Shown here: piece after piece, positions 1 to 63,740 of the stretch | Position numbering within the stretch: position 1 is the stretch's first letter | Layout: each line of letters starts with the position of its first letter | IMG/VR virus record: IMGVR_UViG_3300032330_001642 | Coordinates: 1 to 63,740 of that record | Source: a virus | Taxonomy: Duplodnaviria > Caudoviricetes | Strand: one strand, 5' to 3' | DNA length: 63,740 nucleotides | Notes under the pieces: generated by a model | The model's input: the letters and a program-made list of their open reading frames with translations, nothing else | What the model was told of the DNA's origin: nothing | The model's database searches: none | Made by a program: the position numbers and the translations under genes

Positions 1-22
1 CCAAATTTATTTTGAAATTTTT

Positions 23-331
23 TTATATTTTTTTTGTAATCATCCAACCATCCGAGATTTGTTTGTATTTCCCAATACATTCAAAATATAAACCACCATC
101 ACTGAATATTGCGTAATCCTCATACCCATTAGTAATTTCAAGACACTTGGATTCAAGAGTTGAGATTAACTCATAATTACGAACATTCTTTGGTAACTCA
201 TTTTCTTCTGAAATTATAACCCTTAAAGATTTTAACTTTAATCTTTGTTTTGGAGTAATATACCAACGTTCTTGAACCACATAAGGTTCCTCACGTAAAT
301 TATTACGACGTATCTCAACTCTATATTTCAT
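23..331 (-). CDS. hypothetical protein
   Basis: ORF; start taken at MKYRVEI, downstream of a TACTTTTG promoter-like motif; no recognisable domain. Confidence 0.6.
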   Translation of the reverse strand: MKYRVEIRRNNLREEPYVVQERWYITPKQRLKLKSLRVIISEENELPKNVRNYELISTLESKCLEITNGYEDYAIFSDGGLYFECIGKYKQISDGWMITKKI

Positions 332-501
332 AATGTTAATTTGAGACAAAAGTAATTCTATTTTTTTAATTGGCCAAATTTATTTTAGATTTTTTTTACT
401 ACAACGATTACTTAAAATTTTTTTGGCATAATGTTTGACTTCGTGGTTTTAATAACCTATTTATTTAACGAACTTAAATATTAACTAAAAAAAAAAGTAT
501 T

Positions 502-675
502 ATGAAAAAAGTATTATTAGCTCTTGCAATTATCGGAACATTGACGGTAACATCTTGTAAACAAGTAAACACAGAAGAATCAACAACAACTGTTGATACA
601 ACATCGGTTGATTCAGTATCAGTAGATACAACAGCCGTAGACACTACACACGTAGACACTACTCAAGTGAAGTAA
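502..675 (+). CDS. small Thr/Asp-rich lipoprotein (57 aa)
   Basis: MKKVLLALAIIGTLTVTSC lipobox signal, then VDTT repeats; below ORF-track cutoff; followed by a hairpin terminator. Confidence 0.75.
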   Translation: MKKVLLALAIIGTLTVTSCKQVNTEESTTTVDTTSVDSVSVDTTAVDTTHVDTTQVK

Positions 676-707
676 AAAAATAACCCCTCTTTCCGGAGGG
701 GTTTTTT
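675..707. terminator. bidirectional intrinsic terminator
   Basis: AACCCCTC-TTTCCG-GAGGGGTT hairpin with A/T tracts between convergent genes. Confidence 0.8.
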
Positions 708-708
708 A

Positions 709-1314
709 TTATAATAATCTTTTGATTCTTTTTAATTCTTCTTGAAGGACTTTATCCTTAATAACACTTTCTTTATTTAATGGAATAGGTTTTATATTCA
801 AAAGTTTATCTAGTAAATTAAACGGTGCTAAACCTGCTGCTGTAAAAATATCTTGACCATTATCGTCTTTAGGTACACCTAAATTATGAGAAGAACTTGA
901 AGTATCTTTATTTGACGGTTTTGGTTCTTTTTTACTTTTACTAGTTTTATCATCTTTTGAACTATTATCAATACCATTAAAAAATGGTTTTGTATTAATT
1001 TTTTTACCTCCATTATCTAATATTGAATAAGTGATATCTTTATCACCCATAATACCAATACTGTTCCCTTTTCTAACATTGTCACCTTTATTAACGGTAA
1101 TTCTATTAACTTCACAAAATGATGAATAACATTGGTGTCCATTAACGGTATGTTGAATTTTAACATATCCACCACAATGATTAGGGTCCATTTTTTCAAC
1201 AACACCTTCATATGGTGCTCGAACTAGATTACCTTGATATGAACTAATTACAAGTTCTTTACTATTGGAATCATTTACTCTTCCACCCGATACCGGTATA
1301 TCAAACCTTTCCAT
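709..1314 (-). CDS. peptidase M23-like domain protein, probably degenerate
   Basis: VRAPYEGVV..GGYVKIQH..VNKGDNVRKGNSIG matches the M23 pattern; the HxH motif is not evident. Confidence 0.6.
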   Translation of the reverse strand: MERFDIPVSGGRVNDSNSKELVISSYQGNLVRAPYEGVVEKMDPNHCGGYVKIQHTVNGHQCYSSFCEVNRITVNKGDNVRKGNSIGIMGDKDITYSILDNGGKKINTKPFFNGIDNSSKDDKTSKSKKEPKPSNKDTSSSSHNLGVPKDDNGQDIFTAAGLAPFNLLDKLLNIKPIPLNKESVIKDKVLQEELKRIKRLL

Positions 1315-1997
1315 TATAGTAATCTTTTAATTTTTTGTATATTTTCAATTAATCTTTTTTCTTTACCTGAAACACTTTCATTTTTAGGTTTACTTAACCC
1401 TAAAGTATCTGTTGCTTGAGTCACAAAACTTTGATTCATTCTTTCAGCAGCTTGAGTAAATTCATCGTTGGGTCCACCACTATCTGATACTGAAGGTGTA
1501 TATGAAAATTTAGGAGTATCCGTTGTTCCGGGAGTTGCACTACTTTCTGAAGATGAATAATCAGTTCCACTACCTTCAGGAGCACCATTTCTATATGATA
1601 AATGAAAATGTCCTCCGGTAGCTTTTGAAGTTGGGTTAGTGTATTCATCAATAAACGAGAATCCATTAAATTTTGTTTTATAACTATTTAATAAAGTTAT
1701 AAAGGCTGAACGACAAGATTGGTCTAATGTAACATCAACAGCTTCACCTTTAGTATGTCTGCTAGTATATGTTGTTATTCCTTTATGGAACGCATCATTT
1801 CCTGAAGTAAAAATTAAATTACAATTAGGATTTGTTTTTTCCCATTCCTCAAATAATGAAGATAATATATCTAAAAAATCAGAATTCAAATCACCACCGG
1901 AAGTTAACTCACTTCCCTTTTCAGAATGTCCTAAACCTCTTATTTTAGTTCTAAAGTCAGATGAAGATATTTCAAATAAAGTACTTAATTTTTTCAT
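1314..1997 (-). CDS. peptidase M15-like (Hedgehog/DD-peptidase fold) protein
   Basis: SRHTKGEAVDV...GGHFH zinc-ligand pattern. Confidence 0.6.
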   Translation of the reverse strand: MKKLSTLFEISSSDFRTKIRGLGHSEKGSELTSGGDLNSDFLDILSSLFEEWEKTNPNCNLIFTSGNDAFHKGITTYTSRHTKGEAVDVTLDQSCRSAFITLLNSYKTKFNGFSFIDEYTNPTSKATGGHFHLSYRNGAPEGSGTDYSSSESSATPGTTDTPKFSYTPSVSDSGGPNDEFTQAAERMNQSFVTQATDTLGLSKPKNESVSGKEKRLIENIQKIKRLL

Positions 1998-1998
1998 A

Positions 1999-2604
1999 TT
2001 ATTGAGTTAAATGTGTCATTAAAACACCACCGATTGATGCTGAATGTTGTTGTAAATGATTTATAGATTCAATATCTAATTTAGTTTTTCTTTTGGTATA
2101 ATCCAACCCTAATGTCCCGATAAATTTACCCTCAATAGTTTTAACGGCAAAAAGATAACCTGATTTACATCCGGTATCTTCGGCAATATATTTTAATCCA
2201 TAAGTGGCTATTGTTTCATCCTTAAAGTCTGAGATTTCAATTACATCATTTTCTAATAATTGGTTGATTGAACGGCTAAATAAATTAACGGGAATATTAT
2301 GGAAATTTCCTTGTACAGATGTAATTCCCGGACCAACAACTTCATACATAATACTGAATTTAGCCATCGATTTTCCTGTTGGGTAGAAGTTACCCCCATT
2401 GTGAAATTGAGTTATCCAAACTCTATCACATTTGAATTCGTCTTTAATATGTTCTAATTTGGTCATTATAAGTTCACTGACTTTTAACGTTTCCAATACC
2501 ATATCCGGTTTTTCTGTTTTTTTCTCTAATTTATTCTTAATGAATAATAATAGAACGGGACCCAATACCCCCGTGATAAACGCTACTATTATTGATGCAC
2601 TCAT
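1999..2604 (-). CDS. N-terminal TM plus GAF-like domain protein (T4 holin T-like architecture)
   Basis: single TM helix; DRVWITQFHNG...FIGTLGLDY GAF-like pattern. Confidence 0.45.
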   Translation of the reverse strand: MSASIIVAFITGVLGPVLLLFIKNKLEKKTEKPDMVLETLKVSELIMTKLEHIKDEFKCDRVWITQFHNGGNFYPTGKSMAKFSIMYEVVGPGITSVQGNFHNIPVNLFSRSINQLLENDVIEISDFKDETIATYGLKYIAEDTGCKSGYLFAVKTIEGKFIGTLGLDYTKRKTKLDIESINHLQQHSASIGGVLMTHLTQ

Positions 2605-2678
2605 ACCTTTGATTTACATATTTATATAACCTATAAATAGTAATTAAATAAAAAAAGTGAGGTATAAACCCCACTTTT

Positions 2679-3704
2679 TTACAGTTTTTTGAATTCCGGT
2701 CTGATTAGATTCCAAATGATTTCTGAGTAATCTTTTTTATCGAACATTCTAAATAGAATCCCCGACATATGTTTAGGTTGGGTAAACACCCACTCAGCAA
2801 ACTCTTTTCTATCAGTGATAGGTTCTTGGTCGTTATATTTCCCATACATCTTATAGTCAAACTTTTTACCAGCATCTTCAGATATTTGAAAATAAGAATA
2901 TCTCAAGTCTTTAACGTAGTTTTGAATTTTTTTGTAAAATTCATCCGGAACATCTTTCAATAGTTCCATAACATCCTCACCATTTTTCAAATACTCCCAA
3001 ATACCGGTTGTGGTAACATTGGTCATAATTTTGTGAAGACGAAGATACTCCACCCCTTTAATTTTGATTCTATCTCCGTTAGAGAATTTAACCACAAATC
3101 CTTCTTGGTCATCTTTTACCATCATTTTAAGTTCTTTGAAGTCCTTAATACCATCGTATTTTTTAACCACATCAAATCCCCATTGTGACCATATATTCAC
3201 ATCCATTTCTTTTCCGTTTTTGTCAAAGGTTCCCAATAGGACTAGTTTCTCATCAGTACCATAATCCAAAACAATTCTGTTCTCAGGATATATGATTTCA
3301 AAACAGAAAGTCAGATGTCTGAACATTATGTCGGTGTTGTATTTTTTTAGGATTTCTCTCGCTTTGATAGCTTGGTCAGAAGTGAATGAACCACGAGTGG
3401 CAACCACCCATTGACCTTGATACCAAAATACGATTCCTAATGAACCATCCATTTTTTCATACACCTCAAAGGTTTCAGTTGGGGTGAACTTCCCTTCTTC
3501 TATGTTGAAGAATTTATGGAATGGGGTTGCAACGATGTCTCCGTTGTCGTCGGTAACTAAACCTCTACACATCAGGGTCACCTCATCCCACAGGTTCTCG
3601 TACTGAACTTTTTCAGTATAATTCCATATGGTTAATGGAAGTGATGGATGTACTTGTTTGTAAAGTAATCCGTCTTCGTAATATTTGTTTAGTTTTTCTA
3701 ACAT
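2679..3704 (-). CDS. T4 Rnl1-like RNA ligase
   Basis: CRGLV, KFFN, motif I EKMDGSLG, EGFVVKF, KIK motifs. Confidence 0.9.
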   Translation of the reverse strand: MLEKLNKYYEDGLLYKQVHPSLPLTIWNYTEKVQYENLWDEVTLMCRGLVTDDNGDIVATPFHKFFNIEEGKFTPTETFEVYEKMDGSLGIVFWYQGQWVVATRGSFTSDQAIKAREILKKYNTDIMFRHLTFCFEIIYPENRIVLDYGTDEKLVLLGTFDKNGKEMDVNIWSQWGFDVVKKYDGIKDFKELKMMVKDDQEGFVVKFSNGDRIKIKGVEYLRLHKIMTNVTTTGIWEYLKNGEDVMELLKDVPDEFYKKIQNYVKDLRYSYFQISEDAGKKFDYKMYGKYNDQEPITDRKEFAEWVFTQPKHMSGILFRMFDKKDYSEIIWNLIRPEFKKL

Positions 3705-3715
3705 AATTTTTTATT

Positions 3716-4081
3716 TTATAATGTGGAACAGAATAATAGTGTTCCAACTAATTGTACATAATGTAATACTTGGTCAAATCCGACTACCACAAATCCGTTG
3801 TGAAAATCTTGTTTATCCCAAAATGGTTTTCCAATTCTACTAGTTAACCAATCTGTAACCCAATGACATATAAATGTTATGGACGAGAAGATTAACGCAA
3901 TCCAAAAATAATCAAAGTAAAACCAAGAAGCCAACAACCACATTATGGAATAAACCCCAACGTGGTATGTTAACCATTTAAGACTGGTACTTTTACCGGT
4001 TGCTTGTTCGTGTGTTTGTAATCCAAAATCGGCTAAGAAGTGAATTAACAATACAAATACTAATGTTGTGAATGATATCAT
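3716..4081 (-). CDS. DUF3307-like membrane protein
   Basis: HFLADFGLQ, HWVTD and GFDQVLH motifs with several TM helices. Confidence 0.75.
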   Translation of the reverse strand: MISFTTLVFVLLIHFLADFGLQTHEQATGKSTSLKWLTYHVGVYSIMWLLASWFYFDYFWIALIFSSITFICHWVTDWLTSRIGKPFWDKQDFHNGFVVVGFDQVLHYVQLVGTLLFCSTL

Positions 4082-4090
4082 ACTATGGAA

Positions 4091-4474
4091 TTAAAGTTTC
4101 GTTTCGAAACGATTTTTCATTATTTCCAATTTATCTTCCGGAACTCCGTGTTCATTAACTCCTCCGTGTCTGTTTTCAACAATTAAAGAGTAAACTCTAT
4201 ATCCGTGTTTTTCAGCCAAGTCAAAGTATGGTTTCATTTCCCACTCTTGAGTGAATGTATTTGACACCACAACTCTTTTGCTTTTATTTTCCATAAAAAC
4301 TCTAACAGCATTTTGACACCAATCGTGTGCGTCTTTTAATTTAGTAACGTCAAATTCGTACTTACCTTCGTAGGTAAAGTATTTATCCGCTTCCATATGT
4401 TGACCACCCAATGATTCCGCCAACGTAGATTTACCACTTCCGGGTAATCCTCTTAATAAAAATAACTCTTTCAT
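4091..4474 (-). CDS. P-loop kinase (AAA_33, polynucleotide kinase-like)
   Basis: RGLPGSGKST Walker A, VVVSNTF, HGVP; next to the RNA ligase. Confidence 0.8.
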   Translation of the reverse strand: MKELFLLRGLPGSGKSTLAESLGGQHMEADKYFTYEGKYEFDVTKLKDAHDWCQNAVRVFMENKSKRVVVSNTFTQEWEMKPYFDLAEKHGYRVYSLIVENRHGGVNEHGVPEDKLEIMKNRFETKL

Positions 4475-4761
4475 AATTCACATTCTTTTAGATGTTTAAC
4501 AATTTTTTCAATTCCCGGAATATCGTCAGGGTTGATGATAAATTCATCAAATGCACCATATCTTGATTGATATCCAAAAATATATTTCAACCCATATCCA
4601 ACTCTCAGCCAAAATGGTCGTTTAACCAAGTGAGTGTGAATATAAACCATTGGGAATCTTAACCCATCAATTTCGTCCTCATCATATAGGACAACCATTT
4701 GATGTTCCGTGTTATGACAGGAACACACAAATAAATCTTTTTTTGTTTGTTTAATTCTCAT
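4471..4761 (-). CDS. hypothetical protein
   Basis: ORF overlapping neighbours in an operon-like run. Confidence 0.6.
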   Translation of the reverse strand: MRIKQTKKDLFVCSCHNTEHQMVVLYDEDEIDGLRFPMVYIHTHLVKRPFWLRVGYGLKYIFGYQSRYGAFDEFIINPDDIPGIEKIVKHLKECEL

Positions 4762-5021
4762 ATTACTTTTACTTCTATTAGTTTTCTTCTTAACCATTGT
4801 TCATCAACATTATCAGGTCTTTTACCTAAAATGATTTCATCAATTGTATCACCAAGAAATTCCATCAACATTCTTTTAATTTCAGATGGTGCATCCATTG
4901 CTGCATACGAATAACAATCTTGTATCATTTCGTGAGATAATGGAACCTCAATTATAATCCGTGACGATATTAATGAACCATCTTCATTAAAGTGGTTGTC
5001 TTCTACTCTTGTGTTTAACAT
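4758..5021 (-). CDS. hypothetical protein
   Basis: ORF; start at MLNTRVED. Confidence 0.55.
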   Translation of the reverse strand: MLNTRVEDNHFNEDGSLISSRIIIEVPLSHEMIQDCYSYAAMDAPSEIKRMLMEFLGDTIDEIILGKRPDNVDEQWLRRKLIEVKVI

Positions 5022-5022
5022 A

Positions 5023-5685
5023 TTATTTTCTTTTTTTACCGTCTTCAGTTTCAATCTCATCCGTGTGGTGGTCAAATAACATATCTGACACAATATCACG
5101 TTTGTCCATAATTCTTATGATATTATCCATATCATATACACCAAACGTTGGGTGACCATCCATTCCTACATCCATTTTCTTACCTTTACCAAATCTTAGG
5201 TTTGTGGGTAAGTGAACGTGTCCGTGAAGGTGAATAACACCTCTGTTTAGGTTTTCCCAAGATGCTATTGGGTAGTGGAACAATTCAAATGTTTTGAATT
5301 TATATAATAATTTTGAGTAGTGATTAACACTTGAGAATAATTCTTGAATGTTATCTCTATTTTTCTCAATGTGTTCGTCGTGATTACCCAATATAAGGTG
5401 AATCTCTTTACACACGATTCTATCTCTGAATTTTTGGATGTTTTCAAACCCACCGAAAGACCAATCTCCTAAGTGAATTAACACATCATCTTCTCCAACC
5501 ACACTATTAATTCCACTGATAATTGATTCATTCATTTGTTCAATTGTTTCAAAATTTCTAGTTTGGTCTATTGGGATACTACCATCCGGTAATCTCCAAG
5601 CCGTCACTCCTCTACATATGTTTTTGTGTCCGTAGTGTGTATCGGATGTCACAAATACTTTTCTATCTTTTTCTATCTTAATCAT
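5023..5685 (-). CDS. calcineurin-like metallophosphoesterase
   Basis: SDTHYGH, HLGD, GNHD and HGHVH motifs. Confidence 0.9.
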   Translation of the reverse strand: MIKIEKDRKVFVTSDTHYGHKNICRGVTAWRLPDGSIPIDQTRNFETIEQMNESIISGINSVVGEDDVLIHLGDWSFGGFENIQKFRDRIVCKEIHLILGNHDEHIEKNRDNIQELFSSVNHYSKLLYKFKTFELFHYPIASWENLNRGVIHLHGHVHLPTNLRFGKGKKMDVGMDGHPTFGVYDMDNIIRIMDKRDIVSDMLFDHHTDEIETEDGKKRK

Positions 5686-6214
5686 ATTCTAATTCTTTTT
5701 TTCCAAACCAAAAAGGTTTTTCTCTGTTTTTCCAAGAAGCCAAATCACTTTTGGCCCCCATATAATAATTTCTATAAGATTCCACAACAGAATCTACCTT
5801 AAACTCATCCGGCATTGCTCTTGCCGGAGTAGTAAAACCAATATCCGGGATGTTTGGTTTATTTACAATACACCAATTAATCACATCAATTGATTTGTGT
5901 CTTTTACCATACCTGTGAGTATATTCTTTACCTAATTCCAACCCCAACTCACACAAGTACAAATAGTTTGATAAACTTTCACGAGCCCATACCGCACAAG
6001 GATGATTCTTATGTGACAACTTGTAGGGTACTTGGTCGGTACTTGGTCGGTACTTGGTCGGTACTTGGTCGGTATCTTGGTCGGTATCTTGGGCGGTTAC
6101 GTGATGAACCGAACATAACAACTGAGCCGTTTCCAAAATCATTTTAACTACGTGTTTATCTACGTGGTATTTTGCCGACAAAGTCGGATTCTCATCTAAG
6201 AAAAATATATTCAT
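5678..6214 (-). CDS. pyrimidine-dimer DNA glycosylase (DenV/Pyr_excise)-like protein
   Basis: MNIFFLD..DKHVVKMILETAQLL, HKNHPCAVW, VESYRNYY; contains an internal tandem repeat. Confidence 0.75.
   Translation of the reverse strand: MNIFFLDENPTLSAKYHVDKHVVKMILETAQLLCSVHHVTAQDTDQDTDQVPTKYRPSTDQVPYKLSHKNHPCAVWARESLSNYLYLCELGLELGKEYTHRYGKRHKSIDVINWCIVNKPNIPDIGFTTPARAMPDEFKVDSVVESYRNYYMGAKSDLASWKNREKPFWFGKKELEYD
6027..6093. repeat. tandem repeat: 4 x GGTACTTGGTC plus 2 x GGTATCTTGG(TC)
   Basis: read directly; lies inside the glycosylase-like CDS. Confidence 0.9.
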
Positions 6215-6663
6215 TATACGTGTGGTATTTGGACTCTCACACAAGTTTGTGCTTGACCCTCGTTCATATAAAAATTGTTCAAATATCCCATTATGTTTGC
6301 ACTTCCAATTGGATTTGCTGAATGAACATAAACAATTGGAAACACAAATTTATCAGCCTTTCTCTCACTTCTACTCATATTGAATCTACCTTCATTTGTG
6401 TTGTGAAATAATGCAACCAAGAACTTAGCCGCGTCATACCCGGTTTTCTCCTTAATATTATCATAATCCAAAGTGTAATTTGGTGAAACATTATTGAAGT
6501 ACTCGTCCATTGCAGTATCACCCAAATCGTGGTCTAATGAAATTATTTCAATATTTTCCAATCCAAGCTCATTCACTTTATCAACAAACTCTTCATAGTT
6601 TCTAACAACAATCCAATTATTACCTGTTGGTGTTCTTACGTCATCTAAATAAATTCTATTCAT
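6214..6663 (-). CDS. cyclic-phosphate-processing receiver-like domain protein
   Basis: IYLDDVRTP, ISLDHDLG, TGYD and VHSANPIG motifs. Confidence 0.75.
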   Translation of the reverse strand: MNRIYLDDVRTPTGNNWIVVRNYEEFVDKVNELGLENIEIISLDHDLGDTAMDEYFNNVSPNYTLDYDNIKEKTGYDAAKFLVALFHNTNEGRFNMSRSERKADKFVFPIVYVHSANPIGSANIMGYLNNFYMNEGQAQTCVRVQIPHV

Positions 6664-6755
6664 ATCTTTTGATTTTGATACAAAGATAATCAAAATTTTG
6701 GAATAAAAAATAATATAAGTAGAAAAGTAAATATTTATAATATAAAAACATTCAA

Positions 6756-7472
6756 ATGGCAACACAAAAATTACTAATTAGAAACGTAAGTCCTAATCCA
6801 ATATTATTTAATTACCAAAATGCCACAGATAAGATATGGTATTATCAAGTAGTAATATTAACGGGTCAAGAAAGAACTATTTGGTGTGTAGAAAATACTT
6901 TATCTTATTCGGGTCCAACTAATGGTTTATTTATTACAAATAAAACCACAACTGTTTGTGGTATAACACCAACTCCGACTCCAAGTGCAACACCTATACC
7001 AACACCTATACCATCCGGAGGAGGTTTAGTGGGAATTATAATCCCTGATAATGATTTGAATACAGAAATACTATTTCCACCAAGTCCAACTCCAAGTGTA
7101 ACTCCAACAATTACTGTCACACCAAGTGTAACACCAACAATTACCGTTACACCAAGTGTAACACCAACAGGGACATTAACTCCAACTCCAACAATTACTG
7201 AGACACCTACACCAACTCCAACAACACCATATTTCACATATAATTTCACGTTATGTTGCACAATTGTCCCAATAACATTATATTCTCAATCATCTAGTAT
7301 TATTGTCGGGTCTTACCTATATAGTGACACATCTTTATTAACACCATATTATGACCCAACACTTGGTTTAATACCGGGTTCAGTTGATTGTAATACCCCA
7401 TTTACCGATGGAATACTTACGGATGTAACAGGTTTAGTTACGAGTATAACAGATACCGGTAGTTGTAATTAA
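6756..7472 (+). CDS. Pro/Thr-repeat protein (probably virion or surface)
   Basis: TPTP and TPSVTPTITV repeats; TATTTAT motif upstream. Confidence 0.7.
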   Translation: MATQKLLIRNVSPNPILFNYQNATDKIWYYQVVILTGQERTIWCVENTLSYSGPTNGLFITNKTTTVCGITPTPTPSATPIPTPIPSGGGLVGIIIPDNDLNTEILFPPSPTPSVTPTITVTPSVTPTITVTPSVTPTGTLTPTPTITETPTPTPTTPYFTYNFTLCCTIVPITLYSQSSSIIVGSYLYSDTSLLTPYYDPTLGLIPGSVDCNTPFTDGILTDVTGLVTSITDTGSCN

Positions 7473-7516
7473 TAATAAAATAAAACCAATATACAAATAA
7501 ATAAAAAACAAAAATT

Positions 7517-9580
7517 ATGGCAATAGGAGCAAGAATATTAAGTAACAATTTAAGTGGTGATACCGTTGAAGTTACTTTTTTACCATTCACAGGTGGAACA
7601 ATTGATTTGGGTACACAAACAATTCCATTTAATAATTTAACATCATACCCTTACGGAACGTATGAAGTGTATGTACCATTATATGACCACACATATGAAG
7701 TAGTAATAAATGCAGGTGTTAGTGGTAATACATTTAGTTTCATATCTAAATTAACCGGAAACAATAATTACGGAGCTGCAACATTAGACTTTAATGATTT
7801 AACGGCACAAATAATTGACTTAAATGTTGACTACACCGGATGGAGGATTAATGACATATACCCAATTACTGATTATGGTTATGGATATTTTTTCTATAAT
7901 GATAATACCTGTAATTTACAATGGGTTATTTTTGCAGACTCTTTAGGTAATATCTTAGAAAGTTTCCAAACAAATTGTGATTGTGATTATGATTATGACG
8001 TTTTAGGTGGTAAATGGACATATTTAATTGATTATTATAACGGTATATTAAAATATTTTAATGGTAAAAATGTTTATACATTAACTATTGACCCTTCATA
8101 TCAAGAGTTTGATGTTAATACTAATTGGGATGGTGTTATGTCAAATGATAATTTTAGTATAGTAATTTATGACAATAATACTAATATAGGAACTAATTAT
8201 ATTGTTAATGGTTCTGATTTAATAGAATTTAATACTTTTGATAATACAACATACTACACAAATATTATTACTTATTTTAGTGGTAGTTATCTTGGTGAAA
8301 TACTTTATAATTTCAACACCAATCTTCAAGTATCATTCAAAATTTATGACGGAACCGATGGAAGTTTATTACAAACAATAGACCTTACAGGTGATAATTA
8401 CAATAATTATTACATAAATCCATACGGAGATAATAAAATAGTTGGAATGTTCAATAATTATAGTGATAATTCAGTTGATTACCTTATATTTCAATATGAC
8501 GGTAACACTGACACATTAATTACAACAACACACACAGCGGTTAATTATAGTAATATAGACATTAGTTCAAATACAAATTTCTATCCAAATGCTGGTGGTA
8601 CTGAATCTTTTGTAATACGACTTTCAAATGCTGTTGGTTATAATAATGTTGGTAATATTGTGGATTATTGCGATTTAATTTATATGTTAAGTGGTGACAC
8701 TGATTTTACAACTTATACCTTCCAAGATAGCGGAAGTGGTGATAAGTCAATTAGAAGTTGGTTTTACACAAGTAATATACTTTCAACTGTTTGTGATGAT
8801 GGTGACGGATATGTATCTTCATTAGTTATTAATTCAAGTGGTGTGATAATAACTTCAAGCAATATTTCAACAAGTAATGATGGACAAATTGACCAATGGG
8901 GTGTTGGAGATGGATTTGTTTATGTGTTTTATACAGGAAATACAAATAACGGATGTACTTTAACATATATTAATAATGAAGGTGTTGAAACTGATAGAAT
9001 TGAAGACATCCCTCTTCCATTAGGGTATAATGCGACAAGTATTGGAAAATTATTCCAATTTAGTAATAAATCAGGTGTAAATTGTTACATTAATGAAATG
9101 TCTGATGTATTCCAAACAGATAATCCATTAGTTAATACCGGTAATACATATAGTTATCATTCTCAATCCCAATTCAAATCTGATTTTATTGAAACCGGTG
9201 TGATTGTAAATTTTAATTATGTTACTAGAGAATGTAATGTATTAACATCAACAGGTTATACTGACACATTTATGTTACCTGAAAATAATGATTGGGACAT
9301 TATAGTCGGAAATGATAAATTTATGTTTACTTTTGAAGATTTAATAAGTGGTAACACTAATATTCATTTATATGATATTAATGGTAACCTATTAAATAGT
9401 CTTGTAACAGAACATACTTCTTGGAATAGTCAAGAAGCTTGTGGAGATAAATTTGTACGACTTATTAATGAAAATGGAAATTACTACGTATACTTAGTAA
9501 GCGAAACAGAAATATCATCATCAACACTTACTAATGATAACGATTATTACACATTTAACGATTTTATTTGGTGGGATTAA
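7517..9580 (+). CDS. large Asn/Asp-rich beta-rich protein (possibly structural)
   Basis: 687-aa ORF; composition only. Confidence 0.65.
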   Translation: MAIGARILSNNLSGDTVEVTFLPFTGGTIDLGTQTIPFNNLTSYPYGTYEVYVPLYDHTYEVVINAGVSGNTFSFISKLTGNNNYGAATLDFNDLTAQIIDLNVDYTGWRINDIYPITDYGYGYFFYNDNTCNLQWVIFADSLGNILESFQTNCDCDYDYDVLGGKWTYLIDYYNGILKYFNGKNVYTLTIDPSYQEFDVNTNWDGVMSNDNFSIVIYDNNTNIGTNYIVNGSDLIEFNTFDNTTYYTNIITYFSGSYLGEILYNFNTNLQVSFKIYDGTDGSLLQTIDLTGDNYNNYYINPYGDNKIVGMFNNYSDNSVDYLIFQYDGNTDTLITTTHTAVNYSNIDISSNTNFYPNAGGTESFVIRLSNAVGYNNVGNIVDYCDLIYMLSGDTDFTTYTFQDSGSGDKSIRSWFYTSNILSTVCDDGDGYVSSLVINSSGVIITSSNISTSNDGQIDQWGVGDGFVYVFYTGNTNNGCTLTYINNEGVETDRIEDIPLPLGYNATSIGKLFQFSNKSGVNCYINEMSDVFQTDNPLVNTGNTYSYHSQSQFKSDFIETGVIVNFNYVTRECNVLTSTGYTDTFMLPENNDWDIIVGNDKFMFTFEDLISGNTNIHLYDINGNLLNSLVTEHTSWNSQEACGDKFVRLINENGNYYVYLVSETEISSSTLTNDNDYYTFNDFIWWD

Positions 9581-9607
9581 TAAAAATTAAATAAAAAAAA
9601 TATAAAT

Positions 9608-9853
9608 ATGAAAAAACCTGTAAGAATTACAATAGATAAAGAAAATACAAAAACTGAAATGACATCATACTTAACTAGTTTTGATGTAACTGAATCAACA
9701 ACAGTTTTGGAACTTAAAACAATAATTAAAGAGTCAATTAAATTTCCATATGAAGTTGTTAAAGAAACTTTATGGGGTAGCTCTACCGAATTAAAAGATG
9801 TAGATGTACTTCCTAAAAATGGAAAACTTGAATACGACCTTTTAGTTAAATAA
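9608..9853 (+). CDS. small protein, possible ubiquitin-like beta-grasp fold
   Basis: FDVTESTTVLELKTIIKESIKFP...ELKD pattern parallels ubiquitin. Confidence 0.4.
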   Translation: MKKPVRITIDKENTKTEMTSYLTSFDVTESTTVLELKTIIKESIKFPYEVVKETLWGSSTELKDVDVLPKNGKLEYDLLVK

Positions 9854-9857
9854 TAAT

Positions 9858-9887
9858 AAACCCCCTCTGAAAAGAAGGGGTTTTTTT
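9858..9887. terminator. bidirectional intrinsic terminator
   Basis: AAACCCCCTCT-GAAA-AGAAGGGGTTT followed by a T tract. Confidence 0.75.
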
Positions 9888-9913
9888 ATGAAACCTTGTT
9901 ATTTGTTTATTTT

Positions 9914-10771
9914 TTAGAATTTGTTCCCACAAGAAGAACAAAATTTATCGGAATCTTTTTTTCTTTTTTTTCCACAGTTAGTACAATATACTTTTAAGTC
10001 TTGTTTTTCAAAAACTTTTTGTGACACCGGAAGAATCTTCCATATTGATGTTGCACAAGTGTAATGATTAAAAGTTTTATCCACAGTTTTGAATGATTGG
10101 TCAGATGAACCACCTTTTTCAACTCTACCGGTTTCTACTGAATCCATCGATAACATATCCATAGTAACTTCACTACGAGAATTACCTTTAGATTTTTTTA
10201 ATCTTGATGTTGCACTTCGTAAGTTTGGTCCAGCAAAAGTGTTACTCATTGATGTGGTATTAAAATTAACACCCGCAGTATTAGATGTTGATGTAAATGA
10301 TACATTATTACTTAATGTTGTATGAGCGTAACCACCTGAAAAAGTATTGGTGTTATAAAGATGAACCGGACCACCAAATGACCCCCCAACATAAGTTATA
10401 GGGTTACTCCACACCGGTTGTTTATATTCATCAAAGAAGTCAATAACAACATCCCCATTTCCGGCGATGGCATCCAATACCTCATTTGATGTTCCGTCAA
10501 CCTCATAGGTCTCAAACTTAAATTTACGTGGGTCATCAAGATATCTCTCAAGAAATACTCTTTGTCCCGGTTTAAGAACAATTCCTCCTCCGGAGATATA
10601 ACTTCCGTCAAGTTTGATTTTTGCTAATACTGTGGTTGATGATGGGTTAAATAATTCTAGTTCGAATTCATCCCCATTGTTTAGATAGACAGTTTGTCCA
10701 AATTGTTTAAGACGTTTTCTGTCTTTTGTGATGTACGCAGAAGGCGTACCTGTTTTTGTTTGGTAATACAT
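9914..10771 (-). CDS. hypothetical protein with C-terminal zinc ribbon
   Basis: CTNCG...FCSSCG at the C-terminus. Confidence 0.75.
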   Translation of the reverse strand: MYYQTKTGTPSAYITKDRKRLKQFGQTVYLNNGDEFELELFNPSSTTVLAKIKLDGSYISGGGIVLKPGQRVFLERYLDDPRKFKFETYEVDGTSNEVLDAIAGNGDVVIDFFDEYKQPVWSNPITYVGGSFGGPVHLYNTNTFSGGYAHTTLSNNVSFTSTSNTAGVNFNTTSMSNTFAGPNLRSATSRLKKSKGNSRSEVTMDMLSMDSVETGRVEKGGSSDQSFKTVDKTFNHYTCATSIWKILPVSQKVFEKQDLKVYCTNCGKKRKKDSDKFCSSCGNKF

Positions 10772-10973
10772 AATTTCCTTATTTTATTTTTTATGTTTAT
10801 TGAACTTCACTTCGTTGGTATCATTTCCAACTCAAATGCCTCTTGGACACGTGAACCTCAGCAACAAGGTTTCATATATAACTATAAGGATGTTTTGTTT
10901 TTTATCAATAATAAAGTAAAAAAATTATAATAAAGTAGGTCACTTTATTGTGCAAAAACAACTTTATTATAAT

Positions 10974-11001
10974 AAAAAACCCCCAAGTTTCCTTGGAGGT
11001 T
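10974..11001 (-). terminator. terminator ending tRNA operon A
   Basis: AACCTCCAAG-GAAA-CTTGGGGGTT followed by a T tract on the minus strand. Confidence 0.7.
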
Positions 11002-11010
11002 ATATTGATA

Positions 11011-11120
11011 TACGTAGGGTTTACGGGTACCTACCCTGATTAATGACAATCAGACCGTCGTTCACTGTTTGTGAGAACCTAACGACAGATACTGTATTTG
11101 CTCACACGCAAGTATCTCCT
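11011..11120 (-). ncRNA. candidate structured RNA with kissing loops
   Basis: hairpins AGATACT/AGTATCT, GTCGTT/AACGAC and CTGATT/AATCAG; loop complementarity TGTGAG/CTCACA. Confidence 0.45.
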
Positions 11121-11122
11121 TG

Positions 11123-11194
11123 TGGTCCCGGGGAATCACGATATCCCAACCTTTTCGTTATGAGCGAACTGCTCCACCTTTGAGCTACGAGACC
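11123..11194 (-). tRNA. tRNA-CAT (Ile2 or Met), atypical T-loop
   Basis: GGTCTCG/CGGGACC acceptor; TTCG-CTCATAA-CGAA anticodon arm; T-loop ATCGTGA. Confidence 0.8.
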
Positions 11195-11233
11195 AATTAT
11201 GGGTTTTTAGTGTACCCATAAACACTTGAATAA

Positions 11234-11464
11234 CTATTGGTGGTGTTTGATATACCTACCAAATTTATCAACCCTCACAGAGAGTTTCTCCAATCTAAAG
11301 TTCCATTGTTTGAACTTTCCTAAGCCCGATTTCATTCGTGCTTGTTTAATCGCAGATTCTTCTGCCTTCTCACGTCCGTCTTCCGTAGTTTCTACGAAAA
11401 ACGTGGGAGCCTGAACACCGTATCTCACGGGAACTACTCTCCAAATTCTCAATTTCTGAGTCAT
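11234..11464 (-). CDS. small basic protein behind a TAG-uORF/hairpin switch
   Basis: 76-aa ORF whose start abuts a hairpin containing the uORF stop. Confidence 0.7.
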   Translation of the reverse strand: MTQKLRIWRVVPVRYGVQAPTFFVETTEDGREKAEESAIKQARMKSGLGKFKQWNFRLEKLSVRVDKFGRYIKHHQ

Positions 11465-11484
11465 AATACTTGAATAATCAAGTA

Positions 11485-11514
11485 CTACGTGGAGTTTGGT
11501 TGTTGGTTTTTCAT
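11485..11514 (-). promoter_or_regulatory. uORF MKNQQPNST-TAG with its stop in a 10-bp hairpin
   Basis: TAGTACTTGA-TTAT-TCAAGTATTA ends on the A of the downstream ATG. Confidence 0.65.
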
Positions 11515-11648
11515 ATTAGTAATATAATCAATTAAATATAAATATCAAACATATGGAGGTCTATCTCCTCAACATTTTCATTGGTACTGTTTTATGTGTG
11601 CCTCACGTGATTACTAATGTCACTGTCGCTTTAATGTTTGAAATTTTG

Positions 11649-11728
11649 TATCCCCGGTGGGAGTCGAACCCACACGCCGAAGCAACAAGTTTTAAGCCTG
11701 TCGTGTATACCAGTTTCACCACGGGGAT
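11649..11728 (-). tRNA. tRNA-Leu(TAA)
   Basis: cloverleaf; loop CTTAAAA; long variable arm. Confidence 0.92.
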
Positions 11729-11948
11729 GTGTTTCCCCCAATGAGATTAGTTTGGGGTAGATATTCTCGGTTTTTCCTATTGAAATACCCTACGCGTCTT
11801 ACCGCTTAAAAAGTCAACCATTACTAGGAGGTGAGTTGGTAGTCTCCCTATTAACCCTAAGACCCCCTCTGTAAAACCGTTTGAGGCGTCAGCTACATCT
11901 TTGTTTAAGAAACGATGCCAAATCTGTTGAGTATCTCTCACTCAATTG

Positions 11949-12041
11949 TAGTCAGGACAGGACTCGAACCTGTAAGTACAGTTATACAGAACTGTGCATC
12001 CCTGTATGGATATTGCGTCTAACCAATTCCGCCACCCGACT
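11949..12041 (-). ncRNA. tRNA-Leu-like scaffold with non-canonical anticodon arm
   Basis: AGTCGGG-TGGCGGAATTGGTTAGACGC...ACAGG-TTCGAGT-CCTGT-CCTGACT; loop ATACAG is not a 7-nt anticodon loop. Confidence 0.7.
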
Positions 12042-12267
12042 ATATAGGACACGGGTTCGGTTTCCCCATATGTGTCCATACTTTTAGTAGTTGTGTTATT
12101 TTAAGAGAAATAACCCGGTACCCACCGAAGAACCCGTATTTTTTGTTCCGCACAAAAATTTGTAAAAAGGCCGTATTGTCGTTTAGTCTATTTCAACCGT
12201 CCGAGTTCTACATTTTACATCCAAGAACCCATACCCTCATACGAAGAGAACGAAAGTGGATGACCTG

Positions 12268-12344
12268 ATGGTAAGGTGGGATTCGAACCCACATCCTTTC
12301 GGCCAACTAAGACCGAACGCTTTCACCATTTGAGCTTCTTACCA
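12268..12344 (-). ncRNA. tRNA-like RNA with enlarged anticodon loop
   Basis: TGGTAAG/CTTACCA acceptor, canonical T arm, TTCGG-TCTTAGTTGG-CCGAA (10-nt loop). Confidence 0.7.
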
Positions 12345-12574
12345 AACATTTTGGAAAAACTGATGGTTACGTTTACCATCTTTGACTTGAGTTTGTCTTT
12401 ATCATTTTTCCGTTTTTTTTGAGAGATTTCCTCTTGAAGTAATGTCAATCTCGTCCTAAACCACACCATCCTTTCTTTTAAGGCTAAGAAACTTCTAACT
12501 ACCTATTTGTCCCCACTGATTTTTCTTAACCACAAAAAACAGACTCACAAACTGAACTCACAAAAAACGACTCG

Positions 12575-12691
12575 TGGATAGAGTAGGATTCGAACCTACA
12601 ATAGTACCATACTTTTTCACCTGCCGGTTACTTCAAGGACTCGAACCTCATATTCCGATGCCTCGGACGCTTTACCATTTACCACCTACCC
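12575..12691 (-). ncRNA. tRNA-like RNA with a second, nested T arm
   Basis: GGGTAGG/TCTATCC acceptor; internal GAGG-TTCGAGT-CCTT plus terminal GTAGG-TTCGAAT-CCTAC; no anticodon loop. Confidence 0.6.
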
Positions 12692-12697
12692 ATTTTG

Positions 12698-12769
12698 AGC
12701 TTCCACGAGGAATCGAACCCCGTTATCTTGTGTACAAAACAAGCACATCACCATTTATGTTTTGGAAGC
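12698..12769 (-). tRNA. tRNA-Thr(TGT)
   Basis: cloverleaf; CTTGT-TTTGTAC-ACAAG. Confidence 0.88.
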
Positions 12770-12995
12770 CTGTCGCAGAGTATTTTTTTAAAGTAGAAGT
12801 CAACTCTGTCTCTTAAACTACTTATTGGTACTGGCACGGTTTCGGCCGAAACTCGGATTTGTACTTCATCCACAGGAATACCTGTCGCCAATTTCTTTAA
12901 CATCATCACTTCGGCCACATTGGGAGAACCGCAGTTCCCACGTTGTTTAAGGAGGTAGTTGGCGGTGTATCACACCGAGTTATGATAATGTATTG

Positions 12996-13069
12996 TACCC
13001 CAGGAGGGACTTGAACCCTCAAAAAACAATTTCTAAGACTGCCGTGTCTACCTATTCCACCACCGGGGC
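12996..13069 (-). tRNA. tRNA-Leu(TAG) lacking a long variable arm
   Basis: class II-type D arm; loop CTTAGAA; variable region is only a short T run. Confidence 0.8.
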
Positions 13070-13183
13070 TTTTTGGTGGGGCTCGACCCCACCTGTTTGA
13101 ATTACTTGCGATATGCTCTCACCCTTTTTCACCCAACTAGTATTTAGTGTGTGAGACCAAACTACCCTCATTCAACCCTTTTG

Positions 13184-13256
13184 TACCCCCAACTGGATTT
13201 GAACCAATATCGGACATCTTAGAAGGATGTGGCATTTCCATTTATGCTATGGAGGC
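13184..13256 (-). tRNA. tRNA-Arg(TCT)
   Basis: ACATC-CTTCTAA-GATGT. Confidence 0.9.
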
Positions 13257-13433
13257 AATTAAAATACTGCTGTGGAGCATCACCACAATCCACTACAAGG
13301 TTTTCCCCACTTTGGGCTGGCCGACCCAGGTTATGCCCTTATACCTTAACCTACGATTCTCTGCAGTTACGTAGCTCACTCAGGTGTGTGATAACAGGTG
13401 CTTATTTCATACCTATTTACGTCGTATTTTTTG

Positions 13434-13506
13434 AGACGATAGTCGGATTCGAACCGACATTATTCCACATTGGAAGTGTGGTGCCATACCTTTAGGCGAT
13501 ACCGTC
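13434..13506 (-). tRNA. tRNA-Gly(TCC), atypical acceptor stem
   Basis: CCACA-CTTCCAA-TGTGG; acceptor GACGGTA/TATCGTC. Confidence 0.8.
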
Positions 13507-14176
13507 ATTTTTTCTTTATAACTCGACCTAATCTCCATCCTTTAGGGATTAAATCACCTTTATAAATTTTTTTATTATCTGAACCATTAGTAATCCAACA
13601 AGTTCCGTATTGGGAATTTTTATTACCTTTTTGTTTTATTGAATTTTTCTTACCAATATTTTTTTTAGATTCTTCTTTATGTTTTTTACCTTTGAATGTT
13701 GAATGATTAAAACCGATTTCTTTTAATCGTTTCTTTATTTTTTCACTGTTTTCTTTTTGGTCATTTTCACTTAAAGAATTTTGATAATTTTTTGATATTA
13801 TTTTTCTAAAATCTTTACCGTATTTTTTTTCTAATATCTCATCAGTTATTCTTCTACCTTTTTTAACGGCTTTTAGATTAACAAAACCCCCTTGACCACC
13901 TTCTTTGAGATTCATACATAATTTATCTGTTAATAAAATTTTATTAACAATTTCACTCTCTCTAATTATCAGTTTTTCTCTTGTTGGTAAAAATTCTAAA
14001 ATTTCTTTTATATGATTTTCTTTCCCATACTTTCTAATAGAATATCTCAATCTTTTACCACTCCCTAAATAACCATCCTCTAAATTAGAGGTACTGTGCA
14101 TACCTATGTAATATCTTTTAGTTATATTACAAATTGTCTTGTAAATATAATGTATGTGAGGTTTTTTTCTTCCCAT
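13505..14176 (-). mobile_element. free-standing GIY-YIG homing endonuclease (Seg-like) with NUMOD3-like motif
   Basis: YIYKTICNITKRYYIGMH..YLGSG; FKGKKHKEESKKNIG; sits between two tRNA-Gly genes. Confidence 0.88.
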
Positions 14177-14233
14177 TTTGTCCTTTTATTATAAATATCT
14201 TAACCCATAGTAAAAGTACAAAAAAGTTCTCGG

Positions 14234-14305
14234 AGCGAGTAGAGAGAATCAAACTCTCGTCCTTAGGTTGGAAGCCTAATATAATAATCACTATACGATA
14301 CTCGC
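14234..14305 (-). tRNA. tRNA-Gly(TCC)
   Basis: GCGAGTA acceptor; TTAGG-CTTCCAA-CCTAA. Confidence 0.9.
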
Positions 14306-14391
14306 AGTTAAGATGAACTTCGGACTTGTGTACCGAATGAGACCCTTTAATTAAATCACTAACCCCGGGTGCGGTCTATTCATCTATTTTT

Positions 14392-14565
14392 TTATAACTT
14401 AGATTGGAGAATCCCCATCTCTTTTTCGATTCTTTTCTTATCAGAATCTGTTAATGGAACTTTTACGTCCCTTGTACCTTTTTGTGTTTTCACACCACTT
14501 TTCAGTTGGTGTTCTAACATAGACAATACTCTTGATTGTCTTGACCTTTGTTGAACTGTCGCCAT
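14392..14565 (-). CDS. small basic hypothetical protein (57 aa)
   Basis: MATVQQRSRQSRVLSMLEHQLKSG...; below ORF-track cutoff. Confidence 0.6.
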   Translation of the reverse strand: MATVQQRSRQSRVLSMLEHQLKSGVKTQKGTRDVKVPLTDSDKKRIEKEMGILQSKL

Positions 14566-14591
14566 ACGTTGGTTTTTAGATTAATAATTAG

Positions 14592-14664
14592 TAGCGGGAG
14601 GAGGACTCGAACCTCCGACCTTATGGTTATGAGCCACACGAGCTGCCAACTGCTCTATCCCACG
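14592..14664 (-). tRNA. tRNA-Met(CAT), initiator-like
   Basis: C1:T72 mismatch and fMet-like D arm; only two G-C pairs at the base of the anticodon stem. Confidence 0.85.
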
Positions 14665-14678
14665 ATGTTTATTCTTAG

Positions 14679-14748
14679 TAGCGTAGCGTGGACTCGAACC
14701 ACCCCCCAAGCTTATGAGACTTAGATGCAACCTTTACACTTTAACGCA
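14679..14748 (-). tRNA. degenerate tRNA-Met(CAT)
   Basis: loop CTCATAA and T arm present; weak acceptor pairing. Confidence 0.55.
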
Positions 14749-14758
14749 ATTTATTGTT

Positions 14759-14882
14759 TGTAATTAACATAGGCGGAACTCAAATCCTCTTACTCTTGTT
14801 TCCACGTTACCATATCATAAATTACCGAAGGATTATCCGTAACTTATTAGGCTCTCCCGCTAAGGACATTATGTTAATTACA
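14759..14882 (-). ncRNA. candidate structured RNA closed by a 13-bp stem
   Basis: TGTAATTAACATA/TATGTTAATTACA terminal inverted repeat. Confidence 0.5.
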
Positions 14883-14886
14883 TTTT

Positions 14887-14994
14887 GCTGATTAGTAAGG
14901 ATTTGAACCTTAATCCTCCTTCCCTTGTTGCCGTACATAATCTAGGGACTCGAACCCTAGCGGGGGATGGTGTGCACCATTACACTATAATCAA
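14887..14994 (-). ncRNA. tRNA-like RNA with a T-arm hairpin in place of the anticodon arm
   Basis: TTGATTA/TAATCAG acceptor, GTGT/ACAC D stem, internal CTAGGG-TTCGAGT-CCCTAG, terminal TAAGG-TTCAAAT-CCTTA. Confidence 0.6.
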
Positions 14995-15043
14995 TCGATG
15001 GTTTCGAACCCATCAGTCATAGGTTAATTACTCCTATGGTTTG

Positions 15044-15115
15044 CGGTCTATGAGAGAATCGAACTCTCATCTCTACCGTGACAGGGTAGCATCCTAGCCG
15101 TTGAACGAATAGACC
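15044..15115 (-). tRNA. tRNA-Asp(GTC)
   Basis: CTACC-CTGTCAC-GGTAG. Confidence 0.92.
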
Positions 15116-15244
15116 AAAATTACCTTTACATTTCAAAGGTTAATCAGGTTTAGTTGTGAACTTTCCTTTCAGTCGTTGTCTCATTTTTTTACGGGTCTTG
15201 TTATACGACAATTTCAACACATTGACCATACGTGTTGACAATCG

Positions 15245-15315
15245 TGGACACAGTGGGAATCGAACCCAAAACAATCTGATTGCAAATCAGTTGGACTGCC
15301 GTTGTCATCTGGCCC
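15245..15315 (-). tRNA. tRNA-Ala(TGC), irregular
   Basis: loop TTTGCAA; G3:U70 present; bulged acceptor. Confidence 0.7.
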
Positions 15316-15320
15316 ATACG

Positions 15321-15499
15321 ACACTTTATCAGATAGTGAGAAACTGGCTTTGTGTATTAAGGGAACACGATATGCTTAAAACCTCTTGTAGCCCCACCGG
15401 GAGTCGAACCCGACTTTTATGGATGAAAACCATATGTCCTAACCGATAGACGATAGGGCCAAATAACACTTTATCAGATAGTGAGAAACTGGCCTTGTG
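15321..15499. repeat. 28-bp identical repeat (15321-15348, 15466-15493) downstream of each tRNA-Glu
   Basis: ACACTTTATCAGATAGTGAGAAACTGGC occurs twice. Confidence 0.9.
15389..15460 (-). tRNA. tRNA-Glu(TTC)
   Basis: TATGG-TTTTCAT-CCATA. Confidence 0.92.
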
Positions 15500-15531
15500 C
15501 AATTAATGGGACACGTGGCTCATAACCATTG

Positions 15532-15603
15532 TAGCCCGTACGGGTTTCGAACCCGTGCCTCCTGATAGAAAGTCAGACGTGTTTACCTCTTCACTAACGG
15601 GCC
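15532..15603 (-). tRNA. tRNA-Glu(TTC)
   Basis: TCTGA-CTTTCTA-TCAGG. Confidence 0.88.
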
Positions 15604-15611
15604 ATTTTGTA

Positions 15612-15660
15612 TTACCAATATTTCAAATAACTTGTTTCTTTTTGATGGTACAAAGATAAT
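15612..15660 (-). promoter_or_regulatory. Bacteroidota-type promoter (TATCTTTG) plus boxA-like leader of tRNA operon A
   Basis: TAnnTTTG at 15651-15658; 25-mer AACAAGTTATTTGAAATATTGGTAA identical to 21672-21696. Confidence 0.7.
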
Positions 15661-15699
15661 ACTTTATTTCATTATACCAAACTTTTTTTAATCTTTTTT

Positions 15700-15852
15700 T
15701 TATCCTTCTCTATCTTCGATAGAAAACCCTGCACTATCGTATTCAGGTCCTTGGTCTTCTTCCGGAGTGACATTTACCAATCCGTATGTTACACCTAATA
15801 TGGGCGAATATTCCATCCCTAACTCTTCATTCATCGTTTTTTTGTCCGACAT
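15700..15852 (-). CDS. small acidic hypothetical protein (50 aa)
   Basis: MSDKKTMNEELGMEYSP...; TATCTTTG upstream. Confidence 0.5.
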   Translation of the reverse strand: MSDKKTMNEELGMEYSPILGVTYGLVNVTPEEDQGPEYDSAGFSIEDREG

Positions 15853-15915
15853 AATAATTACATTTTTAATTCGATACAAAGATAATACTTTTTTTTAATT
15901 CTCCAAATATAATGT

Positions 15916-15945
15916 AAAAAAAAATCCATCTCTTTTGGAGATGGA
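15916..15945 (-). terminator. attenuator terminator of leader A
   Basis: TCCATCTC-CAAAA-GAGATGGA followed by T9. Confidence 0.85.
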
Positions 15946-15980
15946 CCTTATCAGTTATTATTATGTTACTTAACAATACA

Positions 15981-16055
15981 TCATACCATCTCCGACCGAG
16001 TTGTATCTCTACCCTCCGCTCCTGTTAATAATAGTATTGTATTTAATGTTTGCAT
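15981..16055 (-). promoter_or_regulatory. leader peptide A (MQTLNTILLLTGAEGRDTTRSEMV)
   Basis: 24-aa ORF before the terminator; GGAGATGG is complementary to the terminator 5' arm; codons match operon A tRNAs. Confidence 0.8.
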
Positions 16056-16134
16056 TTTCTGTGTTATTGTAATTTTCTAATAAATATATACCTTTTTATA
16101 AAAGTGTCAAGTATTGGTAAAAAAAATTATAAAA

Positions 16135-16345
16135 AAAGTTTAACAACCCCGCCCTCGGGTCGTAGCGGGCAACTTGAGAATTACTTCTCGTGGGAATTCC
16201 GGAATTGGTTGTGTTCCTCACCGGCGTACCAGTCCTTATCTATCCTTTACCGTATTTATACGGTGCTACTGTTGGGAGGTCACCCCTATCAACACAACTA
16301 GTCCATTAGTTTTTAAGAGTATGGACACCCCGGTTGTTAAACTTT
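16135..16345 (-). ncRNA. candidate ~210-nt structured RNA
   Basis: 14-bp closing stem AAAGTTTAACAACC/GGTTGTTAAACTTT, GC-rich internal hairpins, no convincing ORF. Confidence 0.55.
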
Positions 16346-16353
16346 TTATTTTG

Positions 16354-16500
16354 TAAAAACAGACAGAATGATTTTCCGATATTTATCTTAGGGGCATCCT
16401 AGCAGTCACTCTACTTACCCTCGGCGGTCTCTTGGTTTGATTGACAATTCCAAACCTCACATCCATATTACCACTGATGTAAGTTATAGGTCTGTTTTTA
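16354..16500 (-). ncRNA. candidate structured RNA
   Basis: 11-bp closing stem TAAAAACAGAC/GTCTGTTTTTA. Confidence 0.45.
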
Positions 16501-16568
16501 TTTCTTCAGGAGAGACCCCCAAGGGATAACCATAACGGAATTACCCTTGACTCACTCTCCGTCTTCTG

Positions 16569-16637
16569 CACGCCATCAAAGAATCGAACTCTGTCCTATG
16601 GGTTTGGAATCCATTTGGCTACCTTAGCCTATGACGT
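16569..16637 (-). tRNA. tRNA-Trp(CCA)
   Basis: ATGGA-TTCCAAA-CCCAT; short D arm. Confidence 0.75.
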
Positions 16638-16645
16638 ATTTGTTG

Positions 16646-16715
16646 AGGTCTCGGTGAGAATCGAACTCACTCCGCTGATTTTGCAGACCAGCCGGCCGCC
16701 ACGACCATCAAGACC
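16646..16715 (-). tRNA. tRNA-Cys(GCA)
   Basis: loop CTGCAAA; U73. Confidence 0.85.
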
Positions 16716-16784
16716 ATTTAACCTACGACCCAAGGAACAGGAATTGTGTCCATAACATTCAATAAGCACTGTAGGTTTTCTATT

Positions 16785-17384
16785 TTAATCTAAACTACTT
16801 GGTAAATAAAGTAGTGTTGGATTTTTCTTTTGGATATCAACATCCGGGTAAAGTTTCTTAAACTCCAATACGTTGAACTTTCCGGTGATTATATGAAAAC
16901 CATTTTTTGTTGGAATCACTTTTTCAACTTTATTACCTACCGGTTGTATGTCATCTAAATCATTTAAGATTTTAATTAAAAACTTTTGGTCTGTAGTATC
17001 AACATCAACAATCCATCTTTTTTCCTGTGTTTTGATTTGACCCACAACCGAATCAAATAAACCCTTTTGGTTTTTTACACCATTTTTAATTCTCTCAGCT
17101 AACGACATCATCATTTCTAATGAAACATCCATATGGTTTTGTTTCTGAACGTGGATGTAAGCTCTTGCCTTGAACATCTCACATAATTGTTTGATTTCAT
17201 CGTATCTCTTATCAAGATGTTCTATACTATCAATACAATATGTTTTGATTGTTCTAACCGATTGGTGATTATCTCTCTCACCTTCAGGTTGGTCTTTCTT
17301 TCTCTTGAAAACGTATAACATATAGAAATCGTTTTTGTCCGAGAAATTCAGTAATTCTTTGATTTCTTTTATATTATCTATCAT
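16785..17384 (-). CDS. hypothetical protein, possible AEP primase-like fold
   Basis: WIVDVD and PTKNGFH motifs. Confidence 0.5.
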   Translation of the reverse strand: MIDNIKEIKELLNFSDKNDFYMLYVFKRKKDQPEGERDNHQSVRTIKTYCIDSIEHLDKRYDEIKQLCEMFKARAYIHVQKQNHMDVSLEMMMSLAERIKNGVKNQKGLFDSVVGQIKTQEKRWIVDVDTTDQKFLIKILNDLDDIQPVGNKVEKVIPTKNGFHIITGKFNVLEFKKLYPDVDIQKKNPTLLYLPSSLD

Positions 17385-17385
17385 C

Positions 17386-17628
17386 TTAATATCCTATTTC
17401 ATCTTTAATCTTCCACTGTTCTTCCGGGGTCAATCTTTCAATTCTCTCAACCGGAACAAATCCATCTAATCTTTGTTCTTTAACATCTTCAAAATGTTCT
17501 ATGGTATCCAAACGATACCCGAACTTATATCGGATGTATTGAAACTTCTCTCCGTCCCAATAAGCCATATAATTGTTTCTACAGAAACCCTTATACCACC
17601 CTTCTTTCATTTCATTTTTTGGTATCAT
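17386..17628 (-). CDS. hypothetical protein
   Basis: 80-aa ORF in an operon-like run. Confidence 0.65.
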   Translation of the reverse strand: MIPKNEMKEGWYKGFCRNNYMAYWDGEKFQYIRYKFGYRLDTIEHFEDVKEQRLDGFVPVERIERLTPEEQWKIKDEIGY

Positions 17629-17643
17629 TATTTCTAATATTTT

Positions 17644-18486
17644 TTAATTTTCAGTTTCTAATCGTTTAATAACATCTTTAATATTGATATATGATGTTAA
17701 AATTGTTGGTAACCCAAGAAGAGAGTTACAAAAATCAAACATATATCTGTACGTTGAGAATACACTTCCCACACTCACTTTATTGTACATTACGTAGTAT
17801 GTTAATAATGCCGTCACACTTCCGTATACAATCGCTTGAATCCAAATTGAGAACTTAGAATCTATCACTGATAACTTAATTGATAATTGTTGTCCTCTTC
17901 TTAATAAGTTATTAACTGATGATATTTTTCTAGTATTAATAATTTGAGTTTGTTCTTCAGATAAATCGTTATTCAAACTTGTAACCGCTGCTATCCTTGG
18001 TGAGTAATAAAAACTAACACCCAAGATTAAAACCGAGGTAATCATTAAGAATCCAACTATCGGTAAACTTACCATCGCCAAGAAGTAAATTGCTCCAACC
18101 AAACCAATTATTGTTTGTAATACAACCAACATATCTCTCTCAAAAAAATGAACGATATAATTCATTAAGGTCAATCTTCCGTTAATCTTTGTTGTCTCAA
18201 CACCGTTCTCAATTTGTTTGTGAGTTTCAATTGATGCAAATCGTCTATAAATCCCGGAGAATACTCTAACATCGTAAATTCTACTGATGTACCCGAAAAA
18301 CATAATGGCAACAAATGTTGAAACCAAATACCAAATGTACGAATAGTCTTTTGCTATCAAGTGGTCAATCGCATTACCCAAAACCTTTGGATAAATAACC
18401 ATCAAAATCGCATTCACCATAAACAACGAATATGAAAATACAATAGATTTCCAATTCTCCTTAAACATTACTTTTAACTTATTCAT
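17644..18486 (-). CDS. ABC transporter transmembrane-domain-like protein (no ATPase)
   Basis: about 6 TM helices; YPKVLGNAID, RIYDVRVFSGIY, SVGSVFS patterns. Confidence 0.7.
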   Translation of the reverse strand: MNKLKVMFKENWKSIVFSYSLFMVNAILMVIYPKVLGNAIDHLIAKDYSYIWYLVSTFVAIMFFGYISRIYDVRVFSGIYRRFASIETHKQIENGVETTKINGRLTLMNYIVHFFERDMLVVLQTIIGLVGAIYFLAMVSLPIVGFLMITSVLILGVSFYYSPRIAAVTSLNNDLSEEQTQIINTRKISSVNNLLRRGQQLSIKLSVIDSKFSIWIQAIVYGSVTALLTYYVMYNKVSVGSVFSTYRYMFDFCNSLLGLPTILTSYINIKDVIKRLETEN

Positions 18487-18542
18487 ATCTTTCCGTTTTA
18501 ATTTTGACAAAGATACAACTAAATTTTAATCTGCCAAATTTT

Positions 18543-19049
18543 TTAGAATAATAAATATGGTTCCCATTCTTCCGGGATGTAATGAACCTGTCTCATCAAC
18601 ATTAAATAATGTGGTCGTCTTGGTTGAGGGATTTCTTTTCCATACTCCTCTAACGTTAAATTTGACTTCTCACTATTACATTTTCTACAAGCGGTTACCA
18701 AGTTGTCCCACGCGTCTTTACCACCCTTAGATTGGGGTATTACGTGGTCTAATGTCAAAGTTTTACGATTGTCACACCCACAATAAACACAGGTATAACC
18801 ATCTCTTCTATAAACATTCTCTCTGTTCAAAGGAACTTTATGAATCGGTTGATTCACATATTTGTAAACCCTAATAATTGAAGGTTTTTTGATATCCAAT
18901 TCAGGATTGATTAACTTGAATGATTCCGGATGTTCGGCAATAACACTTGCATTACCTTTATAAGAAATTACAAAAGCCCTCTCAGTGTTTATGATAGACC
19001 TTGGCATAAAACTTGAATCCAAAACCAATGTTTTTCCGTACTTACTCAC
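18543..19049 (-). CDS. HNH endonuclease (McrA-like)
   Basis: RDGYTCVYCG, LTLDHVIP, WDNLVTACRKCN. Confidence 0.9.
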   Translation of the reverse strand: MSKYGKTLVLDSSFMPRSIINTERAFVISYKGNASVIAEHPESFKLINPELDIKKPSIIRVYKYVNQPIHKVPLNRENVYRRDGYTCVYCGCDNRKTLTLDHVIPQSKGGKDAWDNLVTACRKCNSEKSNLTLEEYGKEIPQPRRPHYLMLMRQVHYIPEEWEPYLLF

Positions 19050-19085
19050 GACTTTTGATTTTTAATTAAACATTCTTTTTATTTG

Positions 19086-19157
19086 TTCCCCCGCCGAGAG
19101 TCGAACTCGGCCCCATAGATTAAAAGTCTATTGCCTACACCAGTTTGCTACGAGGGA
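19086..19157 (-). tRNA. tRNA-Lys(TTT)
   Basis: ATAGA-CTTTTAA-TCTAT. Confidence 0.88.
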
Positions 19158-19240
19158 TTATTGAGCTCATTATACCTTAACATTGGGCTCAAAATCTCAC
19201 TTATTTGAGCTTAATAATTATGGTTTGTGAGCCACATTTG

Positions 19241-19312
19241 TCGTTACGGATGGATTCGAACCATCGACCACTGAAGTATCAGTTCAGCACTCTACCACTG
19301 AGTTACGTAACG
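19241..19312 (-). tRNA. tRNA-Ile(GAT)
   Basis: CTGAA-CTGATAC-TTCAG. Confidence 0.9.
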
Positions 19313-19318
19313 AAATTG

Positions 19319-19395
19319 TCGGGATAGCAGGATTCGAACCTGCGAGTTCTCCTGCTCCCAAAGCAGGCGGGGTAACCGGACTCCCCAATATCCCG
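19319..19395 (-). tRNA. tRNA-Pro(TGG)
   Basis: CCTGC-TTTGGGA-GCAGG. Confidence 0.9.
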
Positions 19396-19401
19396 AGTAA
19401 T

Positions 19402-19461
19402 TAACTACCATTTGACTCTTTTCGAACTTTGGAGGCTCGTATCATTCCTTAATGGTAGTTA
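19402..19461 (-). ncRNA. repeated small structured element, copy 1
   Basis: closing stem around core GAATGATACGAG...TCGAAARGAGTCA, shared with 20756-20813. Confidence 0.55.
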
Positions 19462-19466
19462 TTTTG

Positions 19467-19539
19467 TCTAAATGGCTGGACTCGAACCAGCGGTCTCTAC
19501 GGTCCAAGTGTAGCGGATTACCAACTTTCCCACATCTAG
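19467..19539 (-). tRNA. tRNA-Pro(TGG)
   Basis: CTACA-CTTGGAC-CGTAG. Confidence 0.85.
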
Positions 19540-19546
19540 AATTTAA

Positions 19547-19726
19547 TTATATTTTTAATTTTCCTGAACGATAATCTTCCACCATTTGTTTCAGTCTCTC
19601 GTCTCTTTTTTCCATCATCTTTCTGATTTTCTCAGTTCTTTCAGGACTTGGGTTAGAATCAATTGTATAAACCACCCCCATTTTATCTAATTCATTTAAG
19701 AATTCTTTTGTTTCAAATTTTTTCAT
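19547..19726 (-). CDS. small hypothetical protein
   Basis: ORF between tRNAs; start MKKFETKE. Confidence 0.6.
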   Translation of the reverse strand: MKKFETKEFLNELDKMGVVYTIDSNPSPERTEKIRKMMEKRDERLKQMVEDYRSGKLKI

Positions 19727-19740
19727 AACTTTATGTTTTG

Positions 19741-19827
19741 CGGAGAACAAGGGAATCGAACCCTCACCGGTTTTACCCGGAACATCTTAGCAGGATGCCA
19801 CTACGAACCAATATTAGACTATTCTCC
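19741..19827 (-). tRNA. tRNA-Ser(GCT)
   Basis: loop CTGCTAA; long variable arm; G73. Confidence 0.9.
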
Positions 19828-19834
19828 ATTTTTG

Positions 19835-19921
19835 CGCAGATGGTAGGAGTCGAACCCACTCGGAAACTTGCGTTTCATACATAAGATTTGGAGTCTTACC
19901 GGCTACCTCAGCCTCACCTGC
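19835..19921 (-). tRNA. tRNA-Trp(CCA) with a long variable arm
   Basis: TAAGA-CTCCAAA-TCTTA; variable hairpin GAAAC-GCAA-GTTTC. Confidence 0.75.
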
Positions 19922-20000
19922 ATAAATTAATAGGATATCGCTTAACCTATCCGTGACTTGGCCCTGTCACTTAACTCGTGTTACCGAGACGATTTTTTTG

Positions 20001-20072
20001 TGTCCCCAAGAGGATTCGAACCCCTATCTTCAAGTCCGTAGCCTGACGTTCTGTCCGTTGAACTATGGAGAC
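20001..20072 (-). tRNA. tRNA-Arg(ACG)
   Basis: TCAGG-CTACGGA-CTTGA. Confidence 0.9.
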
Positions 20073-20176
20073 AATTTGAGGTTGAGAACTCCTCTGTGTT
20101 AGTCTTTACTAGTTGTTGCAACAACCTTGTAGCCACTCTATTTTCCTTTCTCAAGGGAACAACACATTTTAATTTA

Positions 20177-20270
20177 AGTATTCACACAAGGTGTTAGTTT
20201 TATGGGAGTTCTACTGCAGATGTGCCCAAAAGTGACTTACCTAACACGGACTCCATTCCCCGTGAATACT
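20177..20270 (-). ncRNA. candidate structured RNA
   Basis: AGTATTCAC/GTGAATACT closing stem and inner GTGTTAG/CTAACAC stem. Confidence 0.45.
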
Positions 20271-20457
20271 ATTTCCACTGAGTTTTTCGGTTATACTTCC
20301 AAGTTTTATAACTTCTGTATTTAATTGACGAATGTCCTTTCTTGAAATTTAATCCCTCATCCCAATAGGGTGGAAATTCTTCTTTTAACCAAATTACTCT
20401 GTACTCTTTTGAACAAGTTGCCTTGTCCAACTTTTTTCTGTTTGTGTTTACACTCAT
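20269..20457 (-). CDS. small basic protein behind a TGA-uORF/hairpin switch
   Basis: 62-aa K/R/W-rich ORF with its start directly after a hairpin. Confidence 0.7.
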   Translation of the reverse strand: MSVNTNRKKLDKATCSKEYRVIWLKEEFPPYWDEGLNFKKGHSSIKYRSYKTWKYNRKTQWK

Positions 20458-20485
20458 AATCTCTGAGTCTGTTGTTTAGCAGACC

Positions 20486-20512
20486 TCAAAGATTGTCAAA
20501 TACCTTTTTCAT
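20486..20512 (-). promoter_or_regulatory. uORF MKKVFDNL-TGA with its stop in a hairpin
   Basis: AATCTTTGAGGTCTG-CTAAACAA-CAGACTCAGAGATT immediately followed by ATG. Confidence 0.65.
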
Positions 20513-20528
20513 AATATTTTTTTATTTG

Positions 20529-20601
20529 GGTGACTAAGGAGAATCGAACTCCCACCTTCAGAACCACAATCTAACATACTAACCGTTATACTATAGCCAC
20601 C
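20529..20601 (-). tRNA. tRNA-His(GTG)
   Basis: loop TTGTGGT; G-1:C73. Confidence 0.9.
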
Positions 20602-20677
20602 ATATATACCCCCTTCACCGGCTTAACGGACCGGCTGCCATATGGGAGTGGGGGTTTCCCGTTATTTCGGGACTCCG

Positions 20678-20749
20678 CGGACTTGGGGAATTTTGAAATC
20701 CCGACCTCGATGTTAACAGCATCTTGCTCTTCCTCTGAGCTACAAGTCC
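20678..20749 (-). tRNA. tRNA-Asn(GTT)
   Basis: GATG-CTGTTAA-CATC; T-loop TTCAAAA. Confidence 0.85.
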
Positions 20750-20755
20750 AATTTT

Positions 20756-20813
20756 GACTACTACCTGACTCCTTTCGAGCTTATGAAACTCGTATCATTC
20801 AATCTTAGTAGTC
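20756..20813 (-). ncRNA. repeated small structured element, copy 2
   Basis: GACTACTA/TAGTAGTC stem around the same core as 19402-19461. Confidence 0.55.
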
Positions 20814-20897
20814 CAAGGCTGTAGGAGCTCATCTTTACACTTAGGCTTTTTGTCTTCTCGATTCCGGAATCTTACGACCGTAGCGTCACCTTGTTTG

Positions 20898-20970
20898 TGG
20901 TTCCCCGGGGAATCGAACCCCATCCTTTAGATTTTCAGTCTAACGTACAGACCACTTATACCAGAGAACC
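20898..20970 (-). tRNA. tRNA-Phe(GAA)
   Basis: TTAGA-CTGAAAA-TCTAA. Confidence 0.9.
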
Positions 20971-20974
20971 AAAT

Positions 20975-21114
20975 AATGATAATGTTGAAGTACCCGTTTC
21001 GCTTCAATCTTGACTGCTTAATCATAGTTTTATGGTGCACCGGCAGAGGGTTATGAATTCTTGAACCTATCTTGGATTGTCGACATCCGAGAGATAGAGA
21101 AAACCATTATCATT
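20975..21114 (-). ncRNA. candidate structured RNA
   Basis: AATGATAATG/CATTATCATT closing stem with internal hairpins. Confidence 0.45.
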
Positions 21115-21116
21115 GG

Positions 21117-21197
21117 TGGAAAGTAGTGGACTCGAACCACTCCCGTAAGGACCTGATTTACAGTCAGGTTGCCGTATCCGAACGACTTTTACTTTCC
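21117..21197 (-). tRNA. tRNA-Tyr(GTA)
   Basis: CCTGA-CTGTAAA-TCAGG; variable arm; encoded CCA follows. Confidence 0.9.
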
Positions 21198-21202
21198 TTT
21201 TG

Positions 21203-21273
21203 TACCCCGAGATGGAATTGAACCACCACCATTTGTATGTAAGACAAATACGCTTCCATTACGCCATCGGGGC
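21203..21273 (-). tRNA. tRNA-Val(TAC)
   Basis: TTTGT-CTTACAT-ACAAA. Confidence 0.9.
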
Positions 21274-21279
21274 AAATTG

Positions 21280-21347
21280 TACCGAGAAATGGTAATGCTC
21301 CATTCTATAGTCGGATATGAGCCGTCTATGGTCCTTGACCTCTCGAT
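21280..21347 (-). tRNA. atypical tRNA-Met(CAT) with minimal D arm
   Basis: ATCGAGA/TCTCGGT acceptor; loop CTCATAT; D arm GGTC-AAG-GACC; T-loop AGCATTA. Confidence 0.6.
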
Positions 21348-21402
21348 GTTTTTGGTGGACATAGGCTCATCACCTACTCTTGGGTTTCCACCGAACCCTT
21401 CG

Positions 21403-21474
21403 TTACCCCTGAGAGAATCGAACTCCCACCGCGTGGACCAAAACCACGTGTACTAACCGTTATACGAAGGGGCA
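21403..21474 (-). tRNA. tRNA-Gln(TTG)
   Basis: CGTGG-TTTTGGT-CCACG; U1:A72. Confidence 0.9.
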
Positions 21475-21575
21475 ATAATATTTTAGTTAAAGAACGGTTA
21501 CCACAATTACGTTCGCCCCGGACACTACTCCGGACATTCTGTTTTGGGTGTGGATTAAACTATTTAACTAACCCG

Positions 21576-21663
21576 CGGAAGGAGTGGGACTCGAACCCAC
21601 ACGTGTGTTACCACCAACGGTTTTCAAGACCGCGACCCGTAGACCAACTTGGCTTACCCTTCC
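21576..21663 (-). tRNA. tRNA-Ser(TGA)
   Basis: GCGGT-CTTGAAA-ACCGT; long variable arm. Confidence 0.92.
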
Positions 21664-21671
21664 ATTTTTTC

Positions 21672-21722
21672 TTACCAATATTTCAAATAACTTGTTCCTT
21701 TATTTTGATGGGACAAAGGTAA
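21672..21722 (-). promoter_or_regulatory. Bacteroidota-type promoter (TACCTTTG) plus boxA-like leader of tRNA operon B
   Basis: TAnnTTTG at 21714-21721; 25-mer identical to 15612-15636. Confidence 0.7.
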
Positions 21723-21753
21723 TCCTTTTTTTTTAACTTTCAAACTTTTTTAC

Positions 21754-21789
21754 AAAAAAAAATCCTGAACTTTTTAGATTCAGGATTTT
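21754..21789 (-). terminator. attenuator terminator of leader B
   Basis: AAAATCCTGAA-TCTAAAAAG-TTCAGGATTTT followed by a T tract. Confidence 0.85.
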
Positions 21790-21811
21790 GGTATATGGTT
21801 ATGTTAACTTC

Positions 21812-21934
21812 TTATATAGTTGTCAAGTCATCCAATAAAACATCTGAATCTGTATGCGAGGTACGCGGATACGAACAATTACTAAATTGTTGTTTCCAAA
21901 TCACGACGTTCATATGTTTATTAGTGTTTCTCAT
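21812..21934 (-). promoter_or_regulatory. leader peptide B (MRNTNKHMNVVIWKQQFSNCSYPRTSHTDSDVLLDDLTTI)
   Basis: 40-aa ORF before the terminator; AGATTCAG is complementary to terminator CTGAATCT; codons match operon B tRNAs. Confidence 0.8.
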
Positions 21935-22028
21935 TTTTTCTAAATTTTGTGGTATCTCTACCTGTTGTTTCTTATAATTATATCAAACTTACGAAAAGTT
22001 TAATAAAAGTCAAATATTTTTTTTTATT

Positions 22029-22412
22029 TTAGCATTTTTTCAAACATAATCTAAAATATTTCTCACCGGGTCTATTAGAATAGAAGTAAAATACTACATT
22101 ATCATCATTTCTTTTCTCCATTATAATTCTAATACTTGATTCATCACCATCATCATCTATCAGGGTATATAAATAATTATATTGTCGGACAAACAATTGT
22201 TTTGATTTAACGTACATTTTATAATTACGTTTTTCAGTAATTATTGAAATTGTGTGTGATTCTTTATCCTCATAAAAAACTACTTCTCCGGGTATGTTTC
22301 TAATGTCCCACCCATCAGCCGTTCTCATATCAACAGTCTTAAACTCAAATCTTTTTTCTTGTGAGAATGAAGAAAAAGATAAGGTTAGTAACAATAAAAT
22401 TAAAAACCTCAT
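22029..22412 (-). CDS. secreted hypothetical protein
   Basis: Bacteroidota-type signal peptide ending FSQ. Confidence 0.65.
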   Translation of the reverse strand: MRFLILLLLTLSFSSFSQEKRFEFKTVDMRTADGWDIRNIPGEVVFYEDKESHTISIITEKRNYKMYVKSKQLFVRQYNYLYTLIDDDGDESSIRIIMEKRNDDNVVFYFYSNRPGEKYFRLCLKKC

Positions 22413-22675
22413 ACAAGTTTGTTTGCGATGTTAATAATAATACTTTCGTCCTCGTTGGATAATAGATGTTTTGAAAATCTAAGCTTTGTTAGTGATTCAT
22501 CCCATTCTAATTCCATTGCACTTGTACCTTCTTTAGTTGGTACTGCTTTACCATTGAATCGGGCCAAATGACCATCTTCAATTAAAGTTTCTATTAATTC
22601 ATCAATTTCACGACGACTACACTCGGAAATATATTCCCAAGGCTCAATATCGATTTCTGTACTAAAATCTGGCAT
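22409..22675 (-). CDS. hypothetical protein
   Basis: ORF. Confidence 0.65.
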   Translation of the reverse strand: MPDFSTEIDIEPWEYISECSRREIDELIETLIEDGHLARFNGKAVPTKEGTSAMELEWDESLTKLRFSKHLLSNEDESIIINIANKLV

Positions 22676-22677
22676 AA

Positions 22678-22941
22678 TTATAAATTTTCTAAATAGTTAA
22701 TAATTTTTGTAACTTGTTCTTTTGAATTCCATCCTGAAACATCATCACCATCCGGCATTGGCACAAACTTACCTAATGTCTTGTAGAGTGCGGCAACTTC
22801 AAATGAAGTTTTCCCATTTCCGTATAACCCGTTACCACCAACAACGGAAACTTCAATATCGTTTCCTAAATCTAATCTTGCTTGAACGGCACCTCTACCG
22901 ATAGCGTGTGGTTTGAATACTAAATCGTCAAATGTTTTCAT
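22678..22941 (-). CDS. hypothetical protein
   Basis: ORF; TATATTTG directly upstream. Confidence 0.65.
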   Translation of the reverse strand: MKTFDDLVFKPHAIGRGAVQARLDLGNDIEVSVVGGNGLYGNGKTSFEVAALYKTLGKFVPMPDGDDVSGWNSKEQVTKIINYLENL

Positions 22942-22981
22942 AGGGCAAATATATTACTTTTTTTTATAACACCAAAAAAAA

Positions 22982-23158
22982 TTAATGTTTTTTTACTAAA
23001 TATTTGTGACCCGAATCTGAATTAACCTCAAAAATCTCTTTCATTTTTAACGCTTCTTCTTCAGTTTCAAAAGTCATTATCTCAGAATAAGAATCAACTA
23101 AAATCACCGGTAATTCAACTCCGGTGTGGAATTTAACCATTTTTACTATTACCCACAT
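22982..23158 (-). CDS. small hypothetical protein (58 aa)
   Basis: MWVIVKMVKFHTGVELPVILVDSYSE...; TATTTAT upstream. Confidence 0.55.
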   Translation of the reverse strand: MWVIVKMVKFHTGVELPVILVDSYSEIMTFETEEEALKMKEIFEVNSDSGHKYLVKKH

Positions 23159-23285
23159 AATTTTTTTTTATAAGTATAAATAAAAAACAAAAAGGTGTCA
23201 AATGACACCCTTTTGCTAGATTTGGAATCTCCCCCTTTCTTTTTAGTTGGTTAATCCCATCCGGTTTCTACACCGAAGGTAAGTT

Positions 23286-25007
23286 TTAGCCCGCAATTGC
23301 TTTATCTTTCATAGTATCAGCAACTGTAGACATCTTTTGTGCCACACCACCAAGTAGTGGACATATAATGTGAGATAAACCGCTTTCAAGTTTCTTAGCG
23401 AATTCTGTACTGTCTAAATGGTCTATCATACTATTTCTAACTAAATCGGCTAACACACCTGAAACACCTTTACTGTCTGCGAATTTTTTAACAACTGCTT
23501 CAGTGATAGATTTAGCTAAAAGTTTTGTTGTAAAATCACAATTTGTTAATTGTGTTATTTCACCTATTTTAAGGTTACCGACGGTTGTTACGATAATATT
23601 TCCAATCCAACTATCTTTTTGACCCGGAGCAACCGCATCAATTAACCAAGTAGCCATTTTTTCTTTGAACCATCCTCCAATAACATCTGTCGATGGGAAT
23701 AAACCTTTTAATATTTCCCAAAACCCTTCATTGATTAATCCTTTATCAAAACCTTGAGAGTTCATATAAAACATTTCCGAAATAACTTCATTAAATAATT
23801 TATCTTTATCTTCAATTTTTGATTCTGAAATAATTTGGAATCTTGTGTTAATAATTTTAGATTCACCAATTAGTTTGTTTTTCTTTTCTTCTGATAATGT
23901 AACTAAATTTTCTTTAATTAAATCTTTTAATTTGTCTTTTTTAGACTCAGCAATTTGTTGTCCAATAATGTATGGGTTAGGTCTTTTTAATACATTTGAT
24001 TCACCCGCTAATATATTTTTTATATTATTCCAACTAAGAACTTTTCCTTGTCTAAAGAATCCAAACGGAGAATTTTTTGCAGAAAAATCAACATAATCTG
24101 ATAACTCAGCTTGATTTACACCGGTAAATCCACTTGCCTCATCATACGCTCCTGCATTTTTACATCTAACAATATATGGTTTGTATTGTTGAATTGTTGG
24201 GTTAATACTACCACCATTCATTTGCCAATCCATAGCAGTACCTAAGTATTGTAATAAATCAGTTTTACACGTTGCAGCGTCAACTTTTGTTTTATTAAAA
24301 GTAACATCCGGAGCAACTCCTTTTGGCATATAAATTGGGAAATCTTGACCTTGGAATGATAAATTACCAAATCTTTGAATATCTGTTAATCTGTCATATT
24401 TTGTTTGTAATTCACTTTTATCAATTGTTGGTGTAAAAGGTGTTGTAGGGTCTTTAGGTTTTAATTGATGTTTTGTATAATCATTAGGAAAATAATAAGT
24501 TAACATATCATTCCAAATTCTAAATAAGTTAGATACGGCACCTTTATCAATATATTCCTGTAATTTTTTAGTCACTTGATTCAAGTAGAAATAAACATCT
24601 GTTTGAGGGTCATCCGGATTTAATCCAAATTGAGTTAAAACATTACTAAATTGTAATTGTAATCCCGTATCAGGAATACCATCAATTAAATATGGTTTGT
24701 TTTGTGCATCTAATTTATATTTATAAACCGCGTCTGATATCTTAACTAAAATTCTACCATCGTAAGTCAAATAAATTGTATCTTTTCCCGGTCTTTCATA
24801 CATCTTAGCTGCGTAATATTTTCTGTTACCAACTTGAATTGCTCTTGGATTTCCATCAGGATATAATGCTAAATTAGATAATACTCCTTTACCTCTTAAT
24901 ATACCGTTGTTTTGTAATATATCTAACTCACCTTTTGGTGCGTTAACTACATTTTTCATACCAGAGTCAACAGGTTGTGTCGCTTGTTCTTTTATATTTT
25001 TTTTCAT
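23286..25007 (-). CDS. large hypothetical protein (possibly virion-internal)
   Basis: 573-aa ORF with LKDLIKENL and INEG motifs. Confidence 0.7.
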   Translation of the reverse strand: MKKNIKEQATQPVDSGMKNVVNAPKGELDILQNNGILRGKGVLSNLALYPDGNPRAIQVGNRKYYAAKMYERPGKDTIYLTYDGRILVKISDAVYKYKLDAQNKPYLIDGIPDTGLQLQFSNVLTQFGLNPDDPQTDVYFYLNQVTKKLQEYIDKGAVSNLFRIWNDMLTYYFPNDYTKHQLKPKDPTTPFTPTIDKSELQTKYDRLTDIQRFGNLSFQGQDFPIYMPKGVAPDVTFNKTKVDAATCKTDLLQYLGTAMDWQMNGGSINPTIQQYKPYIVRCKNAGAYDEASGFTGVNQAELSDYVDFSAKNSPFGFFRQGKVLSWNNIKNILAGESNVLKRPNPYIIGQQIAESKKDKLKDLIKENLVTLSEEKKNKLIGESKIINTRFQIISESKIEDKDKLFNEVISEMFYMNSQGFDKGLINEGFWEILKGLFPSTDVIGGWFKEKMATWLIDAVAPGQKDSWIGNIIVTTVGNLKIGEITQLTNCDFTTKLLAKSITEAVVKKFADSKGVSGVLADLVRNSMIDHLDSTEFAKKLESGLSHIICPLLGGVAQKMSTVADTMKDKAIAG

Positions 25008-25019
25008 TATTGTTTGTTA

Positions 25020-26162
25020 TTAAATACTATCTAATTTATCAGCACTTATGTGAGACACAGTTGAATCAAATTGTGGACCACCTTGTTGATTTCCGGTATT
25101 ATACCCATATTGGTCTTCAGGTTTTGGTGGTGTTGGTTGAACAACCACATTTGCGGGACATAATTTTGTAACATCAGCATCCGTAAATCCATTTTTGAAT
25201 CCTTTAGATTCTAACGCTCCTTGAGTTTTAGGTCCAAATAAACCATCTGTTTTAATGTTAAGACATCCTTGTACTTTAGTAATTACATCGGATTTACAAC
25301 CTTGAGTATAGGTTCCTTTACAATCTTTGAATTTAGAACCTCCGGTTTTTCCACCACCTCCACCACCGGATTTACATTTAGCTTGTGTAGGGTCTTGTTT
25401 ACAATCTTTAATTGTGTCTTCACCAATTTGTTTTAATGAATCTTCAACACAATTTCTAATTGGTCTATATATTTGTTTCCATTCCTCTTCAGCATCAATA
25501 TCGCTATCTAAATCATCAAATAAATCACCACTATCCGAATGTGCGTTATAATATGTTATTAATGCACAAAAATCAGATGCGGTTCCACCTTCTAATTTTT
25601 TGAATGCTCCAAATAATTTTTCCTCATCAGTTCCCGCCATAAATCCCCAAGTTTTCTCATTTATTGCATCATCAATATCATCGGTTATTGAACGTAAATC
25701 TGTCTCACCAAGTTTTCTAGGTAATTTAGCAATTTTTGCGGCATCTGTTGAACACATTTCAAACATTTTTTTAACTTTGTTTGCTCCGGTATCTTTAGTC
25801 ATTAACCAATAAACTAATGGTAATACTAATAATGCGGCGCCACCGGTTACTACAGCACCACCTAATGCGGCTGCTCCTGTAACACTTGTCGCACCTAATG
25901 CGGTACCAACACCCACTGCGGAATATGCCGCGCCACCTAATGCGGTTGTTGTTGCAATATTTGCCGCCGCGGCTCCACCCATTGCTGCAGCCCCAAGACC
26001 AGCACCAACAGCGGTACTACCAATTGCGACATCAGCAGTATCTTCATTAACAGATTCAATTTCCTCAATATTTTCAGTTAAGGTCTTCTTGGCATCATAT
26101 TTCATCATAAGAAGAACACGCTTAAGTGCGTCGTTCCCCTCGTTTAAGTTGTATTTCTCCAT
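25020..26162 (-). CDS. membrane protein with annexin-like repeat and peptidoglycan-binding domain
   Basis: Gly/Ala-rich hydrophobic segment; GTDEEKLF...DLFDDLDSD; VQGCLNIKTDGLFGPKT. Confidence 0.6.
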   Translation of the reverse strand: MEKYNLNEGNDALKRVLLMMKYDAKKTLTENIEEIESVNEDTADVAIGSTAVGAGLGAAAMGGAAAANIATTTALGGAAYSAVGVGTALGATSVTGAAALGGAVVTGGAALLVLPLVYWLMTKDTGANKVKKMFEMCSTDAAKIAKLPRKLGETDLRSITDDIDDAINEKTWGFMAGTDEEKLFGAFKKLEGGTASDFCALITYYNAHSDSGDLFDDLDSDIDAEEEWKQIYRPIRNCVEDSLKQIGEDTIKDCKQDPTQAKCKSGGGGGGKTGGSKFKDCKGTYTQGCKSDVITKVQGCLNIKTDGLFGPKTQGALESKGFKNGFTDADVTKLCPANVVVQPTPPKPEDQYGYNTGNQQGGPQFDSTVSHISADKLDSI

Positions 26163-26223
26163 AATTATGTTTTTTTATAAATATCAATAATAATATAAAT
26201 ATCACTCTATATATAATAAAGTG

Positions 26224-26469
26224 TTATTTTAATTGATTTGCCGGTCCTCGGGTTAAACCTGATTCCCATTTCTCTCCGGCTTTACCTAACATATTGGCTT
26301 TACCTCGTGAAACTTTAGACCCAACAATGTCAGACCAAGTTGATGGTTGGTTACCACCACCGGAACCACCACCATCGGACGGTGCATCTTGTTCTCCTAA
26401 TTCTACGTTATCACTTTTAGGTGTGTATTCCTTCATTAAGGAAATAATGTAATCAATATCTGTTCTCAT
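26224..26469 (-). CDS. hypothetical protein
   Basis: ORF with two RG(K/P)AN motifs. Confidence 0.65.
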   Translation of the reverse strand: MRTDIDYIISLMKEYTPKSDNVELGEQDAPSDGGGSGGGNQPSTWSDIVGSKVSRGKANMLGKAGEKWESGLTRGPANQLK

Positions 26470-26529
26470 ATTTAGATAAATATTTTGGTAATTAAAAAAA
26501 AAGTAATATATTTGCTAAAAATAAACATT

Positions 26530-27036
26530 ATGAAGAAAATAATTCTATTAATTGGAATCCTGTTTACGTTTAATTCTTGTGAAGTATATCAAGAACCAAC
26601 GTCTTTGTCATTGAGTGGTGAATATATTATTGACAAAGTTACCGTTATTAGTACTGAGAACACAACAAATAGTGGTGGTCAAATTTATGGACCCGGAAGT
26701 CATTATGTAAATAATCTAGATACATTCCCATTGGATGATATATATGTAGGTTTTACTCGTTGGCATTTTGATTATACAATAGCATCATTTTTTCCAATAT
26801 CTAATGGTGATGGTACCGTTAATTGGCAAAGACAATATTATTATACGGTTGTTGGTCACAATAACGTTTATGATTTGGGATATATTAAATTTAATGTGAA
26901 TGGTTCCGTTAGAATTTTTAAGATTCTTGATGATGGAATGGAAAGTTTAACATTACAAAACAGTGGATTATGGCCTTACGCAAATGAAGGACCAAATGAA
27001 GTTGTTATGATACATTTATCGAGAATAGGACCATAA
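26530..27036 (+). CDS. lipoprotein
   Basis: MKKIILLIGILFTFNSC lipobox; TATATTTG upstream. Confidence 0.75.
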   Translation: MKKIILLIGILFTFNSCEVYQEPTSLSLSGEYIIDKVTVISTENTTNSGGQIYGPGSHYVNNLDTFPLDDIYVGFTRWHFDYTIASFFPISNGDGTVNWQRQYYYTVVGHNNVYDLGYIKFNVNGSVRIFKILDDGMESLTLQNSGLWPYANEGPNEVVMIHLSRIGP

Positions 27037-27039
27037 AAA

Positions 27040-27059
27040 AACCCCCAATTAAGGGGGTT
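27040..27059. terminator. repeated bidirectional terminator, copy 1
   Basis: AACCCCCAATTAAGGGGGTT. Confidence 0.85.
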
Positions 27060-27065
27060 TGTTTT

Positions 27066-27371
27066 TTAGTATAATTCAGCATCCGGTAAATTGTCCGGAT
27101 AAATTAAATAGTATTCGTTCAAAAACGATATAACTTCTTGTTCATCTAAATCTTCACCCATATCACCAAATAGGTAAATATCATCATCATCTTCATCATC
27201 ATAAAAATCATCAACATTTTCAGGGATGTTATAACCAAATGTTTTCATTTCCTCAAGGGTTATTTGGTCTGTTCTAATTTCATCGTCACTATCAGATAAA
27301 ACCCTAAATGTAACATCTAAAGTTTGAGATGCCTCATTCACATAAAACGATTCTAACTCTTTAATTTCCAT
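27066..27371 (-). CDS. acidic hypothetical protein
   Basis: ORF. Confidence 0.65.
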   Translation of the reverse strand: MEIKELESFYVNEASQTLDVTFRVLSDSDDEIRTDQITLEEMKTFGYNIPENVDDFYDDEDDDDIYLFGDMGEDLDEQEVISFLNEYYLIYPDNLPDAELY

Positions 27372-27377
27372 TGTATT

Positions 27378-27974
27378 CTATTTTTCTTCATCAAACGCAT
27401 TGTGGAATTTTCCGTGACGTTTGTATATGTTTCTTTTATCTACCTCACCTTTCCAACCTAAAAATTCTGAAGTTGGTTCAAAATTCTTAAAATGTTTTGG
27501 ATGTTTTTTTACGTGTGGGTGTAAATCGTGTAATTCATCATCTGACATTTTTTCAAAATCCAATCTTTCTTCTTCCATTGGTGCCGGAGAATCTGATGTT
27601 GGTGTTGTACCTGAAGTACCAAATGATTTAATAATAACATCCGATAATCTATCAGCTTCAACGTCAGGTTGAGTCCCTTTTGTGTACCACACACCTATTT
27701 TATTTTTACCTAATTTTTTTAGATTAAATTTTCCAATTGTTTCTTCACTAGGATTTAACACATTTAAGGTTGCCTCATTATTTTTTATTTCAAAAAAGAA
27801 ATCACCTACACCCGGGATTTTTTTAACTAATACTGTTTTACCTCCGGTGTTGTTTGCATCGACAAAACCTTTTTCTCTTAGTTTTGAGACTAAACCTGTT
27901 TCCGATTGTTCTTTAATAACTCGTTTAACGATATTATATAAATCATTTTGGGTTAATTTAACTACTTTTGACAT
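27378..27974 (-). CDS. hypothetical protein with shared N-terminal motif
   Basis: MSKVVKLTQNDLYNIVKRVIKEQ. Confidence 0.65.
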   Translation of the reverse strand: MSKVVKLTQNDLYNIVKRVIKEQSETGLVSKLREKGFVDANNTGGKTVLVKKIPGVGDFFFEIKNNEATLNVLNPSEETIGKFNLKKLGKNKIGVWYTKGTQPDVEADRLSDVIIKSFGTSGTTPTSDSPAPMEEERLDFEKMSDDELHDLHPHVKKHPKHFKNFEPTSEFLGWKGEVDKRNIYKRHGKFHNAFDEEK

Positions 27975-27975
27975 A

Positions 27976-28599
27976 TTAGTTGTATTTTGATAATCTTTTG
28001 AACATATCTAAAGATTCGTTAATTTTTGAAACAACTTGTTCTTTTGTTTCTTCTTCAATTTGGTCTTCTTCGTTATCTAAATCAAATAATGAATCAATAT
28101 CTAATCCAAATGGAGAATCATCTTCATCTTCATCGTCAAAAATTGTAGAGTCAGGACTAAAAACTAAATCATCATCAGATTCAGGACTAACTAAGACCAT
28201 ATCTTCTTCATCCTCGTGTCCAAATGTTCCGTGTTCTAAATCATCCTCACCATCACCAATCATATCTTCTAAACCTTCAAATGTAGGTTCAGGAGCATAT
28301 TCAACTCCGGCAGAAACAAATTGTTCCATTTCTTCATTGTATCCATCTTCTTCATCAGAGAATAAACCGGTTGATTTTCCATCAGCGTGCATTTCGTTAA
28401 TGTTTACATTTTTATATGTACTAACATTACCTTTATTATTAACGGTCAAACCACCTTTATCATTTGCGTAATCTTGTACATATAATGGTTGTTGTCCCGG
28501 TTGTGCGTATTGTGTTACGTATCCATCATAAACTTCTTTATGTTGGTCAAGGATGTTACTTCTCTCCTCGTTTGTCATTTTGAAAAAATATGCGTTCAT
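27976..28599 (-). CDS. acidic hypothetical protein
   Basis: ORF; C-terminal INESLDMFKRL. Confidence 0.65.
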   Translation of the reverse strand: MNAYFFKMTNEERSNILDQHKEVYDGYVTQYAQPGQQPLYVQDYANDKGGLTVNNKGNVSTYKNVNINEMHADGKSTGLFSDEEDGYNEEMEQFVSAGVEYAPEPTFEGLEDMIGDGEDDLEHGTFGHEDEEDMVLVSPESDDDLVFSPDSTIFDDEDEDDSPFGLDIDSLFDLDNEEDQIEEETKEQVVSKINESLDMFKRLSKYN

Positions 28600-28633
28600 A
28601 TTATTGTTTTTGTTTTATAAATATGTTTATGTT

Positions 28634-29212
28634 TTATAAAAAGGTATATGTTTGTACAATCTTACTTGCGAATCTTTGTAGATATCTATTGATATTCTCC
28701 ATACTTTCATCCATACCTTTATCTTCTAAGTAATTTATGATACCATTAATCATTTCTGCCTGAGCTTGGTCAGCGTGGTCTAAAACTTCTTCAAAAGCTT
28801 CTTCGTTATGTATTTCTTTATATTTGAATTCGTGTTTAATTCTTTCTCTACCCATATATAGATATGGCGCCGCCGCCAACATATTAGTGATACTAGATTC
28901 TCTAATCATTAAAAGATATTTTTTTAAGAATTTCATATTAAAATACTTGAATACGTCAATATTCTTCATAAAAAAGTTATTTCTATCATCTTCTTTGATA
29001 GTTTTTTTCTTTCTTTCTTTAGTATCCCACATATCCTCATCACCAATTAATGCTAATGTACTACCATTGTCCCAATTAACTTCATATTGGTCTGAACCAA
29101 ATAATTTGTAAGCTTTTGTAACAGTTCCCCACGTTCCGGGTAATACCGAAGTTTCACCACCCATATGTAATAGGACTACTCTGTCACCGGGTTTTAATTC
29201 AGGATTTATCAT
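28634..29212 (-). CDS. hypothetical protein with DUF4314-like SH3-type N-terminus
   Basis: LKPGDRVVLLHM..PGTWGTV..VNWDNGSTLAL. Confidence 0.55.
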   Translation of the reverse strand: MINPELKPGDRVVLLHMGGETSVLPGTWGTVTKAYKLFGSDQYEVNWDNGSTLALIGDEDMWDTKERKKKTIKEDDRNNFFMKNIDVFKYFNMKFLKKYLLMIRESSITNMLAAAPYLYMGRERIKHEFKYKEIHNEEAFEEVLDHADQAQAEMINGIINYLEDKGMDESMENINRYLQRFASKIVQTYTFL

Positions 29213-29263
29213 TTTTTTGTGTTTAATCTTAACAATAAATATAATCAAAGTATTTATAAGTGT

Positions 29264-29893
29264 ATGGAAATGACTTTAATTATAACGGAAAGCCAAAGAA
29301 AGATGATTTTAACAGAATCTATCGTTAGTAATTTTGCTGAATCAGTAAAAAATAATTACGATTTTGTTAAAAAAATTGTTAAAGAGGCATCTGAAAGTAT
29401 GGGGATGAATTTACAATTCGCAATAACTTGGGGTGCAAGTATTGGGGGATTCATTGGACCTATTAATAATTTTCTTGAAGGTAAGTATCCAAATTTAACT
29501 GATTTGGAATTAAGTTTAATTTTAACCGGTGTTATCGCAACATATTACTTTGATAACGCTGAGATGGCAAAACAAGTATTTGAAAAAATTAAAGAGGATG
29601 GATTATCATCACCTTTTAAAGAAGCTCTTAGAAAAGGTAAACAATTTAAAGATACATTTTTAGATTTTGCCTCAAGTCTTAATATCACATTACATAAAGT
29701 AACCAATATGATGGGATATACCTTTATATTACCATTAATTCCTATGTTATTTGAAATTGCTAAAAATGGTGAGTACAACAATCAAGATATTAAACAAATC
29801 AGTCTTAGATTAGCGTCGTTTGGTATCTTAACAGTTTCTGCAATTATGATTAGAGAATTGTTAACAAAAATTATTAAGAGATTTAGGTCTTAA
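29264..29893 (+). CDS. membrane protein with shared N-terminal motif
   Basis: LIITESQRKMILTES; hydrophobic helices. Confidence 0.65.
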   Translation: MEMTLIITESQRKMILTESIVSNFAESVKNNYDFVKKIVKEASESMGMNLQFAITWGASIGGFIGPINNFLEGKYPNLTDLELSLILTGVIATYYFDNAEMAKQVFEKIKEDGLSSPFKEALRKGKQFKDTFLDFASSLNITLHKVTNMMGYTFILPLIPMLFEIAKNGEYNNQDIKQISLRLASFGILTVSAIMIRELLTKIIKRFRS

Positions 29894-30663
29894 TAATCTC
29901 CGGAAATAAAATCACATAATTTACTTGAGAAGGTTGAGTGACTAGTGTAGTCAAAAGACTCAATGTCAATATCTCCAATGTTTCTAATGTACGCATAAGT
30001 ATGTGTCCATATTTCACAATCAGCCAAGTCCATATACTTACTAATTTCAGGCCAAATAATATCATCTAATGGATATCTAAGACTTTCATCCTCACTAACA
30101 TATCCAACAATAGTTTCCGCAAGGTCTTGTGGTATATTTTCTAAAGGTTCACCATCAACAAGTATTTCACTACAATAGACTGAAACATCAGTGGTTATTC
30201 CATCATCAATAAAAATGTCCGCCACCTCATATGTAACATTTAATACTAAATTTTTTCTTTCATTCCCACAAAAGAAATGTGTTGTTATTTGTTTTGGCGT
30301 TTTTTGTGATATATCATTAGTTACTTTTTTAGTAAATGAATCTGATAAATAACCACCATATCTTTCAGATTCAAAATCATCTACATAGATGTATTTAGTG
30401 ACCGGTAATACGTGACCAAAGGACACACCAACTAAATTACAAGCATCTTGTACTATGTGTTTAGATTTACAATTAAAATAATCCCACAACCAAGATAAAT
30501 TTTTTACTTTAGATTGAATGTTTACGTCATATTCTAGGTTAAGTTTACCATCACCTCTAATTTCATATTCAACATTTGTAAATTTGAAATTAAACCCTTT
30601 AATTGGGTGGGTTAATCTCTCTAAATACATTTTAATACCTTTCGCCTCAGAGTTTGTTATCAC
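29890..30663 (-). CDS. hypothetical protein
   Basis: 257-aa ORF. Confidence 0.65.
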   Translation of the reverse strand: MITNSEAKGIKMYLERLTHPIKGFNFKFTNVEYEIRGDGKLNLEYDVNIQSKVKNLSWLWDYFNCKSKHIVQDACNLVGVSFGHVLPVTKYIYVDDFESERYGGYLSDSFTKKVTNDISQKTPKQITTHFFCGNERKNLVLNVTYEVADIFIDDGITTDVSVYCSEILVDGEPLENIPQDLAETIVGYVSEDESLRYPLDDIIWPEISKYMDLADCEIWTHTYAYIRNIGDIDIESFDYTSHSTFSSKLCDFISGDY

Positions 30664-31631
30664 TTTCTATCCAATATCTCATTTATCACAATTTCTTGTT
30701 CGTTTTCGGTTAAACCGTGAATATCTCTATGAGTGTCAAACCATTCTGATACAACATCGTTAAATGGTAATTTTCTTAGTTTTGCAAGTCTTCTTAGTCC
30801 CACTCTTTGTGCTTTTATTTCATCAGGTTGTGTATAATAACCTAACGAATCAGATGGTGGTTCTTGATATACTTTTCCTTCTGTAATATATTGGAATCCG
30901 TGTTCCAATTCGTGGGCAACAATATCGTTTAACTCTCCGATTATATTATAGATGTTTTTACGTAATGTTTTTGGGTTAAACTTAATTGCAATTTCAATAA
31001 CATCATCTTCAGATGAAAAATTACCACCAACACTATAACCATCAAGATTATTGTCTATTTCAACATATAAATCCACAGAATATGTAAAAGGGAGATTGGT
31101 GAAAGAATATTCCTCACCGTCTTCTCCCGGTAAATAAAATTCACCCGGCTCTTTATCCTTAATAATATTTAATATGTCTTTTACCGTTGTTCTAACAGCA
31201 ATTCTACTCATTCTACTCATATTGGACTCTGTTATTGGTTTTTGTACGTCAAATGTTAGACTATCAATTGTAGTTCTAATATTCTCGTCAAAGATACGTA
31301 AAAATCTTGTCATTTCCAAATTTAAGTCTGAATAGAATTTGTATAATCTACTTTCAAAACTTTTCGCAATCATTTTACCTTGTTCATTGTTTTCAGGGGT
31401 AAATAATAATTGACTTAATTTATCATTAAGACCTATAATAACAACATTTAATAAAGCGTAATCATAATACTCACCAACACTCATCAGTTTTTTATAACCA
31501 TCAACTTTGAATTTATAATCAATATCCGAACGTAATGATTCTGGTGCATCGGCAATTATTTGACCATTATACTTAAAAGTTCTTGTTGATAATAATTTAT
31601 TAATTCTTTCTAATTGTTTTTCTGTTAACAT
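30660..31631 (-). CDS. HExxH zinc metallopeptidase-like protein
   Basis: AHELEHGFQ...YYTQPDEIKA. Confidence 0.6.
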   Translation of the reverse strand: MLTEKQLERINKLLSTRTFKYNGQIIADAPESLRSDIDYKFKVDGYKKLMSVGEYYDYALLNVVIIGLNDKLSQLLFTPENNEQGKMIAKSFESRLYKFYSDLNLEMTRFLRIFDENIRTTIDSLTFDVQKPITESNMSRMSRIAVRTTVKDILNIIKDKEPGEFYLPGEDGEEYSFTNLPFTYSVDLYVEIDNNLDGYSVGGNFSSEDDVIEIAIKFNPKTLRKNIYNIIGELNDIVAHELEHGFQYITEGKVYQEPPSDSLGYYTQPDEIKAQRVGLRRLAKLRKLPFNDVVSEWFDTHRDIHGLTENEQEIVINEILDRK

Positions 31632-31734
31632 ATCTATAAATACTTTAATAATCAAATAATCTTTTTTTTATAAAGTTTTTTATCATATTTTTGGTGGTAA
31701 ATAGATATTTGGTGGAAAGTAGATATTTATAATT

Positions 31735-32403
31735 ATGAATTATAGAAAAATTTGGGAAAATTATCACGGAAAAATACCTTTTGATTCTGAAGGTAGGGTT
31801 TATGATATTCATCATATTGACGGTAATAGAAAAAATAATAATATTAATAATCTTATTTGTTTATCTTTGGAAGACCATTATAAGTTACATTTACATCAAT
31901 ATTTGGAAAATGGAAATATTAAAGATTTAGCTTCAGCAAGAATTTTATCAGGTAGATTAGGTAAAAAAATTGAGGAGTTAACGGGATGGTCGGTTAGTGA
32001 GGAAACTAAAGAAAAAATAAGAAAAACTTTAACCGGTAAAAAAAGACCTAAAGAGGTTGTTGATAAAGTAAGAGAAAAACTAATAAACTATAAATGGAGT
32101 GAAGAACAAATCCAATCAAGAGTTAATGGGTTAAAAAAATTTTATGAAAATACTCCAAGAGAGGACCGAATTGAATGGAGAAACAATATATCTGAAGCCC
32201 ATTTAGGTAAAATAGTTAAAGAAGAAACAAAAGAAAAATTATCAAAATTAAATTCAAAATTAACGGATAATGAAGCTTTAGAAGTTATGGACTTGATTAT
32301 GTCAGGAGAAAGATATAAACTTATCTCAGAAAAATACAATATTAGTCAATCACAAATAACGGCAATAAAACAAAAAAAAACATATAAATGGTTATGGAAT
32401 TAA
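31735..32403 (+). mobile_element. HNH homing endonuclease with NUMOD3-like repeats and C-terminal HTH
   Basis: DIHHIDGNRKNNNINNL; SEETKEKI repeats. Confidence 0.85.
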
Positions 32404-32804
32404 TATCAACACACCCAATAAAAAAATCCGATTTAGGATTTCACGGGAATTTATTTGGAGGAACATTATTAAAATTTATAGATTCGGGGGCCGCTGGTTA
32501 CGCTATGCAATTATGTGATTCACCAAGAATGGTGACTGTGGCAATTGATAAATGTTTTTTTGAAAAACCAGCTAGGGAAGGACAAATATTAAAAATTTAT
32601 GGACACCCGTCAGCATTAGGTACCACATCGGTTACCTTATATATGGAGGCACGTGCTCACAACGTATATACCGGTAACCAAGTAATTGTTTTAAGAACAA
32701 ACATTAAATTTGTTATGATTGACGAAGGTGGAAACCCAATCCCAATTGGTGATAAAGGAAGAAAAAAAATACAAAGTTTAATTGATAGTTTAACTAAAGA
32801 ATAA
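32388..32804 (+). CDS. hotdog-fold acyl-CoA thioesterase (YciA-like)
   Basis: DLGFHGNLFGG..LKFID..MVTVAID..GTTSV. Confidence 0.85.
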   Translation: MVMELISTHPIKKSDLGFHGNLFGGTLLKFIDSGAAGYAMQLCDSPRMVTVAIDKCFFEKPAREGQILKIYGHPSALGTTSVTLYMEARAHNVYTGNQVIVLRTNIKFVMIDEGGNPIPIGDKGRKKIQSLIDSLTKE

Positions 32805-32846
32805 AAAAAAAGGTCTAAAATTAATTAGACCTTTTTTTATTTTATA

Positions 32847-34514
32847 TTATTTCCAAACTAATGTATCTTTGAATGTTGTTCCGGTACCTGATTGATTAAT
32901 TAATCTACGAGTATACGCAAATCCACCACCTTGAGTTTCACCATTAATACCTTGGGTCCAACTAGTAAATTGTACTGTATAGTAATCATCAGTTGTTTCG
33001 TCGTGCATAATTAATGGTATTTCATAATTGTTACCAATAGCACCGTCTAATGCGGTATAGAAAGTGTCAAAATTTCTTCCATCTACAACATCTAAATTTG
33101 AAAAACCATAATCACCTCCGTCAGCAGTATATTCGGAATTCCAAGTTGTTCCTGATGGTGATATATTACCATTCCACGATGATTCCACAACTGAATTATA
33201 TATACCACCATTTAATCCTCTGGTTATATTAATATCGGCGTTGATGTAATCAACTTCTTTTCCATAATTACTATGAATAAAATTAACCTCACTTTCAACG
33301 TATTCTGTTGAATAAACCGTACATTCAAATACATCACCAATTTGTGTATTTTCAGGTGGGAAATCAATATAATCATTAGGATAAAAATTTTGGAATCCCG
33401 ATATCGATTCATAATCTCTAGTATCAAGAATTTCAACACCATTTTGTGTTATTATCGCATAGTTTACTACAGATGAACCATCTTTAGTTGTTATTCCAAA
33501 ACCATCTTGTTGACTATCAAAAAACCAACCAAAATTCTCGTAAGAATTTGGAATTCCATCACCATAAGGAATACCTTCACCATCTTCAATAGTAATTGAA
33601 GGGTATAATCCCGCTAAATCACTAATTTCAGTACTTAAATTACTTAATAAATTATATAACCCTGTTAAGTTTGCGTTATTTGCATAATCTAAAGATGTTA
33701 TTAAAGTACCCTGTTGGAACTCTAACAATCTAGTGATTACTTTTGTAAAATTATTTGGTTGATAATTAGCCGTTGATAATATTAAATCAAGTGATTGTGC
33801 AACTAATTGAGATTTATAATTTTCTAAGTCTTGTTCATATTGAATTTTTAATGTGGCAGCCTCTACTTGTTTATTAATAATATCTTCTTTATTAAATGTC
33901 AAAGTATATATTCCAACTGTATTAACTGCTGTATCGTCAAACACAAAATTAGGTGCATTACAACCTCTTGAAGTACAACTACCTGATGGTCCTTTAGGCG
34001 CTTGGTCATTATAAAACCCTCTAACCGGTAAATAATCCACTTGAGAAAATCCTGCAAAATTTATATCACCCTTAAATGTTTGGGTAACTTCTAACGCATA
34101 ATAGTTAAGATTTTCATTTGGATTATTATAATACATATAATTTCTCATTCTTTGCCCTTCAGGAATGGTTGATGACCATTTAGCCCAAAATCTTTTGAAT
34201 TCTGATGAATCATTCATCGCTGTATTCAAATTAAGAGTGATTGTTGCATTACCTTTAAGAGCATCCAATTTTGTTTCTTCACCGATAACTTTAATTTGGT
34301 TATCAGTCGCTTCCTCGGAAACACCATATCCATCACCAACATTAAGTCTTGTTATGAAAAATGGTGAAGATGAATCAACAATACCCGGAGATGGGTCAAG
34401 TGTTGGGTTTATAACTATTAATTTAATACTAAAGGTTACCTGAATATTTGGTACTCTATCAGTTTCATTTTTATTCTTATCAAAAGCTTGATAACCATAT
34501 GTTAATGTTGTCAT
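32847..34514 (-). CDS. hypothetical protein (paralog of 34536-35804)
   Basis: shared block TKVITRLLE...LYPSITIEDGEGIPY. Confidence 0.7.
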   Translation of the reverse strand: MTTLTYGYQAFDKNKNETDRVPNIQVTFSIKLIVINPTLDPSPGIVDSSSPFFITRLNVGDGYGVSEEATDNQIKVIGEETKLDALKGNATITLNLNTAMNDSSEFKRFWAKWSSTIPEGQRMRNYMYYNNPNENLNYYALEVTQTFKGDINFAGFSQVDYLPVRGFYNDQAPKGPSGSCTSRGCNAPNFVFDDTAVNTVGIYTLTFNKEDIINKQVEAATLKIQYEQDLENYKSQLVAQSLDLILSTANYQPNNFTKVITRLLEFQQGTLITSLDYANNANLTGLYNLLSNLSTEISDLAGLYPSITIEDGEGIPYGDGIPNSYENFGWFFDSQQDGFGITTKDGSSVVNYAIITQNGVEILDTRDYESISGFQNFYPNDYIDFPPENTQIGDVFECTVYSTEYVESEVNFIHSNYGKEVDYINADINITRGLNGGIYNSVVESSWNGNISPSGTTWNSEYTADGGDYGFSNLDVVDGRNFDTFYTALDGAIGNNYEIPLIMHDETTDDYYTVQFTSWTQGINGETQGGGFAYTRRLINQSGTGTTFKDTLVWK

Positions 34515-34535
34515 ATCTTTATTTTTTTATTTTTT

Positions 34536-35804
34536 TTATTTAATTACTATTGTTGCGGTATATTGACTTGGACTAAGACCTGGTGTTGTTGGTTTACAAC
34601 CATCAAACTCACATAATTCAACCGCACTATTACTTGTCACATATGACGCAACTGTTAAAACATCTCCCGGAACTAAACCAACTATTTCTAATTTGTTTTT
34701 TTCTTGCCATTCTTGAACAAGCCCATTAATATTATCAAATTTGAATATTTCTGACCAACCTTGAGTATCATATGAATATGCAATTTTTTCCATTCCACCC
34801 CATTCTTTTGTGGCGATTATTTCACCATTTAATGACAAACTTGGATTGTATTCAATATAGACACCTGTGTCTTTCTCCGCTTTATCACCAATAAATGAAT
34901 TATAATTACTCATTAAGGTACCCACAAACCTAATATTACCCTCATTTTGGTAAAATGAATAACCTCTAAATGGTTCAGGTATTATACCAATATTTTGATA
35001 AGGTAAACCTTCACCTTGGTCAATAGTTACCTTAGGATATAATGCAGAAATTTGTGATATCGTATTTCTAATACCGTTTAATCGGTTTGTTTCTCCAATA
35101 AGACCAGCATCACTAGAAAACGATAAAGCATTTTCTATAGTACCAACATTTAACTCTAAACATCTTGTTATAACTTGAGTAATATTAATTGGGTTATATC
35201 TGTTTAATGTTGGAATTTGTAAAATAGATTGAGATTCAATTTCACCTTGAAAACTTGCTAAAGTATCCAAATATTCTTTTTGAGTTTTAAGTTTAGTTGA
35301 TTGGTATTTTTTCAACAACTCTTCGCTAATAACAACTTCATCAATATAAAAGTCATCATAAACGTCATAATATACTAAATTTTTGTATTCATATGTCGTT
35401 GGTCCTGTCTTAACTACGTTATAAGCCAATAGTTCTTGAGGTTTTTCAGTTGTACCTAAATAAACATAAGGTCCAATTTCTTGTTTTTCATTCATTAATG
35501 TAATTAATAAACTAACATTATATTCTTTTAAGTTACCAAATTTGTTAAAGTACGCAAGAAATGTTTCATCTGTAAACATATTTGTTACATTAATTTGTAC
35601 AATCCCATTACTATTAGTGGTTACTATACCGTCAAGTAATGATTCCGAGAAAAGAACACCACCTCTTTGGGGTGGGATTAAACTTGTATCCCCTTTAGTA
35701 TTAGCTAAAACAGCTACTGTTTGTACCATATAATTAATAGTAAGACCACAAATTGGTTCTTCGGTATCACTATTACGGTATTTGAATGATATTAAATTTG
35801 CCAT
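34536..35804 (-). CDS. hypothetical protein (paralog of 32847-34514)
   Basis: shared block TQVITRCLE...LYPKVTIDQGEGLPY. Confidence 0.7.
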   Translation of the reverse strand: MANLISFKYRNSDTEEPICGLTINYMVQTVAVLANTKGDTSLIPPQRGGVLFSESLLDGIVTTNSNGIVQINVTNMFTDETFLAYFNKFGNLKEYNVSLLITLMNEKQEIGPYVYLGTTEKPQELLAYNVVKTGPTTYEYKNLVYYDVYDDFYIDEVVISEELLKKYQSTKLKTQKEYLDTLASFQGEIESQSILQIPTLNRYNPINITQVITRCLELNVGTIENALSFSSDAGLIGETNRLNGIRNTISQISALYPKVTIDQGEGLPYQNIGIIPEPFRGYSFYQNEGNIRFVGTLMSNYNSFIGDKAEKDTGVYIEYNPSLSLNGEIIATKEWGGMEKIAYSYDTQGWSEIFKFDNINGLVQEWQEKNKLEIVGLVPGDVLTVASYVTSNSAVELCEFDGCKPTTPGLSPSQYTATIVIK

Positions 35805-35921
35805 AATTTTGTTTTTTATTTATAAATATCACCTCAAAACAAAATATACTATTTCCAAATTTTATTTATAACCTAAATTATTATATTTATTAAGATATTT
35901 ATAAAATAAAATATTACACTT

Positions 35922-36443
35922 ATGAAAAAAGTAGTTATAAATGAAAAAGCTCTTCGTGAATCTATCAGAAAACACCTATTAGAACAAGAATCTATTAGTG
36001 TTTCCGGTTCAGATAAAGAACAAGAACAAAAACCAAGATGTGTTGCAGGAAATGTAATACCTTTAGATATGATTGTTGGACCATCTAAAAATTTTACTAA
36101 TTATTCTCAAAATTTACTTAAACGTGATGGTGGAATTAATGGAATGGTGGATGCTTTAGATGTCTTAAAGACATTAAGATTACATAATAGTATTACCGAT
36201 AATGGTGAACACTTAGCATATAACCTAATGAACCATATCAATACTTTTAGAAATAAAAACTATTTTGACGAAACAAACAGTGAATGTCAAAAAGCTATGG
36301 ATAAAGTTATTGAACTTTACAAAGAAAACGAACACGGGGAAGAACTTGTTAAAGATATTGAAAAAGTATTAGGACATCCGGACCCATCTCCAAGAGCAAA
36401 AGAATATCTAAAAAGATGTTTGGTATTAGTTAAGGAGAAATAA
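35922..36443 (+). CDS. hypothetical protein with shared N-terminal motif
   Basis: MKKVVINEKALRESIRKHLLEQ. Confidence 0.7.
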   Translation: MKKVVINEKALRESIRKHLLEQESISVSGSDKEQEQKPRCVAGNVIPLDMIVGPSKNFTNYSQNLLKRDGGINGMVDALDVLKTLRLHNSITDNGEHLAYNLMNHINTFRNKNYFDETNSECQKAMDKVIELYKENEHGEELVKDIEKVLGHPDPSPRAKEYLKRCLVLVKEK

Positions 36444-36578
36444 TATACCCCACCATTGGGGACGTTTAGGACCGTTATCAGTGATGGTAACAAATTAAAG
36501 GGGAGATTCGCTATCATCCCCTTTTTTATTTTGGTTGATATTTATTATTGAGTAAATAAACGATTAAACCTTAACAAA

Positions 36579-36713
36579 ATGGCTAAACCTAAATCAGGTT
36601 CCTCTTCAAGTACTAAAATTTCTTTTAATAAGAAAAAGGTTTCCGGGAAACATAAGAAATCGAGAAACAAACACGACAGGTCGGAAAAGAACTACAGGGG
36701 TCAAGGACGTTAA
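36579..36713 (+). CDS. small highly basic protein (44 aa)
   Basis: MAKPKSGSSS...KNYRGQGR; TATTTAT upstream. Confidence 0.65.
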   Translation: MAKPKSGSSSSTKISFNKKKVSGKHKKSRNKHDRSEKNYRGQGR

Positions 36714-36744
36714 TTTACCATAAATCATTAAAACTAAAAAAATT

Positions 36745-37017
36745 ATGGGTATTTTTTCAAGTATTTATGGGGGGATTAAAGGATTGTTCACTGACGAACA
36801 CGGAGTTGTATCATCAAAAAGATTTGTTGGTATTATGTGCTCAATTATGCTATGTGTTACTATGTATCACAATAGTTTTTCAACAGTTGATGTTGCCCCA
36901 GCACCTTATTTAGTAGACGCGGTTGCATTATTAGCTTTTGGTTGTTTAGGATTATCCTCAGTGGATAAATTCACAAAAACAAAATCAAAAATTAAAGACG
37001 CTACGAGTCAAGAGTAA
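36745..37017 (+). CDS. small 2-TM membrane protein (holin-like)
   Basis: SSKRFVG followed by two TM helices. Confidence 0.55.
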   Translation: MGIFSSIYGGIKGLFTDEHGVVSSKRFVGIMCSIMLCVTMYHNSFSTVDVAPAPYLVDAVALLAFGCLGLSSVDKFTKTKSKIKDATSQE

Positions 37018-37022
37018 AAATT

Positions 37023-37042
37023 AACCCCCAATTAAGGGGGTT
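37023..37042. terminator. repeated bidirectional terminator, copy 2
   Basis: AACCCCCAATTAAGGGGGTT. Confidence 0.85.
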
Positions 37043-37044
37043 TT

Positions 37045-37548
37045 TTATTTCTTATTTCTAATCTTATTTTTTAGGTCACATAAACCTTTAATTACCTCAA
37101 TTGAATTATCAACTTCAATTGGTGTTGGTGAGTCACAAACTACCCTAATACTATCAACCTCAGATTTTTGAGAATTTTGTACTGTTCTTTTAAGTAATAG
37201 TTTATTTCTATAATTATCTCTAACTATCCGTTCAATCTCATCAATCTGAGCAATGATTTCTCTTTCTCTATCAATTCTTCTTCGTGTACATTCTGACTGA
37301 CCATCTATAACTTCCTGAGTTAAATCGTCAACTCTAATGGTCAAACTATCCAATTGGGTATTGAGAGATATAATTTGTTTTTTCTGTCTCTTAACAACCA
37401 AATTTTGTTGTGTTGGGTCAGGTTTTACCACTTCAATTATACTTGACCCAAATGTTATGAAAAACACGGCAATACATAATATAATCAGAGCCCAAATACG
37501 TTGAGCAATTGAGAATGTTGTAAGTATTTCTTTGAAGTATTGTATCAT
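37045..37548 (-). CDS. TM plus coiled-coil protein
   Basis: N-terminal TM helix and heptad region. Confidence 0.6.
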   Translation of the reverse strand: MIQYFKEILTTFSIAQRIWALIILCIAVFFITFGSSIIEVVKPDPTQQNLVVKRQKKQIISLNTQLDSLTIRVDDLTQEVIDGQSECTRRRIDREREIIAQIDEIERIVRDNYRNKLLLKRTVQNSQKSEVDSIRVVCDSPTPIEVDNSIEVIKGLCDLKNKIRNKK

Positions 37549-37574
37549 ACTGATAAATATCAGTCATTCAAAGA

Positions 37575-38036
37575 TTATTTACCCATCGCGTCTTTTTCCG
37601 ATATCACTAATGGGTGATTACCTGTAAAATTTTTAACAACATCTTTAACAACAGGATTAGTTGTCCAAACAATACTATGTTCTGATTCCGGGTTGTATTC
37701 TCCTTCTACTAAATAAACCACAATTGTATTGGGTTCTAATGTTAAGAATCCGTGTGCCTTATCATTTGGGATTAACACAGAGTCGGAATCACGAAGAACA
37801 ATATAATCGGTCTCACCTGTTTGTAAATCAACCGCAAAATCAACTATCGAACCCTGAACCACTTTAATGTACTTTGTTTGTGGGGGATTTAACTGATAAT
37901 GAAGACCTCTAAAGGTAAATTCCTTATCATTGATACTGATTGAACACTGAGTCCATACTTGACCTAATTCTGTTGTTGAAATGGGTGTGTATGAACCCCT
38001 GTTATCTTTGAATGTTTTATGTTCTATTCTTTCCAT
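37575..38036 (-). CDS. rmlC: dTDP-4-dehydrorhamnose 3,5-epimerase
   Basis: FKDNRG, FRGLHYQ, AHGFLTL, ISEKD. Confidence 0.88.
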   Translation of the reverse strand: MERIEHKTFKDNRGSYTPISTTELGQVWTQCSISINDKEFTFRGLHYQLNPPQTKYIKVVQGSIVDFAVDLQTGETDYIVLRDSDSVLIPNDKAHGFLTLEPNTIVVYLVEGEYNPESEHSIVWTTNPVVKDVVKNFTGNHPLVISEKDAMGK

Positions 38037-38037
38037 A

Positions 38038-38607
38038 CTATTTAAGGTATTCTAATAATTTTTCTTTAACACCTGATTGTTTGATTCCCTCATTTTCTCT
38101 TGGTGTATGAACAAAGTTAGATAATCCCCACTTTTGTTCTCTACCTTGAGTATCTCTTTCACCTAACTCTAAATCATCGATACAAGCCCAATGTGTAACT
38201 TCGGGATGGTCAGTTAGATATTGATGAACTTCTACACATCTTTGTTGTTCGTACATTGTTCGTCTAACCCATTCAAACTCATCCGGTTTATCACAACCGA
38301 TGTATCGTTTGGTGAATGCGATTGGTTTTTTGATGATTCCTTCTGATAGGTAATAATCTCCAAGTTCCTCTAAAGTTCCATATAATCTCCAATCGGAAGA
38401 CACAACGATTTCCGCCCCGGTTTCTTCCAATACCTGATTCAAAACCTTAACAGCTTTTTTGTCAAAGTAATCAAAACGATATTTTGCCTCAACATCCGGG
38501 TCATTCAAAACCAAAGAAACTTTGTCTTTCTTTCGTTTTTTAACACGACTCCCCCAATTATTCGATAAACAGATAACACCATCGTTATCTAAAAATAATA
38601 CTTTCAT
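38038..38607 (-). CDS. HAD-family protein (HAD_SAK_2-like)
   Basis: FLDNDGV, IVVSSDWR, CIDD. Confidence 0.8.
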   Translation of the reverse strand: MKVLFLDNDGVICLSNNWGSRVKKRKKDKVSLVLNDPDVEAKYRFDYFDKKAVKVLNQVLEETGAEIVVSSDWRLYGTLEELGDYYLSEGIIKKPIAFTKRYIGCDKPDEFEWVRRTMYEQQRCVEVHQYLTDHPEVTHWACIDDLELGERDTQGREQKWGLSNFVHTPRENEGIKQSGVKEKLLEYLK

Positions 38608-38609
38608 AA

Positions 38610-38780
38610 TTAATAATCTATTATATAATCAAAATCATCCTCATCGTCCTCATCATCGTCCTCTTCCGGTTCGTTTGCTTCAAGTATTTTTGAAACACTT
38701 AAATTGTATAGGACATCACCCAAACTATCCTGTGATAGGATATACTTTCTAATCTCGTCTATTGTAAATGTATTTTGCAT
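38610..38780 (-). CDS. small acidic hypothetical protein
   Basis: ORF; start MQNTFT. Confidence 0.55.
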   Translation of the reverse strand: MQNTFTIDEIRKYILSQDSLGDVLYNLSVSKILEANEPEEDDDEDDEDDFDYIIDY

Positions 38781-38781
38781 A

Positions 38782-39039
38782 TTATATATAGGTAATAACT
38801 TTATAAGCTTCGTAATCATAAAGATTTGCCGAGTAATGTGAATATTTTGGGTCAACCGAATAATCAATTTCTTTACCGGTATTCACATTTCTACTTTTCC
38901 ATTCATATTGACCGGTTTCATTTAATGTTGGTAATGTTGTTACCTCACATTTAATTCCCACACCATATTCATACTCATAATGAATATCACCAACTTTAAT
39001 CTCCTCAACTATTACGTTTCCTTTTGTGTATGTTTTCAT
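38782..39039 (-). CDS. hypothetical protein
   Basis: ORF. Confidence 0.65.
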   Translation of the reverse strand: MKTYTKGNVIVEEIKVGDIHYEYEYGVGIKCEVTTLPTLNETGQYEWKSRNVNTGKEIDYSVDPKYSHYSANLYDYEAYKVITYI

Positions 39040-39042
39040 CTC

Positions 39043-39225
39043 TTAATTTGTTACAGATACAATATAGAGAGTATTTGTGTCAAAATCAAACTCAACCCAA
39101 GAAACCATATAACTTTCTTCTTTCCACACAAAATGGTCGTCTTTTCTCGGTGTCATATTGTATGGGTTTGGAATATCAATAAATTCACTGCCTTCTCTAC
39201 TTACTATTCTTAATACTGTTTTCAT
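39043..39225 (-). CDS. hypothetical protein
   Basis: ORF. Confidence 0.55.
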   Translation of the reverse strand: MKTVLRIVSREGSEFIDIPNPYNMTPRKDDHFVWKEESYMVSWVEFDFDTNTLYIVSVTN

Positions 39226-39229
39226 TTTA

Positions 39230-39730
39230 TTACGCTTTTAATATTCTAATTGCTTTGTTTGCACATTCATTTGTTAATCCATATCCAATATCTAACGAAT
39301 CCGGATGATTGATGTTGTTAGCCGTTCTAACAAAATTCCCTCTTTGATGAGGTAAGAAATCATTGTCGTCGTCAAAGATAACATATTGTTCTACCTCAGG
39401 ATGTTCATCCAACCAATATTCCACTTCGTGACCTCTTTCAATTTGGTCTAACCACTTAAATGAACCTTCGTTGAATAGGTCATTACAATCCGGTGTGATG
39501 TCAATCACCTCACCAGGTAAATTTCTTTTTTCCCATAAATCTTTCATTCTCTGTAACCCCCCATACCTCCAAGTTGATGATATTACAATCTTGGCACCGG
39601 TTTCTTCAATAACTCGTTTAAGGTTATTGACGAATTGTGGCATAAATTGACTACCAAACTCATCGTGGTCGTGGGAGTAAACATTAAGAACTCCATCTAT
39701 GTCTAAAAATATAACTTTAATCTTTTCCAT
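39230..39730 (-). CDS. HAD-family protein (HAD_SAK_2-like)
   Basis: FLDIDGVL, IVISSTWR, RGHEV, VIFDD. Confidence 0.85.
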   Translation of the reverse strand: MEKIKVIFLDIDGVLNVYSHDHDEFGSQFMPQFVNNLKRVIEETGAKIVISSTWRYGGLQRMKDLWEKRNLPGEVIDITPDCNDLFNEGSFKWLDQIERGHEVEYWLDEHPEVEQYVIFDDDNDFLPHQRGNFVRTANNINHPDSLDIGYGLTNECANKAIRILKA

Positions 39731-40061
39731 CTTTTTTCTTCGGTATTTCGTAATTTTCCTCCAACCATTCAAATAATTCGTGGGGTAAAATACACGGGTA
39801 AAAATCTATAAAATCAAATAAGATTTCTTCCCAATCGTTTTCTATTTCTTTTTTCTTTTTTAACATCATATCATCCATATCACCAAACTTACTTAAAAAT
39901 TCTTGGGTAAAACATTTAGGTTCAGGTATTAAATCTAAACTTGACGCCGCTCTTGTGGTATAATCTCGTTGTGTTGTTACCACAAACTCTTCAGTATTGT
40001 AAAACTTAAACCACTGAGGTTCTTTTACATTTGCCGGTATGTAATTGTAAATTATGTTCAC
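39717..40061 (-). CDS. hypothetical protein
   Basis: ORF. Confidence 0.55.
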   Translation of the reverse strand: MNIIYNYIPANVKEPQWFKFYNTEEFVVTTQRDYTTRAASSLDLIPEPKCFTQEFLSKFGDMDDMMLKKKKEIENDWEEILFDFIDFYPCILPHELFEWLEENYEIPKKKDGKD

Positions 40062-40062
40062 C

Positions 40063-40791
40063 CTATTCTTTATTTAATTGTTCAATAATATATTGAATAC
40101 CTTTTTCAGTTAATTTATAACTATCCGGAAATTCTCCGTGACCATTACTCGTCATTTGTAAATGTGCGGGATTAACCAAACTTAAACCTTGTAGAACTTT
40201 GTGTTGATGTATTACTCTTTTAACCTTTTCTCTTTTCTCATCGTTGAAGATATCCTCAATTTTAATTTCTCGGGATTCATCGTATAAACCCAATTCTTCA
40301 TCACCCTTCATCATATCAATTAGATGTTGTTTTTGTTCATCTTTTGGAAGAATTATTTTGTAACCATTATTAAAATTTTTAATACCTAAACCTTTAACTA
40401 CCGCCTTCACTTTTGGTTTATCTCTAACTAAAACCAAATCACAACTTGGGTTATTAACAAACCATCGTAAAAACTCATCATCAATCTCCTGAATACCATC
40501 TTTAATTAACTCCAAATCATTAGTTATAATTATTTTCTTCCAATTTCTTTTATCAACCAATCCTTGAGCATTAACCAATTTTGGAGATGCCTTAATCACC
40601 TCAATTCCGTCGGTGATATATTCGTCTCTAACAAATTTTTCATCAGAAGTAATATACACATACTCATTGGAACACTTGGTACATACATTACTATTGGGTT
40701 TCGATAAATTATCAAACCTCAATTTATTGGAATCCAAATCTCTCCACAATCTACTCTCCTTATCGGTGGGTATTAAAAATATATTTTTCAT
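40063..40791 (-). CDS. hypothetical protein
   Basis: ORF; start MKNIFLIPT. Confidence 0.65.
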   Translation of the reverse strand: MKNIFLIPTDKESRLWRDLDSNKLRFDNLSKPNSNVCTKCSNEYVYITSDEKFVRDEYITDGIEVIKASPKLVNAQGLVDKRNWKKIIITNDLELIKDGIQEIDDEFLRWFVNNPSCDLVLVRDKPKVKAVVKGLGIKNFNNGYKIILPKDEQKQHLIDMMKGDEELGLYDESREIKIEDIFNDEKREKVKRVIHQHKVLQGLSLVNPAHLQMTSNGHGEFPDSYKLTEKGIQYIIEQLNKE

Positions 40792-40792
40792 T

Positions 40793-41203
40793 TTATTTTT
40801 CATCTTCAATCCATTTTTGCCATTCGTTATACGCTTCTATTTGTTTTGGATATATATCCGGGTCACAAGGACTTTCCTCAATAAAATGTTCGGCTGCCAA
40901 ACATCTGTGTTTCCAATATTCCCAATCAAATTTTGGTTTAATTGGTTTTGCCAACTGAACTTGATAATGAGTATATCCACCACCCATTGCACTGAACTCA
41001 CCCTTGATGGTTTCATTAACAATTTCAAAATCAATTTGATTATTAACAAATTTTTTGAAGAAGTCCTCACGTTCAATCGCAGACCACCCTTCAGTTGCCT
41101 TTGGATGTAATGGAAGTGAGTCATATGTTGTGGTAACCTCATCAACCGGTTTATCATACCAAACAAAAAAACCACCTGTGGTATTTTTCAATATTCCTTT
41201 CAT
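40793..41203 (-). CDS. hypothetical protein
   Basis: ORF; TATCTTTG upstream. Confidence 0.6.
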   Translation of the reverse strand: MKGILKNTTGGFFVWYDKPVDEVTTTYDSLPLHPKATEGWSAIEREDFFKKFVNNQIDFEIVNETIKGEFSAMGGGYTHYQVQLAKPIKPKFDWEYWKHRCLAAEHFIEESPCDPDIYPKQIEAYNEWQKWIEDEK

Positions 41204-41286
41204 AATTTTTAATTTATGGAACAAAGATAAACAAAAAATCCCAATAAAAAAAATTATTGGGATTAAAAAAACATTATTGTAAAATG

Positions 41287-43152
41287 TTACTCAGGTTTAA
41301 CTTCTTCAAACTCTACGTCTGAAGCATTTATATCTGATTCACTCGTTTCACTTTCATTTACACTATTGTATAAATCCTGTGTTATGGTTTGGAACTTTTG
41401 GGTTAGTTCTTCCATTAGAGTTTTAACGTTTTCTACATCTTTGTTAGAATGAGACTCTTTCAATTTGTCAAGAAGAGTTGTTATTTCTGTTTTTTGTTCT
41501 TCAGAAATCTTATCCTCTAAATCAGTTAAAGATTTACCGGTTTGGAAAATTAAATTATCCGCCGAGTTTAATGTATCAACATCTTCTTTAACTTTTTTGT
41601 CCGCCTCAGCATTTTCTTCAGCTTCAGCCTTCATTCTTTCAATATCTTCTTGTGATAAACCTGAAGATGCCTCAATTCTAATTGATTGTGTTTTGTTTGT
41701 AGCTTTATCAACCGCAGAAACATTAATAATACCATTCGCATCAATATCGAAAATTACCTCAATTTGTGGAACCCCTCTCATTGCTGGTGGTAATCCATCT
41801 AAATGGAATCTACCAATTGTTCTGTTGTCTTTTGCCATCGGTCTCTCTCCTTGTAAGACGTGAATTTCAACTGTTGGTTGGTTATCAACAGCTGTTGAGA
41901 ATACCTGTGATTTTTTGGTTGGGATTGTTGTGTTTGCCTCAATTAAACGAGTCAATACTCCACCCATTGTTTCAATACCCAAAGATAATGGTGTTACGTC
42001 TAATAACAACACGTCTTTTACATCACCGGCCAATACTCCCCCTTGGATAGCCGCACCCAAAGCAACTACCTCATCCGGATTTACACCTTTTGATGGTTCT
42101 TTACCGAAGAACTCTTTTACTGCGTTTTGAATAGCAGGTATTCTTGTCGTACCACCAACTAAAATAATCTCGTCAATATCACCAACTTTTAATTTTGCGT
42201 TTTTCAACGCTGATTTACAAGGTGCGATAGTTCGTTTGATTAATTCGTCAGCAAGTTGTTCAAACTTAGCTCTTGTTAAAGTTTTCACCAAGTGTTTTGG
42301 CCCGGTTGCGTCAGCACTTAAATAAGGTAAGTTGATTTCAGTTTGAGATGATGAAGATAATTCAACCTTCGCTTTCTCAGCACCTTCTCGTAACCTTTGT
42401 AATGCCATAGCATCTTGAGAAATATCAATTCCATTCTCGTTTTTGAACACCTCTACTAAGTAATCAATAATTACTCTGTCAAAGTCGTCCCCTCCTAAGT
42501 GTGTGTCACCATCGGTAGATAATACCTCAAATACACCACCACCTAAATCCAATACGGATACGTCGTGAGTTCCCCCTCCACAGTCAAATACTACGATTTT
42601 ACTATCCCCTTTTTTGTCAAGACCATACGCAAGAGCCGCCGCGGTTGGTTCGTTGATAATACGACGAACATTTAATCCGGCAATTTCACCCGCCTCTTTT
42701 GTTGCTTGACGTTGAGCGTCGTTAAAGTAAGCAGGAACGGTGATTACCGCGTCTGTTACCGATTCTCCCAAATAATCCTCAGCAGTTTGTTTCATCTTTT
42801 GTAGGATGATTGCCGATAATTCTTGTGGTGAGTATTTTCTATCGTCAATTTGAACTCTTGGTTGAGAACCTTCTTTAACTACTGAGTAAGGTACTTTACC
42901 AATTTCGTTTTTACTTTCGTCATAGGTTGAACCCATAAAACGTTTGATAGAAGAGATTGTTTTTGTCGGATTGGTTACCGCTTGTCTTTTTGCTGGGTCA
43001 CCAACTTTTCTTTCTCCTTCGTTGATGAATCCAATGATTGAAGGTGTTGTTCTTTTTCCTTCTGAATTTGCTATTACAACAGGTTCGTTTCCTTCCATTA
43101 CGGATACACACGAGTTAGTTGTTCCTAAGTCAATTCCAATAATTTTTCCCAT
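41287..43152 (-). CDS. dnaK: molecular chaperone DnaK (Hsp70)
   Basis: [33 protein letters not shown]. Confidence 0.98.
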
Positions 43153-43265
43153 AGTTTTAATAAGTTTTGTTTAAGTATATGTATTTATTTTTATTGTGTC
43201 AAGCACATCACCCATATTATCAAAATTATGCCAAAATAAAAAACCTGACACAATAACATAATAAA

Positions 43266-43280
43266 CTGACAAATTGTCAG
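43266..43280. promoter_or_regulatory. palindrome CTGACA-AAT-TGTCAG upstream of dnaK (possible operator)
   Basis: perfect inverted repeat with another CTGACA half-site ~20 nt away. Confidence 0.4.
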
Positions 43281-43324
43281 TTAAATAAAGTTGTGGAACT
43301 AAATTAAAGTATTATCTTTGCAGT

Positions 43325-43702
43325 ATGAAATTATTTTTAGACGATAACCGAAAACCTTACGATGTATTTAGAAACACTATTGACCCAATTTACGAAAATA
43401 ATAATGAATGGACAATAGTAAAAAACTATGAAGAATTTGTGGGCACTATATTAGAGTCAGGATTACCTGAAGTAATCTCATTTGACCACGACTTATCTCA
43501 AAACCATTATTTAGAGGAAAATCAAAATAATATTGATTACGATAAATTAACGGATAAGACAGGTTATGATGCTGCATTATGGTTAATTGGTTATTGTAGA
43601 ATGAATAATATTAGTTTACCGGATTTTAAGGTTCACTCGGATAATTCTGAAGGTAAAAAGAATATTGAAAAGATTTTACATCTCACTAACAAACGCTCGT
43701 AA
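43325..43702 (+). CDS. cyclic-phosphate-processing receiver-like domain protein (second copy)
   Basis: LFLDDNRKP, ISFDHDL, TGYD, VHSDN. Confidence 0.75.
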   Translation: MKLFLDDNRKPYDVFRNTIDPIYENNNEWTIVKNYEEFVGTILESGLPEVISFDHDLSQNHYLEENQNNIDYDKLTDKTGYDAALWLIGYCRMNNISLPDFKVHSDNSEGKKNIEKILHLTNKRS

Positions 43703-44257
43703 TTTAACCTTATCCCAATTTTTAAGGTCTTCACCATTATCACCAAGCTTTAATGTTGACATTACTCTATGCCACCCCTCAACCATTTCGTATTTACCAT
43801 TTTTATGTTTAATAACAATGATAGGTTCGTTTTTACCGGTAGCGGTGGCTAGTTTTCTTTGAGTATCCATTCGTTTTCTATCATTATGAACCATATACGC
43901 ATCTACATCACCAAAATGTCTTTCAATAAAAGCGTTTATAGTATTGTCAGTAAAATCTTCAGGATTAACCTCAATTATTCTTAATTTCCAATTACTACCC
44001 AAGTAATCATAAATCATTTTACCTAAAAAAGGTATTGGATTACCGTGATATTGATTCATAATAGTGTCAAAACTTTCCTTATCACCACATAACACATTGG
44101 TGGTAAATTCATTTAAAATATATTCCGGAGTCTTTGGGAATTCTTTTCTAAGTATATTATAGAACGATTTACAAACCGAAGATTTTGGTTTGCTTAATGG
44201 AATTGATTGTATGTCTTCCAACAATTTATATTGTCGTTCAGTTATTATTATTTTCAT
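43676..44257 (-). CDS. ParB/Srx-like domain protein with shared N-terminal motif
   Basis: EPIIV...YEMVEGWHR; MKIIITERQYKLLE. Confidence 0.6.
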   Translation of the reverse strand: MKIIITERQYKLLEDIQSIPLSKPKSSVCKSFYNILRKEFPKTPEYILNEFTTNVLCGDKESFDTIMNQYHGNPIPFLGKMIYDYLGSNWKLRIIEVNPEDFTDNTINAFIERHFGDVDAYMVHNDRKRMDTQRKLATATGKNEPIIVIKHKNGKYEMVEGWHRVMSTLKLGDNGEDLKNWDKVKLRAFVSEM

Positions 44258-44675
44258 AAAATTTATCTCTAATGTCTTCCAACATTTTTATATTAAAATC
44301 CACCCCGTGTCTTTCTTTAAAGTGGTTTAATAACATTTCAATCGGTTTATCATAACCTCTATCTTGTAATAATAAATATGCCCCTAAATCAGCATCAATT
44401 TCATCTTTTTCATTTCTTGGACCATCGTGACCCAATAATACGTGAGTTACCTCGTGAGCTTCAATAAATTTTAGAATATCTTTATCATCCGGTTCACCAA
44501 CTAATATTTCACCATCAATAATCATAAGATTCTGTCCCGGAACCATAAATCCAAAACCATATTGTTCAAAGAATCCTTTAACTTGTGAATATAATGGGTC
44601 GTCATTAAAAACAACCACCACGGTTACATCATTCAAAAATTCACTACGATACTCTATTTGGGTTTCTTTTATCAT
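44238..44675 (-). CDS. HExxH metallopeptidase-like protein
   Basis: AHEVTHVLLGH...EIDAD. Confidence 0.65.
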   Translation of the reverse strand: MIKETQIEYRSEFLNDVTVVVVFNDDPLYSQVKGFFEQYGFGFMVPGQNLMIIDGEILVGEPDDKDILKFIEAHEVTHVLLGHDGPRNEKDEIDADLGAYLLLQDRGYDKPIEMLLNHFKERHGVDFNIKMLEDIRDKFYENNNN

Positions 44676-44729
44676 ATTAATAGTTTTATAAAGTACAAAG
44701 ATACAAAAACTATTTAATATACCAAATAA

Positions 44730-45686
44730 TTATTTATTCCAACCTTTTTTAGGATAATTACCCGTTGTAACTAACATATCCTCACTATTAAGTCCATCAA
44801 CAATTTCTTTTTCAATTTGGTCAACGTTTTTACTAGTATAAGGTATTCTAATTAATTTAATATCGTTATCTTTACAATATTTATTTTTTTCCAAATCCCG
44901 TCTAATATAATCACTCAATTTTATTTCATCGTGTCTATCTTTTTTCACATCAAAATGATATTGACCATCATACTCAATTAGTGTATTTTTTTCCGGTAAA
45001 TAAAAATCAAAATAATATGGTAGTTTTATTGGTTTACTAAATCCTGTTGGGGTTTTCCTAATGTGTTCTTTACCTTTCAAATCGGGGAATTGGTATTTTG
45101 GAATATAGTTAATGTTTAATTTATCTAATATTGTTTTAACCTTTTCTTCACCTTTCCATTTATTCAACGAACAATTTGGACAAACACTCTTACCTGACTT
45201 CATATTCCAAACATTAAGATATTTTTTAATTTTTCCCCCACATTCTTTACAAATTGCGTCTTTAACAAATAAAACAGGTTTACCCTTTTTATTTGACATA
45301 TATTCAAAATTTTCAAACTCAGTACTAAAACCTACTTTATCCAAATCAATAATCCATTGATTAACTTCTGTTTTTTGAAAACCCTTCTCTATTTGTTTTT
45401 CTTTACCACATTCTCTACAACCACTACCTCTTCTATCTAAATCAGAAACATTTAGGTTATCACTAAGTCCGTGTTTTGGACAATTCAAACCATCTAAAAA
45501 TCTATAAGTTTGTCCTTTTGAATTTTTTTCACGTCTAATCCTTGCTCTTGAAAAATCCCATTGAGGGTATTTTTTAGCAAGAACGTCAATAGTAACCTTA
45601 TCTTTAATTAAATTACTATCCAACACTTTTCTATAGTCGGTTTCCAACAATATATTATATTGTTTCTCAGTGATTATTATTTTCAT
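44730..45686 (-). CDS. zinc-ribbon plus Vsr/DUF559-like endonuclease
   Basis: CPKHG, CRECG, CPNC; GEEKV..FDFYLP..IEYDGQYH..KLIRIPY. Confidence 0.8.
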   Translation of the reverse strand: MKIIITEKQYNILLETDYRKVLDSNLIKDKVTIDVLAKKYPQWDFSRARIRREKNSKGQTYRFLDGLNCPKHGLSDNLNVSDLDRRGSGCRECGKEKQIEKGFQKTEVNQWIIDLDKVGFSTEFENFEYMSNKKGKPVLFVKDAICKECGGKIKKYLNVWNMKSGKSVCPNCSLNKWKGEEKVKTILDKLNINYIPKYQFPDLKGKEHIRKTPTGFSKPIKLPYYFDFYLPEKNTLIEYDGQYHFDVKKDRHDEIKLSDYIRRDLEKNKYCKDNDIKLIRIPYTSKNVDQIEKEIVDGLNSEDMLVTTGNYPKKGWNK

Positions 45687-45734
45687 ATTGATAAATACTT
45701 TGAATTTTCATATCATTATACAAAAGTATAAATT

Positions 45735-46427
45735 ATGATTGAAAATACAACACCTTACATCGGAAAAATCAGATTAAAATTTGAAAAATATCCTGAATAC
45801 AGAGGAAAAGACAAATTAAATAACATTCACTTGGATTTAGGTTTCACAAAACTAGTGTCCCGTATCACACCAAATCAAGACTTAAATGGTTGGTTAATAA
45901 ATCCTGAATGTATTTACCTAATACAAAAACATACCGGTGGAAAAATTGGTTCCCATAATTGGGGTGAAACTCCTACTGAGAAAAGAGAACAACATTTACC
46001 AAATTCATTTTTAACCAAAGACGGTCAATACGTTGGTGATATTGAAAGAGGTTGGTGGTATTATAAAAACAAAATGAAAGTTTGTGAACAATACCCTCAC
46101 GGAGTTGCCGAACGTTATGATGATGAAGGAAATCTTATTGGATATCACGGATATACCCATAGAGGTGGTCAAACATTCAAAATAGGTGATAGATTATTTG
46201 ACGCATCTTATACACCAAAAGAAGAAGACTACGAAGAATGGGAATGGGCAGGATGGAAACTTAAATATGATGAATCATATGAAAAAGGTGATGAGTTAGA
46301 TAGAAGATGGATGGAAAATTCCGGAATATCTTATGTTATTCCATTCAAAAAACGTGGTAGGAAACTTATTGAGAATTTTGATGAATGTCTACAAGCAGCA
46401 ATCAATATGTCTAAAGACTTGTCATAA
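45735..46427 (+). CDS. hypothetical protein
   Basis: 230-aa ORF. Confidence 0.7.
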   Translation: MIENTTPYIGKIRLKFEKYPEYRGKDKLNNIHLDLGFTKLVSRITPNQDLNGWLINPECIYLIQKHTGGKIGSHNWGETPTEKREQHLPNSFLTKDGQYVGDIERGWWYYKNKMKVCEQYPHGVAERYDDEGNLIGYHGYTHRGGQTFKIGDRLFDASYTPKEEDYEEWEWAGWKLKYDESYEKGDELDRRWMENSGISYVIPFKKRGRKLIENFDECLQAAINMSKDLS

Positions 46428-46430
46428 AAA

Positions 46431-46450
46431 AACCCCCAATTAAGGGGGTT
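46431..46450. terminator. repeated bidirectional terminator, copy 3
   Basis: AACCCCCAATTAAGGGGGTT. Confidence 0.85.
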
Positions 46451-46456
46451 TTTAAT

Positions 46457-47191
46457 TTATATTATCCCATCTTCAAAGTCATCGTCTCCATCACCTTTTT
46501 CTTCATTCATTAAGAAGTCAAATACTTGGTCAATAGATTCTTTTGCGGTCGCAATATGGTCTTGAGCCCAATCGTGTCCATTTTCTAATATACTACTAAT
46601 CATTTCAGGGTCTTTCTCTAACAATAAACCTGTTTGTCTGTGAATTTGTTGTAAATTACTGAAAAACATATATCTATCTGTTTCAGGTCCTTCTTGTTCA
46701 AACAAAGTATCTTCATCTTCATCCTCATTATCAAGGTCTAATTTATGATGTTTAGTAAGTGGTCTACTTTCAAATGTATCCGGTTCATCCCATCCGGCAA
46801 ACATATCCTCATCTAACTCACTTTCATCTTCATCATCATATGGCCACATTTTGGAATTAAAATCATCATCCTCATAATCAAAATCACCAATTTCAGTTCC
46901 TCCAAGTATTGTTCCGTGAGGGATATCTGTTGGGTGATGTTCAAATCCTAACTCTTCCCCGTGAGGTGTTGGGTGAAAACCTACACCTTTTTTATATATT
47001 CCAACAGTTTTATTAGTTTTCTTATGCTTAACGTGTCTTTCAGGATGTCTTTTACCTTCCTCATCAATCTCATCGTGAGATAAATCTTCAGTTGTATAAT
47101 CAATATCTTGTTCTGAGATAACTCTTCCCGGTTTGTAACCAAAAAGATATTTCATATTTTTAATGTCTTCGTTAATTAATTTTTTGTCCAT
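46457..47191 (-). CDS. acidic hypothetical protein
   Basis: LINEDIKNMKYL; C-terminal DWAQDHIATAKE. Confidence 0.7.
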   Translation of the reverse strand: MDKKLINEDIKNMKYLFGYKPGRVISEQDIDYTTEDLSHDEIDEEGKRHPERHVKHKKTNKTVGIYKKGVGFHPTPHGEELGFEHHPTDIPHGTILGGTEIGDFDYEDDDFNSKMWPYDDEDESELDEDMFAGWDEPDTFESRPLTKHHKLDLDNEDEDEDTLFEQEGPETDRYMFFSNLQQIHRQTGLLLEKDPEMISSILENGHDWAQDHIATAKESIDQVFDFLMNEEKGDGDDDFEDGII

Positions 47192-47227
47192 TTTAATTGG
47201 TTTTTATTATAAATATATCATTAAAGA

Positions 47228-48118
47228 TTAAAACCAATTTTTAGGATTCCATTTTGATTTATTAGCTTCTCTTGCAATTCTATCAAGTTCATCTTGAGCT
47301 GCTCTTGCCTGTCTATCAAATTCCTCTTGAGCCGCTCTTGCCTGTCTGTCAAGTTCTTCTTGAGCCGCTCTCGCTTGTCTATCAAGTTCTTCTTGAGCTT
47401 CTCTCGCTTTTCTATCAAATTCTTCCTGTGCAATTTTCGCAAGTCGTTCAGTTTCTTTTTGTGCCTCCGCAGCTGCACGTTCTGTTTCTTCAGCGGCTAA
47501 TCTCGCGTCTTCAGCTATTTGGTTTGTATCAACACTAACACTTACATCAACATCAACACCAAGTAAAACCGCAACTTCACCACTAACACCAACAGTTGCA
47601 ACTCCATCAACAAAAGTAGCTTCACCACCACCACCAATACCAACTTGTTCTCCAACTGATACACCGGCACCTGCAGTTACTGAACCTTCTCTTAAATCTA
47701 AAGTCCCTTCACCATCAACACCAACTGAACTACCCGCAGATAATTCTCCGTTCGCAACAACTCCTTCATCACCGGCTCTAACTTCTAAACTCGCTTCATT
47801 TCCTGTTTTAACGTAAGCGGCCACAGTCCCACTAACACCAAATCCTTCATCATTAGCTTGACCTTCTACGGTTATATGAGCCTCAGTTGTATCTGAATAA
47901 CTTGCTTCAACATAGACATTATTACCATCTAATCCACCCTCTACGGATGCCTCTGTTCCGGTTTTAACCGATGCCTCAATACCAATTGATGCGTTTTCAT
48001 CTCCCGTTGATACACCTGCAGATGCAGTGGTTGTAGTATCAATTGATGCACCACCGGAAGTTCCGTCAGAGTGAACTTCAGCAGTTTGATTGTGTTTAAC
48101 TTTTGCGTGTTTTTTCAT
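47228..48118 (-). CDS. Gly/Val-rich protein with 11-aa coiled-coil repeats
   Basis: ARAAQEELDRQ-type repeats (33-nt units, about 47270-47440). Confidence 0.7.
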   Translation of the reverse strand: MKKHAKVKHNQTAEVHSDGTSGGASIDTTTTASAGVSTGDENASIGIEASVKTGTEASVEGGLDGNNVYVEASYSDTTEAHITVEGQANDEGFGVSGTVAAYVKTGNEASLEVRAGDEGVVANGELSAGSSVGVDGEGTLDLREGSVTAGAGVSVGEQVGIGGGGEATFVDGVATVGVSGEVAVLLGVDVDVSVSVDTNQIAEDARLAAEETERAAAEAQKETERLAKIAQEEFDRKAREAQEELDRQARAAQEELDRQARAAQEEFDRQARAAQDELDRIAREANKSKWNPKNWF

Positions 48119-48120
48119 TA

Positions 48121-48405
48121 TTATTTATCTTTTAATTCATTTAGTGCCTCTTCCACATACTTGTCTCTTTGGTCTTGAAGATACTTAATTCTTTCCAATA
48201 GAATTTCTTTATCGTCCTTAGTTGTTTGTTCAATATAAGATTCTTTCTCTTCATATAACTTTTGCCAATAAGCAACTCTTTCCTCCATCATTCTACCTTG
48301 ATACCAAATGATTCCCACCATAACAATAATGGTAAAGGATTGTTCTTTAAGTTTAGATAAGAATGTGTCGGCGAATCCCGAGACAGGGTTTGTGTTTTCA
48401 GACAT
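48121..48405 (-). CDS. small TM protein (holin candidate)
   Basis: one TM helix plus coiled coil, next to the endolysin. Confidence 0.5.
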   Translation of the reverse strand: MSENTNPVSGFADTFLSKLKEQSFTIIVMVGIIWYQGRMMEERVAYWQKLYEEKESYIEQTTKDDKEILLERIKYLQDQRDKYVEEALNELKDK

Positions 48406-48470
48406 ATTAGTTATTTGTAAATAAATACTTACAAAAACAAAAAATCCCTCTTTTTAGAGGGATTAGTCTA

Positions 48471-49289
48471 TTACTTTAATAAGTTATAATATTCTTTGAA
48501 GTGTTTTATTCTATCGGGTAAACCAATAGTTCCACCATTTACTCTTTTAGTTACTGCTGTTACAGTAGCATCATCAGCACCTTTATCACAAATAGACCAT
48601 AATTTATTTGAGTCAAAGAAGAATGCTGCGGAAGCTAATGGATATTTTGTTGCAACTAAATCAGGATTCGCAATACAATCTTCACCGATGAATTTAGTAA
48701 AGTTTTTATAGTTATCTTTACCTGTTAATTGGATATATCCACGACCTCTGAATTTGAAACCATCTTTTGTTGATTCATCACCATTACCCATTCTTCCACC
48801 ATATACTTTTGATGCAATTTTTTCAGGGTTTCTTGCGTAAGATTCCGCTAAGTTGCCAGGAAAGTATTTTGGGAATATCTTTTTAAGACCATCCGCGGAA
48901 TAGTTAACATTTTCTGATACGGCTTTGAATCCACCTGATTCGTGACCACATTGTGCTAAGAAGTGAGCCAATCTTAATGGGTTAGTAATGTTGAATTTTT
49001 TTGCAGTATCAGGAATCTGAGCGATTACCGCCTCAGGGATATGTCCTTTCAAACTATCAAGTTTGAATCCACTACCCGTTGGAATTACAACATCTTCTTT
49101 AATTACTGCACCGAACATTTTTGCCCAAGTACCATCACCAACAATTCCGTCAGCGGTTAATCCATTTTTAGTTTGCCATTCTTTAACTAATTTTTCAGTC
49201 CCCGGACCAAATGTACCATCGGCAGCGGTACCTAACTTTGTTTGTAGTTTTTTTACGTCGTCACCTTTAGACCCTACTTTTAATAACAT
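48471..49289 (-). CDS. endolysin: peptidoglycan-binding domain plus GH19
   Basis: ADGTFGPGT; HFLAQCGHES, FRGRGYIQLTG, VNGG. Confidence 0.92.
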   Translation of the reverse strand: MLLKVGSKGDDVKKLQTKLGTAADGTFGPGTEKLVKEWQTKNGLTADGIVGDGTWAKMFGAVIKEDVVIPTGSGFKLDSLKGHIPEAVIAQIPDTAKKFNITNPLRLAHFLAQCGHESGGFKAVSENVNYSADGLKKIFPKYFPGNLAESYARNPEKIASKVYGGRMGNGDESTKDGFKFRGRGYIQLTGKDNYKNFTKFIGEDCIANPDLVATKYPLASAAFFFDSNKLWSICDKGADDATVTAVTKRVNGGTIGLPDRIKHFKEYYNLLK

Positions 49290-49329
49290 AATTTTTAATT
49301 TTATAATTGTTTATTTATTCATAAATATC

Positions 49330-51000
49330 TTAATAACCTAATGAGGTTACGTTTGAATACCCCGTATTAATTATATAATAATTTGATGACCCCCCATTTA
49401 CAGGTGAGTTTATAGTTACACTCTGAACACCCGGATAGGTCGTTCTTAAATCCGTTGTTGATGAATTTATTGTATTGTATTCTGAAACGGTGAATAATCT
49501 TGTATTTGGTAACATATAATTCCAAACTACTAATCTCCCTATCTTTTTCATAAAGATGTAATATGCGTCAGATATGTTAATTCTACCATCATTATTCACA
49601 TCAAAACGATAATAATCTAATGATGTAAATGTTCTTGAAATTGCCTTTGAATTGGCTGTATACGCATCAGTATTTTGTAATAAAGTTATTGGTGTTACCG
49701 CATTAATTACAAAATACCATTCTGTTGCCGGATTTGTTGTTTCATTAATAGTATATTTTCCGGTTGCGTCTGTGTATACGGTTTTATATAAAGTCCAAGG
49801 AGTAAAATCAACAATGTAATCAAATTCTAACACATAGTTTAAGGAACTAGTGTTGTTTAAGTCATTCCATTTTCCACCACCTACAAATTGGGCATAATCT
49901 TCGCCACTAGAATCATTAGGTTCCCCACCATTCCAATTGGAATATGGATAAATCCCATATCTGTAAGCGTAAAGGTTATACATTCTATTTACCTCATCAG
50001 CCGTTATACCTCTACTAAAAACTTGGAAATCACCTAATCTAAACGCTCCGTAAGCCCCTGAACCCATATGAGTCGTATCAGTTAACCCAATTCCATAATA
50101 TAACCCATTTCCATTTAATACCGGAGATTGTCTTGGTGTCACTACCGAACCAAAACTTGCACCATTTTTATATCCTGTTAAAGTTGTCCCATCATATGTA
50201 AATCCAACTAAATTCCAAGTGTTTAATGTAATTGGGGTGTTTAATGATACTGTGGTACTATTCCAAATACCAATTCTTAAAGTATTACCACCGGTTATTT
50301 CAATTTGAGAATCGTGCCAACCTGAAGTTGGAATACCTTGACCTAATTCAGTAACAATAACACCATTCCCTGTTGGATAAATCCACATCATTAACGATGT
50401 TGTAACCCCCGGAACTTTTGATGCTAAATTTCCTGTCATACCATATTGGTTGACCCCATTAAAAGTCAAATACTTTCCTGATGTACTTGTATATGTTGGT
50501 GAATTTGTTAATGTTGTATTAACCGCACCTTTAATATCAACTAATGAAGTTCCTGACGTATAAGATGAAACGTCGTAATCCGCTTGTAAACCATTAGTGA
50601 CAGGTAGTTCCGTCCATCTATACCCACCTAACGGTTCTGAATAAAAATAACCTGACGCTCTATCTTGATAATATCCAAACCAACCACTAGGCCAAGTATT
50701 ATAAACAAATGTGTTTTCAGAGGCATTTGACATTGTGACCAAATGTCCGTTCATCGCCTCACAATTTGATTTTGCCACCGTCCAAGTTGCAGTTCCTGTA
50801 GAACGATAATATGAGTGTCCGTTGTAATTTGTTTGAGAAGTAAATCCTACTAAAGCCGGTGTAGTCCTTTTATATAGTTTTACAGGCACATTTGCAGCAC
50901 CTAAACCTCCCGCGTTATAAATGTAACCCGAATATGTAAGATTCTGACTACAAATTAAATTTGCAGTAAAAAAAAACAATATGACTAATAAATTTTTCAT
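49330..51000 (-). CDS. secreted C-type lectin / LamG / dockerin-like protein
   Basis: signal peptide; split CTL (YNGHSYY...WNGGEPND..WNDL) around LamG; DVNNDGRINISD. Confidence 0.75.
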   Translation of the reverse strand: MKNLLVILFFFTANLICSQNLTYSGYIYNAGGLGAANVPVKLYKRTTPALVGFTSQTNYNGHSYYRSTGTATWTVAKSNCEAMNGHLVTMSNASENTFVYNTWPSGWFGYYQDRASGYFYSEPLGGYRWTELPVTNGLQADYDVSSYTSGTSLVDIKGAVNTTLTNSPTYTSTSGKYLTFNGVNQYGMTGNLASKVPGVTTSLMMWIYPTGNGVIVTELGQGIPTSGWHDSQIEITGGNTLRIGIWNSTTVSLNTPITLNTWNLVGFTYDGTTLTGYKNGASFGSVVTPRQSPVLNGNGLYYGIGLTDTTHMGSGAYGAFRLGDFQVFSRGITADEVNRMYNLYAYRYGIYPYSNWNGGEPNDSSGEDYAQFVGGGKWNDLNNTSSLNYVLEFDYIVDFTPWTLYKTVYTDATGKYTINETTNPATEWYFVINAVTPITLLQNTDAYTANSKAISRTFTSLDYYRFDVNNDGRINISDAYYIFMKKIGRLVVWNYMLPNTRLFTVSEYNTINSSTTDLRTTYPGVQSVTINSPVNGGSSNYYIINTGYSNVTSLGY

Positions 51001-51449
51001 TAAAAATCTGATAACGCTTCTTGTATTCCTTTTTTAAGTGCCGATGAAAATGCCGATTTTTCAAATGGTATATTTTCATCTTGCAATTCTATAAATGTTG
51101 ATTGAACATCCGTATTTGTTTCACCTTGTCCAAAATAATCATCACCGTCCACAGTGATTTTTAATTTAACAATAGTTTTCTTTCTTTTTTTCTCAAATGG
51201 ACCTAAAGATATTCCTGTTGTTGGAGCTTCAATACTCTCAATAATAACTATTACAGGTTTACCATTTTCACAAATAGAATGATTAACCGATAATATTTCT
51301 TCAGTTATTTGTTTTACCCCCATTGTAAATCTTTTAGGACTAATTCCTTCAATTTCTCCATTATTCTGAACATCTGTAACAGAATAACATTTTTGAGAAT
51401 ATGATGTTGTTATGAATAACAACCCGATAAGTAATAATAATTTTCTCAT
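51000..51449 (-). CDS. secreted protein
   Basis: signal peptide. Confidence 0.65.
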   Translation of the reverse strand: MRKLLLLIGLLFITTSYSQKCYSVTDVQNNGEIEGISPKRFTMGVKQITEEILSVNHSICENGKPVIVIIESIEAPTTGISLGPFEKKRKKTIVKLKITVDGDDYFGQGETNTDVQSTFIELQDENIPFEKSAFSSALKKGIQEALSDF

Positions 51450-53254
51450 AAAAAAGCTTTAGCCCCAATTAGGACTTGATAATTTAATGTTTGGTCATTT
51501 ATTTGGTTTACACCACTAAAACTCAAGTTTAACTTAAATTTCTTCGTTATTTTATAATCAACCGCAGCAAACGGTACTGCCAACAATCCTGATTGATACC
51601 ACATCCCTTCGTAATAATATACGAATGGTGAGTATACCATCACAAACATAGTTGTCATACCAAATTTCTTATTAACTTTGAAATTATACACAAAACCACC
51701 TAATGTTGATAAACTTTGGAATTTAGATTCCCCAATATTACCGGTGGTTAAATTAACTCCGACAGTTGTTGTTAATTTTTTATACTGATAAGATTCCATT
51801 AATGATACTGTGTTAAAAAAATCCTTTTCAAAATTCAACATCATTGAGTTTGCAATAATTGATGTGAATCTTTTATGTCTATAAGAAAAAAACAAAGTAA
51901 CATTTGAATTATTAACCTGACTTGTAAAATTCACCAACACACCTTTAGCAATTGTGTTTTTAGTGTTTGAGTTAATGATACTCGCATTTATTTTAACTTG
52001 AGTTGGGTCTACACCATTAGCACTTGAAATGGTAACAATATCCCCGGTCATCATTAAACTACCTTTCTTAACCGCAGCCACTTTACTTTTTGTTGATGAT
52101 GAACTTTGTGTTGAAGAACTTTCTGCAGAACTTATTTCATCTTCTTTAGAATCTTTTTTATCATTTTTTTCAGTGACATCCGCCTTAACAGAATTAACGC
52201 CTCCGGTAATATTACTAACACCCCCATTACTTGTTGGACTATCAGAGACATTTTGAGGATTATTCGTACTAGTTTGTCCTTGAGAATTCTGATTTCCACT
52301 TACAACAGGTGAATTTTGATTACTTTGAACCCCATTTTGTGAATTTTGATTATTTCCTACACTTGTGGAGTTATTAGTATTTGATGTTGTGGAATTATTA
52401 GTATTTGCTGTCGAATTATTACCGGATGTTACCGGATTATTTGACGAAACACTATTATTACCCTGATTACCACTACTTTGACCATTCGTTTGGTTACCGG
52501 AAGTTACCGGATTACTTGATGGGTTGTTGGTGGATACTTGAGGGCTACTTGAGGGGTTGTTGGTGGTTACTTGGGGGGTACTTGTTACAGGTGACTGAGA
52601 CGTTTGTTCTCCTCCCGTAGTTGAACTATTTGAACTTCCAACTGTTGTTCCTTCAGAACTATTGTTTCCTCCAATTTGTTGAGAGCCTGTCTGATTGGTT
52701 TGGACGTTGTTTTGCCCTTCATTTCCTCCACTTGTTGTTTGATTTCCGTTAGTATTGTTTGTTGTTCCATTATTTTTTTCTTTATTGTTATCCTTATTCC
52801 CACCACCATTATTATTTGATGAAACTGATTCGTCAACTTGTACTACACCTTCAATAGATGAAGCACCCATACTTGACATTGTTGACATATCAGATATTGA
52901 TGAAATGTCCGATAATGTTGAAATGACACTTGTTAATACCGCAATACTATTTTGTGCGACGATAGCGTTTAGAGTAGTGTTTTGAACTAATGCGACCCCA
53001 CTACACGGTCCAGAAGGATTTGTTGAATTTACTTGATTTATCCATTGCTGAACAGCTCCGGATTGAAGTTCTGATGATGTGAAACTTTGTGTTTGTCCAC
53101 CATAGAATAAGGCTACACTCCCATTTGGATTTGGGATATAAATTTCTTTAGTTTTTGACGTACAAGGGTCTGCGTATGAATACGTAAACCCCTGTCCCAT
53201 CAAATTAATAGATGAGATTAAAAATAGTAATATTATAATCCCTTTTTTAATCAT
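51446..53254 (-). CDS. secreted protein with N/S/Q-rich linker and probable C-terminal beta-barrel
   Basis: signal peptide; low-complexity middle; amphipathic strands ending GAKAFL. Confidence 0.6.
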   Translation of the reverse strand: MIKKGIIILLFLISSINLMGQGFTYSYADPCTSKTKEIYIPNPNGSVALFYGGQTQSFTSSELQSGAVQQWINQVNSTNPSGPCSGVALVQNTTLNAIVAQNSIAVLTSVISTLSDISSISDMSTMSSMGASSIEGVVQVDESVSSNNNGGGNKDNNKEKNNGTTNNTNGNQTTSGGNEGQNNVQTNQTGSQQIGGNNSSEGTTVGSSNSSTTGGEQTSQSPVTSTPQVTTNNPSSSPQVSTNNPSSNPVTSGNQTNGQSSGNQGNNSVSSNNPVTSGNNSTANTNNSTTSNTNNSTSVGNNQNSQNGVQSNQNSPVVSGNQNSQGQTSTNNPQNVSDSPTSNGGVSNITGGVNSVKADVTEKNDKKDSKEDEISSAESSSTQSSSSTKSKVAAVKKGSLMMTGDIVTISSANGVDPTQVKINASIINSNTKNTIAKGVLVNFTSQVNNSNVTLFFSYRHKRFTSIIANSMMLNFEKDFFNTVSLMESYQYKKLTTTVGVNLTTGNIGESKFQSLSTLGGFVYNFKVNKKFGMTTMFVMVYSPFVYYYEGMWYQSGLLAVPFAAVDYKITKKFKLNLSFSGVNQINDQTLNYQVLIGAKAFL

Positions 53255-53256
53255 TT

Positions 53257-53607
53257 TTAGTTTTCTAATGTTGAGGATAGTGATACACCATCTTCTTCAT
53301 CAACTTTTTGAATTAACATTTTATCCCTGTCTTCAGAATTGAACCAATAGTCAACAACTTTATTTAGGTTACCTACGAAAGCACCTAATAAAATTAATAA
53401 CATTTCTTTCCAATCTTCACCAATGGTTGCACCAAAAAATACACCGGCATTGATTCCAACGATTATTAATGTAAATAACCCTAATACGATTGCGGTAATT
53501 CTCCAACGGTTATTTTGCATTTCTAACAACATATTATAAAATCTGTTGTTTTGGTCTACTACAGGAGCTTTTTTACCAAATCTTAACGCTTCTTTTAATT
53601 TACTCAT
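53257..53607 (-). CDS. 2-TM membrane protein
   Basis: two hydrophobic helices; VVDYWF. Confidence 0.65.
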   Translation of the reverse strand: MSKLKEALRFGKKAPVVDQNNRFYNMLLEMQNNRWRITAIVLGLFTLIIVGINAGVFFGATIGEDWKEMLLILLGAFVGNLNKVVDYWFNSEDRDKMLIQKVDEEDGVSLSSTLEN

Positions 53608-53614
53608 AATTTAT

Positions 53615-54328
53615 TTAACTCTTAAAGACACCCTTTTTTATTAATTTTGATATTACTCTTGACGATGCCGTTTCAAGAGCCTTTTTTGTTGATGTACCAA
53701 TCGTTGATTGGTTAAATTTAATTTCATCAAGACCATCTAATAATGATGCTGTTTTAACTGTTGATGCTTCACCTAAACCACTACCTGTAATGATTTCACC
53801 TGTTTGAGCGTCAACGAATCTAACTTGTAAACCCAATCTTGTTGTTTGAGTTGTTTTTGAACCATCAGTCATTTTGATTTGTTCATCTTCAGACACTGAA
53901 AAATCATAAACTTCAATATACACAAAGTAGTTGGCCAAGATTACATTTCCTTTAACTTCAATTTTGTTACTTGAAATACCTTTATCTGACGCTTTATCTT
54001 GAGCAATCATTTTATTTTTAATTTCTGCTTTGTCTTCAGTGAACTTAAATCTATCAGTTGACTCTAAAAACTCTAATACAATGTTTGCAACCCCAAGTCC
54101 AACACGTTTGTCTTTCAACTCAGGATACATCTCATATAGTTCTTCGTTTATACCTATTTTTAAGACTTGTATTGGAATAACAATATCTCCGGTATAATTA
54201 CTTACCACTTCAATAGATTGTTTCTTCTCAAAGTCTGCTTTATATTCCTCAGTCTTTACAGAACCGATTGTTTGACTAAATGAAAAGAAACACATCAATA
54301 AAGTTATTAGTAAAAATAACTTCTTCAT
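53615..54328 (-). CDS. CsgG-like secreted protein
   Basis: signal peptide; DRFKFTED, LQVRFVDAQTGEII. Confidence 0.65.
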   Translation of the reverse strand: MKKLFLLITLLMCFFSFSQTIGSVKTEEYKADFEKKQSIEVVSNYTGDIVIPIQVLKIGINEELYEMYPELKDKRVGLGVANIVLEFLESTDRFKFTEDKAEIKNKMIAQDKASDKGISSNKIEVKGNVILANYFVYIEVYDFSVSEDEQIKMTDGSKTTQTTRLGLQVRFVDAQTGEIITGSGLGEASTVKTASLLDGLDEIKFNQSTIGTSTKKALETASSRVISKLIKKGVFKS

Positions 54329-54329
54329 C

Positions 54330-54665
54330 TTACCAAGGGTCTTCTTCCTTTGGTTTATCTTTTTTAGGTGCTTCAGTTGGTGCTGCTTGTTTTTCAATCA
54401 CTCTTTCTTTAACAATTGTATTTGTTCCACCACCTTGTTGTTTTTGTTGGTTAGTGTTATTGTTTTGCAAATTGATTACAACAGGTGCTGCCGGAGCCGC
54501 TTGTTCTGTTTTAACATCTTTTTCTTCTTCAGAGTGACCACCGAAAAGCTGTGTACTTAACCAAACACCTCCCCCCGCTACCACAGTAGTTAAGGTTCCA
54601 ATAATGGTTTTTTTCAATCCTGACCAAGTTCCATCTGATTCAGGTGCGTTTGTTTCTTCTGACAT
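54330..54665 (-). CDS. single-TM hypothetical protein
   Basis: ORF with one TM helix. Confidence 0.65.
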   Translation of the reverse strand: MSEETNAPESDGTWSGLKKTIIGTLTTVVAGGGVWLSTQLFGGHSEEEKDVKTEQAAPAAPVVINLQNNNTNQQKQQGGGTNTIVKERVIEKQAAPTEAPKKDKPKEEDPW

Positions 54666-54726
54666 TTTATTTAATTTTTATTGTTTATTTTTCCTATAAG
54701 GCTATGGGGTCTTACGACCCCGTTAA

Positions 54727-56616
54727 TTATTTTTTAAGTAATATTTTTGAAACTATAGGTAAATCTTTTTTTCTTAATACTGCAACGTATTCACCACTTG
54801 GTAAATAACCTAAACTTGCCATATAATTGTATTCTCCCGACGGCATTGATTGATTAACAATTACTTTAATCTCTTTACCATCAATAGAATAAATCCCTAA
54901 CCAAGTACTTCCGTTTTCAGTAACTCTAAATTTAACATTTACTAAATCCTCAACAGGATTTGGATAAACCATCATATCACCATTTAACTCACCAATATTA
55001 CCAATTTTAGTTATTGAAACAATACCATCAGTTGGTGTTATTTTAAGGTCTTTTGCCATAGTATTTCCAGCGTGTTTTCTAGTCACATATAAAGGACTTG
55101 CGCTCCAATCACTTTGAATTTGTTTTGAAATAAATTGTAGAGTAAATGCCAATTCATTATCATTTAACAATTTCGTATTAAGTGTTGGGTCATATCCTCC
55201 CCATTCAACTACATTGTCATTTGGATTCATAAATGAAATCCAACTTCCAATTTTTGATTCAGCTTTAATACCTTTGAATTCTAATAAGTTACTATTGTAA
55301 TTCATCGCCAATTGTAATGAACCTAATTGTTGTCCGTTTGTTTTAACTGAAACAGGAACCTCAACTAAGTTTTGTTCATTAACCGATAAATTTGGATAGT
55401 GTACCTCAATAGTGTTTAATGAATTATCATCGTATGTTGTAGTAACATCAATGATGTGTGAAGGTGCGTTAGCAGGGTTTAGAATTTCAATTGGAGTCAT
55501 ACGAGCCATTTGGAATCCTGTTCCGTTAGCATCTCCCGGAGCCGCTACGTAGAACGTTACTGTGTTTCCAGCACCCGGTAGGATGTTGAATACTAAATCA
55601 GTTACACCCGGAATAGTAGATTGTAATGATGATGTTGCTCCGTTAATAGACGCGTATTCAGTGGCACTAAAGAATTTAACATCTTTAACTGAGTTTGGCC
55701 AAGTAGTGAATCTTCCTGACACTCTTCCAAATACACCATAAACATCGGATACAGTAATGTTATTATCACCATTTACGTCAGCAGTATAAAAGTCAAATCC
55801 TGTAGGAACGTCTTGTCCTAACACAATTCTATTAACTTTTTGTGCATCAGATACAGAAATAATATTTCCTGTCGCTAATGTAGACCCATCAACTCTAATA
55901 CGAACATCCCAACTTGTAATATCTATTGGTAAGTTTGTGAACGTAAATGCTCCATCAACATTTGTTGTTGATGTAGTAACTGTAGTCCAAGTTGAAGAAG
56001 TCATTAATTTTTTCTCTAATATAACCGGGATGTTTTTAGCCCCTGAACCCGTTACGTTAGTGAATGTACCACTATAAGAAAATGTTTGTGGTAAGAATAC
56101 ACCACCAAAGTTTTGTAAATTCAATGCGTAATCCATACCCGCTTGATTCGTAGCTGTTTGTGGGAATGTTTGTACACCTGAAAAAGTCATTGGTGTTGTA
56201 GACGTTAACGATGCGAAACCTGCAACGTGAGTTAAATTTAACTTAACAAACGCACCATTTGGTATCGTAAACGAGGGTAAGTTTCCGGTATATGACATAG
56301 TAATTGTCACATAACCTAACGCTGGATTATCTACAAATTGTAGATACTGAGCGTAAGAAGTGTTCAACGATGTAACTGTTGAAACACCTGCAAAGGTATT
56401 TTTGTCATAAAATACCCTGAATTGTGCTGCAGTAATAAGTTCAGTTGTGTTGTTGTAAAAACACAGACCGACATCTGTACTACCTGCGGATGTTGTTGCT
56501 AGTTGATAGGTGGCATCAAGTGTCACAAACGCTCCTGTTGTTGTAGGAGTAGGACAAACCTGTGCCATACCTATTAACCCAACAAACAAAAATAGTAAGG
56601 TTACTAATTTTTTCAT
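54727..56616 (-). CDS. cohesin/dockerin-like protein with T9SS-type C-terminal domain
   Basis: signal peptide; AAQFRVFYD and SLQLAMNYN cohesin-like segments; ADVNGDNNITVSD; VYPNP...LPSGEY...KILLKK. Confidence 0.75.
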   Translation of the reverse strand: MKKLVTLLFLFVGLIGMAQVCPTPTTTGAFVTLDATYQLATTSAGSTDVGLCFYNNTTELITAAQFRVFYDKNTFAGVSTVTSLNTSYAQYLQFVDNPALGYVTITMSYTGNLPSFTIPNGAFVKLNLTHVAGFASLTSTTPMTFSGVQTFPQTATNQAGMDYALNLQNFGGVFLPQTFSYSGTFTNVTGSGAKNIPVILEKKLMTSSTWTTVTTSTTNVDGAFTFTNLPIDITSWDVRIRVDGSTLATGNIISVSDAQKVNRIVLGQDVPTGFDFYTADVNGDNNITVSDVYGVFGRVSGRFTTWPNSVKDVKFFSATEYASINGATSSLQSTIPGVTDLVFNILPGAGNTVTFYVAAPGDANGTGFQMARMTPIEILNPANAPSHIIDVTTTYDDNSLNTIEVHYPNLSVNEQNLVEVPVSVKTNGQQLGSLQLAMNYNSNLLEFKGIKAESKIGSWISFMNPNDNVVEWGGYDPTLNTKLLNDNELAFTLQFISKQIQSDWSASPLYVTRKHAGNTMAKDLKITPTDGIVSITKIGNIGELNGDMMVYPNPVEDLVNVKFRVTENGSTWLGIYSIDGKEIKVIVNQSMPSGEYNYMASLGYLPSGEYVAVLRKKDLPIVSKILLKK

Positions 56617-56711
56617 TTAGGTTTTTTTGTTTTAATTTTATTTACTCTGATGATAAATATCATAAAATCGCAATATGGTACCATACTAAACTATTTATTT
56701 ATAAAAAAGTT

Positions 56712-57158
56712 ATGAGATGTGTAGTAGTAATATTCCTACTTTTATTTAACTACAACGTTGTAGGACAAATTAAAGTGGATAATGTGGGTGATGGATGGGT
56801 TGAAAAAGTTAACCAAGCAATATCATTAATAAAAAAAGTGGATAGTGAGAAATATGAAAATTTAATTGATGTGTGTGACCACGTTACTTTTTGGAGTGGG
56901 ACATTCTCAACCACAGAAAATAGTCACACTATTATGATATCTCAAGCAGACATTAAGAATGGGTCCGTAAATAATGTTGCGGCCGTTTTAATACACGAAT
57001 CAAGACATCTTATGTTTATTAAATTAGGGATTAAAATGAAAGAAATTGATGAAGAAACAATGGCATATATTTATGAGTTACAATTTTTAGAGAAGATTCC
57101 GGGAGTTGAACAATTTTTGATTGATAATGCTAAAAAAAGAATTATTAATCCAAAATAA
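56712..57158 (+). CDS. secreted HExxH metallopeptidase-like protein
   Basis: signal peptide; LIHESRH...EETMAY. Confidence 0.6.
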   Translation: MRCVVVIFLLLFNYNVVGQIKVDNVGDGWVEKVNQAISLIKKVDSEKYENLIDVCDHVTFWSGTFSTTENSHTIMISQADIKNGSVNNVAAVLIHESRHLMFIKLGIKMKEIDEETMAYIYELQFLEKIPGVEQFLIDNAKKRIINPK

Positions 57159-57164
57159 AAAAGG

Positions 57165-57341
57165 TTACTTGTTTAGAGTAACCTTTCTTGTAACCTTCTT
57201 GGTTTTAACCACCGGTTTTTTGTATTTAATTTCCACTTCATAAGGTCCAAACTTATTCTTTGAAGTATCATATCTCCAAATGATAGTTTCATCCTCATCG
57301 TTATAAACTTGTTCCCACTTTTTACCTAATTCTTTACTCAT
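57165..57341 (-). CDS. small hypothetical protein (58 aa)
   Basis: MSKELGKKWEQVYNDEDE... Confidence 0.55.
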   Translation of the reverse strand: MSKELGKKWEQVYNDEDETIIWRYDTSKNKFGPYEVEIKYKKPVVKTKKVTRKVTLNK

Positions 57342-57946
57342 TAGTACCCGTAATAAATTAATAAATTATTTTCCCAATCAAATGATTTGTATAATCTGAC
57401 AAGTTCAAAGATAGAGTATTCGTATTTCCAACTTGTTGTAACTGAATCACCATTTTCTAAATTATATGGGTCTTCTTTACCCCACCAAGTTGCCACACCC
57501 CACTCCATAGCCATACTTCTACAATGTTCTATGCAAAGATACAAACTTTTTTTATATTCCGGTGTTAATTCAGTTAAATCTATATTAAAATCTTTTGTTT
57601 CCGGATTCCAAAATGATTTTAACATTTCATCATAGTATTTTCTAACATTATTTGAATAATGTGTAATAATATGTTCAAAGAAATCTTTACCCACAATATG
57701 AAAATCGTGGTCACCAGTATAATAATCTTGAGTTTCTTTATTTCTAAAAAAAGGTGTGTAAAATTTACTATCATCAAACTCGGTGTATTTCCCAAGTTCA
57801 TATAGTTGTTTACATAAATCATTCAGACCAACATAACCATCTTCAGGGTCTTCATCGTGTAATTTGCACAACTCCTCTATAGATAAGTCCGTTATTGTCT
57901 CCCATTTAGTTTTTGGTATTTTACCAATATAAGTTCTGTACCCCAT
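57341..57946 (-). CDS. hypothetical protein
   Basis: 201-aa ORF. Confidence 0.7.
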   Translation of the reverse strand: MGYRTYIGKIPKTKWETITDLSIEELCKLHDEDPEDGYVGLNDLCKQLYELGKYTEFDDSKFYTPFFRNKETQDYYTGDHDFHIVGKDFFEHIITHYSNNVRKYYDEMLKSFWNPETKDFNIDLTELTPEYKKSLYLCIEHCRSMAMEWGVATWWGKEDPYNLENGDSVTTSWKYEYSIFELVRLYKSFDWENNLLIYYGY

Positions 57947-57993
57947 AAATCTATTTTTTATAAAAAAATATGTAAAAAAAATGGGATTATCAA

Positions 57994-58848
57994 CTATATT
58001 ACACCTTGTATTAGTTTTAAAGCTCGAGTTTTTCTTTCTTCTTGACTTAGATTATACGCTCTAGCCAATCTTGTTAAACCAATTCCGGCACCAAACCTTG
58101 GGAAGAAGTCCAAAGATAAAAATTCTTCCAATTCTTTCTCAACTCTTTCTTTTCCGAACAATTCAAATAATTTTGAACAATACCCACCATTTTCTATGGT
58201 GTAGAACATCTCTCTCATTTTTTCAACATCACAACTTCTCTCAGCAGAACCGATTGTTTCTTGTCCAAACATAATAACGTCTACTTTATTGAAGATGTTA
58301 TCTGACCCGTGTTTCATATTCCAAAATGGGTTAGTTCTTAATGGGAAATTTTGAAGGGAAACAATACTACCTTTTTCATTCCACATTCTTGATTCGTGTT
58401 CGTCTTCTAAAATAGACACTCCACCATATTCTTCACACACATCTTCATAGTTTACTTCAACCGGTGTTGAGAATCCTAAAAATTGTAATAACTCAAGTTC
58501 TAAAGCTACCAAGTCTTCCATAGTTCCTTTAGATTCAAACTCAAACATTGGAAAGATTAATTCGTGTCTTCCCGGGATTGGATTTTTCTCTTCTCTGTAT
58601 GATGTTGAAATACAGAATACACCATCCCATTCAGGATTTTTTAATAACTCATACTCTAGCCACATTTGACCTGTCTGTGGTAATGGCCAAATTTCTCCAC
58701 TGTATTCAAATGTTTTTACTGAATGTGGATTTTCACAAGCAGCTAAAATAGATAATCTTGATTGAGATGGAACCTCAATAAAGTTCTTACTAACAAAGAA
58801 CGTTCTCATTTTTTGTACCAATTCGTGGTAAGTTTTTGTGTTTTTCAT
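57994..58848 (-). CDS. class II AsnRS/AspRS catalytic-domain-only protein (archaeal-type asparagine synthetase-like)
   Basis: LPQTGQ, motif 2 YREE..GRH..F.MFEFE, ETIGSAER, motif 3 GAGIGLTRL; no anticodon-binding OB domain. Confidence 0.8.
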   Translation of the reverse strand: MKNTKTYHELVQKMRTFFVSKNFIEVPSQSRLSILAACENPHSVKTFEYSGEIWPLPQTGQMWLEYELLKNPEWDGVFCISTSYREEKNPIPGRHELIFPMFEFESKGTMEDLVALELELLQFLGFSTPVEVNYEDVCEEYGGVSILEDEHESRMWNEKGSIVSLQNFPLRTNPFWNMKHGSDNIFNKVDVIMFGQETIGSAERSCDVEKMREMFYTIENGGYCSKLFELFGKERVEKELEEFLSLDFFPRFGAGIGLTRLARAYNLSQEERKTRALKLIQGVI

Positions 58849-58885
58849 AGTTTTTATATTTAATTTTTATTGTTTACGTATGGGC

Positions 58886-58916
58886 AAAAAAAATCCCTTC
58901 AATAGAGAAGGGATTT
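58886..58916 (-). terminator. terminator between the Asn leader and the AsnRS-like gene
   Basis: AAATCCCTTC-TCTATT-GAAGGGATTT followed by a T tract. Confidence 0.8.
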
Positions 58917-58921
58917 ACTTG

Positions 58922-58966
58922 TTAAGTAATATAATTGTTCGGCGTGTATAGTTCATATCGTTTCAT
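58922..58966 (-). promoter_or_regulatory. putative leader peptide MKRYELYTPNNYIT
   Basis: 14-aa ORF with tandem Asn codons just before the terminator. Confidence 0.55.
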
Positions 58967-59069
58967 TGGTAATAAATATACTATATTAAGATAAAAAGTC
59001 AATATGTATAAAAAATTAATTTTTTTTATCATATATTTACTAATATGTAAAGATAATTAACATTTACAT

Positions 59070-59255
59070 ATGAACGATGAACAAAAAGCACAACGGTACA
59101 ACCAACTAACATATCATTTTGATAGATTGGCTAATGAAATATCCTCAATTAAAGGTGAGAGTATTGATTTGAATAGAGAACAACTAATACAAATTCAAAA
59201 ATTACAAGAACAACAGGGTAAAATTATGTCAGAACTTCAACGAATGATGAATTAG
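59070..59255 (+). CDS. small coiled-coil protein
   Basis: ORF. Confidence 0.6.
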   Translation: MNDEQKAQRYNQLTYHFDRLANEISSIKGESIDLNREQLIQIQKLQEQQGKIMSELQRMMN

Positions 59256-59279
59256 TAGTATTTATTATAAAAACAAATT

Positions 59280-59633
59280 ATGATAATAGCGAAAATTAAC
59301 CCAACAGTAAGTTATACAACTCAAGTCGGACCATTTAGTTCTGTTACGGTTACTTGTGAATATATGGCAACGGCAACTGCGGAATATAAACCAGGTTCTT
59401 CAACAAATCCCTTCAAAGTAATGTTTGGACATTTTGTATATAATGATGAACAAGACCCAACTAAACGAACCGGGTTTAAGAATGATTATTATATGACAAC
59501 AATTTTGACTAGTGAAGAATTATCTAATTGGGGTACTGATGACACACAAATGGTTTTAGCTGTTGCAACAAATTTAAGTTTAACCGTTGTTGAATACATA
59601 AACGTAGACTTTTTAGTTAATTTCCCATCATAA
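59280..59633 (+). CDS. hypothetical protein
   Basis: ORF; TATTTAT upstream. Confidence 0.65.
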   Translation: MIIAKINPTVSYTTQVGPFSSVTVTCEYMATATAEYKPGSSTNPFKVMFGHFVYNDEQDPTKRTGFKNDYYMTTILTSEELSNWGTDDTQMVLAVATNLSLTVVEYINVDFLVNFPS

Positions 59634-59634
59634 T

Positions 59635-59874
59635 ATGAATAAGATTGTTAAATTATCAGAAACAGACTTAACTAACATTATTAAACGTGTTATCTCAGAG
59701 TCTGATGAATATTATAAACCCGACCAATTATATAGACGAGAATCTATGATTAAAAGAATTGAGAGAGGTCCAAAATTTATTCATAAATACATCAAAACAT
59801 TACCTCACTTAAAAAAAGAAGGGTCTGATGAAGTATGGACTAAAATACCTCAAGTTGTTTGGCAAAATATATAA
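59635..59874 (+). CDS. hypothetical protein with shared N-terminal motif
   Basis: MNKIVKLSETDLTNIIKRVISE. Confidence 0.65.
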   Translation: MNKIVKLSETDLTNIIKRVISESDEYYKPDQLYRRESMIKRIERGPKFIHKYIKTLPHLKKEGSDEVWTKIPQVVWQNI

Positions 59875-59880
59875 ATAAAA

Positions 59881-59900
59881 AACCCCCAATTAAGGGGGTT
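59881..59900. terminator. repeated bidirectional terminator, copy 4
   Basis: AACCCCCAATTAAGGGGGTT. Confidence 0.85.
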
Positions 59901-59905
59901 TTTTA

Positions 59906-60598
59906 TTATACAAACTCTATTTCGTTTGTTTCCGGATTCCAATCAATAGTCATTGGTTTTTGAGTGTAGATGTATCTCTCATCTAACACTGCAGAGTTAA
60001 AGTGATGAGTATCCCCTTTTCTAACGTAACCATATCCGGTGTGGATGTGACCAACATTATGAAGTTTAACATTTAATCTCTCTAATCTTTCAACTAATAA
60101 CTCGCAACCTAAATTATCGTATCTTCTACCATCAACGGTATCTAAGATTCCAAACGCCGGTCCGTGAGTAAGTAAGATGTCGGTATCATCAGGGATTGCC
60201 TCCCATTTACCCGCCAATGTTAAACCATTTTTTTGAAGGTTGAAAGCCCAATCGTGAAACCAAGGCTGCCAAGGGCTACCATAGATTTTTACTTCTCTTT
60301 CATCACCAACTTTGATTACCAATTCACTATCTTGAAGATAAGTTATTCCTGAGTAGAAATCTAATATTTCTTTTACCTTCTCAACATTATCCTGAAATCC
60401 CCAATCGTGATTCCCGGCAATAAATACCTTGTGAGTATAACCTTCGATGTTGTTGAACCACTTACAGAACTCTCTGATTTCGTGTTCGTAACCCATAGAT
60501 GTTAAATCACCACTATGTACCAACAAATCACCTCCCGGTAAATCACCGGTTATTTGTTTGTGTTTGTTGTGTGTATCACTTATAAATGTAACTCTCAT
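59906..60598 (-). CDS. metallophosphoesterase (MPPED/239FB-like)
   Basis: ISDTH, HSGD, IAGNHD, THGP, GHIH. Confidence 0.9.
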   Translation of the reverse strand: MRVTFISDTHNKHKQITGDLPGGDLLVHSGDLTSMGYEHEIREFCKWFNNIEGYTHKVFIAGNHDWGFQDNVEKVKEILDFYSGITYLQDSELVIKVGDEREVKIYGSPWQPWFHDWAFNLQKNGLTLAGKWEAIPDDTDILLTHGPAFGILDTVDGRRYDNLGCELLVERLERLNVKLHNVGHIHTGYGYVRKGDTHHFNSAVLDERYIYTQKPMTIDWNPETNEIEFV

Positions 60599-60997
60599 AA
60601 TTTCTTTATTTTTTATTGGCCATTCTTTTGCTTTGTGCCTTGTTGAATGTCCTTTAGTATTTTCAATCATTTTCTTCTTCGTCTTCTTCTTCGTTAAAAA
60701 AATCTTTACCTTTATAATCGGGGTGATTTCTTTTCATATAATCAATTCCTTCAACCCATAAGATAATTACCCCTGAGAAAGCTAAACCAATTACAATCCA
60801 CAATATTGTTTCAGTACTCATTATACACCGTGTTTTTTAATTCTTAATTCTTTATGTCGTTCTTCATCACCCGGATTATCATATCCCCAAGTTAAAACGT
60901 ATTCAAGAGTGATTAACTCTTTATATTCTTCAACGGTTAAATTACCTCGTAATTCTTCAGCGACTTTATCCCAAACTTCGTCAAATGTACTCATATC

Positions 60998-61645
60998 TTA
61001 ATCCCACCATCCTTCGATGTTTTCTTCCATTATTTTGAATAACAATTTTCTAGCTCTATCGTGGTTGATATGACCGATATTCATTGCAATTCTTTGTTTT
61101 TTATCGGTACTAACGTTATCGTGGTCTTCTAACGAAAAAATACCTTCACCATTTATTACTCTTTTGTAAATTAATGGGTATTTCTTGAAGTAATCGTCAA
61201 AATTCTCTTCTAACAATCGTGATTCCCAAGAACTATAACCTTCTTTCCCCGGTACAGGTTCAAACCAATGTTTTGTTTTATGATAATCTGAGTATTCTGA
61301 AGAATAAAACTCATCTTGAACTAACCCCATCAATTTTACACACAATCTCATTCGTTTTGCATCTAACTGTGCTCGGGTATGGAAATCTCTACGTCCAATA
61401 TAGTCCGCTTGAGAGGTTAATTTATGTTTCATTATATCAAAGATGTAACTACTATCCCAATTTCGGTCTTTCCATATGATTGGGAACCAATAAATTAAGT
61501 TTTTCACACCTCTTTTGATTTCAAGGTGTAAATACCTACCATCGTGTTTCCACCATAGTGGAATAAATCGTAATTTTCTCATAATCCACGATTCTTTGTC
61601 TCTTTTTTCCGCCCATTCGTCGAATATGTCTTTTTCTGGCTCCAT
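60998..61645 (-). CDS. hypothetical protein
   Basis: 215-aa ORF ending GWWD; TATCTTTG upstream. Confidence 0.7.
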   Translation of the reverse strand: MEPEKDIFDEWAEKRDKESWIMRKLRFIPLWWKHDGRYLHLEIKRGVKNLIYWFPIIWKDRNWDSSYIFDIMKHKLTSQADYIGRRDFHTRAQLDAKRMRLCVKLMGLVQDEFYSSEYSDYHKTKHWFEPVPGKEGYSSWESRLLEENFDDYFKKYPLIYKRVINGEGIFSLEDHDNVSTDKKQRIAMNIGHINHDRARKLLFKIMEENIEGWWD

Positions 61646-61805
61646 TTCTAATATTTTTTACAAAGATAATACATTTTTTCAAATAAAAAAAGGAATTAGT
61701 AAAAAACTAACTCCTTTTTTTGGGGAAAGATATATAGGCACTCTGATGTGAGTGATAGAACTTATAAATATGTGTAAAAATTAAAAAAAATAACGATAAT
61801 TCACA

Positions 61806-62024
61806 TTATAACACCATTTTTTCTATTTTTTCACTTTGTTCTTCATAATTTACACGAAAATCATTGGATAATGTGATTTTTAAGTCCTCAGTCATCTCAA
61901 ATCTCCATTTATTTAGAAAATTACTGAATAAATTATCGGAACATTTCATATGAACATCAGTCTCTGATGAAAATAACACTTTTTTTACCCAATTAAACTC
62001 TTCGGTCATTATAAAAACATCCAT
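61806..62024 (-). CDS. hypothetical protein
   Basis: ORF. Confidence 0.5.
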   Translation of the reverse strand: MDVFIMTEEFNWVKKVLFSSETDVHMKCSDNLFSNFLNKWRFEMTEDLKITLSNDFRVNYEEQSEKIEKMVL

Positions 62025-62025
62025 A

Positions 62026-62247
62026 TTACTTAAATTTACCCATATTTTTAGACATTTTCATTAAATCACCCATCATTTTACTCATATCAGGCAGTTGACC
62101 GGGATTCATACCTCCCAATGGAGAATTTTTAAGTTCTGTAAAGGTTTTGAAGAGTGTTTTTCCATATTTCTTCCACCAATATATAATACATCCACAAATT
62201 GCGACCTGTACTATAATAAAAATCGTTAAAATTACATTTAGATACAT
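62026..62247 (-). CDS. small TM protein
   Basis: N-terminal TM helix. Confidence 0.6.
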   Translation of the reverse strand: MYLNVILTIFIIVQVAICGCIIYWWKKYGKTLFKTFTELKNSPLGGMNPGQLPDMSKMMGDLMKMSKNMGKFK

Positions 62248-62312
62248 AGTTTTTTCTTTAATTATATAAAATTAATTGATAAAGGTCAAATATTGAACTA
62301 TATTTATTGAAT

Positions 62313-62582
62313 ATGAAAAAAGCGTTTGAATATTACTTAAATAAACTCTTAAAAAAAGAGATTGACCAACTTTTTGGTACCGATAGTACCATTGTGGTTA
62401 ACTTTATCAAATATTCAACAAATAATAAGTCGTTAACTATCGATTGTAAGTTATTAACTACAGACCCGGAGATATGTGTTGAAACATATCCCGTGGGTTT
62501 GGAGTGTTTGGTGATGGAGAGTTGGAAATTTATGGGTTGTCAGGAAAATATCTCGTTAACCCATTCAATTGACCTTAAATAA
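62313..62582 (+). CDS. hypothetical protein
   Basis: ORF. Confidence 0.55.
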   Translation: MKKAFEYYLNKLLKKEIDQLFGTDSTIVVNFIKYSTNNKSLTIDCKLLTTDPEICVETYPVGLECLVMESWKFMGCQENISLTHSIDLK

Positions 62583-62769
62583 ATAGGTGTAAATCTGACT
62601 GAATTAAACCTTCATTGACAAACTCTTCAAACACGTCTTGAACAACCTCTGAAAAGTGTCTTTTCAGGTCGTTACTTTTTAATCTTGTTACTTCATTTGA
62701 GAATTCTTTGAATACTCCTGAAAGATGAGCGAAATAGTACATTTCCTCAACGTGTTCTTCGTTTGACAT
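62575..62769 (-). CDS. hypothetical protein
   Basis: ORF. Confidence 0.55.
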   Translation of the reverse strand: MSNEEHVEEMYYFAHLSGVFKEFSNEVTRLKSNDLKRHFSEVVQDVFEEFVNEGLIQSDLHLFI

Positions 62770-62891
62770 AAAAAATTATAAGGTGTTAGGGGGTTTATAT
62801 ATTGATAAGTATACGATATTTTATCTTTTTAATCAAATACATTTGATTATTTATTTTTTTATTATTATCTTTATCAAAATTAGAAAAACTT

Positions 62892-63317
62892 ATGAGAAAA
62901 ATTCAAAGCGGTGATAACGTAAAAGTTCACTACACAGGTAAATTAGAAGATGGGTCAATTTTTGATACTTCATTAGCTGAAGGTCGTGAACCATTAGAAA
63001 CTACACTAGGTCAAGGTCAATTAATTAAAGGTTTTGAAGCCGGATTAATCGATATGTCTGAAGGTGAGAAAAAAACAATTGAGATTGAATCGGCCGATGC
63101 TTACGGTGAACACAATCCGGAAATGATTAATGAAATTCCAAGAGCTCAAGTTCCTGAAGGAGTTAAGGAAGGTGAAATGTTACAAGGTATGGGACCAATG
63201 GGGCCTGTAAATGTAAAAGTTGTTGAAGTTAAAGAAGAAACTGTTATTCTTGATGCAAACCACCCTCTTGCTGGTAAAAAATTAATCTTTGATTTAGAAG
63301 TAGTTAGTATCTCGTAA
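62892..63317 (+). CDS. FKBP-type peptidyl-prolyl isomerase (SlyD/SlpA-like)
   Basis: VKVHYTGKLEDG, LIKGFE, AYG, DANHPLAGKKLIF. Confidence 0.93.
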   Translation: MRKIQSGDNVKVHYTGKLEDGSIFDTSLAEGREPLETTLGQGQLIKGFEAGLIDMSEGEKKTIEIESADAYGEHNPEMINEIPRAQVPEGVKEGEMLQGMGPMGPVNVKVVEVKEETVILDANHPLAGKKLIFDLEVVSIS

Positions 63318-63401
63318 TGAGATATTAACTTTTTTTTGTTAATAAAGTTGTTTGTTCAAAATTTTATTCATACATTTGTTGAAACATTAAAACTTAAAAT
63401 T

Positions 63402-63740
63402 ATGAATGAAAAATTGAAGAGGTTGAAAGACAAAGTTGCACCATTTTTTAAGAGTGTAACAATTTATGGTATTATTTTGTGTTCTGTCGTTGCGGCATTC
63501 TTTGTGGGTATTTTTTACAACCAAATGACCAATAAAGACAAAGCATCAAAGGTTCAAGTTAGAACAATTGTTAAGTCAGAAGTGAATTTGGCGATTGATG
63601 AAAACAATCATTTAATTGTCATTGAGAAAAAAACAGGTAATTATAGTATATACCAAGATTCAATTGGGAAAACTATTTTTAAGCTATACGCCAAAAACGT
63701 ATGGGGTCAAAACAATACTGTTGCGACATCAACTATAAAA
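63402..63740 (+). CDS. TM protein, open to the window end
   Basis: ORF with one TM helix; TACATTTG upstream. Confidence 0.6.
   Translation, partial: MNEKLKRLKDKVAPFFKSVTIYGIILCSVVAAFFVGIFYNQMTNKDKASKVQVRTIVKSEVNLAIDENNHLIVIEKKTGNYSIYQDSIGKTIFKLYAKNVWGQNNTVATSTIK

What the first reader, a model, noticed from the sequence alone, without database searches (positions are those of the whole stretch)
11123..21934. Codon-inventory attenuators: leader peptides that list the tRNAs of the operon they precede
Seen: the tRNA region splits into two operons with almost non-overlapping content. Operon A has Glu, Ala, Asp, Met, Gly, Arg-TCT, Leu-TAG, Thr, Leu-TAA and CAT/Ile2. Operon B has Ser-TGA, Gln, Met, Val, Tyr, Phe, Asn, His, Arg-ACG, Trp, Ser-GCT, Pro, Ile-GAT, Lys and Cys. 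Each is preceded by a short ORF, an intrinsic terminator and an 8-nt antiterminator match inside the ORF. Each leader core contains a cognate codon for every tRNA type in its own operon and largely avoids the other set, even at isoacceptor level (ATA/AGA in A; ATT/CGT in B). Known: trp/his-type attenuation uses ribosome stalling on leader codons, and host anticodon nucleases deplete tRNAs during infection. Inference: stalling on any missing tRNA frees the antiterminator and switches on the replacement tRNA set, acting as a multiplexed tRNA-shortage sensor and counter-defence. I do not know of this being described. Caveat: TAnnTTTG promoters lie downstream of both terminators, so attenuation would control only transcripts starting upstream.
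Basis: partly seen in the sequence, partly recalled or inferred. Interest (0 to 1): 0.97.

Follow-up and report, generated by a model that had tools for sequence, protein, structure and literature searches.

The report
Codon-list leaders gating phage tRNA operons
Two short reading frames in this phage each contain a codon for nearly every tRNA gene that follows them and sit in front of a transcription terminator, which looks like a built-in gauge that makes replacement tRNAs when translation runs short of them; this layout has not been described before.

Summary
Each tRNA operon on the minus strand is preceded by a promoter, a short ORF (LB 21934-21812, LA 16055-15981), an ORF-internal antiterminator and an intrinsic terminator. 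In a six-frame scan of the window, LB is the only place where 20 codons cover all 14 codon classes of operon B. LA is the only place where 12 codons cover 9 of 10 classes of operon A. Both leaders are conserved in about 50 related viral contigs, and LA keeps its codon list while the codon order is shuffled. The leader-operon pairing survives an array rearrangement. A different family, the cultured Cellulophaga phages Calle_1 and phi38:1, has three such units with a different tRNA partition. There the leaders match their own units (0 of 200,000 random partitions do as well), and the terminator abuts the first tRNA with no promoter between. Alternative folds and two compensatory base-pair changes support antitermination. 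The best reading is ribosome-mediated attenuation that senses supply of the tRNAs the operon encodes. Translation, readthrough and any counter-defence role are untested. In this window, extra promoters lie downstream of both terminators. Seven literature searches found no prior description.

The parts
21984..22014 (-). P1(B): Bacteroidota-type promoter (TTTG-N19-TAAGTTTG) driving leader B
   Evidence: Pattern match; conserved in L005 and L006.
21951..21962 (-). Small hairpin GGUA-GAGA-UACC in the 5' UTR of leader B; the same hairpin core lies inside the leader A ORF
   Evidence: conserved in relatives.
21812..21934 (-). Leader B ORF, 40 codons plus stop (MRNTNKHMNVVIWKQQFSNCSYPRTSHTDSDVLLDDLTTI)
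   Evidence: There are 19 unique nucleotide variants among 28 sequences, all open for 36-41 codons.
21863..21928 (-). Codon-list core of leader B (codons 3-24). It covers all 14 codon classes of the operon B tRNAs; the only non-B codons are ACT and ATG.
   Evidence: Unique in the six-frame scan; replacements in relatives stay inside set B.
21874..21891 (-). 7-bp hairpin inside the core (AACAAUU-UAGU-AAUUGUU); candidate pause hairpin
   Evidence: Its conservation was not tested independently, because the search pattern overlaps it.
21844..21851 (-). Antiterminator strand of leader B (AGAUUCAG, codons 28-31)
   Evidence: Pairs with 21783-21776 in the nascent-RNA MFE of 21 of 21 unique variants; two compensatory pair changes.
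21754..21789 (-). Intrinsic terminator of leader B (12-pair stem, T9 run)
21714..21744 (-). P2(B): second promoter, between terminator and tRNA-Ser
   Evidence: A relaxed match is present in 15 of 19 unique relatives' gaps; absent in L123, L129, L124, L133.
21672..21687 (-). Conserved motif TTTGAAATATTGGTAA directly 5' of the first tRNA (also at 15612-15627)
   Evidence: function unknown.
16568..21663 (-). tRNA operon B (Ser-TGA ... Lys, four inserted protein genes including an HNH endonuclease, then Cys and Trp)
16081..16110 (-). P1(A): TTGACA-N-TATATTTA promoter driving leader A
   Evidence: conserved in 6 of 6 aligned sequences.
15981..16055 (-). Leader A ORF, 24 codons plus stop (MQTLNTILLLTGAEGRDTTRSEMV)
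   Evidence: There are 13 unique nucleotide variants in 32 sequences; all have 24 codons and all hold 10 of 10 A classes.
15999..16040 (-). Codon-list core of leader A (codons 6-19): 14 of 14 codons belong to operon A classes
16003..16013 (-). Hairpin GGUA-GAGA-UAC inside leader A, just 5' of the antiterminator; candidate pause hairpin
15986..15993 (-). Antiterminator strand of leader A (GGAGAUGG, codons 21-24, ending 2 nt before the stop codon)
   Evidence: Pairs with 15944-15937 in the nascent-RNA MFE of 21 of 22 unique variants.
15916..15949 (-). Intrinsic terminator of leader A (12-pair stem, T9 run)
15651..15907 (-). Variable insert between the leader A terminator and tRNA-Glu: promoter 15907-15877, 50-aa ORF 15852-15700 (no Pfam hit), second promoter 15681-15651
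   Evidence: The insert is absent from a relative's contig, which joins 15917 to 15688, and from L035, whose gap is 87 nt.
11122..15603 (-). tRNA operon A (Glu x2, Ala-like, Asp, Met, Gly x2, Arg-TCT, Leu-TAG, Thr, two odd tRNAs, Leu-TAA, CAT)

Best explanation
Each tRNA operon is fronted by a ribosome-mediated transcription attenuator. The leader ORF is a list of the codons read by the tRNAs encoded behind it.

Shown by sequence: a host-type promoter starts a short transcript. It carries a 24- or 40-codon ORF, a small internal hairpin, a segment at or near the ORF end that can pair with the 5' arm of a downstream terminator, and the terminator itself.

Inferred: if the ribosome reads the leader quickly, it covers or has just unwound the antiterminator segment while RNA polymerase makes the terminator. 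The terminator then forms and the transcript ends. If any one of the listed tRNAs is scarce, the ribosome stalls inside the codon list. The antiterminator strand then stays free, pairs with the terminator arm as it emerges, and polymerase reads on into the tRNA genes. The operon is therefore made on demand and shuts itself off once its products restore decoding.

In this window's lineage, a second promoter after each terminator adds an unregulated input. In Callevirus and in operon B of the L123/L129 lineage, the attenuated route is the only visible one.

The likely physiological trigger is loss of host tRNAs during infection, through tRNA-cleaving defences or host shut-off. That last step is inference only.
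For: 1. Uniqueness. LB and LA are the single best loci in the whole window for covering their own operon's codon classes, and each lies just upstream on the right strand.

2. Permutation tests on whole ORFs, with no core picking. Window: 42 of 62 own-operon codons and 24 of 24 classes, reached by 256 and 37 of 200,000 random partitions. Calle_1: 53 of 80 codons and 24 of 24 classes, reached by 0 of 200,000 for both. With only default-ARAGORN or GenBank tRNAs for Calle_1: 43 of 80 codons and 19 of 19 classes, reached by 0 and 7 of 200,000.

3. The list is conserved, not the peptide. The 13 unique LA variants all keep 10 of 10 classes. Codons 6-13 are permuted (TILLLTGA / TLLLTIGA / ILLTIAGT / ISLTIAAT). 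The only foreign codon in codons 6-19 is TCA, in 2 variants. LB core replacements V>S, K>N, K>S, T>S and T>I stay in or move into set B.

4. The pairing survives rearrangement. In L123/L129 the A-type tRNAs come first and the B tRNAs are in a different order, yet LB still precedes the B set. A strongly diverged 24-codon LA with the same antiterminator/terminator pair precedes the A set.

5. Leu covariation. That lineage's A operon has no Leu tRNA. The Leu tRNAs lie elsewhere behind an HNH gene with their own promoter. Its LA has 0 TTR codons and 1 CTN codon, against 4 TTR codons and 1 CTN codon in the window's LA.

6. An independent family. Cellulophaga phages Calle_1 and phi38:1 have three units of promoter, ORF, terminator and tRNAs. 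G1: codons 2-17 are 15 of 16 cognate and cover 10 of 10 classes. G2: 16 of 16 consecutive codons, 7 of 7 classes. G3: 13 of 13 consecutive codons, 7 of 7 classes.

7. The leaders pointed to tRNAs missing from GenBank. Glu is found by default ARAGORN. Cys is found by Rfam at 36 bits and by relaxed ARAGORN. Tyr and Ile-TAT are found by relaxed ARAGORN.

8. RNA switch. With the terminator 3' arm withheld, the MFE pairs the 5' arm with the ORF segment in 21 of 21 LB variants, 21 of 22 LA variants, and Calle G1 and G3. Between the two LB types (4 and 17 of 21 unique contexts), two adjacent pairs of the antiterminator helix change on both sides (U-A>C-G, C-G>U-A) while the terminator 3' arm stays the same.

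9. No promoter motif lies between terminator and first tRNA in Callevirus or in L123/L129 operon B, where the gap is 40 nt. Those tRNAs can be made only by reading through the terminator.

10. RNA-library contigs from 4 of 4 metatranscriptome runs lie on leader B. Two of them bridge its terminator: 21629-21956 and 21694-21891.

11. Negative controls. crAss001 and T5 show no such upstream lists, so the statistic does not fire trivially.
Against: In this window both operons have consensus promoters downstream of the terminator. In relatives, all 20 unique LA gaps have at least one, and 15 of 19 unique LB gaps have a relaxed match. Attenuation can therefore only modulate part of the transcription.

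LA is further separated from tRNA-Glu by an extra promoter and a 50-aa ORF.

The LA antiterminator shrinks to 5-6 contiguous pairs in lineages whose arm reads CCATCTTC, and 1 of 22 variants (L036) does not form it in the MFE.

The LB stop codon lies 30 nt beyond the antiterminator, so a ribosome parked at the stop would not cover it. The model then needs kinetic coupling.

Calle G2 shows no antiterminator in the MFE.

Most tRNAs are represented by one or two codons, unlike the tandem runs of classical attenuators, so sensitivity to mild shortage would be low.

The lists are not perfect:
- The LB ATG has no Met tRNA in this window's operon B.
- Some relatives carry an extra Pro-TGG, Gln-TTG, Ser-CGA or Arg-TCG in operon A with no matching codon in the LA core.
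- The LA of L123 keeps CTA, ATC, CAT and CCA without those tRNAs in its operon.

Several Callevirus tRNAs rest on relaxed ARAGORN or on my reading of anticodon loops (Ala-like, Leu-TAG).

There is no direct evidence that the ORFs are translated or that termination is conditional. The RNA evidence is assembled contigs only, which cannot show ends, strand or a single transcript, and DNA carry-over is not excluded.
Confidence: 0.7

Rival explanations
1. In this window's lineage the leader-terminator modules are largely decoupled relics. The tRNAs are made from the strong promoters just upstream of the first tRNA (P2). The short upstream transcripts end at their terminators with little effect on tRNA output.
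For: Consensus promoters lie between terminator and first tRNA in the window and in most relatives. P2 plus about 60 nt of leader is nearly identical before both operons. LA is separated from tRNA-Glu by a further promoter and ORF.
Against: A relic would decay. Instead, all 13 LA variants and all 19 LB variants keep start codon, frame, full codon list and terminator, while other positions and the codon order change. The antiterminator of LB co-evolves with the terminator arm. RNA-library contigs bridge the terminator. Related units without any P2 exist.
Confidence: 0.12
2. The modules are translation-coupled switches with a different signal or the opposite sign. They might report general translation capacity or amino-acid starvation, or translation of the leader might promote rather than prevent readthrough.
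For: Charged-tRNA shortage from starvation would stall ribosomes just as tRNA loss would. One codon per tRNA is a weak sensor for a single species but a fair gauge of overall decoding. The LB stop lies 30 nt past the antiterminator.
Against: A general gauge would not need lists that differ between operons and follow each operon's own tRNAs down to isoacceptor level: ATA/AGA against ATT/CGT, and both Ser boxes. The stop codons lie 22-31 nt upstream of the terminator stems, too far for a terminating ribosome to block hairpin formation directly.
Confidence: 0.1
3. The short ORFs are independent small-protein or small-RNA genes with their own terminators, unrelated to tRNA control. The codon match is a by-product of composition or chance.
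For: Each has its own promoter and terminator. The phi38:1 G1 and G3 leaders fall inside annotated hypothetical proteins gp066 and gp070. The conserved hairpins suggest RNA-level constraint.
Against: Chance is excluded. Peptide order is not conserved while codon-class content is. The same logic recurs with different sequences and a different partition in another phage family. In Callevirus the terminator abuts the first tRNA.
Confidence: 0.05

Closest known systems
Leader-peptide (ribosome-mediated) transcription attenuators of amino-acid operons (trp, his, leu, thr, ilv, pheA in enterobacteria)
   Same: A short leader ORF carries 'regulatory' codons. It is followed by mutually exclusive antiterminator and terminator hairpins, with the antiterminator strand at the ORF end, an internal hairpin that could act as a pause signal, and a T-run terminator. 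The general principle is recalled from established knowledge; I saw the abstracts of PMC1183508 and PMC3082878 in search listings.
   Different: The regulated genes are tRNAs, not biosynthetic enzymes. The leader carries one or two codons for each of 7-15 different tRNAs instead of a run for one to three amino acids, and discriminates isoacceptors. It is phage-borne and in Bacteroidota-type hosts. No clear 1:2 'protector' pairing was found. No Rfam leader family matches at E <= 0.1.
pheST (pheM leader) attenuation of phenylalanyl-tRNA synthetase in E. coli
   Same: A leader-peptide attenuator controls a component of the translation apparatus that serves the very codons in the leader (recalled; not checked in a paper here).
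   Different: It senses a single amino acid or tRNA, regulates a protein gene, and is chromosomal.
T-box riboswitches
   Same: Conditional terminator readthrough reports on the state of a specific tRNA and controls translation-related genes. I saw the abstract of PMC9177973 in a listing.
   Different: T-boxes bind uncharged tRNA directly through a specifier codon and the T-box sequence, without a ribosome, and sense one tRNA per element. No Rfam T-box hit was found in 10500-22500. Here the codons are contiguous, in frame and behind a start codon.
Phage-encoded tRNAs as escape from tRNA-targeting defences (anticodon nucleases, PARIS, retron effectors)
   Same: These supply the physiological rationale: phage tRNAs replace host tRNAs that are cleaved during infection. 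I saw the abstracts of PMC10264068, PMC11464382 and PMC11555353 in a listing.
   Different: The abstracts seen concern the tRNAs themselves. Nothing in the listings or abstracts I saw mentions leader ORFs or conditional termination controlling phage tRNA genes.

Membership tests
Leader-peptide transcription attenuator | Short ORF upstream of the regulated genes, enriched in codons tied to the regulated product | tested here: met
Leader-peptide transcription attenuator | Intrinsic terminator (GC-containing hairpin plus U-run) between leader ORF and regulated genes | tested here: met
Leader-peptide transcription attenuator | Alternative antiterminator pairing that excludes the terminator, with evolutionary support | tested here: met
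   Nascent-RNA MFE pairs the arm with the ORF segment in 21 of 21 LB and 21 of 22 LA variants and in Calle G1 and G3. There are two compensatory pairs in LB. The pairing is weak (5-6 bp) in some LA lineages and absent in Calle G2.
Leader-peptide transcription attenuator | A ribosome finishing the ORF masks the antiterminator (stop codon at or next to it) | tested here: inconclusive
   Met for LA, where the antiterminator ends 2 nt before the stop, and for Calle G1, where it spans codons 19-24 of 25. Not met for LB, where the stop is 30 nt downstream.
Leader-peptide transcription attenuator | Regulated genes depend on readthrough (no other promoter between terminator and genes) | tested here: inconclusive
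   Not met in this window (P2 promoters). Met in L123/L129 operon B and in all three Callevirus units.
Leader-peptide transcription attenuator | Leader is translated and readthrough responds to decoding speed | not testable with these tools
   Only assembled RNA-library contigs were available.
Rfam amino-acid leader families and T-box (curated cis-regulatory RNA families) | Match to a curated covariance model | tested here: not met
   cmscan of 10500-22500 at E <= 0.1 gave only tRNA-clan hits and two chance plastid-UTR hits on tRNAs.
Bacteroidota sigma-A type promoter (TTTG / TAnnTTTG) | -33 TTTG and -7 TAnnTTTG with a 19-21 nt spacer (consensus recalled) | tested here: met
   12 matches against 2.49 expected in the window, including P1(B), P2(B), P2(A) and the insert promoter. 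P1(A) has TATATTTA at -7.

The most novel reading that the evidence does not exclude
Phages of Bacteroidota carry a modular, multiplexed tRNA-supply sensor. Every tRNA transcription unit is gated by a leader whose codons enumerate that unit's tRNAs. Loss of any single host tRNA, for instance to an anticodon nuclease or to phage-induced host RNA decay, would then switch on exactly the unit that holds its replacement and switch it off again once decoding recovers. This would be an inducible counter-defence and the first known feedback control of tRNA genes by their own decoding activity. It is old enough to be shared by freshwater jumbo phages and marine Callevirus. As a by-product, leader lists predict which tRNAs, including unannotated or odd ones, a unit encodes.
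Probability: 0.35. Interest if true: 0.95.

Novelty: new variant of a known kind. Interest (0 to 1): 0.9.

Why it matters
Why phages carry tRNA genes, and how those genes are controlled, has been debated for decades. Known control of bacterial tRNA genes acts at promoters. Known leader-peptide attenuators control amino-acid enzymes or one synthetase.

This sequence shows an architecture in which the product class (tRNAs) is sensed by the process it serves (decoding), for up to 15 species at once and with isoacceptor resolution.

If it works as read, it gives a direct, testable link between tRNA-targeting immunity or host shut-off and phage tRNA expression. It also explains why tRNA arrays are split into units. 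It offers a natural design for multi-input translational sensors, and it provides an annotation aid: in Callevirus the leader lists pointed to tRNAs missing from the GenBank records.

Because the same design occurs in cultured Cellulophaga phages with published infection systems, the hypothesis can be tested at the bench now.

Tried and rejected
Chance was rejected.

Homology searches that gave nothing:
- blastn of 15600-22100 against the phage collection found only tRNA similarity and no close cultured relative.
- tblastn of the 40-aa LB peptide against the phage collection found no match.
- A scan of viral contigs with the Callevirus promoter-plus-ATG pattern returned 20 loci. Only the two that are phi38:1 and Calle_1 themselves carry the units; the others are ordinary genes behind a generic promoter.
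- The 15-mer scan returned 116 loci, most of them chance matches. Only those with a 24-codon ORF ending in MV were kept.

Generality:
- crAss001: none of 9 tRNA class sets has its best window upstream of its tRNAs.
- T5: I read 12 annotated small ORFs of the tRNA region by eye and none lists the downstream tRNAs. Only the Cys-rich T5.070 before tRNA-Cys stands out.
- So the design is not universal.

RNA evidence:
- Only Logan contigs were available. No contig of the four runs lies on 21983-22200, upstream of P1(B). I give this no weight beyond noting it, because no DNA run was laid for comparison.
- Run labels (freshwater, lake, wastewater) are not used as habitat evidence.

Host:
- The LB 23-mer occurs on two 2.7-kb contigs of metagenome-assembled genomes, one labelled uncultured Bacteroidetes and one Candidatus Saccharibacteria. 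These are probably binned phage fragments and are only a weak hint.
- Promoter type and a T9SS sorting domain are the better pointers to a Bacteroidota host.

Other checks:
- Covariation of the CGG codon in LA with an Arg-TCG tRNA is inconsistent.
- An apparent loss of tRNAs in L034 was a detection problem: Glu, Ala and Asp reappear with Rfam or relaxed ARAGORN.
- The 223-aa ORF 13505-14176 looked GIY-YIG-like by eye but has no Pfam hit.

Literature:
- Seven full-text searches listed nothing on leader-peptide or attenuator control of tRNA genes in phages.
- Of PMC5335546 I read only the passages found for tRNA, codon, terminator and attenuat. They do not mention phage tRNA leaders.
- All other papers were seen only as listing lines and abstract starts.
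- Supplements were not consulted. Those of the phi38:1 RNA-seq study may hold coverage of this region.

Full report
**What is there.** The window is a 63.7-kb fragment of an uncultured virus, estimated 22% complete. Related contigs reach about 320 kb. ARAGORN finds 29 tRNA genes, all on the minus strand between 11122 and 21663. Rfam adds a weak tRNA at 15245-15314, whose anticodon loop I read as TGC (Ala), and an odd 117-nt hit at 12575-12691.

Bacteroidota-type promoters (TTTG-N18-20-TAnnTTTG) are enriched, with 12 found against 2.49 expected. One protein carries a T9SS sorting domain. Both point to a Bacteroidota host.

The array falls into two blocks.
- Block B (21663->16568): Ser-TGA, Gln, Val, Tyr, Phe, Asn, His, Arg-ACG, Trp, Ser-GCT, Pro x2, Ile-GAT, Lys, four inserted protein genes (one an HNH endonuclease), then Cys and Trp.
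- Block A (15603->11122): Glu x2, Ala-like, Asp, Met, Gly x2, Arg-TCT, Leu-TAG, Thr, two odd tRNAs, Leu-TAA, CAT.

**The two leaders.** Upstream of block B lie, in order:
- a consensus promoter (22014-21984);
- a 40-codon ORF (21934-21812);
- a 12-pair terminator with a T9 run (21789-21754);
- a second promoter (21744-21714);
- a conserved 16-nt motif, then tRNA-Ser.

Upstream of block A lie, in order:
- a promoter (16110-16081);
- a 24-codon ORF (16055-15981);
- a 12-pair terminator (15949-15916);
- an insert with its own promoter and a 50-aa ORF;
- a copy of the same second promoter and motif, then tRNA-Glu.

**Is the codon list real?** I grouped the 61 sense codons into 24 classes. These are the amino acids, with Ile, Arg, Ser and Leu split by the isoacceptors present. 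I then scanned every stop-free window in all six frames.

- Of 43,159 20-codon windows, 7 cover all 14 B classes, and all 7 are in leader B.
- Of 61,957 12-codon windows, 2 cover 9 A classes with no B codon, and both are in leader A.
- Of 46,902 18-codon windows, 4 cover 10 of 10 A classes, and all 4 are in leader A.

So each leader is the single best match in the window to the operon it precedes. Isoacceptor choices also fit: ATA and AGA in leader A, and ATT, CGT, AGT and TCG in leader B. Re-partitioning the classes at random between the operons, using whole ORFs without choosing a core, reaches the observed own-operon count (42 of 62) in 256 of 200,000 trials. It reaches full coverage in 37 of 200,000 trials.

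**Relatives.** Pattern scans of viral contigs gave 31 loci with leader A and 27 with leader B.

Leader A occurs in 13 nucleotide variants, each with 24 codons. Every variant holds all 10 A classes. Codons 6-13 are reshuffled between lineages, and the only foreign codon in positions 6-19 is TCA, in two variants. What is conserved is the list, not the peptide.

Leader B occurs in 19 variants of 36-41 codons. The core is conserved, though this is partly by ascertainment because I searched with a 23-mer from it. Outside that 23-mer, replacements stay in set B. The tail is variable.

In every locus that reaches far enough, leader B is followed by B-type tRNAs and leader A by A-type tRNAs.

In the divergent L123/L129 lineage the order of the blocks is inverted and the B tRNAs are completely re-ordered, yet leader B still precedes them. 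The A block is preceded by a strongly diverged 24-codon leader with the same antiterminator and terminator-arm sequences. That A block has no Leu tRNA. The two Leu tRNAs sit 5 kb away on the other strand behind an HNH gene with their own promoter and no leader. That lineage's leader A has lost all TTR codons. This is partial covariation within the family.

There are fine-scale exceptions. An extra Pro-TGG, Gln-TTG, Ser-CGA or Arg-TCG sits in block A of some relatives without a matching core codon.

**An independent family.** I then looked at the tRNA region of Cellulophaga phage Calle_1 (Pervagoviridae) with the same scan. For each of three tRNA sub-clusters, the best window in the 14-kb locus lies directly upstream on the same strand.

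Each unit consists of a conserved promoter, an ORF of 25-29 codons, a strong terminator and then the tRNAs. phi38:1 has the same three units.

- G1 leader, codons 2-17: 15 of 16 are cognate to Ala-like, Lys, Ile-GAT, Gly, Met, Asp, Thr, Val, Arg-TCT and Ile-TAT.
- G2 leader: 16 consecutive codons use only Tyr, Asn, Phe, Ser (both boxes), Trp and Cys.
- G3 leader: 13 consecutive codons use only Leu (both boxes), His, Gln, Glu, Pro and Arg-CGN.

Several of these tRNAs are absent from the GenBank tables and were found after the leaders suggested them:
- Glu by default ARAGORN;
- Cys by Rfam at 36 bits and relaxed ARAGORN;
- Tyr and Ile-TAT by relaxed ARAGORN;
- Ala-like and Leu-TAG by my reading of the anticodon loops.

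Because that is partly circular, I ran the permutation both ways. With all tRNAs, the result is 53 of 80 codons and 24 of 24 classes, with 0 of 200,000 random partitions as good. With only default or GenBank tRNAs, it is 43 of 80 codons and 19 of 19 classes, reached by 0 and 7 of 200,000.

The partition differs from the window's. Lys, Val and Ile-GAT travel with Asp, Gly and Thr; Glu and Leu travel with Pro, Gln and His. The leaders differ accordingly.

**RNA switch.** Full-length folds keep the terminators. With the terminator's 3' arm withheld, as in the nascent transcript, the minimum-energy fold pairs the 5' arm with the ORF-internal segment in 21 of 21 unique leader B contexts and 21 of 22 unique leader A contexts. 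It does the same in Calle G1 and G3 but not G2.

Between the two leader B types (4 and 17 of 21 contexts), two adjacent pairs of this helix change on both strands while the terminator's 3' arm is unchanged. This is probably one evolutionary event, but it is specific to the antiterminator.

In leader A and Calle G1 the antiterminator strand ends next to the stop codon, the classical geometry. In leader B it lies 30 nt before the stop, so coupling would have to be kinetic.

Small hairpins lie where a pause signal would be expected. One is a GGUA-GAGA-UAC hairpin in leader A and in the 5' UTR of leader B. The other is a 7-bp hairpin in the leader B core.

**Dependence on readthrough.** But in L123/L129 only 40 nt without a promoter motif separate the leader B terminator from tRNA-Pro. 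In Callevirus the T-run is followed within a few bases by the first tRNA in all three units. A strong, unconditional terminator in that position would make the tRNA genes silent. Conditional readthrough is therefore the simplest reading.

**Expression.** Only assembled contigs of four metatranscriptome runs could be laid. All four have a contig on leader B, and two contigs bridge its terminator (21629-21956 and 21694-21891). A 450-nt contig covers leader A and joins 15917 to 15688, so it comes from a relative without the 50-aa insert. Contigs cannot show ends, strand or single transcripts, and DNA carry-over is possible. This is weak support for transcription and nothing more.

**Controls and limits.** Bacteroides phage crAss001 and coliphage T5 show no such leaders. 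The statistic is therefore not trivially satisfied, and the design is not universal. Rfam has no matching cis-regulatory family.

Seven literature searches listed nothing that describes leader-peptide control of tRNA genes. The phi38:1 transcriptome paper, of which I read only the matching passages, does not discuss it.

**Verdict.** The best explanation, at about 0.7, is a ribosome-mediated attenuator whose leader enumerates the operon's tRNAs, giving on-demand, self-limiting tRNA expression. The sequence features, their conservation and their covariation are shown. Translation, stalling-dependent readthrough and the trigger (host tRNA loss, possibly through anticodon nucleases) are inferred. 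It is a new variant of a known mechanism with an unprecedented target and multiplexed logic, and it is testable in cultured Cellulophaga phage systems.

Noticed in passing
window 12267-12344 (-); also L006 1614-1691, and L037/L057/L078/L081: tRNA-like genes between Thr and Leu-TAA that ARAGORN reads with four-base anticodons (tagt; taat or gaaa in relatives), meaning an enlarged anticodon loop. They are conserved in position across relatives. They could be quadruplet-decoding or otherwise unusual tRNAs, or decaying copies.
   Followed up: partly
window 11948-12041 (-) and 12575-12691 (-): A 94-nt and a 117-nt tRNA-like sequence (Rfam 36 and 29.4 bits) with extra internal sequence, possibly intron-containing or fused/degenerate tRNAs. 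Some relatives have Arg-TCG at the first position.
   Followed up: no
window 21672-21687 and 15612-15627 (-); inverted copy 16105-16120: The 16-nt motif TTTGAAATATTGGTAA lies directly 5' of the first tRNA of both operons, and in L123 before tRNA-Pro and tRNA-Glu. An inverted, imperfect copy overlaps the -33 region of the leader A promoter. It could be an operator pair for a DNA-binding regulator or a processing signal.
   Followed up: partly
window 16003-16013 and 21951-21962 (-): The same small hairpin (GGUA-GAGA-UAC[C], GNRA-type loop) lies inside the leader A ORF and in the 5' UTR of leader B. This suggests the two leader regions share ancestry or a common RNA signal.
   Followed up: partly
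window 15700-15852 (-): A 50-aa acidic ORF with its own promoter is inserted between the leader A terminator and tRNA-Glu. It has no Pfam hit and is absent from some relatives (L035; an RNA-library contig joins 15917 to 15688).
   Followed up: partly
window 16785-19049 (-): Four protein genes sit inside tRNA block B: an HNH endonuclease (18543-19049), a 288-aa protein with an ABC-transporter transmembrane domain (17644-18510), and two ORFs of 80 and 199 aa without clear family. A 223-aa ORF (13505-14176) interrupts block A between the two Gly tRNAs and has no Pfam hit.
   Followed up: partly
window 41287-43152 (-) and 54727-56616 (-): The phage encodes a full-length Hsp70/DnaK homologue (E = 1.5e-256) and a 629-aa protein with a type IX secretion C-terminal sorting domain.
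   Followed up: no
L143 (Calle_1 MT732432.1) and L144 (phi38:1 NC_021796.1): GenBank tRNA tables of these phages miss several tRNAs: Glu next to Pro, Cys after Phe, Tyr before Ser-TGA, Ile-TAT after Arg-TCT, and an Ala-like gene after the G1 terminator. The feature table returned for Calle_1 is offset by about 53 nt from the locus sequence.
   Followed up: partly
L171 (T5 NC_005859.1) 14628-14756 (-): T5.070, a 42-aa ORF with six Cys that looks like a zinc ribbon, lies between promoter P14b and tRNA-Cys. This is probably coincidence and was not examined further.
   Followed up: no

What the first reader, a model, noticed from the sequence alone, without database searches (positions are those of the whole stretch)
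15916..16055. Leader A: T-I(ATA)-L(CTA)-L(TTA)-L-T-G-A-E-G-R(AGA)-D-T-T matches operon A
Minus-strand ORF: ATG CAA ACA TTA AAT ACA ATA CTA TTA TTA ACA GGA GCG GAG GGT AGA GAT ACA ACT CGG TCG GAG ATG GTA TGA. Codons 6-19 all specify amino acids served by downstream tRNAs (Thr-TGT, Ile2-CAT, Leu-TAG, Leu-TAA, Gly-TCC, Ala-TGC, Glu-TTC, Arg-TCT, Asp-GTC). GGAGATGG just before the stop (15986-15993) is perfectly complementary to CCATCTCC in the terminator 5' arm (15937-15944). A ribosome reaching the stop would mask it and allow termination; one stalled earlier would not. The ATA codon also predicts that the 11123-11194 CAT tRNA is lysidine-type Ile2.
Basis: partly seen in the sequence, partly recalled or inferred. 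Interest (0 to 1): 0.9.

Follow-up and report, generated by a model that had tools for sequence, protein, structure and literature searches.

The report
Codon-matched leader peptide before phage tRNAs
A 24-codon mini-gene with a switchable terminator sits in front of a phage tRNA gene cluster and is built from the codons those same tRNAs read, which suggests the phage measures its tRNA supply and adjusts tRNA production to match.

Summary
ORF 16055-15981 (-), the terminator and the GGAGATGG/CCATCTCC complementarity are all as described.

It is not chance. In a six-frame scan of the contig, the leader A run (14 codons, 9 cluster-A tRNA species) is the richest cluster-A run. A second leader at 21934-21812 is the richest cluster-B run.

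Related viral contigs hold 24 distinct leader modules, and 22 of them carry a codon for every tRNA species of their own cluster. Examples are an L/S/H/Y leader before a Tyr-Ser-His-Leu cluster and an N/P/A/G/D leader before Pro-Asn-Asp-Gly-Ala.

All 9 module types examined keep a copy of the terminator's 3' arm in or just after the ORF, using unrelated sequences. In three types the first tRNA starts 5-16 nt after the terminator.

Best reading: ribosome-mediated transcription attenuation that feeds back on tRNA supply.

Caveats:
- In this window two promoter-like sites lie between the leader A terminator and the tRNAs.
- No experiment exists.
- The Ile2 (lysidine-type isoleucine tRNA) prediction is unresolved.
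- Eight literature searches found no prior report.

The parts
16081..16111 (-). Promoter P1 of leader A: cTTG, 19 nt, TATATTTA. The sigma-70-type scan also reads it as TTGACA-16-TATATT.
   Evidence: The TTGAC and TATATTTA blocks are conserved in the 13 aligned (distinct) relatives while the spacer varies. The Bacteroidota-type consensus TTTG-N19-TAnnTTTG is recalled from memory, not taken from a call.
15981..16055 (-). Leader A ORF: 24 codons plus TGA, MQTLNTILLLTGAEGRDTTRSEMV.
   Evidence: An ORF of 23-24 codons with the same start and the same last codons (ATG GTA TGA) is kept in 13 of 13 distinct relatives. The order of the residues is permuted, but the composition is kept.
15999..16040 (-). 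Sensing run, codons 6-19: 14 consecutive codons that cover 9 tRNA species of cluster A.
   Evidence: It is the richest such run in all six frames of the contig.
15995..16019 (-). Hairpin 1, inside the ORF. It contains the 11-mer GGTAGAGATAC, which also occurs in the 5' UTR of leader B. Function unknown; it may be a pause or stabilising hairpin.
   Evidence: 94.2% of cells paired. L012 keeps a hairpin here with a different inner stem. The 11-mer occurs exactly twice in the window, at 16013-16003 and 21962-21952.
15986..15993 (-). Region 2, the antiterminator 5' strand: GGAGATGG, 10 to 3 nt before the stop codon.
   Evidence: 98.1% of cells paired; 6 of 8 pairs invariant.
15937..15945 (-). Terminator 5' arm (15945-15938) plus the first loop base. 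It is shared by the terminator and the antiterminator.
15916..15932 (-). Terminator 3' arm GAGATGGA (15932-15925) and the run of nine T (15924-15916).
   Evidence: 98.7% of cells paired; pair 148-154 changes C-G to U-A in 3 sequences.
15877..15907 (-). P2: a consensus promoter-like site directly after the terminator.
   Evidence: 12 matches in the window against 2.49 expected. Conserved in relatives.
15700..15852 (-). Conserved small ORF of 50 codons between P2 and P3. Function unknown.
   Evidence: the motif YSPILGV.YGL recurs in 12 loci. No Pfam match. One RNA-library contig joins 15917 to 15688 and so lacks this piece.
15651..15681 (-). P3: a consensus promoter-like site followed by the shared pre-tRNA leader, just upstream of the first tRNA-Glu.
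11122..15603 (-). tRNA cluster A: Glu x2, Ala (weak), Asp, CAT, Gly, a 223-codon ORF, Gly, Arg-TCT, Leu-TAG, Thr-TGT, three atypical tRNA-like genes, Leu-TAA, CAT.
21759..22014 (-). The sister module, leader B. It consists of promoter 22014-21984, a 40-codon ORF at 21934-21812, region 2 AGATTCAG at 21851-21844, and terminator 21789-21759. It is followed by P2 at 21744-21714 and by tRNA cluster B (21663-16568).

Best explanation
Leader A is the sensing part of a ribosome-mediated transcription attenuator placed in front of a phage tRNA gene cluster.

Proposed mechanism:
- Transcription starts at P1, and the 24-codon ORF is translated as it emerges.
- Codons 6-17 carry at least one codon for each of the 9 tRNA species encoded downstream.
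- If any of these aminoacyl-tRNAs is scarce, the ribosome stalls there. GGAGATGG at the end of the ORF then stays free and pairs with CCATCTCC, the 5' arm of the terminator. The terminator cannot form, and RNA polymerase reads on towards the tRNA genes.
- If all of these tRNAs are plentiful, the ribosome reaches the stop codon and covers GGAGATGG. The terminator hairpin forms and transcription ends at the T run.

The result is negative feedback on the supply of exactly those tRNAs. It works as an OR gate over many tRNA species.

What is shown:
- the anatomy;
- its conservation;
- the statistical and comparative link between leader codons and cluster content;
- the conserved alternative pairing.

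What is inferred:
- that the ORF is translated;
- that stalling decides termination;
- the direction of the response.

In this window the tRNAs also have promoter-like sites of their own (P2, P3). Read-through would therefore add to a basal level of transcription, not replace it.
For: (1) Codon match in the window. Leader A and leader B are each the single richest same-cluster codon run in six frames: 9 species against a next best of 7, and 13 against a next best of 11. Random-ORF simulations give 59 of 200,000 for A and 113 of 200,000 for B, and 0 real-gene windows for either.

(2) Generality. A rule-based scan of all fetched loci with 3 or more tRNAs on one strand found 24 distinct leader modules. 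22 of the 24 carry a codon for every tRNA species of their own cluster, and 11 further copies with an identical leader were skipped.

(3) Leader content follows cluster content.
- L147: a leader core of L, S, H and Y only precedes Tyr, Ser(tga), His, Ser(gct), Leu(taa), Leu(tag), Leu(caa).
- L050: a core NPAPANGDGN precedes Pro, Asn, Asp, Gly, Ala.
- L049: a leader with TTA x5, CTN x3 and AGA x4 precedes Leu(taa), Arg(tct), Leu(tag).
- L049/L046: a B-like leader has gained E and lost N and P, as its cluster has.
- L118: the leader core lacks V, K and R, and the cluster lacks Val, Lys and Arg tRNAs.
- L172: a 19-amino-acid leader precedes 18 tRNA species.
- L012: tRNA-Arg(tct) sits in cluster B. 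It is the only leader A without AGA, and its leader B has AGA at codon 6.

(4) Coding constraint. A 23-24 codon ORF is kept in 13 of 13 leader A relatives. Residues are permuted but the composition is kept, and a 3-nt deletion in L012 keeps the frame.

(5) Switch.
- With the 3' arm left out, the 5' arm pairs with region 2 at p 0.86-1.0 (5 to 8 of the 8 pairs) in 13 of 13 relatives.
- The terminator and antiterminator folds of the full leader differ by 3.1 kcal/mol (-29.5 against -26.4).
- All 9 module types have a 6-10 bp complement of the 5' arm in or just after the ORF. At least four of these sequences are unrelated: GGAGATGG, the GTTCAG/GTTCGG group, ATTGAATCGG and AGTTAGGGG.
- Leader B shows compensatory changes between region 2 and the arm or loop bases.

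(6) In L050, L172 and L147 the first tRNA starts 5, 8 and 16 nt after the T run. There, tRNA transcription must pass through the terminator.
Against: - In the window, two consensus promoter-like sites and a conserved small ORF lie between the leader A terminator and the first tRNA. The tRNAs could therefore be made without read-through.
- Within the leader A family the antiterminator has almost no covariation: 6 of 8 pairs never vary. In L005/L007/L077 and L004, non-synonymous changes weaken it to 5-6 contiguous pairs.
- Single-module shuffle tests of the complement are weak for some types: 116 of 1,000 for L049_C and 342 of 1,000 for L118.
- 5 of the 23 non-start codons of leader A are not cluster-A codons. 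GGT and ACT need four-way wobble, ATA needs an unproven lysidine tRNA, and the Ala tRNA is a weak call.
- The match is not perfect elsewhere. L012's two leaders each miss one species. In L013, leader B keeps TGG, AAA and AGT although no Trp, Lys or Ser(gct) tRNA was detected in its cluster.
- 15 clusters had no module by my rules. Six of them lie at a locus edge and two are truncated clusters. The other seven (six distinct: L038, L050 at 7437, L061/L063, L066, L076, L132) have none.
- In leader B-type modules region 2 lies 15-42 nt before the stop codon. A terminating ribosome would not cover it, so a region 1:2 helix has to be invoked.
- There is no evidence of translation or of regulated termination. 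RNA-library contigs bridge both terminators, but contigs show neither transcript ends nor that the material was RNA.
Confidence: 0.72

Rival explanations
1. The leader is a self-contained transcription unit (P1, mini-ORF, terminator) that does not control the tRNA genes in cis. The tRNAs are made from P2/P3. The codon-matched mini-mRNA serves another output: a trans-acting small RNA released at the terminator, a reporter of tRNA supply coupled to RNA stability, or a sink for particular tRNAs.
For: - Consensus promoter-like sites lie downstream of both leader terminators in the window, and in L012_A and L118.
- The terminator is strong: 11-12 pairs followed by nine T.
- Attenuator RNAs that act in trans are described for trpL of Sinorhizobium (abstracts seen in the listings).
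Against: - In L050, L172 and L147 only 5-16 nt separate the T run from the first tRNA, and L049's two modules have no consensus promoter in between. There the terminator sits in the path of tRNA transcription.
- This reading needs no antiterminator, yet a conserved copy of the 3' arm sits inside the ORF in 9 of 9 module types.
Confidence: 0.12
2. The leader RNA senses tRNAs directly, without ribosomes. The in-frame codons would act as a row of specifier triplets that pair with anticodons, as in a T-box riboswitch.
For: The codon content matches the tRNA set, and an antiterminator/terminator pair is present.
Against: - There is no Rfam match at E up to 1 in 15880-16580, and only tRNA matches at gathering score anywhere in the window.
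- The triplets lie in one open frame with an ATG and a stop in 13 of 13 relatives, and an indel keeps the frame.
- No acceptor-binding bulge is evident.
Confidence: 0.04
3. The ORF encodes a functional micropeptide. The tRNA match is a by-product of its composition.
For: The ORF and its last codons are conserved.
Against: - The residue order is permuted between relatives (TILLLTGA, TLLLTIGA, ILLTIAGT), and unrelated leaders differ completely in composition, each matching its own cluster.
- The leader B tails vary in length and sequence.
Confidence: 0.03
4. Chance: an ordinary terminator that insulates the tRNA promoters, with an accidental ORF and an accidental repeat upstream.
For: The contig is AT-rich and full of small ORFs. 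The sigma-70-type promoter scan finds no excess over shuffles (52 found, 51.7 expected).
Against:: top-ranked runs, simulation counts of 0 to 59 per 20,000-200,000 for most modules, and recurrence in independent module types.
Confidence: 0.02

Closest known systems
Leader-peptide transcription attenuators of amino-acid biosynthetic operons (trp, his, leu, pheA, and the multivalent thr and ilvGMEDA leaders of enterobacteria). Recalled from established knowledge.
   Same: - A short translated ORF lies between the promoter and an intrinsic terminator.
- The regulatory codons sit upstream of an element that can pair with the terminator's 5' arm.
- Ribosome position decides between antiterminator and terminator.
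- Leader B also has a region 1:2 helix.
   Different: - The genes downstream are tRNA genes, not biosynthetic enzymes.
- The leader does not repeat one to three amino acids. It lists about one codon for each of 3 to 18 tRNA species of the adjacent cluster.
- Leader A has no clear region 1.
- The element is phage-borne, and in this window further promoter-like sites follow the terminator.
- There is no Rfam leader-family match.
The pheM leader of the pheST (phenylalanyl-tRNA synthetase) operon of E. coli. Recalled.
   Same: Leader-peptide attenuation used to regulate a component of the translation machinery according to the supply of charged tRNA.
   Different: It senses one tRNA species and regulates a synthetase. 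Here many species are sensed and the tRNA genes themselves are the target.
T-box riboswitches
   Same: They sense tRNA status and choose between an antiterminator and a terminator upstream of translation-related genes.
   Different: A T-box binds one uncharged tRNA directly, through a specifier codon and the T-box bulge, without ribosomes. Here there is an open reading frame, no T-box match, and many tRNA species.
tRNA gene clusters of large phages (T4, T5, mycobacteriophages and others). Recalled.
   Same: Phage-encoded sets of tRNAs arranged in arrays.
   Different: I know of no codon-matched leader ORF or attenuator described for them. Eight full-text searches found none. GenBank phages hold no match to leader B. 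In the 2.5 kb around leader A only tRNA genes matched.

Membership tests
Ribosome-mediated (leader-peptide) transcription attenuator | A short ORF with a start and a stop codon lies between a promoter and the regulated genes, and is conserved as an ORF. | tested here: met
   13 of 13 relatives keep 23-24 codons. P1 is conserved.
Ribosome-mediated (leader-peptide) transcription attenuator | The ORF is enriched in codons whose decoding reports on the product of the regulated genes. | tested here: met
   18 of 23 non-start codons are cognate, all 9 species are covered, and 22 of 24 modules have complete coverage.
Ribosome-mediated (leader-peptide) transcription attenuator | An intrinsic terminator (a G+C-containing hairpin followed by a U run) lies downstream of the ORF. 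| tested here: met
Ribosome-mediated (leader-peptide) transcription attenuator | A mutually exclusive antiterminator uses the terminator's 5' arm. | tested here: met
   By prediction only. Little covariation within family A; supported across module types.
Ribosome-mediated (leader-peptide) transcription attenuator | The antiterminator strand is placed so that a ribosome finishing the ORF masks it and one stalled at the regulatory codons does not. | tested here: met
   Region 2 lies 10 to 3 nt before the stop codon. The footprint arithmetic rests on recalled ribosome dimensions.
Ribosome-mediated (leader-peptide) transcription attenuator | A region 1:2 (pause or anti-antiterminator) helix. | tested here: inconclusive
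   For leader A there is only an A/U-rich pairing in the minimum-energy fold, and hairpin 1 does not involve region 2. It is present in leader B.
Ribosome-mediated (leader-peptide) transcription attenuator | The regulated genes depend on read-through, with no promoter after the terminator. | tested here: not met
   In the window, P2 and P3 follow the terminator. The feature is met in L050, L172 and L147, where the gaps are 5-16 nt.
Ribosome-mediated (leader-peptide) transcription attenuator | Termination responds to the supply of charged tRNA. | not testable with these tools
   RNA-library contigs cannot show transcript ends or levels.
Rfam leader families and T-box (His/Leu/Thr/Trp leaders, T-box) | A match to the family covariance model. 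| tested here: not met
   no match at E up to 1 in 15880-16580.

The most novel reading that the evidence does not exclude
A modular, evolvable tRNA homeostat in phages. Each tRNA gene cluster carries its own leader peptide that lists, roughly codon by codon, the tRNA species of that cluster. Shortage of any one of them opens transcription of the whole cluster, whether the shortage comes from demand during infection or from host nucleases that cut tRNAs. When tRNA genes move between clusters, the leaders are rewritten to match. This would be the first attenuator whose regulated products are the sensed molecules themselves, and the most multivalent leader peptide known, with up to 18 species in one ORF.
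Probability: 0.5. Interest if true: 0.95.

Novelty: new variant of a known kind. Interest (0 to 1): 0.88.

Why it matters
How phages control their own tRNA genes is essentially unknown. These genes are usually treated as constitutive cargo.

A leader peptide that samples every tRNA of the adjacent cluster would have three consequences:
- Phages would be seen to monitor translational capacity codon by codon.
- There would be a direct, testable link between phage tRNA sets and stress on the host tRNA pool, including anticodon-nuclease defences.
- The classical attenuation principle would extend from one to three amino acids to as many as 18 tRNA species, with the sensed molecule as the product.

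The leaders also give a sequence-only readout of which tRNAs a phage treats as one regulatory unit. They offer compact natural parts for tRNA-responsive switches.

Tried and rejected
- GenBank phages: only tRNA genes matched a 2.5 kb query around leader A. Leader B found nothing as protein or as DNA.
- Two cultured phages were inspected. Flavobacterium phage immuto has four tRNAs and no leader module. In Cellulophaga phage phi17:2, no tRNA is annotated in the 40 kb around the homologue of the 199-aa protein. No cultured carrier was found.
Most loci it returned had fewer than two tRNAs; ten of them listed two or more, and those entered the survey.
- Rfam gave nothing in 15880-16580.
- Metatranscriptome runs hold only 7-14% of the words of the 10 kb stretch. 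The four runs laid are contigs. They cover and bridge both leader terminators (X2 15795-16060; X5 21694-21891), but they cannot show transcript ends, strand or level, and DNA may be present in these libraries. I draw no conclusion on termination from them.
- The Ile2 question was not decided. The two CAT tRNAs fall into two conserved types. Neither is closer to the phage Ile-GAT tRNA in a telling way (49 and 43 identities), and relatives with only one type or the other all keep ATA in the leader.
- Pfam gave no function for the 50-codon ORF, the 223-codon ORF or the 199-aa protein. The last had only a below-cutoff match.
- I rejected the idea that the match merely reflects general phage codon usage. 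The match is specific to each cluster, and the off-diagonal coverage is mostly much lower.
- Supplementary files of papers were not consulted.

Full report
**What is there**

The window is a 63.7 kb contig of about 33% G+C, and it is the whole assembly held. It carries 29 ARAGORN tRNA genes on the minus strand, in two groups. Rfam finds 28 tRNA matches.

At the reported place the minus strand reads, in order:
- a promoter-like site (16111-16081);
- an A-rich 5' UTR;
- an ATG at 16055 that opens the 24-codon ORF MQTLNTILLLTGAEGRDTTRSEMV, with its stop at 15983-15981;
- 35 nt of spacer;
- an intrinsic terminator, with stem 15945-15938 paired to 15932-15925 and nine T.

GGAGATGG (15993-15986) is the exact complement of CCATCTCC (15944-15937).

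**The codon match is not chance**

I assigned each sense codon to tRNA cluster A (15603-11122) or cluster B (21663-16568) by anticodon. I let U34 read whole four-codon boxes and let CAT read ATG and ATA. On that assignment, codons 6-19 of the ORF are 14 consecutive cluster-A codons that cover 9 species.

A six-frame scan of the whole contig examined 27,946 A-type runs and 30,353 B-type runs. This run is the only A-type run with 8 or more species; the next best has 7. The richest B-type run (16 codons, 13 of 14 species; next best 11) lies in a second small ORF at 21934-21812. That ORF sits between a consensus promoter and a terminator, directly upstream of cluster B.

Taking whole ORFs without choosing windows, 59 of 200,000 (A) and 113 of 200,000 (B) random ORFs with the contig's codon usage reach the observed coverage and cognate count. 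So do 0 of 4,122 (A) and 0 of 3,873 (B) real-gene windows.

**Relatives**

The 199-aa protein encoded between the clusters brought in 75 viral-contig loci. Leader A is found in 17 of them, as 12 distinct sequences besides the window's own. Leader B is found in 6, as 5 distinct sequences.

All 13 distinct leader A sequences keep a 23-24 codon ORF with the same start and the same last codons. The residues in the sensing run are permuted (TILLLTGA, TLLLTIGA, ILLTIAGT) while the set of codon classes is kept. This pattern fits selection on codon content, not on a peptide sequence.

More distant contigs carry leaders of quite different composition, each matching its own cluster:

| Locus | Leader | Cluster that follows |
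|---|---|---|
| L147 | core of L, S, H, Y only | Tyr, Ser(tga), His, Ser(gct), Leu(taa), Leu(tag), Leu(caa) |
| L050 | core NPAPANGDGN | Pro, Asn, Asp, Gly, Ala |
| L049 (first module) | TTA x5, CTN x3, AGA x4 | Leu(taa), Arg(tct), Leu(tag) |
| L049/L046 | B-like, with E, without N and P | has Glu and Met tRNAs, lacks Asn and Pro |
| L118 | core lacks V, K, R | lacks Val, Lys and Arg tRNAs |
| L172 | 19 different amino acids | 18 species |

A rule-based scan of every fetched locus with at least 3 tRNAs on a strand found 24 distinct modules. A module was an ORF of 15-60 codons, a terminator within 90 nt, and a tRNA within 700 nt. 22 of the 24 have a codon for every species of their cluster, and 11 identical duplicates were skipped.

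Fifteen clusters had no module. Six lie at a locus edge and two are truncated. The other seven (six distinct: L038, L050 at 7437, L061/L063, L066, L076, L132) really have none by these rules.

In L012 the tRNA-Arg(tct) gene sits in cluster B. That locus has the only leader A without AGA, and its leader B carries AGA at codon 6.

The match is not perfect. In L013, leader B keeps TGG, AAA and AGT although no matching tRNA was detected.

**The switch**

With the 3' arm left out, as when it is not yet transcribed, the terminator's 5' arm pairs with region 2 at p 0.86-1.0 (5 to 8 of the 8 pairs) in 13 of 13 leader A sequences. In the full leader, the terminator fold (-29.5 kcal/mol) and the fold with the antiterminator enforced (-26.4) are close in energy.

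On the alignment of the 13 sequences:
- The terminator is paired in 98.7% of cells, with one compensatory pair (C-G to U-A in three sequences).
- The antiterminator is paired in 98.1% of cells, but 6 of its 8 pairs never vary. The family itself therefore says little for or against it, and three lineages weaken it.

The stronger argument comes from other modules. All 9 module types examined have a 6-10 bp complement of the terminator's 5' arm in or just after the ORF, from 42 nt before to 11 nt after the first base of the stop codon. The sequences are unrelated: GGAGATGG, AGATTCAG, AGTTCGG, ATTGAATCGG, AGTTAGGGG and others. Shuffles reached the observed match in 5 to 342 of 1,000 trials per module.

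Leader B shows two compensatory changes between region 2 and the arm or loop bases of its terminator, and it has a region 1:2 helix as in trp.

Inside the window, the two leader terminators have an 8-base Watson-Crick complement within 110 nt upstream, out of 23 terminator-like sites. One other site ties their score only through a match with 6 G-T pairs. The best all-Watson-Crick match elsewhere is 6.

**Geometry for leader A**

This part is inference and uses recalled footprint sizes. Region 2 is ORF nt 63-70. A ribosome with the stop codon in its A site covers it. A ribosome with its A site at codons 6-16 ends upstream of it, and one at codon 17 touches a single base. All 9 species have a codon at or before position 17.

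**Complications in this window**

Twelve matches to TTTG-N18-20-TAnnTTTG occur in the window, against 2.49 expected. Two of them lie between the leader A terminator and tRNA-Glu: 15907-15877 and 15681-15651. They flank a 50-codon ORF that is conserved in relatives. One further match follows the leader B terminator. One RNA-library contig represents a relative that lacks 15689-15916.

Here, then, read-through can only add to transcription from these promoters. By contrast, in L050, L172 and L147 the first tRNA begins 5, 8 and 16 nt after the T run, and L049's two modules have no consensus promoter in between. I take the promoter-leader-terminator-tRNA order to be the basic design, and the extra promoters to be additions in this lineage. 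That is inference.

**Known systems and novelty**

The mechanism class is classical leader-peptide attenuation. The membership features tested are met, with three exceptions:
- dependence on read-through is not met in this window;
- a region 1:2 helix is unclear for leader A;
- the physiological response is not testable here.

It is not a T-box or any Rfam leader family.

What is new is the target, tRNA genes, so that the product is the sensed molecule. The sensor design is also new: about one codon per tRNA species of the cluster, for 3 to 18 species, rewritten as clusters change.

Eight full-text searches found no description of this. I saw listings and abstracts, plus one passage of PMC3082878 that proved irrelevant. 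The library lacks most subscription journals, and supplements were closed.

**Open points**

- There is no evidence of translation or of regulated termination.
- Which CAT tRNA reads ATA is undecided.
- The role of the shared GGTAGAGATAC hairpin is unknown.
- No cultured phage with such a module was found.

Noticed in passing
window 16142-16339 (-): A roughly 200-nt non-coding stretch lies between tRNA-Trp and leader A. Its two ends are complementary, and it ends in a terminator-like site (16163-16143). It has a high summed depth in RNA-library contigs. One contig joins 16339 back to 16142, as a circle or a tandem copy would. There is no Rfam match.
   Followed up: partly
window 16003-16013 and 21952-21962 (-): The 11-mer GGTAGAGATAC, a small hairpin with a GAGA loop, occurs exactly twice in the window: inside the leader A ORF and in the 5' UTR of leader B. 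In the fetched loci, 26 of 29 matches to it (or to its G-to-A variant) lie in these two kinds of leader. The more distant module types lack it. Its function is unknown.
   Followed up: partly
window 11948-12041, 12267-12344, 12575-12691 (-): Three atypical tRNA-like genes sit in cluster A. One has an 8-base anticodon loop, which ARAGORN reads as a four-letter anticodon. One has a two-letter anticodon call. One is a 117-nt Rfam tRNA match at 29.4 bits. Relatives carry similar odd calls at the same place.
   Followed up: no
window 15700-15852 (-): A conserved 50-codon acidic ORF lies between two promoter-like sites, downstream of the leader A terminator. The motif YSPILGV.YGL recurs in 12 loci. 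It has no Pfam match, and at least one relative seen in an RNA-library contig lacks it.
   Followed up: partly
window 15620-15650 and 21683-21713 (-): A shared stretch of about 30 nt, ending in TTATTTGAAATATTGGTAA, lies just upstream of the first tRNA of both clusters. It is also found in relatives. It may be a processing or promoter-proximal element.
   Followed up: no
window 13505-14176 (-) and 18543-19049 (-): Protein genes are embedded in the tRNA arrays. A 223-codon ORF lies between two tRNA-Gly copies and has no Pfam match. An HNH endonuclease (Pfam E 1.9e-16) lies in cluster B. Both look like mobile insertions.
   Followed up: partly
window 347-378, 18508-18538, 22946-22976, 26484-26514, 44696-44726 and others: A family of near-identical promoter-like sites: TTTGG, an A-rich spacer, then TAtCTTTG. 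There are 12 matches to the consensus against 2.49 expected. The two leader promoters share a different upstream half, TTGAC followed by TTTTAT.
   Followed up: partly
L192 (Cellulophaga phage phi17:2) 20001-21356: The homologue of the window's 199-aa protein (16785-17384) lies next to an annotated tRNA nucleotidyltransferase. This hints that the family has to do with tRNA.
   Followed up: no

Follow-up and report, generated by a model that had tools for sequence, protein, structure and literature searches.

A conserved eight-codon reading frame ending inside a hairpin precedes a family of small basic proteins in phage tRNA arrays

We found that the gene for a small basic protein in a phage tRNA array is preceded by a compact leader, in which an eight-codon upstream open reading frame (uORF) ends inside a hairpin that abuts the start codon of the gene. 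The leader lies at 20512-20458 on the minus strand of the window, by which we mean the whole stretch of 63,740 nucleotides that was analyzed. The window is a jumbo-phage fragment, an IMG/VR viral record with an estimated completeness of 22%, and the full genome would thus be roughly 290 kb. The uORF, its stop codon in the stem, and the pairing of the hairpin are conserved among related phage loci. Based on these results we favor, with some confidence, a cis-acting translational leader that makes access to the start codon of the small protein depend on reading of the uORF.

The uORF (20512-20486) encodes the peptide MKKVFDNL and reads ATG AAA AAG GTA TTT GAC AAT CTT TGA, with its start codon at 20512-20510 and its stop codon at 20488-20486. 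It begins 15 nt past the 3' end of a gene for tRNA-His (GTG) (20528-20600, minus strand; ARAGORN, and 57.1 bits with the Rfam tRNA model). The intervening 15 nt contain only A and T (AAATAAAAAAATATT; 20513-20527) and are predicted to be unstructured. The hairpin (20458-20494) has 14 bp, one bulged G and an 8-nt loop, as judged from fold statistics, covariation and folds of the individual sequences. Its 5' arm consists of uORF codons 7 and 8 and the base-paired stop codon. Its 3' arm is the 14 nt ending at 20458, 0 nt before the main ATG at 20457, and the stem is followed directly by ATGAGTG. An 88-nt context containing the hairpin had a folding energy of -18.9 kcal/mol, compared to a mean of -8.7 for shuffled sequences (z -4.65), and 0 of 200 shuffles were as stable. 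The main ORF (20457-20269) encodes a protein of 62 aa. An initial annotation had described the uORF, the hairpin and the 62-aa ORF, and all three are present on the minus strand where it placed them.

The leader lies among 29 minus-strand tRNA genes that ARAGORN placed between 11.1 and 21.7 kb, a setting absent from the initial annotation. The next gene downstream on the same strand specifies tRNA-Arg (ACG) (20000-20072; ARAGORN and Rfam) and is 196 nt past the stop codon of the 62-aa ORF, which is thus flanked by the tRNA-His and tRNA-Arg genes. Scanning 10000-23000 with Rfam 15 (E up to 1) gave only tRNAs and chance-level matches, with nothing at 20073-20527, and a scan of the region for tandem repeats found none. 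No terminator-like or promoter-like site was called at 20458-20494 on the minus strand, so the 62-aa gene is probably co-transcribed with the tRNAs. We rejected the reading of the hairpin as a transcription terminator or attenuator for the same lack of a terminator-like site and because no U-tract follows the stem. Metatranscriptome contigs of relatives from four runs, compared over 19000-22000, cover the leader region, which speaks to presence in RNA libraries only. These include pieces matching 20165-20426 and 20384-20520 from run X16 and 20273-20493 from run X19, with 12-36 differences each.

Other genes of the window help to place the phage. A DnaK homologue at 41287-43152 has its closest matches in huge phages that are uncultured and measure 484-735 kb; of the 53 records matched, 15 are from Prevotella phages. 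Freshwater metagenomes hold DNA that is near-identical to the window. There is an Rnl1-type RNA ligase at 2679-3704, and no member of the S21 or TGT families was found in the window (an estimated 22% of the genome). We surveyed translation starts in 35 ATG-start ORFs, drawn from the 50 ORFs of at least 150 aa. An SD-like motif preceded just 3 of the 35. The same ORFs are A-rich upstream at -3, -6 and -10 to -14, a pattern that we take to be Bacteroidota-type, Shine-Dalgarno-independent initiation.

The 62-aa protein contains 12 K, 4 R, 4 W and 5 Y residues, has a pI of 9.96, and belongs to a family without functional annotation. A word-indexed search found 45 relatives with 40-96% identity, all unnamed. 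An exhaustive profile search (E up to 0.001) found 158 clusters at 50% identity, with proteins of 31-123 aa and no fusions. The hallmark of the family is its C-terminus, Y-P-x-Y-W-D-E-G ... Y-R-S-Y-K-T-W-K-Y-N-R-K-T-Q-W-K, and the N-terminal part, M-S-x-N-x-N-R ... Y, is also conserved. The last 15 residues up to the stop codon are the most conserved, and W53, K54, R57, T59 and K62 are invariant in an alignment of 34 members (A1). Judged by sequence comparison, the ORF is under purifying selection; the median pairwise dN/dS was 0.2 (106 pairs, 16 genes). In 185,579 species genomes the family was found at two loci, one of them on a contig of 375 kb that had been binned into a Bacteroidota MAG, and tblastn against 50,697 GenBank phage records (E up to 10) gave no match. 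In the collections searched, the family is almost confined to phage tRNA arrays, and its role during infection probably concerns tRNAs or ribosomes.

Searches for a known relative of the protein were negative. Pfam gave no match for the 62-aa protein at E up to 10 or for the 34 members of A1 at E up to 1, the PHROGs scan of the 62-aa protein found no family, and the ESM Atlas search with it returned nothing usable. PDB sequence profiles gave non-significant rows only, the best being the double-stranded-RNA-binding region of RNase III (E 0.11), which we treated as chance. AlphaFold2 models had a pLDDT of 67 (from 34 sequences) and 81 (from 141 sequences). Foldseek found 0 matches in the PDB for both models, and a wide VIA-align comparison reached a best Z of 2.6, from which no fold was assigned. 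Two neighboring ORFs, of 98 and 48 aa, had no Pfam match, and comparing the family profile with them by hhalign gave E values of 0.086 and 0.32, respectively, with the C-terminal motif alone in common.

These results bear on the suggestion in the initial annotation that the product could be an alternative ribosome rescue factor of the ArfA/BrfA type. We consider this very unlikely, even though the size and charge of the protein and its translation-related genomic setting fit such a function. There was no match to a Pfam or PHROG family or to a known fold, and the PDB profile searches listed no rescue factor. Factors of this type are active when made from a 3'-truncated (non-stop) message and have a dispensable C-terminus, and a conserved core at the extreme C-terminus is not what such a factor would be expected to have. 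In addition, the regulatory hairpin is 5' of the ORF and not in its 3' end, and the family is almost missing from cellular genomes.

We found that the uORF is conserved in related phages. IMG/VR contained 121 contigs with a relative of the 62-aa protein, and 80 loci were retrieved. Five of these (L005, L042, L074, L077 and L079) were dropped since the 5' end was cut or the start was unclear, and the remaining 75 plus the window gave 76 sources. The initial annotation had made its reading depend on conservation of the uORF, and an upstream uORF starting with ATGAA was found in 75 of the 76. The sole source without one (L061) does have the hairpin. Among 51 unique leaders, the uORF had 8 codons in 47, 7 codons in two, and 11 and 12 codons in one each. 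The 12-codon uORF, found in relatives L032 and L083, encodes a different peptide. The consensus of the 51 is M-K-K-x-(F/L)-D-x-(L/Y/H). Every 8-codon leader (47/47) has K2, and 45/47 have Asp6, which is never replaced by Glu. Synonymous codons are used at K3 (AAA and AAG), F5 (TTT and TTC) and D6 (GAC in 30, GAT in 29), which suggests that the frame is translated. At codon 4, the eight commonest codons listed (52/59 leaders) all have A in the third position, as would fit an A-rich initiation region.

In the window, the uORF ends in CTT TGA, and from this codon pair the initial annotation had proposed a sensor of the prfB type that gauges the supply of RF2 and gates the downstream gene. The pair is present in the closest relatives of the window as well. 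However, the 51 unique leaders end in TAG (30), TGA (15) or TAA (6), and the last sense codon varies between CAT, CTT, TAT and TTG. There is also no SD-like or G-rich element upstream of CTT TGA that could act as a stimulator (the sequence there is TTTGACAAT), and the +1 frame past CTT reads GAG GTC TGC TAA and is closed after three codons. The distance from the uORF stop codon to the main ATG varies from 13 to 31 nt among relatives, and frame offsets of 0, 1 and 2 between uORF and ORF all occur. The comparative data exclude RF2 specificity, and we regard a prfB-type sensor as exceedingly improbable. Since spacing and frame offset vary, no fusion, frameshift or hop is made (the initial annotation had likewise excluded a fusion), and we rejected a fused product of uORF and ORF made by frameshifting, hopping or read-through.

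We found that the stop codon always falls within the hairpin. The stop codon has one or more nucleotides paired within the 5' arm in 51/51 unique leaders, and its first nucleotide is paired in 46/51. Its second position forms A-T pairs in 30 leaders and G-C pairs in 12, and its third forms G-C (28), A-T (13) or G-T (2) pairs. Stop codon and partner covary, with CTA opposite TAG and TCA opposite TGA. The 3' arm ends between -3 and +6 nt from the main ATG.

Pairing is also maintained along the rest of the stem. When 16 long-stem leaders were aligned with MAFFT, 83% of cells were paired, compared to 24-48% when the partner strand was slid, and five pairs had changed on both sides. In 24 distinct leaders aligned with a covariance model, an alignment that itself leans towards structure, 87% of cells were paired, compared to 32-48% when slid, and double changes were seen in 12 of 14 pairs. 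The sequences of loop and stem are not conserved; what is conserved is the pairing and the placement of the stop codon and the ATG. With filters off, covariance model R1 found only the leader itself in the whole window (E 9e-14), the next match having an E value of 0.24. The part of the initial annotation that saw a switch-like uORF and hairpin in front of a real small basic protein is borne out by a leader that is conserved, covarying and specific to the family, and by the dN/dS of the gene.

The predicted structures leave the uORF start open and the main start covered. Over positions -12 to +3, the predicted unpaired probability in the window was 0.56 at the uORF AUG and 0.19 at the main AUG. 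Across 50 leaders the means were 0.67 and 0.31, respectively, and the uORF start was the more open of the two in 46/50. The downstream start has no SD-like motif, and the stop codon is 13-31 nt away rather than overlapping it.

Our results are most consistent with the following series of events. Ribosomes would initiate readily at the A-rich, unstructured start of the uORF, in phages that use little Shine-Dalgarno pairing. The main AUG would meanwhile be masked, the 13-31 nt preceding it being taken up by the 3' arm of the hairpin. Since the 5' arm is the end of the uORF (its last two sense codons and the stop codon), a ribosome reaching that point would have to melt the hairpin. It would then terminate a few nucleotides (13-31 nt) from the freed AUG, and either the same ribosome would reinitiate there or another would load before the hairpin refolds. 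Output of the small protein would thus be tied to ongoing translation of the uORF and to the dwell time of ribosomes at its end, and would be independent of which release factor reads the uORF stop codon.

Three features are not accounted for by plain coupling of this kind, namely the fixed length of 8 codons, the near-invariant Asp6, and the rarity of TAA. The 22-31 nt from stop codon to ATG in the long-hairpin class is long for classical bacterial reinitiation. The main ATG itself is unpaired in the window, where only the nucleotides preceding it are paired. The locus with a hairpin and no uORF and the two relatives with a 12-codon uORF also count against the coupling model.

The leader might instead be a regulated stalling sensor, as in translation attenuation, with ribosomes pausing at Asp codon 6 or at the stop codon. 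The hairpin would then be held open only under a particular condition, for example when a charged or intact tRNA runs short, when termination is slow, or in response to a small molecule. We consider this possible, though clearly the less likely explanation. It fits the constant uORF length and an aspartate for which both GAT and GAC are used and which is retained in the leaders of a second, neighboring family. The base of the hairpin begins 0-2 nt after the Asp codon, and a ribosome paused at that codon would, from its footprint, begin melting the hairpin at that base. The location of the gene among tRNAs and the Rnl1-like RNA ligase in the window are likewise compatible with a sensor. The arrest motif of the CmlA leader, which acts in a chloramphenicol-dependent manner, likewise ends in Asp (KNAD; PMC10192921). 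However, the stall and any inducer are putative, and the architecture is the same in the 12-codon variants and in a second leader in the window, at 11514, whose peptides are quite different. Where the spacer is 13-16 nt, a ribosome held up on the stop codon would presumably cover the main AUG sterically.

The bias in stop codons can be read in two ways. TAA ends 6/51 uORFs, compared to 49/57 long ORFs of the window, and this avoidance of TAA in favor of stop codons read by a single release factor is what a stalling sensor might show. However, the stability of the hairpin alone could explain the bias. In 40/51 leaders the G in the stop codon (TAG or TGA) is paired with C, and TAA is confined to the long-stem class, so stem stability may account for at least part of it.

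We found that the leader is tied to one type of gene and genomic setting. A strict uORF pattern gave 73 matches on both strands of 1.05 Mb (the window and related loci). Of these, 65 precede a family gene, two a frameshifted copy and six neighboring small basic ORFs; none are elsewhere. The leaders of the neighboring second family keep Asp6 (MKKRFDAL, MKKETDGL and MKKKFDLL). A degenerate pattern searched over all of IMG/VR gave 108 stretches, with 81 matches among the 80 loci listed. In 56 of these 81 the downstream protein has a W-K-x-x-R-K-T-Q-W-type C-terminus, and 54 of the 56 have tRNAs within 1.5 kb. Ten of the 81 listed matches precede other ORFs, including four that belong to an unrelated family of 76-aa basic proteins, again with tRNAs within 1.5 kb (L100, L111, L150 and L152). 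The other 15 listed matches look like chance, ten having no downstream ORF near an ATG and five lacking a true 8-codon frame. In the first set of loci, tRNAs are present in 72/75, and all but one tRNA are on the strand of the gene. We conclude from these distributions that the leader is a module that accompanies genes for small basic proteins within the tRNA arrays of phages.

An alternative is that the hairpin, as part of a tRNA precursor transcript, serves mainly in RNA processing or stability or as a protein operator. It could be a barrier to exonucleases or an autoregulatory site for the basic protein, with the uORF being secondary or serving to load protective ribosomes. We think that this is unlikely. 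In the window the module follows a tRNA 3' end by 15 nt, and the end of a same-strand tRNA is no more than 120 nt upstream of the main ATG in 30/75 loci. The product resembles RNA-binding peptides in its basic charge and its high content of W, K and R, and it gave the weak RNase III profile match mentioned above. That match was not significant and no fold match supports it. The lack of conservation in stem and loop, where only the pairing and the placement of stop codon and ATG are retained, argues against a sequence-specific operator. The same leader also precedes at least one unrelated family (the 76-aa proteins), and the uORF is conserved in its exact frame and length.

We found a second uORF-hairpin leader in the window, at 11514-11462, with a looser scan. 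Its uORF encodes MKNQQPNST and ends in TAG at 11487-11485, its hairpin includes the main ATG at 11464, and the ORF of 76 aa that follows runs to 11234. It has the same architecture and is in the same tRNA array, and it is unrelated to the leader at 20512. Peptide, stem and spacing vary among related loci, while the uORF ends in TAG in 69/69 of those that could be analyzed (39 unique). This is probably the "TAG switch" of the initial annotation, which had paired it with the TGA-ending leader as sensors of RF1 and RF2. A second, TAG-ending leader does exist. The leader at 20512 is not TGA-specific, however, and the idea of an RF1/RF2 pair fails for that reason.

A broader and more speculative view, which we hold to be rather unlikely, is that the leader acts as a sentinel that monitors the translation apparatus while the phage infects its host. 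The invariant Asp codon precedes the hairpin by two codons and stands among codons that tRNAs for His, Asn, Asp and Tyr often read, and TAG and TGA, each read by a single release factor, are preferred over the usual TAA of the genome. If this were so, ribosomes lingering on a depleted or cleaved tRNA, or terminating slowly, would open the hairpin and turn the gene on. The small W/K/R-rich proteins, as RNA-binding proteins, would then act on tRNAs or ribosomes, and two independent leaders in one array, one of them strictly TAG, would be separate sensors.

Regardless of how it is controlled, the leader marks a family of tiny basic proteins by a mini-ORF whose length is fixed and whose peptide is conserved, by a hairpin that takes in the stop codon, and by a start predicted to be masked. 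Long tRNA arrays are carried by large phages, and the leader bears on how the few protein genes inside them are expressed. It would also offer a compact case of uORF-driven control in a bacterial system that initiates independently of Shine-Dalgarno pairing. No family in Rfam, Pfam or PHROGs covers the leader or the protein, and we found no description of the leader in the literature searched (supplements aside).

Several known systems share parts of this arrangement. The prfB gene, encoding RF2, contains an autoregulatory +1 frameshift site, and the leader in the window shares the CTT TGA pair with it. The phage leader differs in having no SD-like stimulator, no open +1 frame, no fusion product, and no conserved TGA. 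ArfA and BrfA are small basic rescue factors whose mRNAs have a hairpin within the 3' end of the ORF. The likeness is in a small basic protein made from an mRNA with a regulatory hairpin. In contrast, the phage family has no sequence or fold similarity to them, its hairpin is 5' of the ORF, its conserved core is C-terminal, and it is almost confined to phages.

In phage T4, the starts of the lysozyme gene and the I-TevI gene are sequestered by hairpins in long early transcripts, and a later promoter inside the hairpin produces transcripts in which the start is unmasked. The 62-aa gene resembles these as a phage gene whose start would be sequestered in a long read-through transcript. The likely opener here is different, being a conserved uORF that ends inside the hairpin. 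The mammalian S-adenosylmethionine decarboxylase mRNA has a hexapeptide uORF that acts at termination and has an essential Asp three residues before the stop codon. It is similarly very short and sequence-specific, with an Asp near the stop codon. However, it works in the context of eukaryotic scanning and without a hairpin, and we take the similarity as a lead only.

Two further parallels come from attenuation leaders and from coupled genes. The cat, cmlA and erm leaders control inducible resistance genes by translation attenuation, in which a ribosome in the leader opens a masking hairpin. As in the phage leader, a short leader ORF (fewer than 20 codons) contributes its 3' part as the 5' arm of a start-masking hairpin, and there is an Asp near the critical position. 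The phage leader has no antibiotic inducer, no resistance gene and no Shine-Dalgarno sequence to mask, and a stall in it is putative. Its stop codon always lies inside the stem, and the gene downstream, located in a tRNA array, encodes a small basic protein of the phage.

Termination-reinitiation coupling in bacteria and RNA phages, the subject of PMC6728339, PMC9955659 and PMC2268962, also involves a downstream start that lacks a ribosome-binding signal of its own and that depends, as it would here, on a ribosome just off the upstream frame. In the phage leader, by comparison, the stop and start codons are 13-31 nt apart and do not overlap. A conserved hairpin brings them together, and a mini-ORF of eight codons with a conserved peptide is dedicated to serving as the upstream frame. 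Translational control by a leader ORF and a hairpin is a known principle, which would here apply to a new family of small proteins.

We found copies of the main leader, the eight-codon uORF and hairpin that precede the 62-aa basic protein gene (the family gene), in front of other genes for small basic proteins. In some related IMG/VR loci (L-numbers, each with local coordinates), the family gene is adjoined by a second small basic ORF of 48-98 aa. This ORF lies after the family gene in five loci (L056, 3219-3569; L051 and L052, from ~3189; L059, from 2242; L060, from 2220) and before it in L077 (2796-2996). The second ORFs have their own main-leader copy, with uORFs MKKETDGL, MKKRFDAL, MKKKFDLL and MKKLLDAL, and several contain Y-P-S-W-K-L-x-S-K-N-K-K-Q-W-M. 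Their homology to the 62-aa family was not established by hhalign. The same type of leader (MKKKFDMY-TAG plus hairpin) also precedes an unrelated family of 76-aa basic proteins in L100, L111, L150 and L152, where tRNAs lie at most 1.5 kb from these genes. The N-terminus of this family is M-K-T-K-K-R-W-S-W-T-E-A-Q-R-R-R-H, except that the L100 copy starts with M-R-A-K-K-R.

Variant and broken copies were also found. Upstream of the family members in L032 (~2939-3003) and L083 (2943-3003), the uORF has 12 codons (MNRAFKYSSGCR or MNRRAKYEYGCC) and ends within the hairpin at TAG. L083 has another ATGAACCGCAGA start downstream of the family gene stop. In two near-identical contigs, L022 (1734-1920) and L023 (3001-3187), the family gene is seemingly frameshifted: a 187-nt match has no open frame, and the leader is intact. 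Either the gene has decayed to a pseudogene or the assembly is faulty here.

The uORF stops stand in sharp contrast to stop codon use in the window (33% GC), where 57 ORFs with a length of 120 aa or more end in TAA (49), TGA (4) or TAG (4).

The minus strand of the window carries another uORF-hairpin leader, distinct from the main leader, which together with its gene spans 11234-11546. It comprises a promoter-like GATATTTATA (11546-11537), a uORF encoding MKNQQPNST (ATG at 11514, TAG at 11487-11485) and a 12-bp hairpin that takes in the main ATG at 11464, the start of a 76-aa ORF with no family assigned. Relatives of this second leader differ in uORF peptide, stem and spacing (13-25 nt); the uORF stop is TAG in all 69 related loci (39 unique).

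GATATTTATA occurs seven times in the window vs 0.58 expected (11537-11546, 14190-14199, 26176-26203, 31722-31731, 35821-35830 and 35894-35903), a number reached by none of 100 shuffles. Many ATG starts are preceded, at a distance of 12-20 nt, by sequences closely resembling it. We regard GATATTTATA as a candidate motif of phage promoters or 5' UTRs.

Two odd tRNA-like genes on the minus strand pass the Rfam tRNA threshold. One (12267-12344; 51.3 bits) has an 8-nt anticodon loop and, by ARAGORN, a four-base anticodon (tagt); the other (11948-12041; 94 nt, 36 bits) received a two-base call (ac). Within the tRNA array are an ABC_membrane_3-like protein (17644-18510) and an HNH endonuclease (18543-19049). 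The window also encodes an Rnl1-type RNA ligase (2679-3704; PHROG 562, E = 2e-67) and a DnaK/Hsp70 homologue (41287-43152) whose nearest relatives are in huge uncultured phages.
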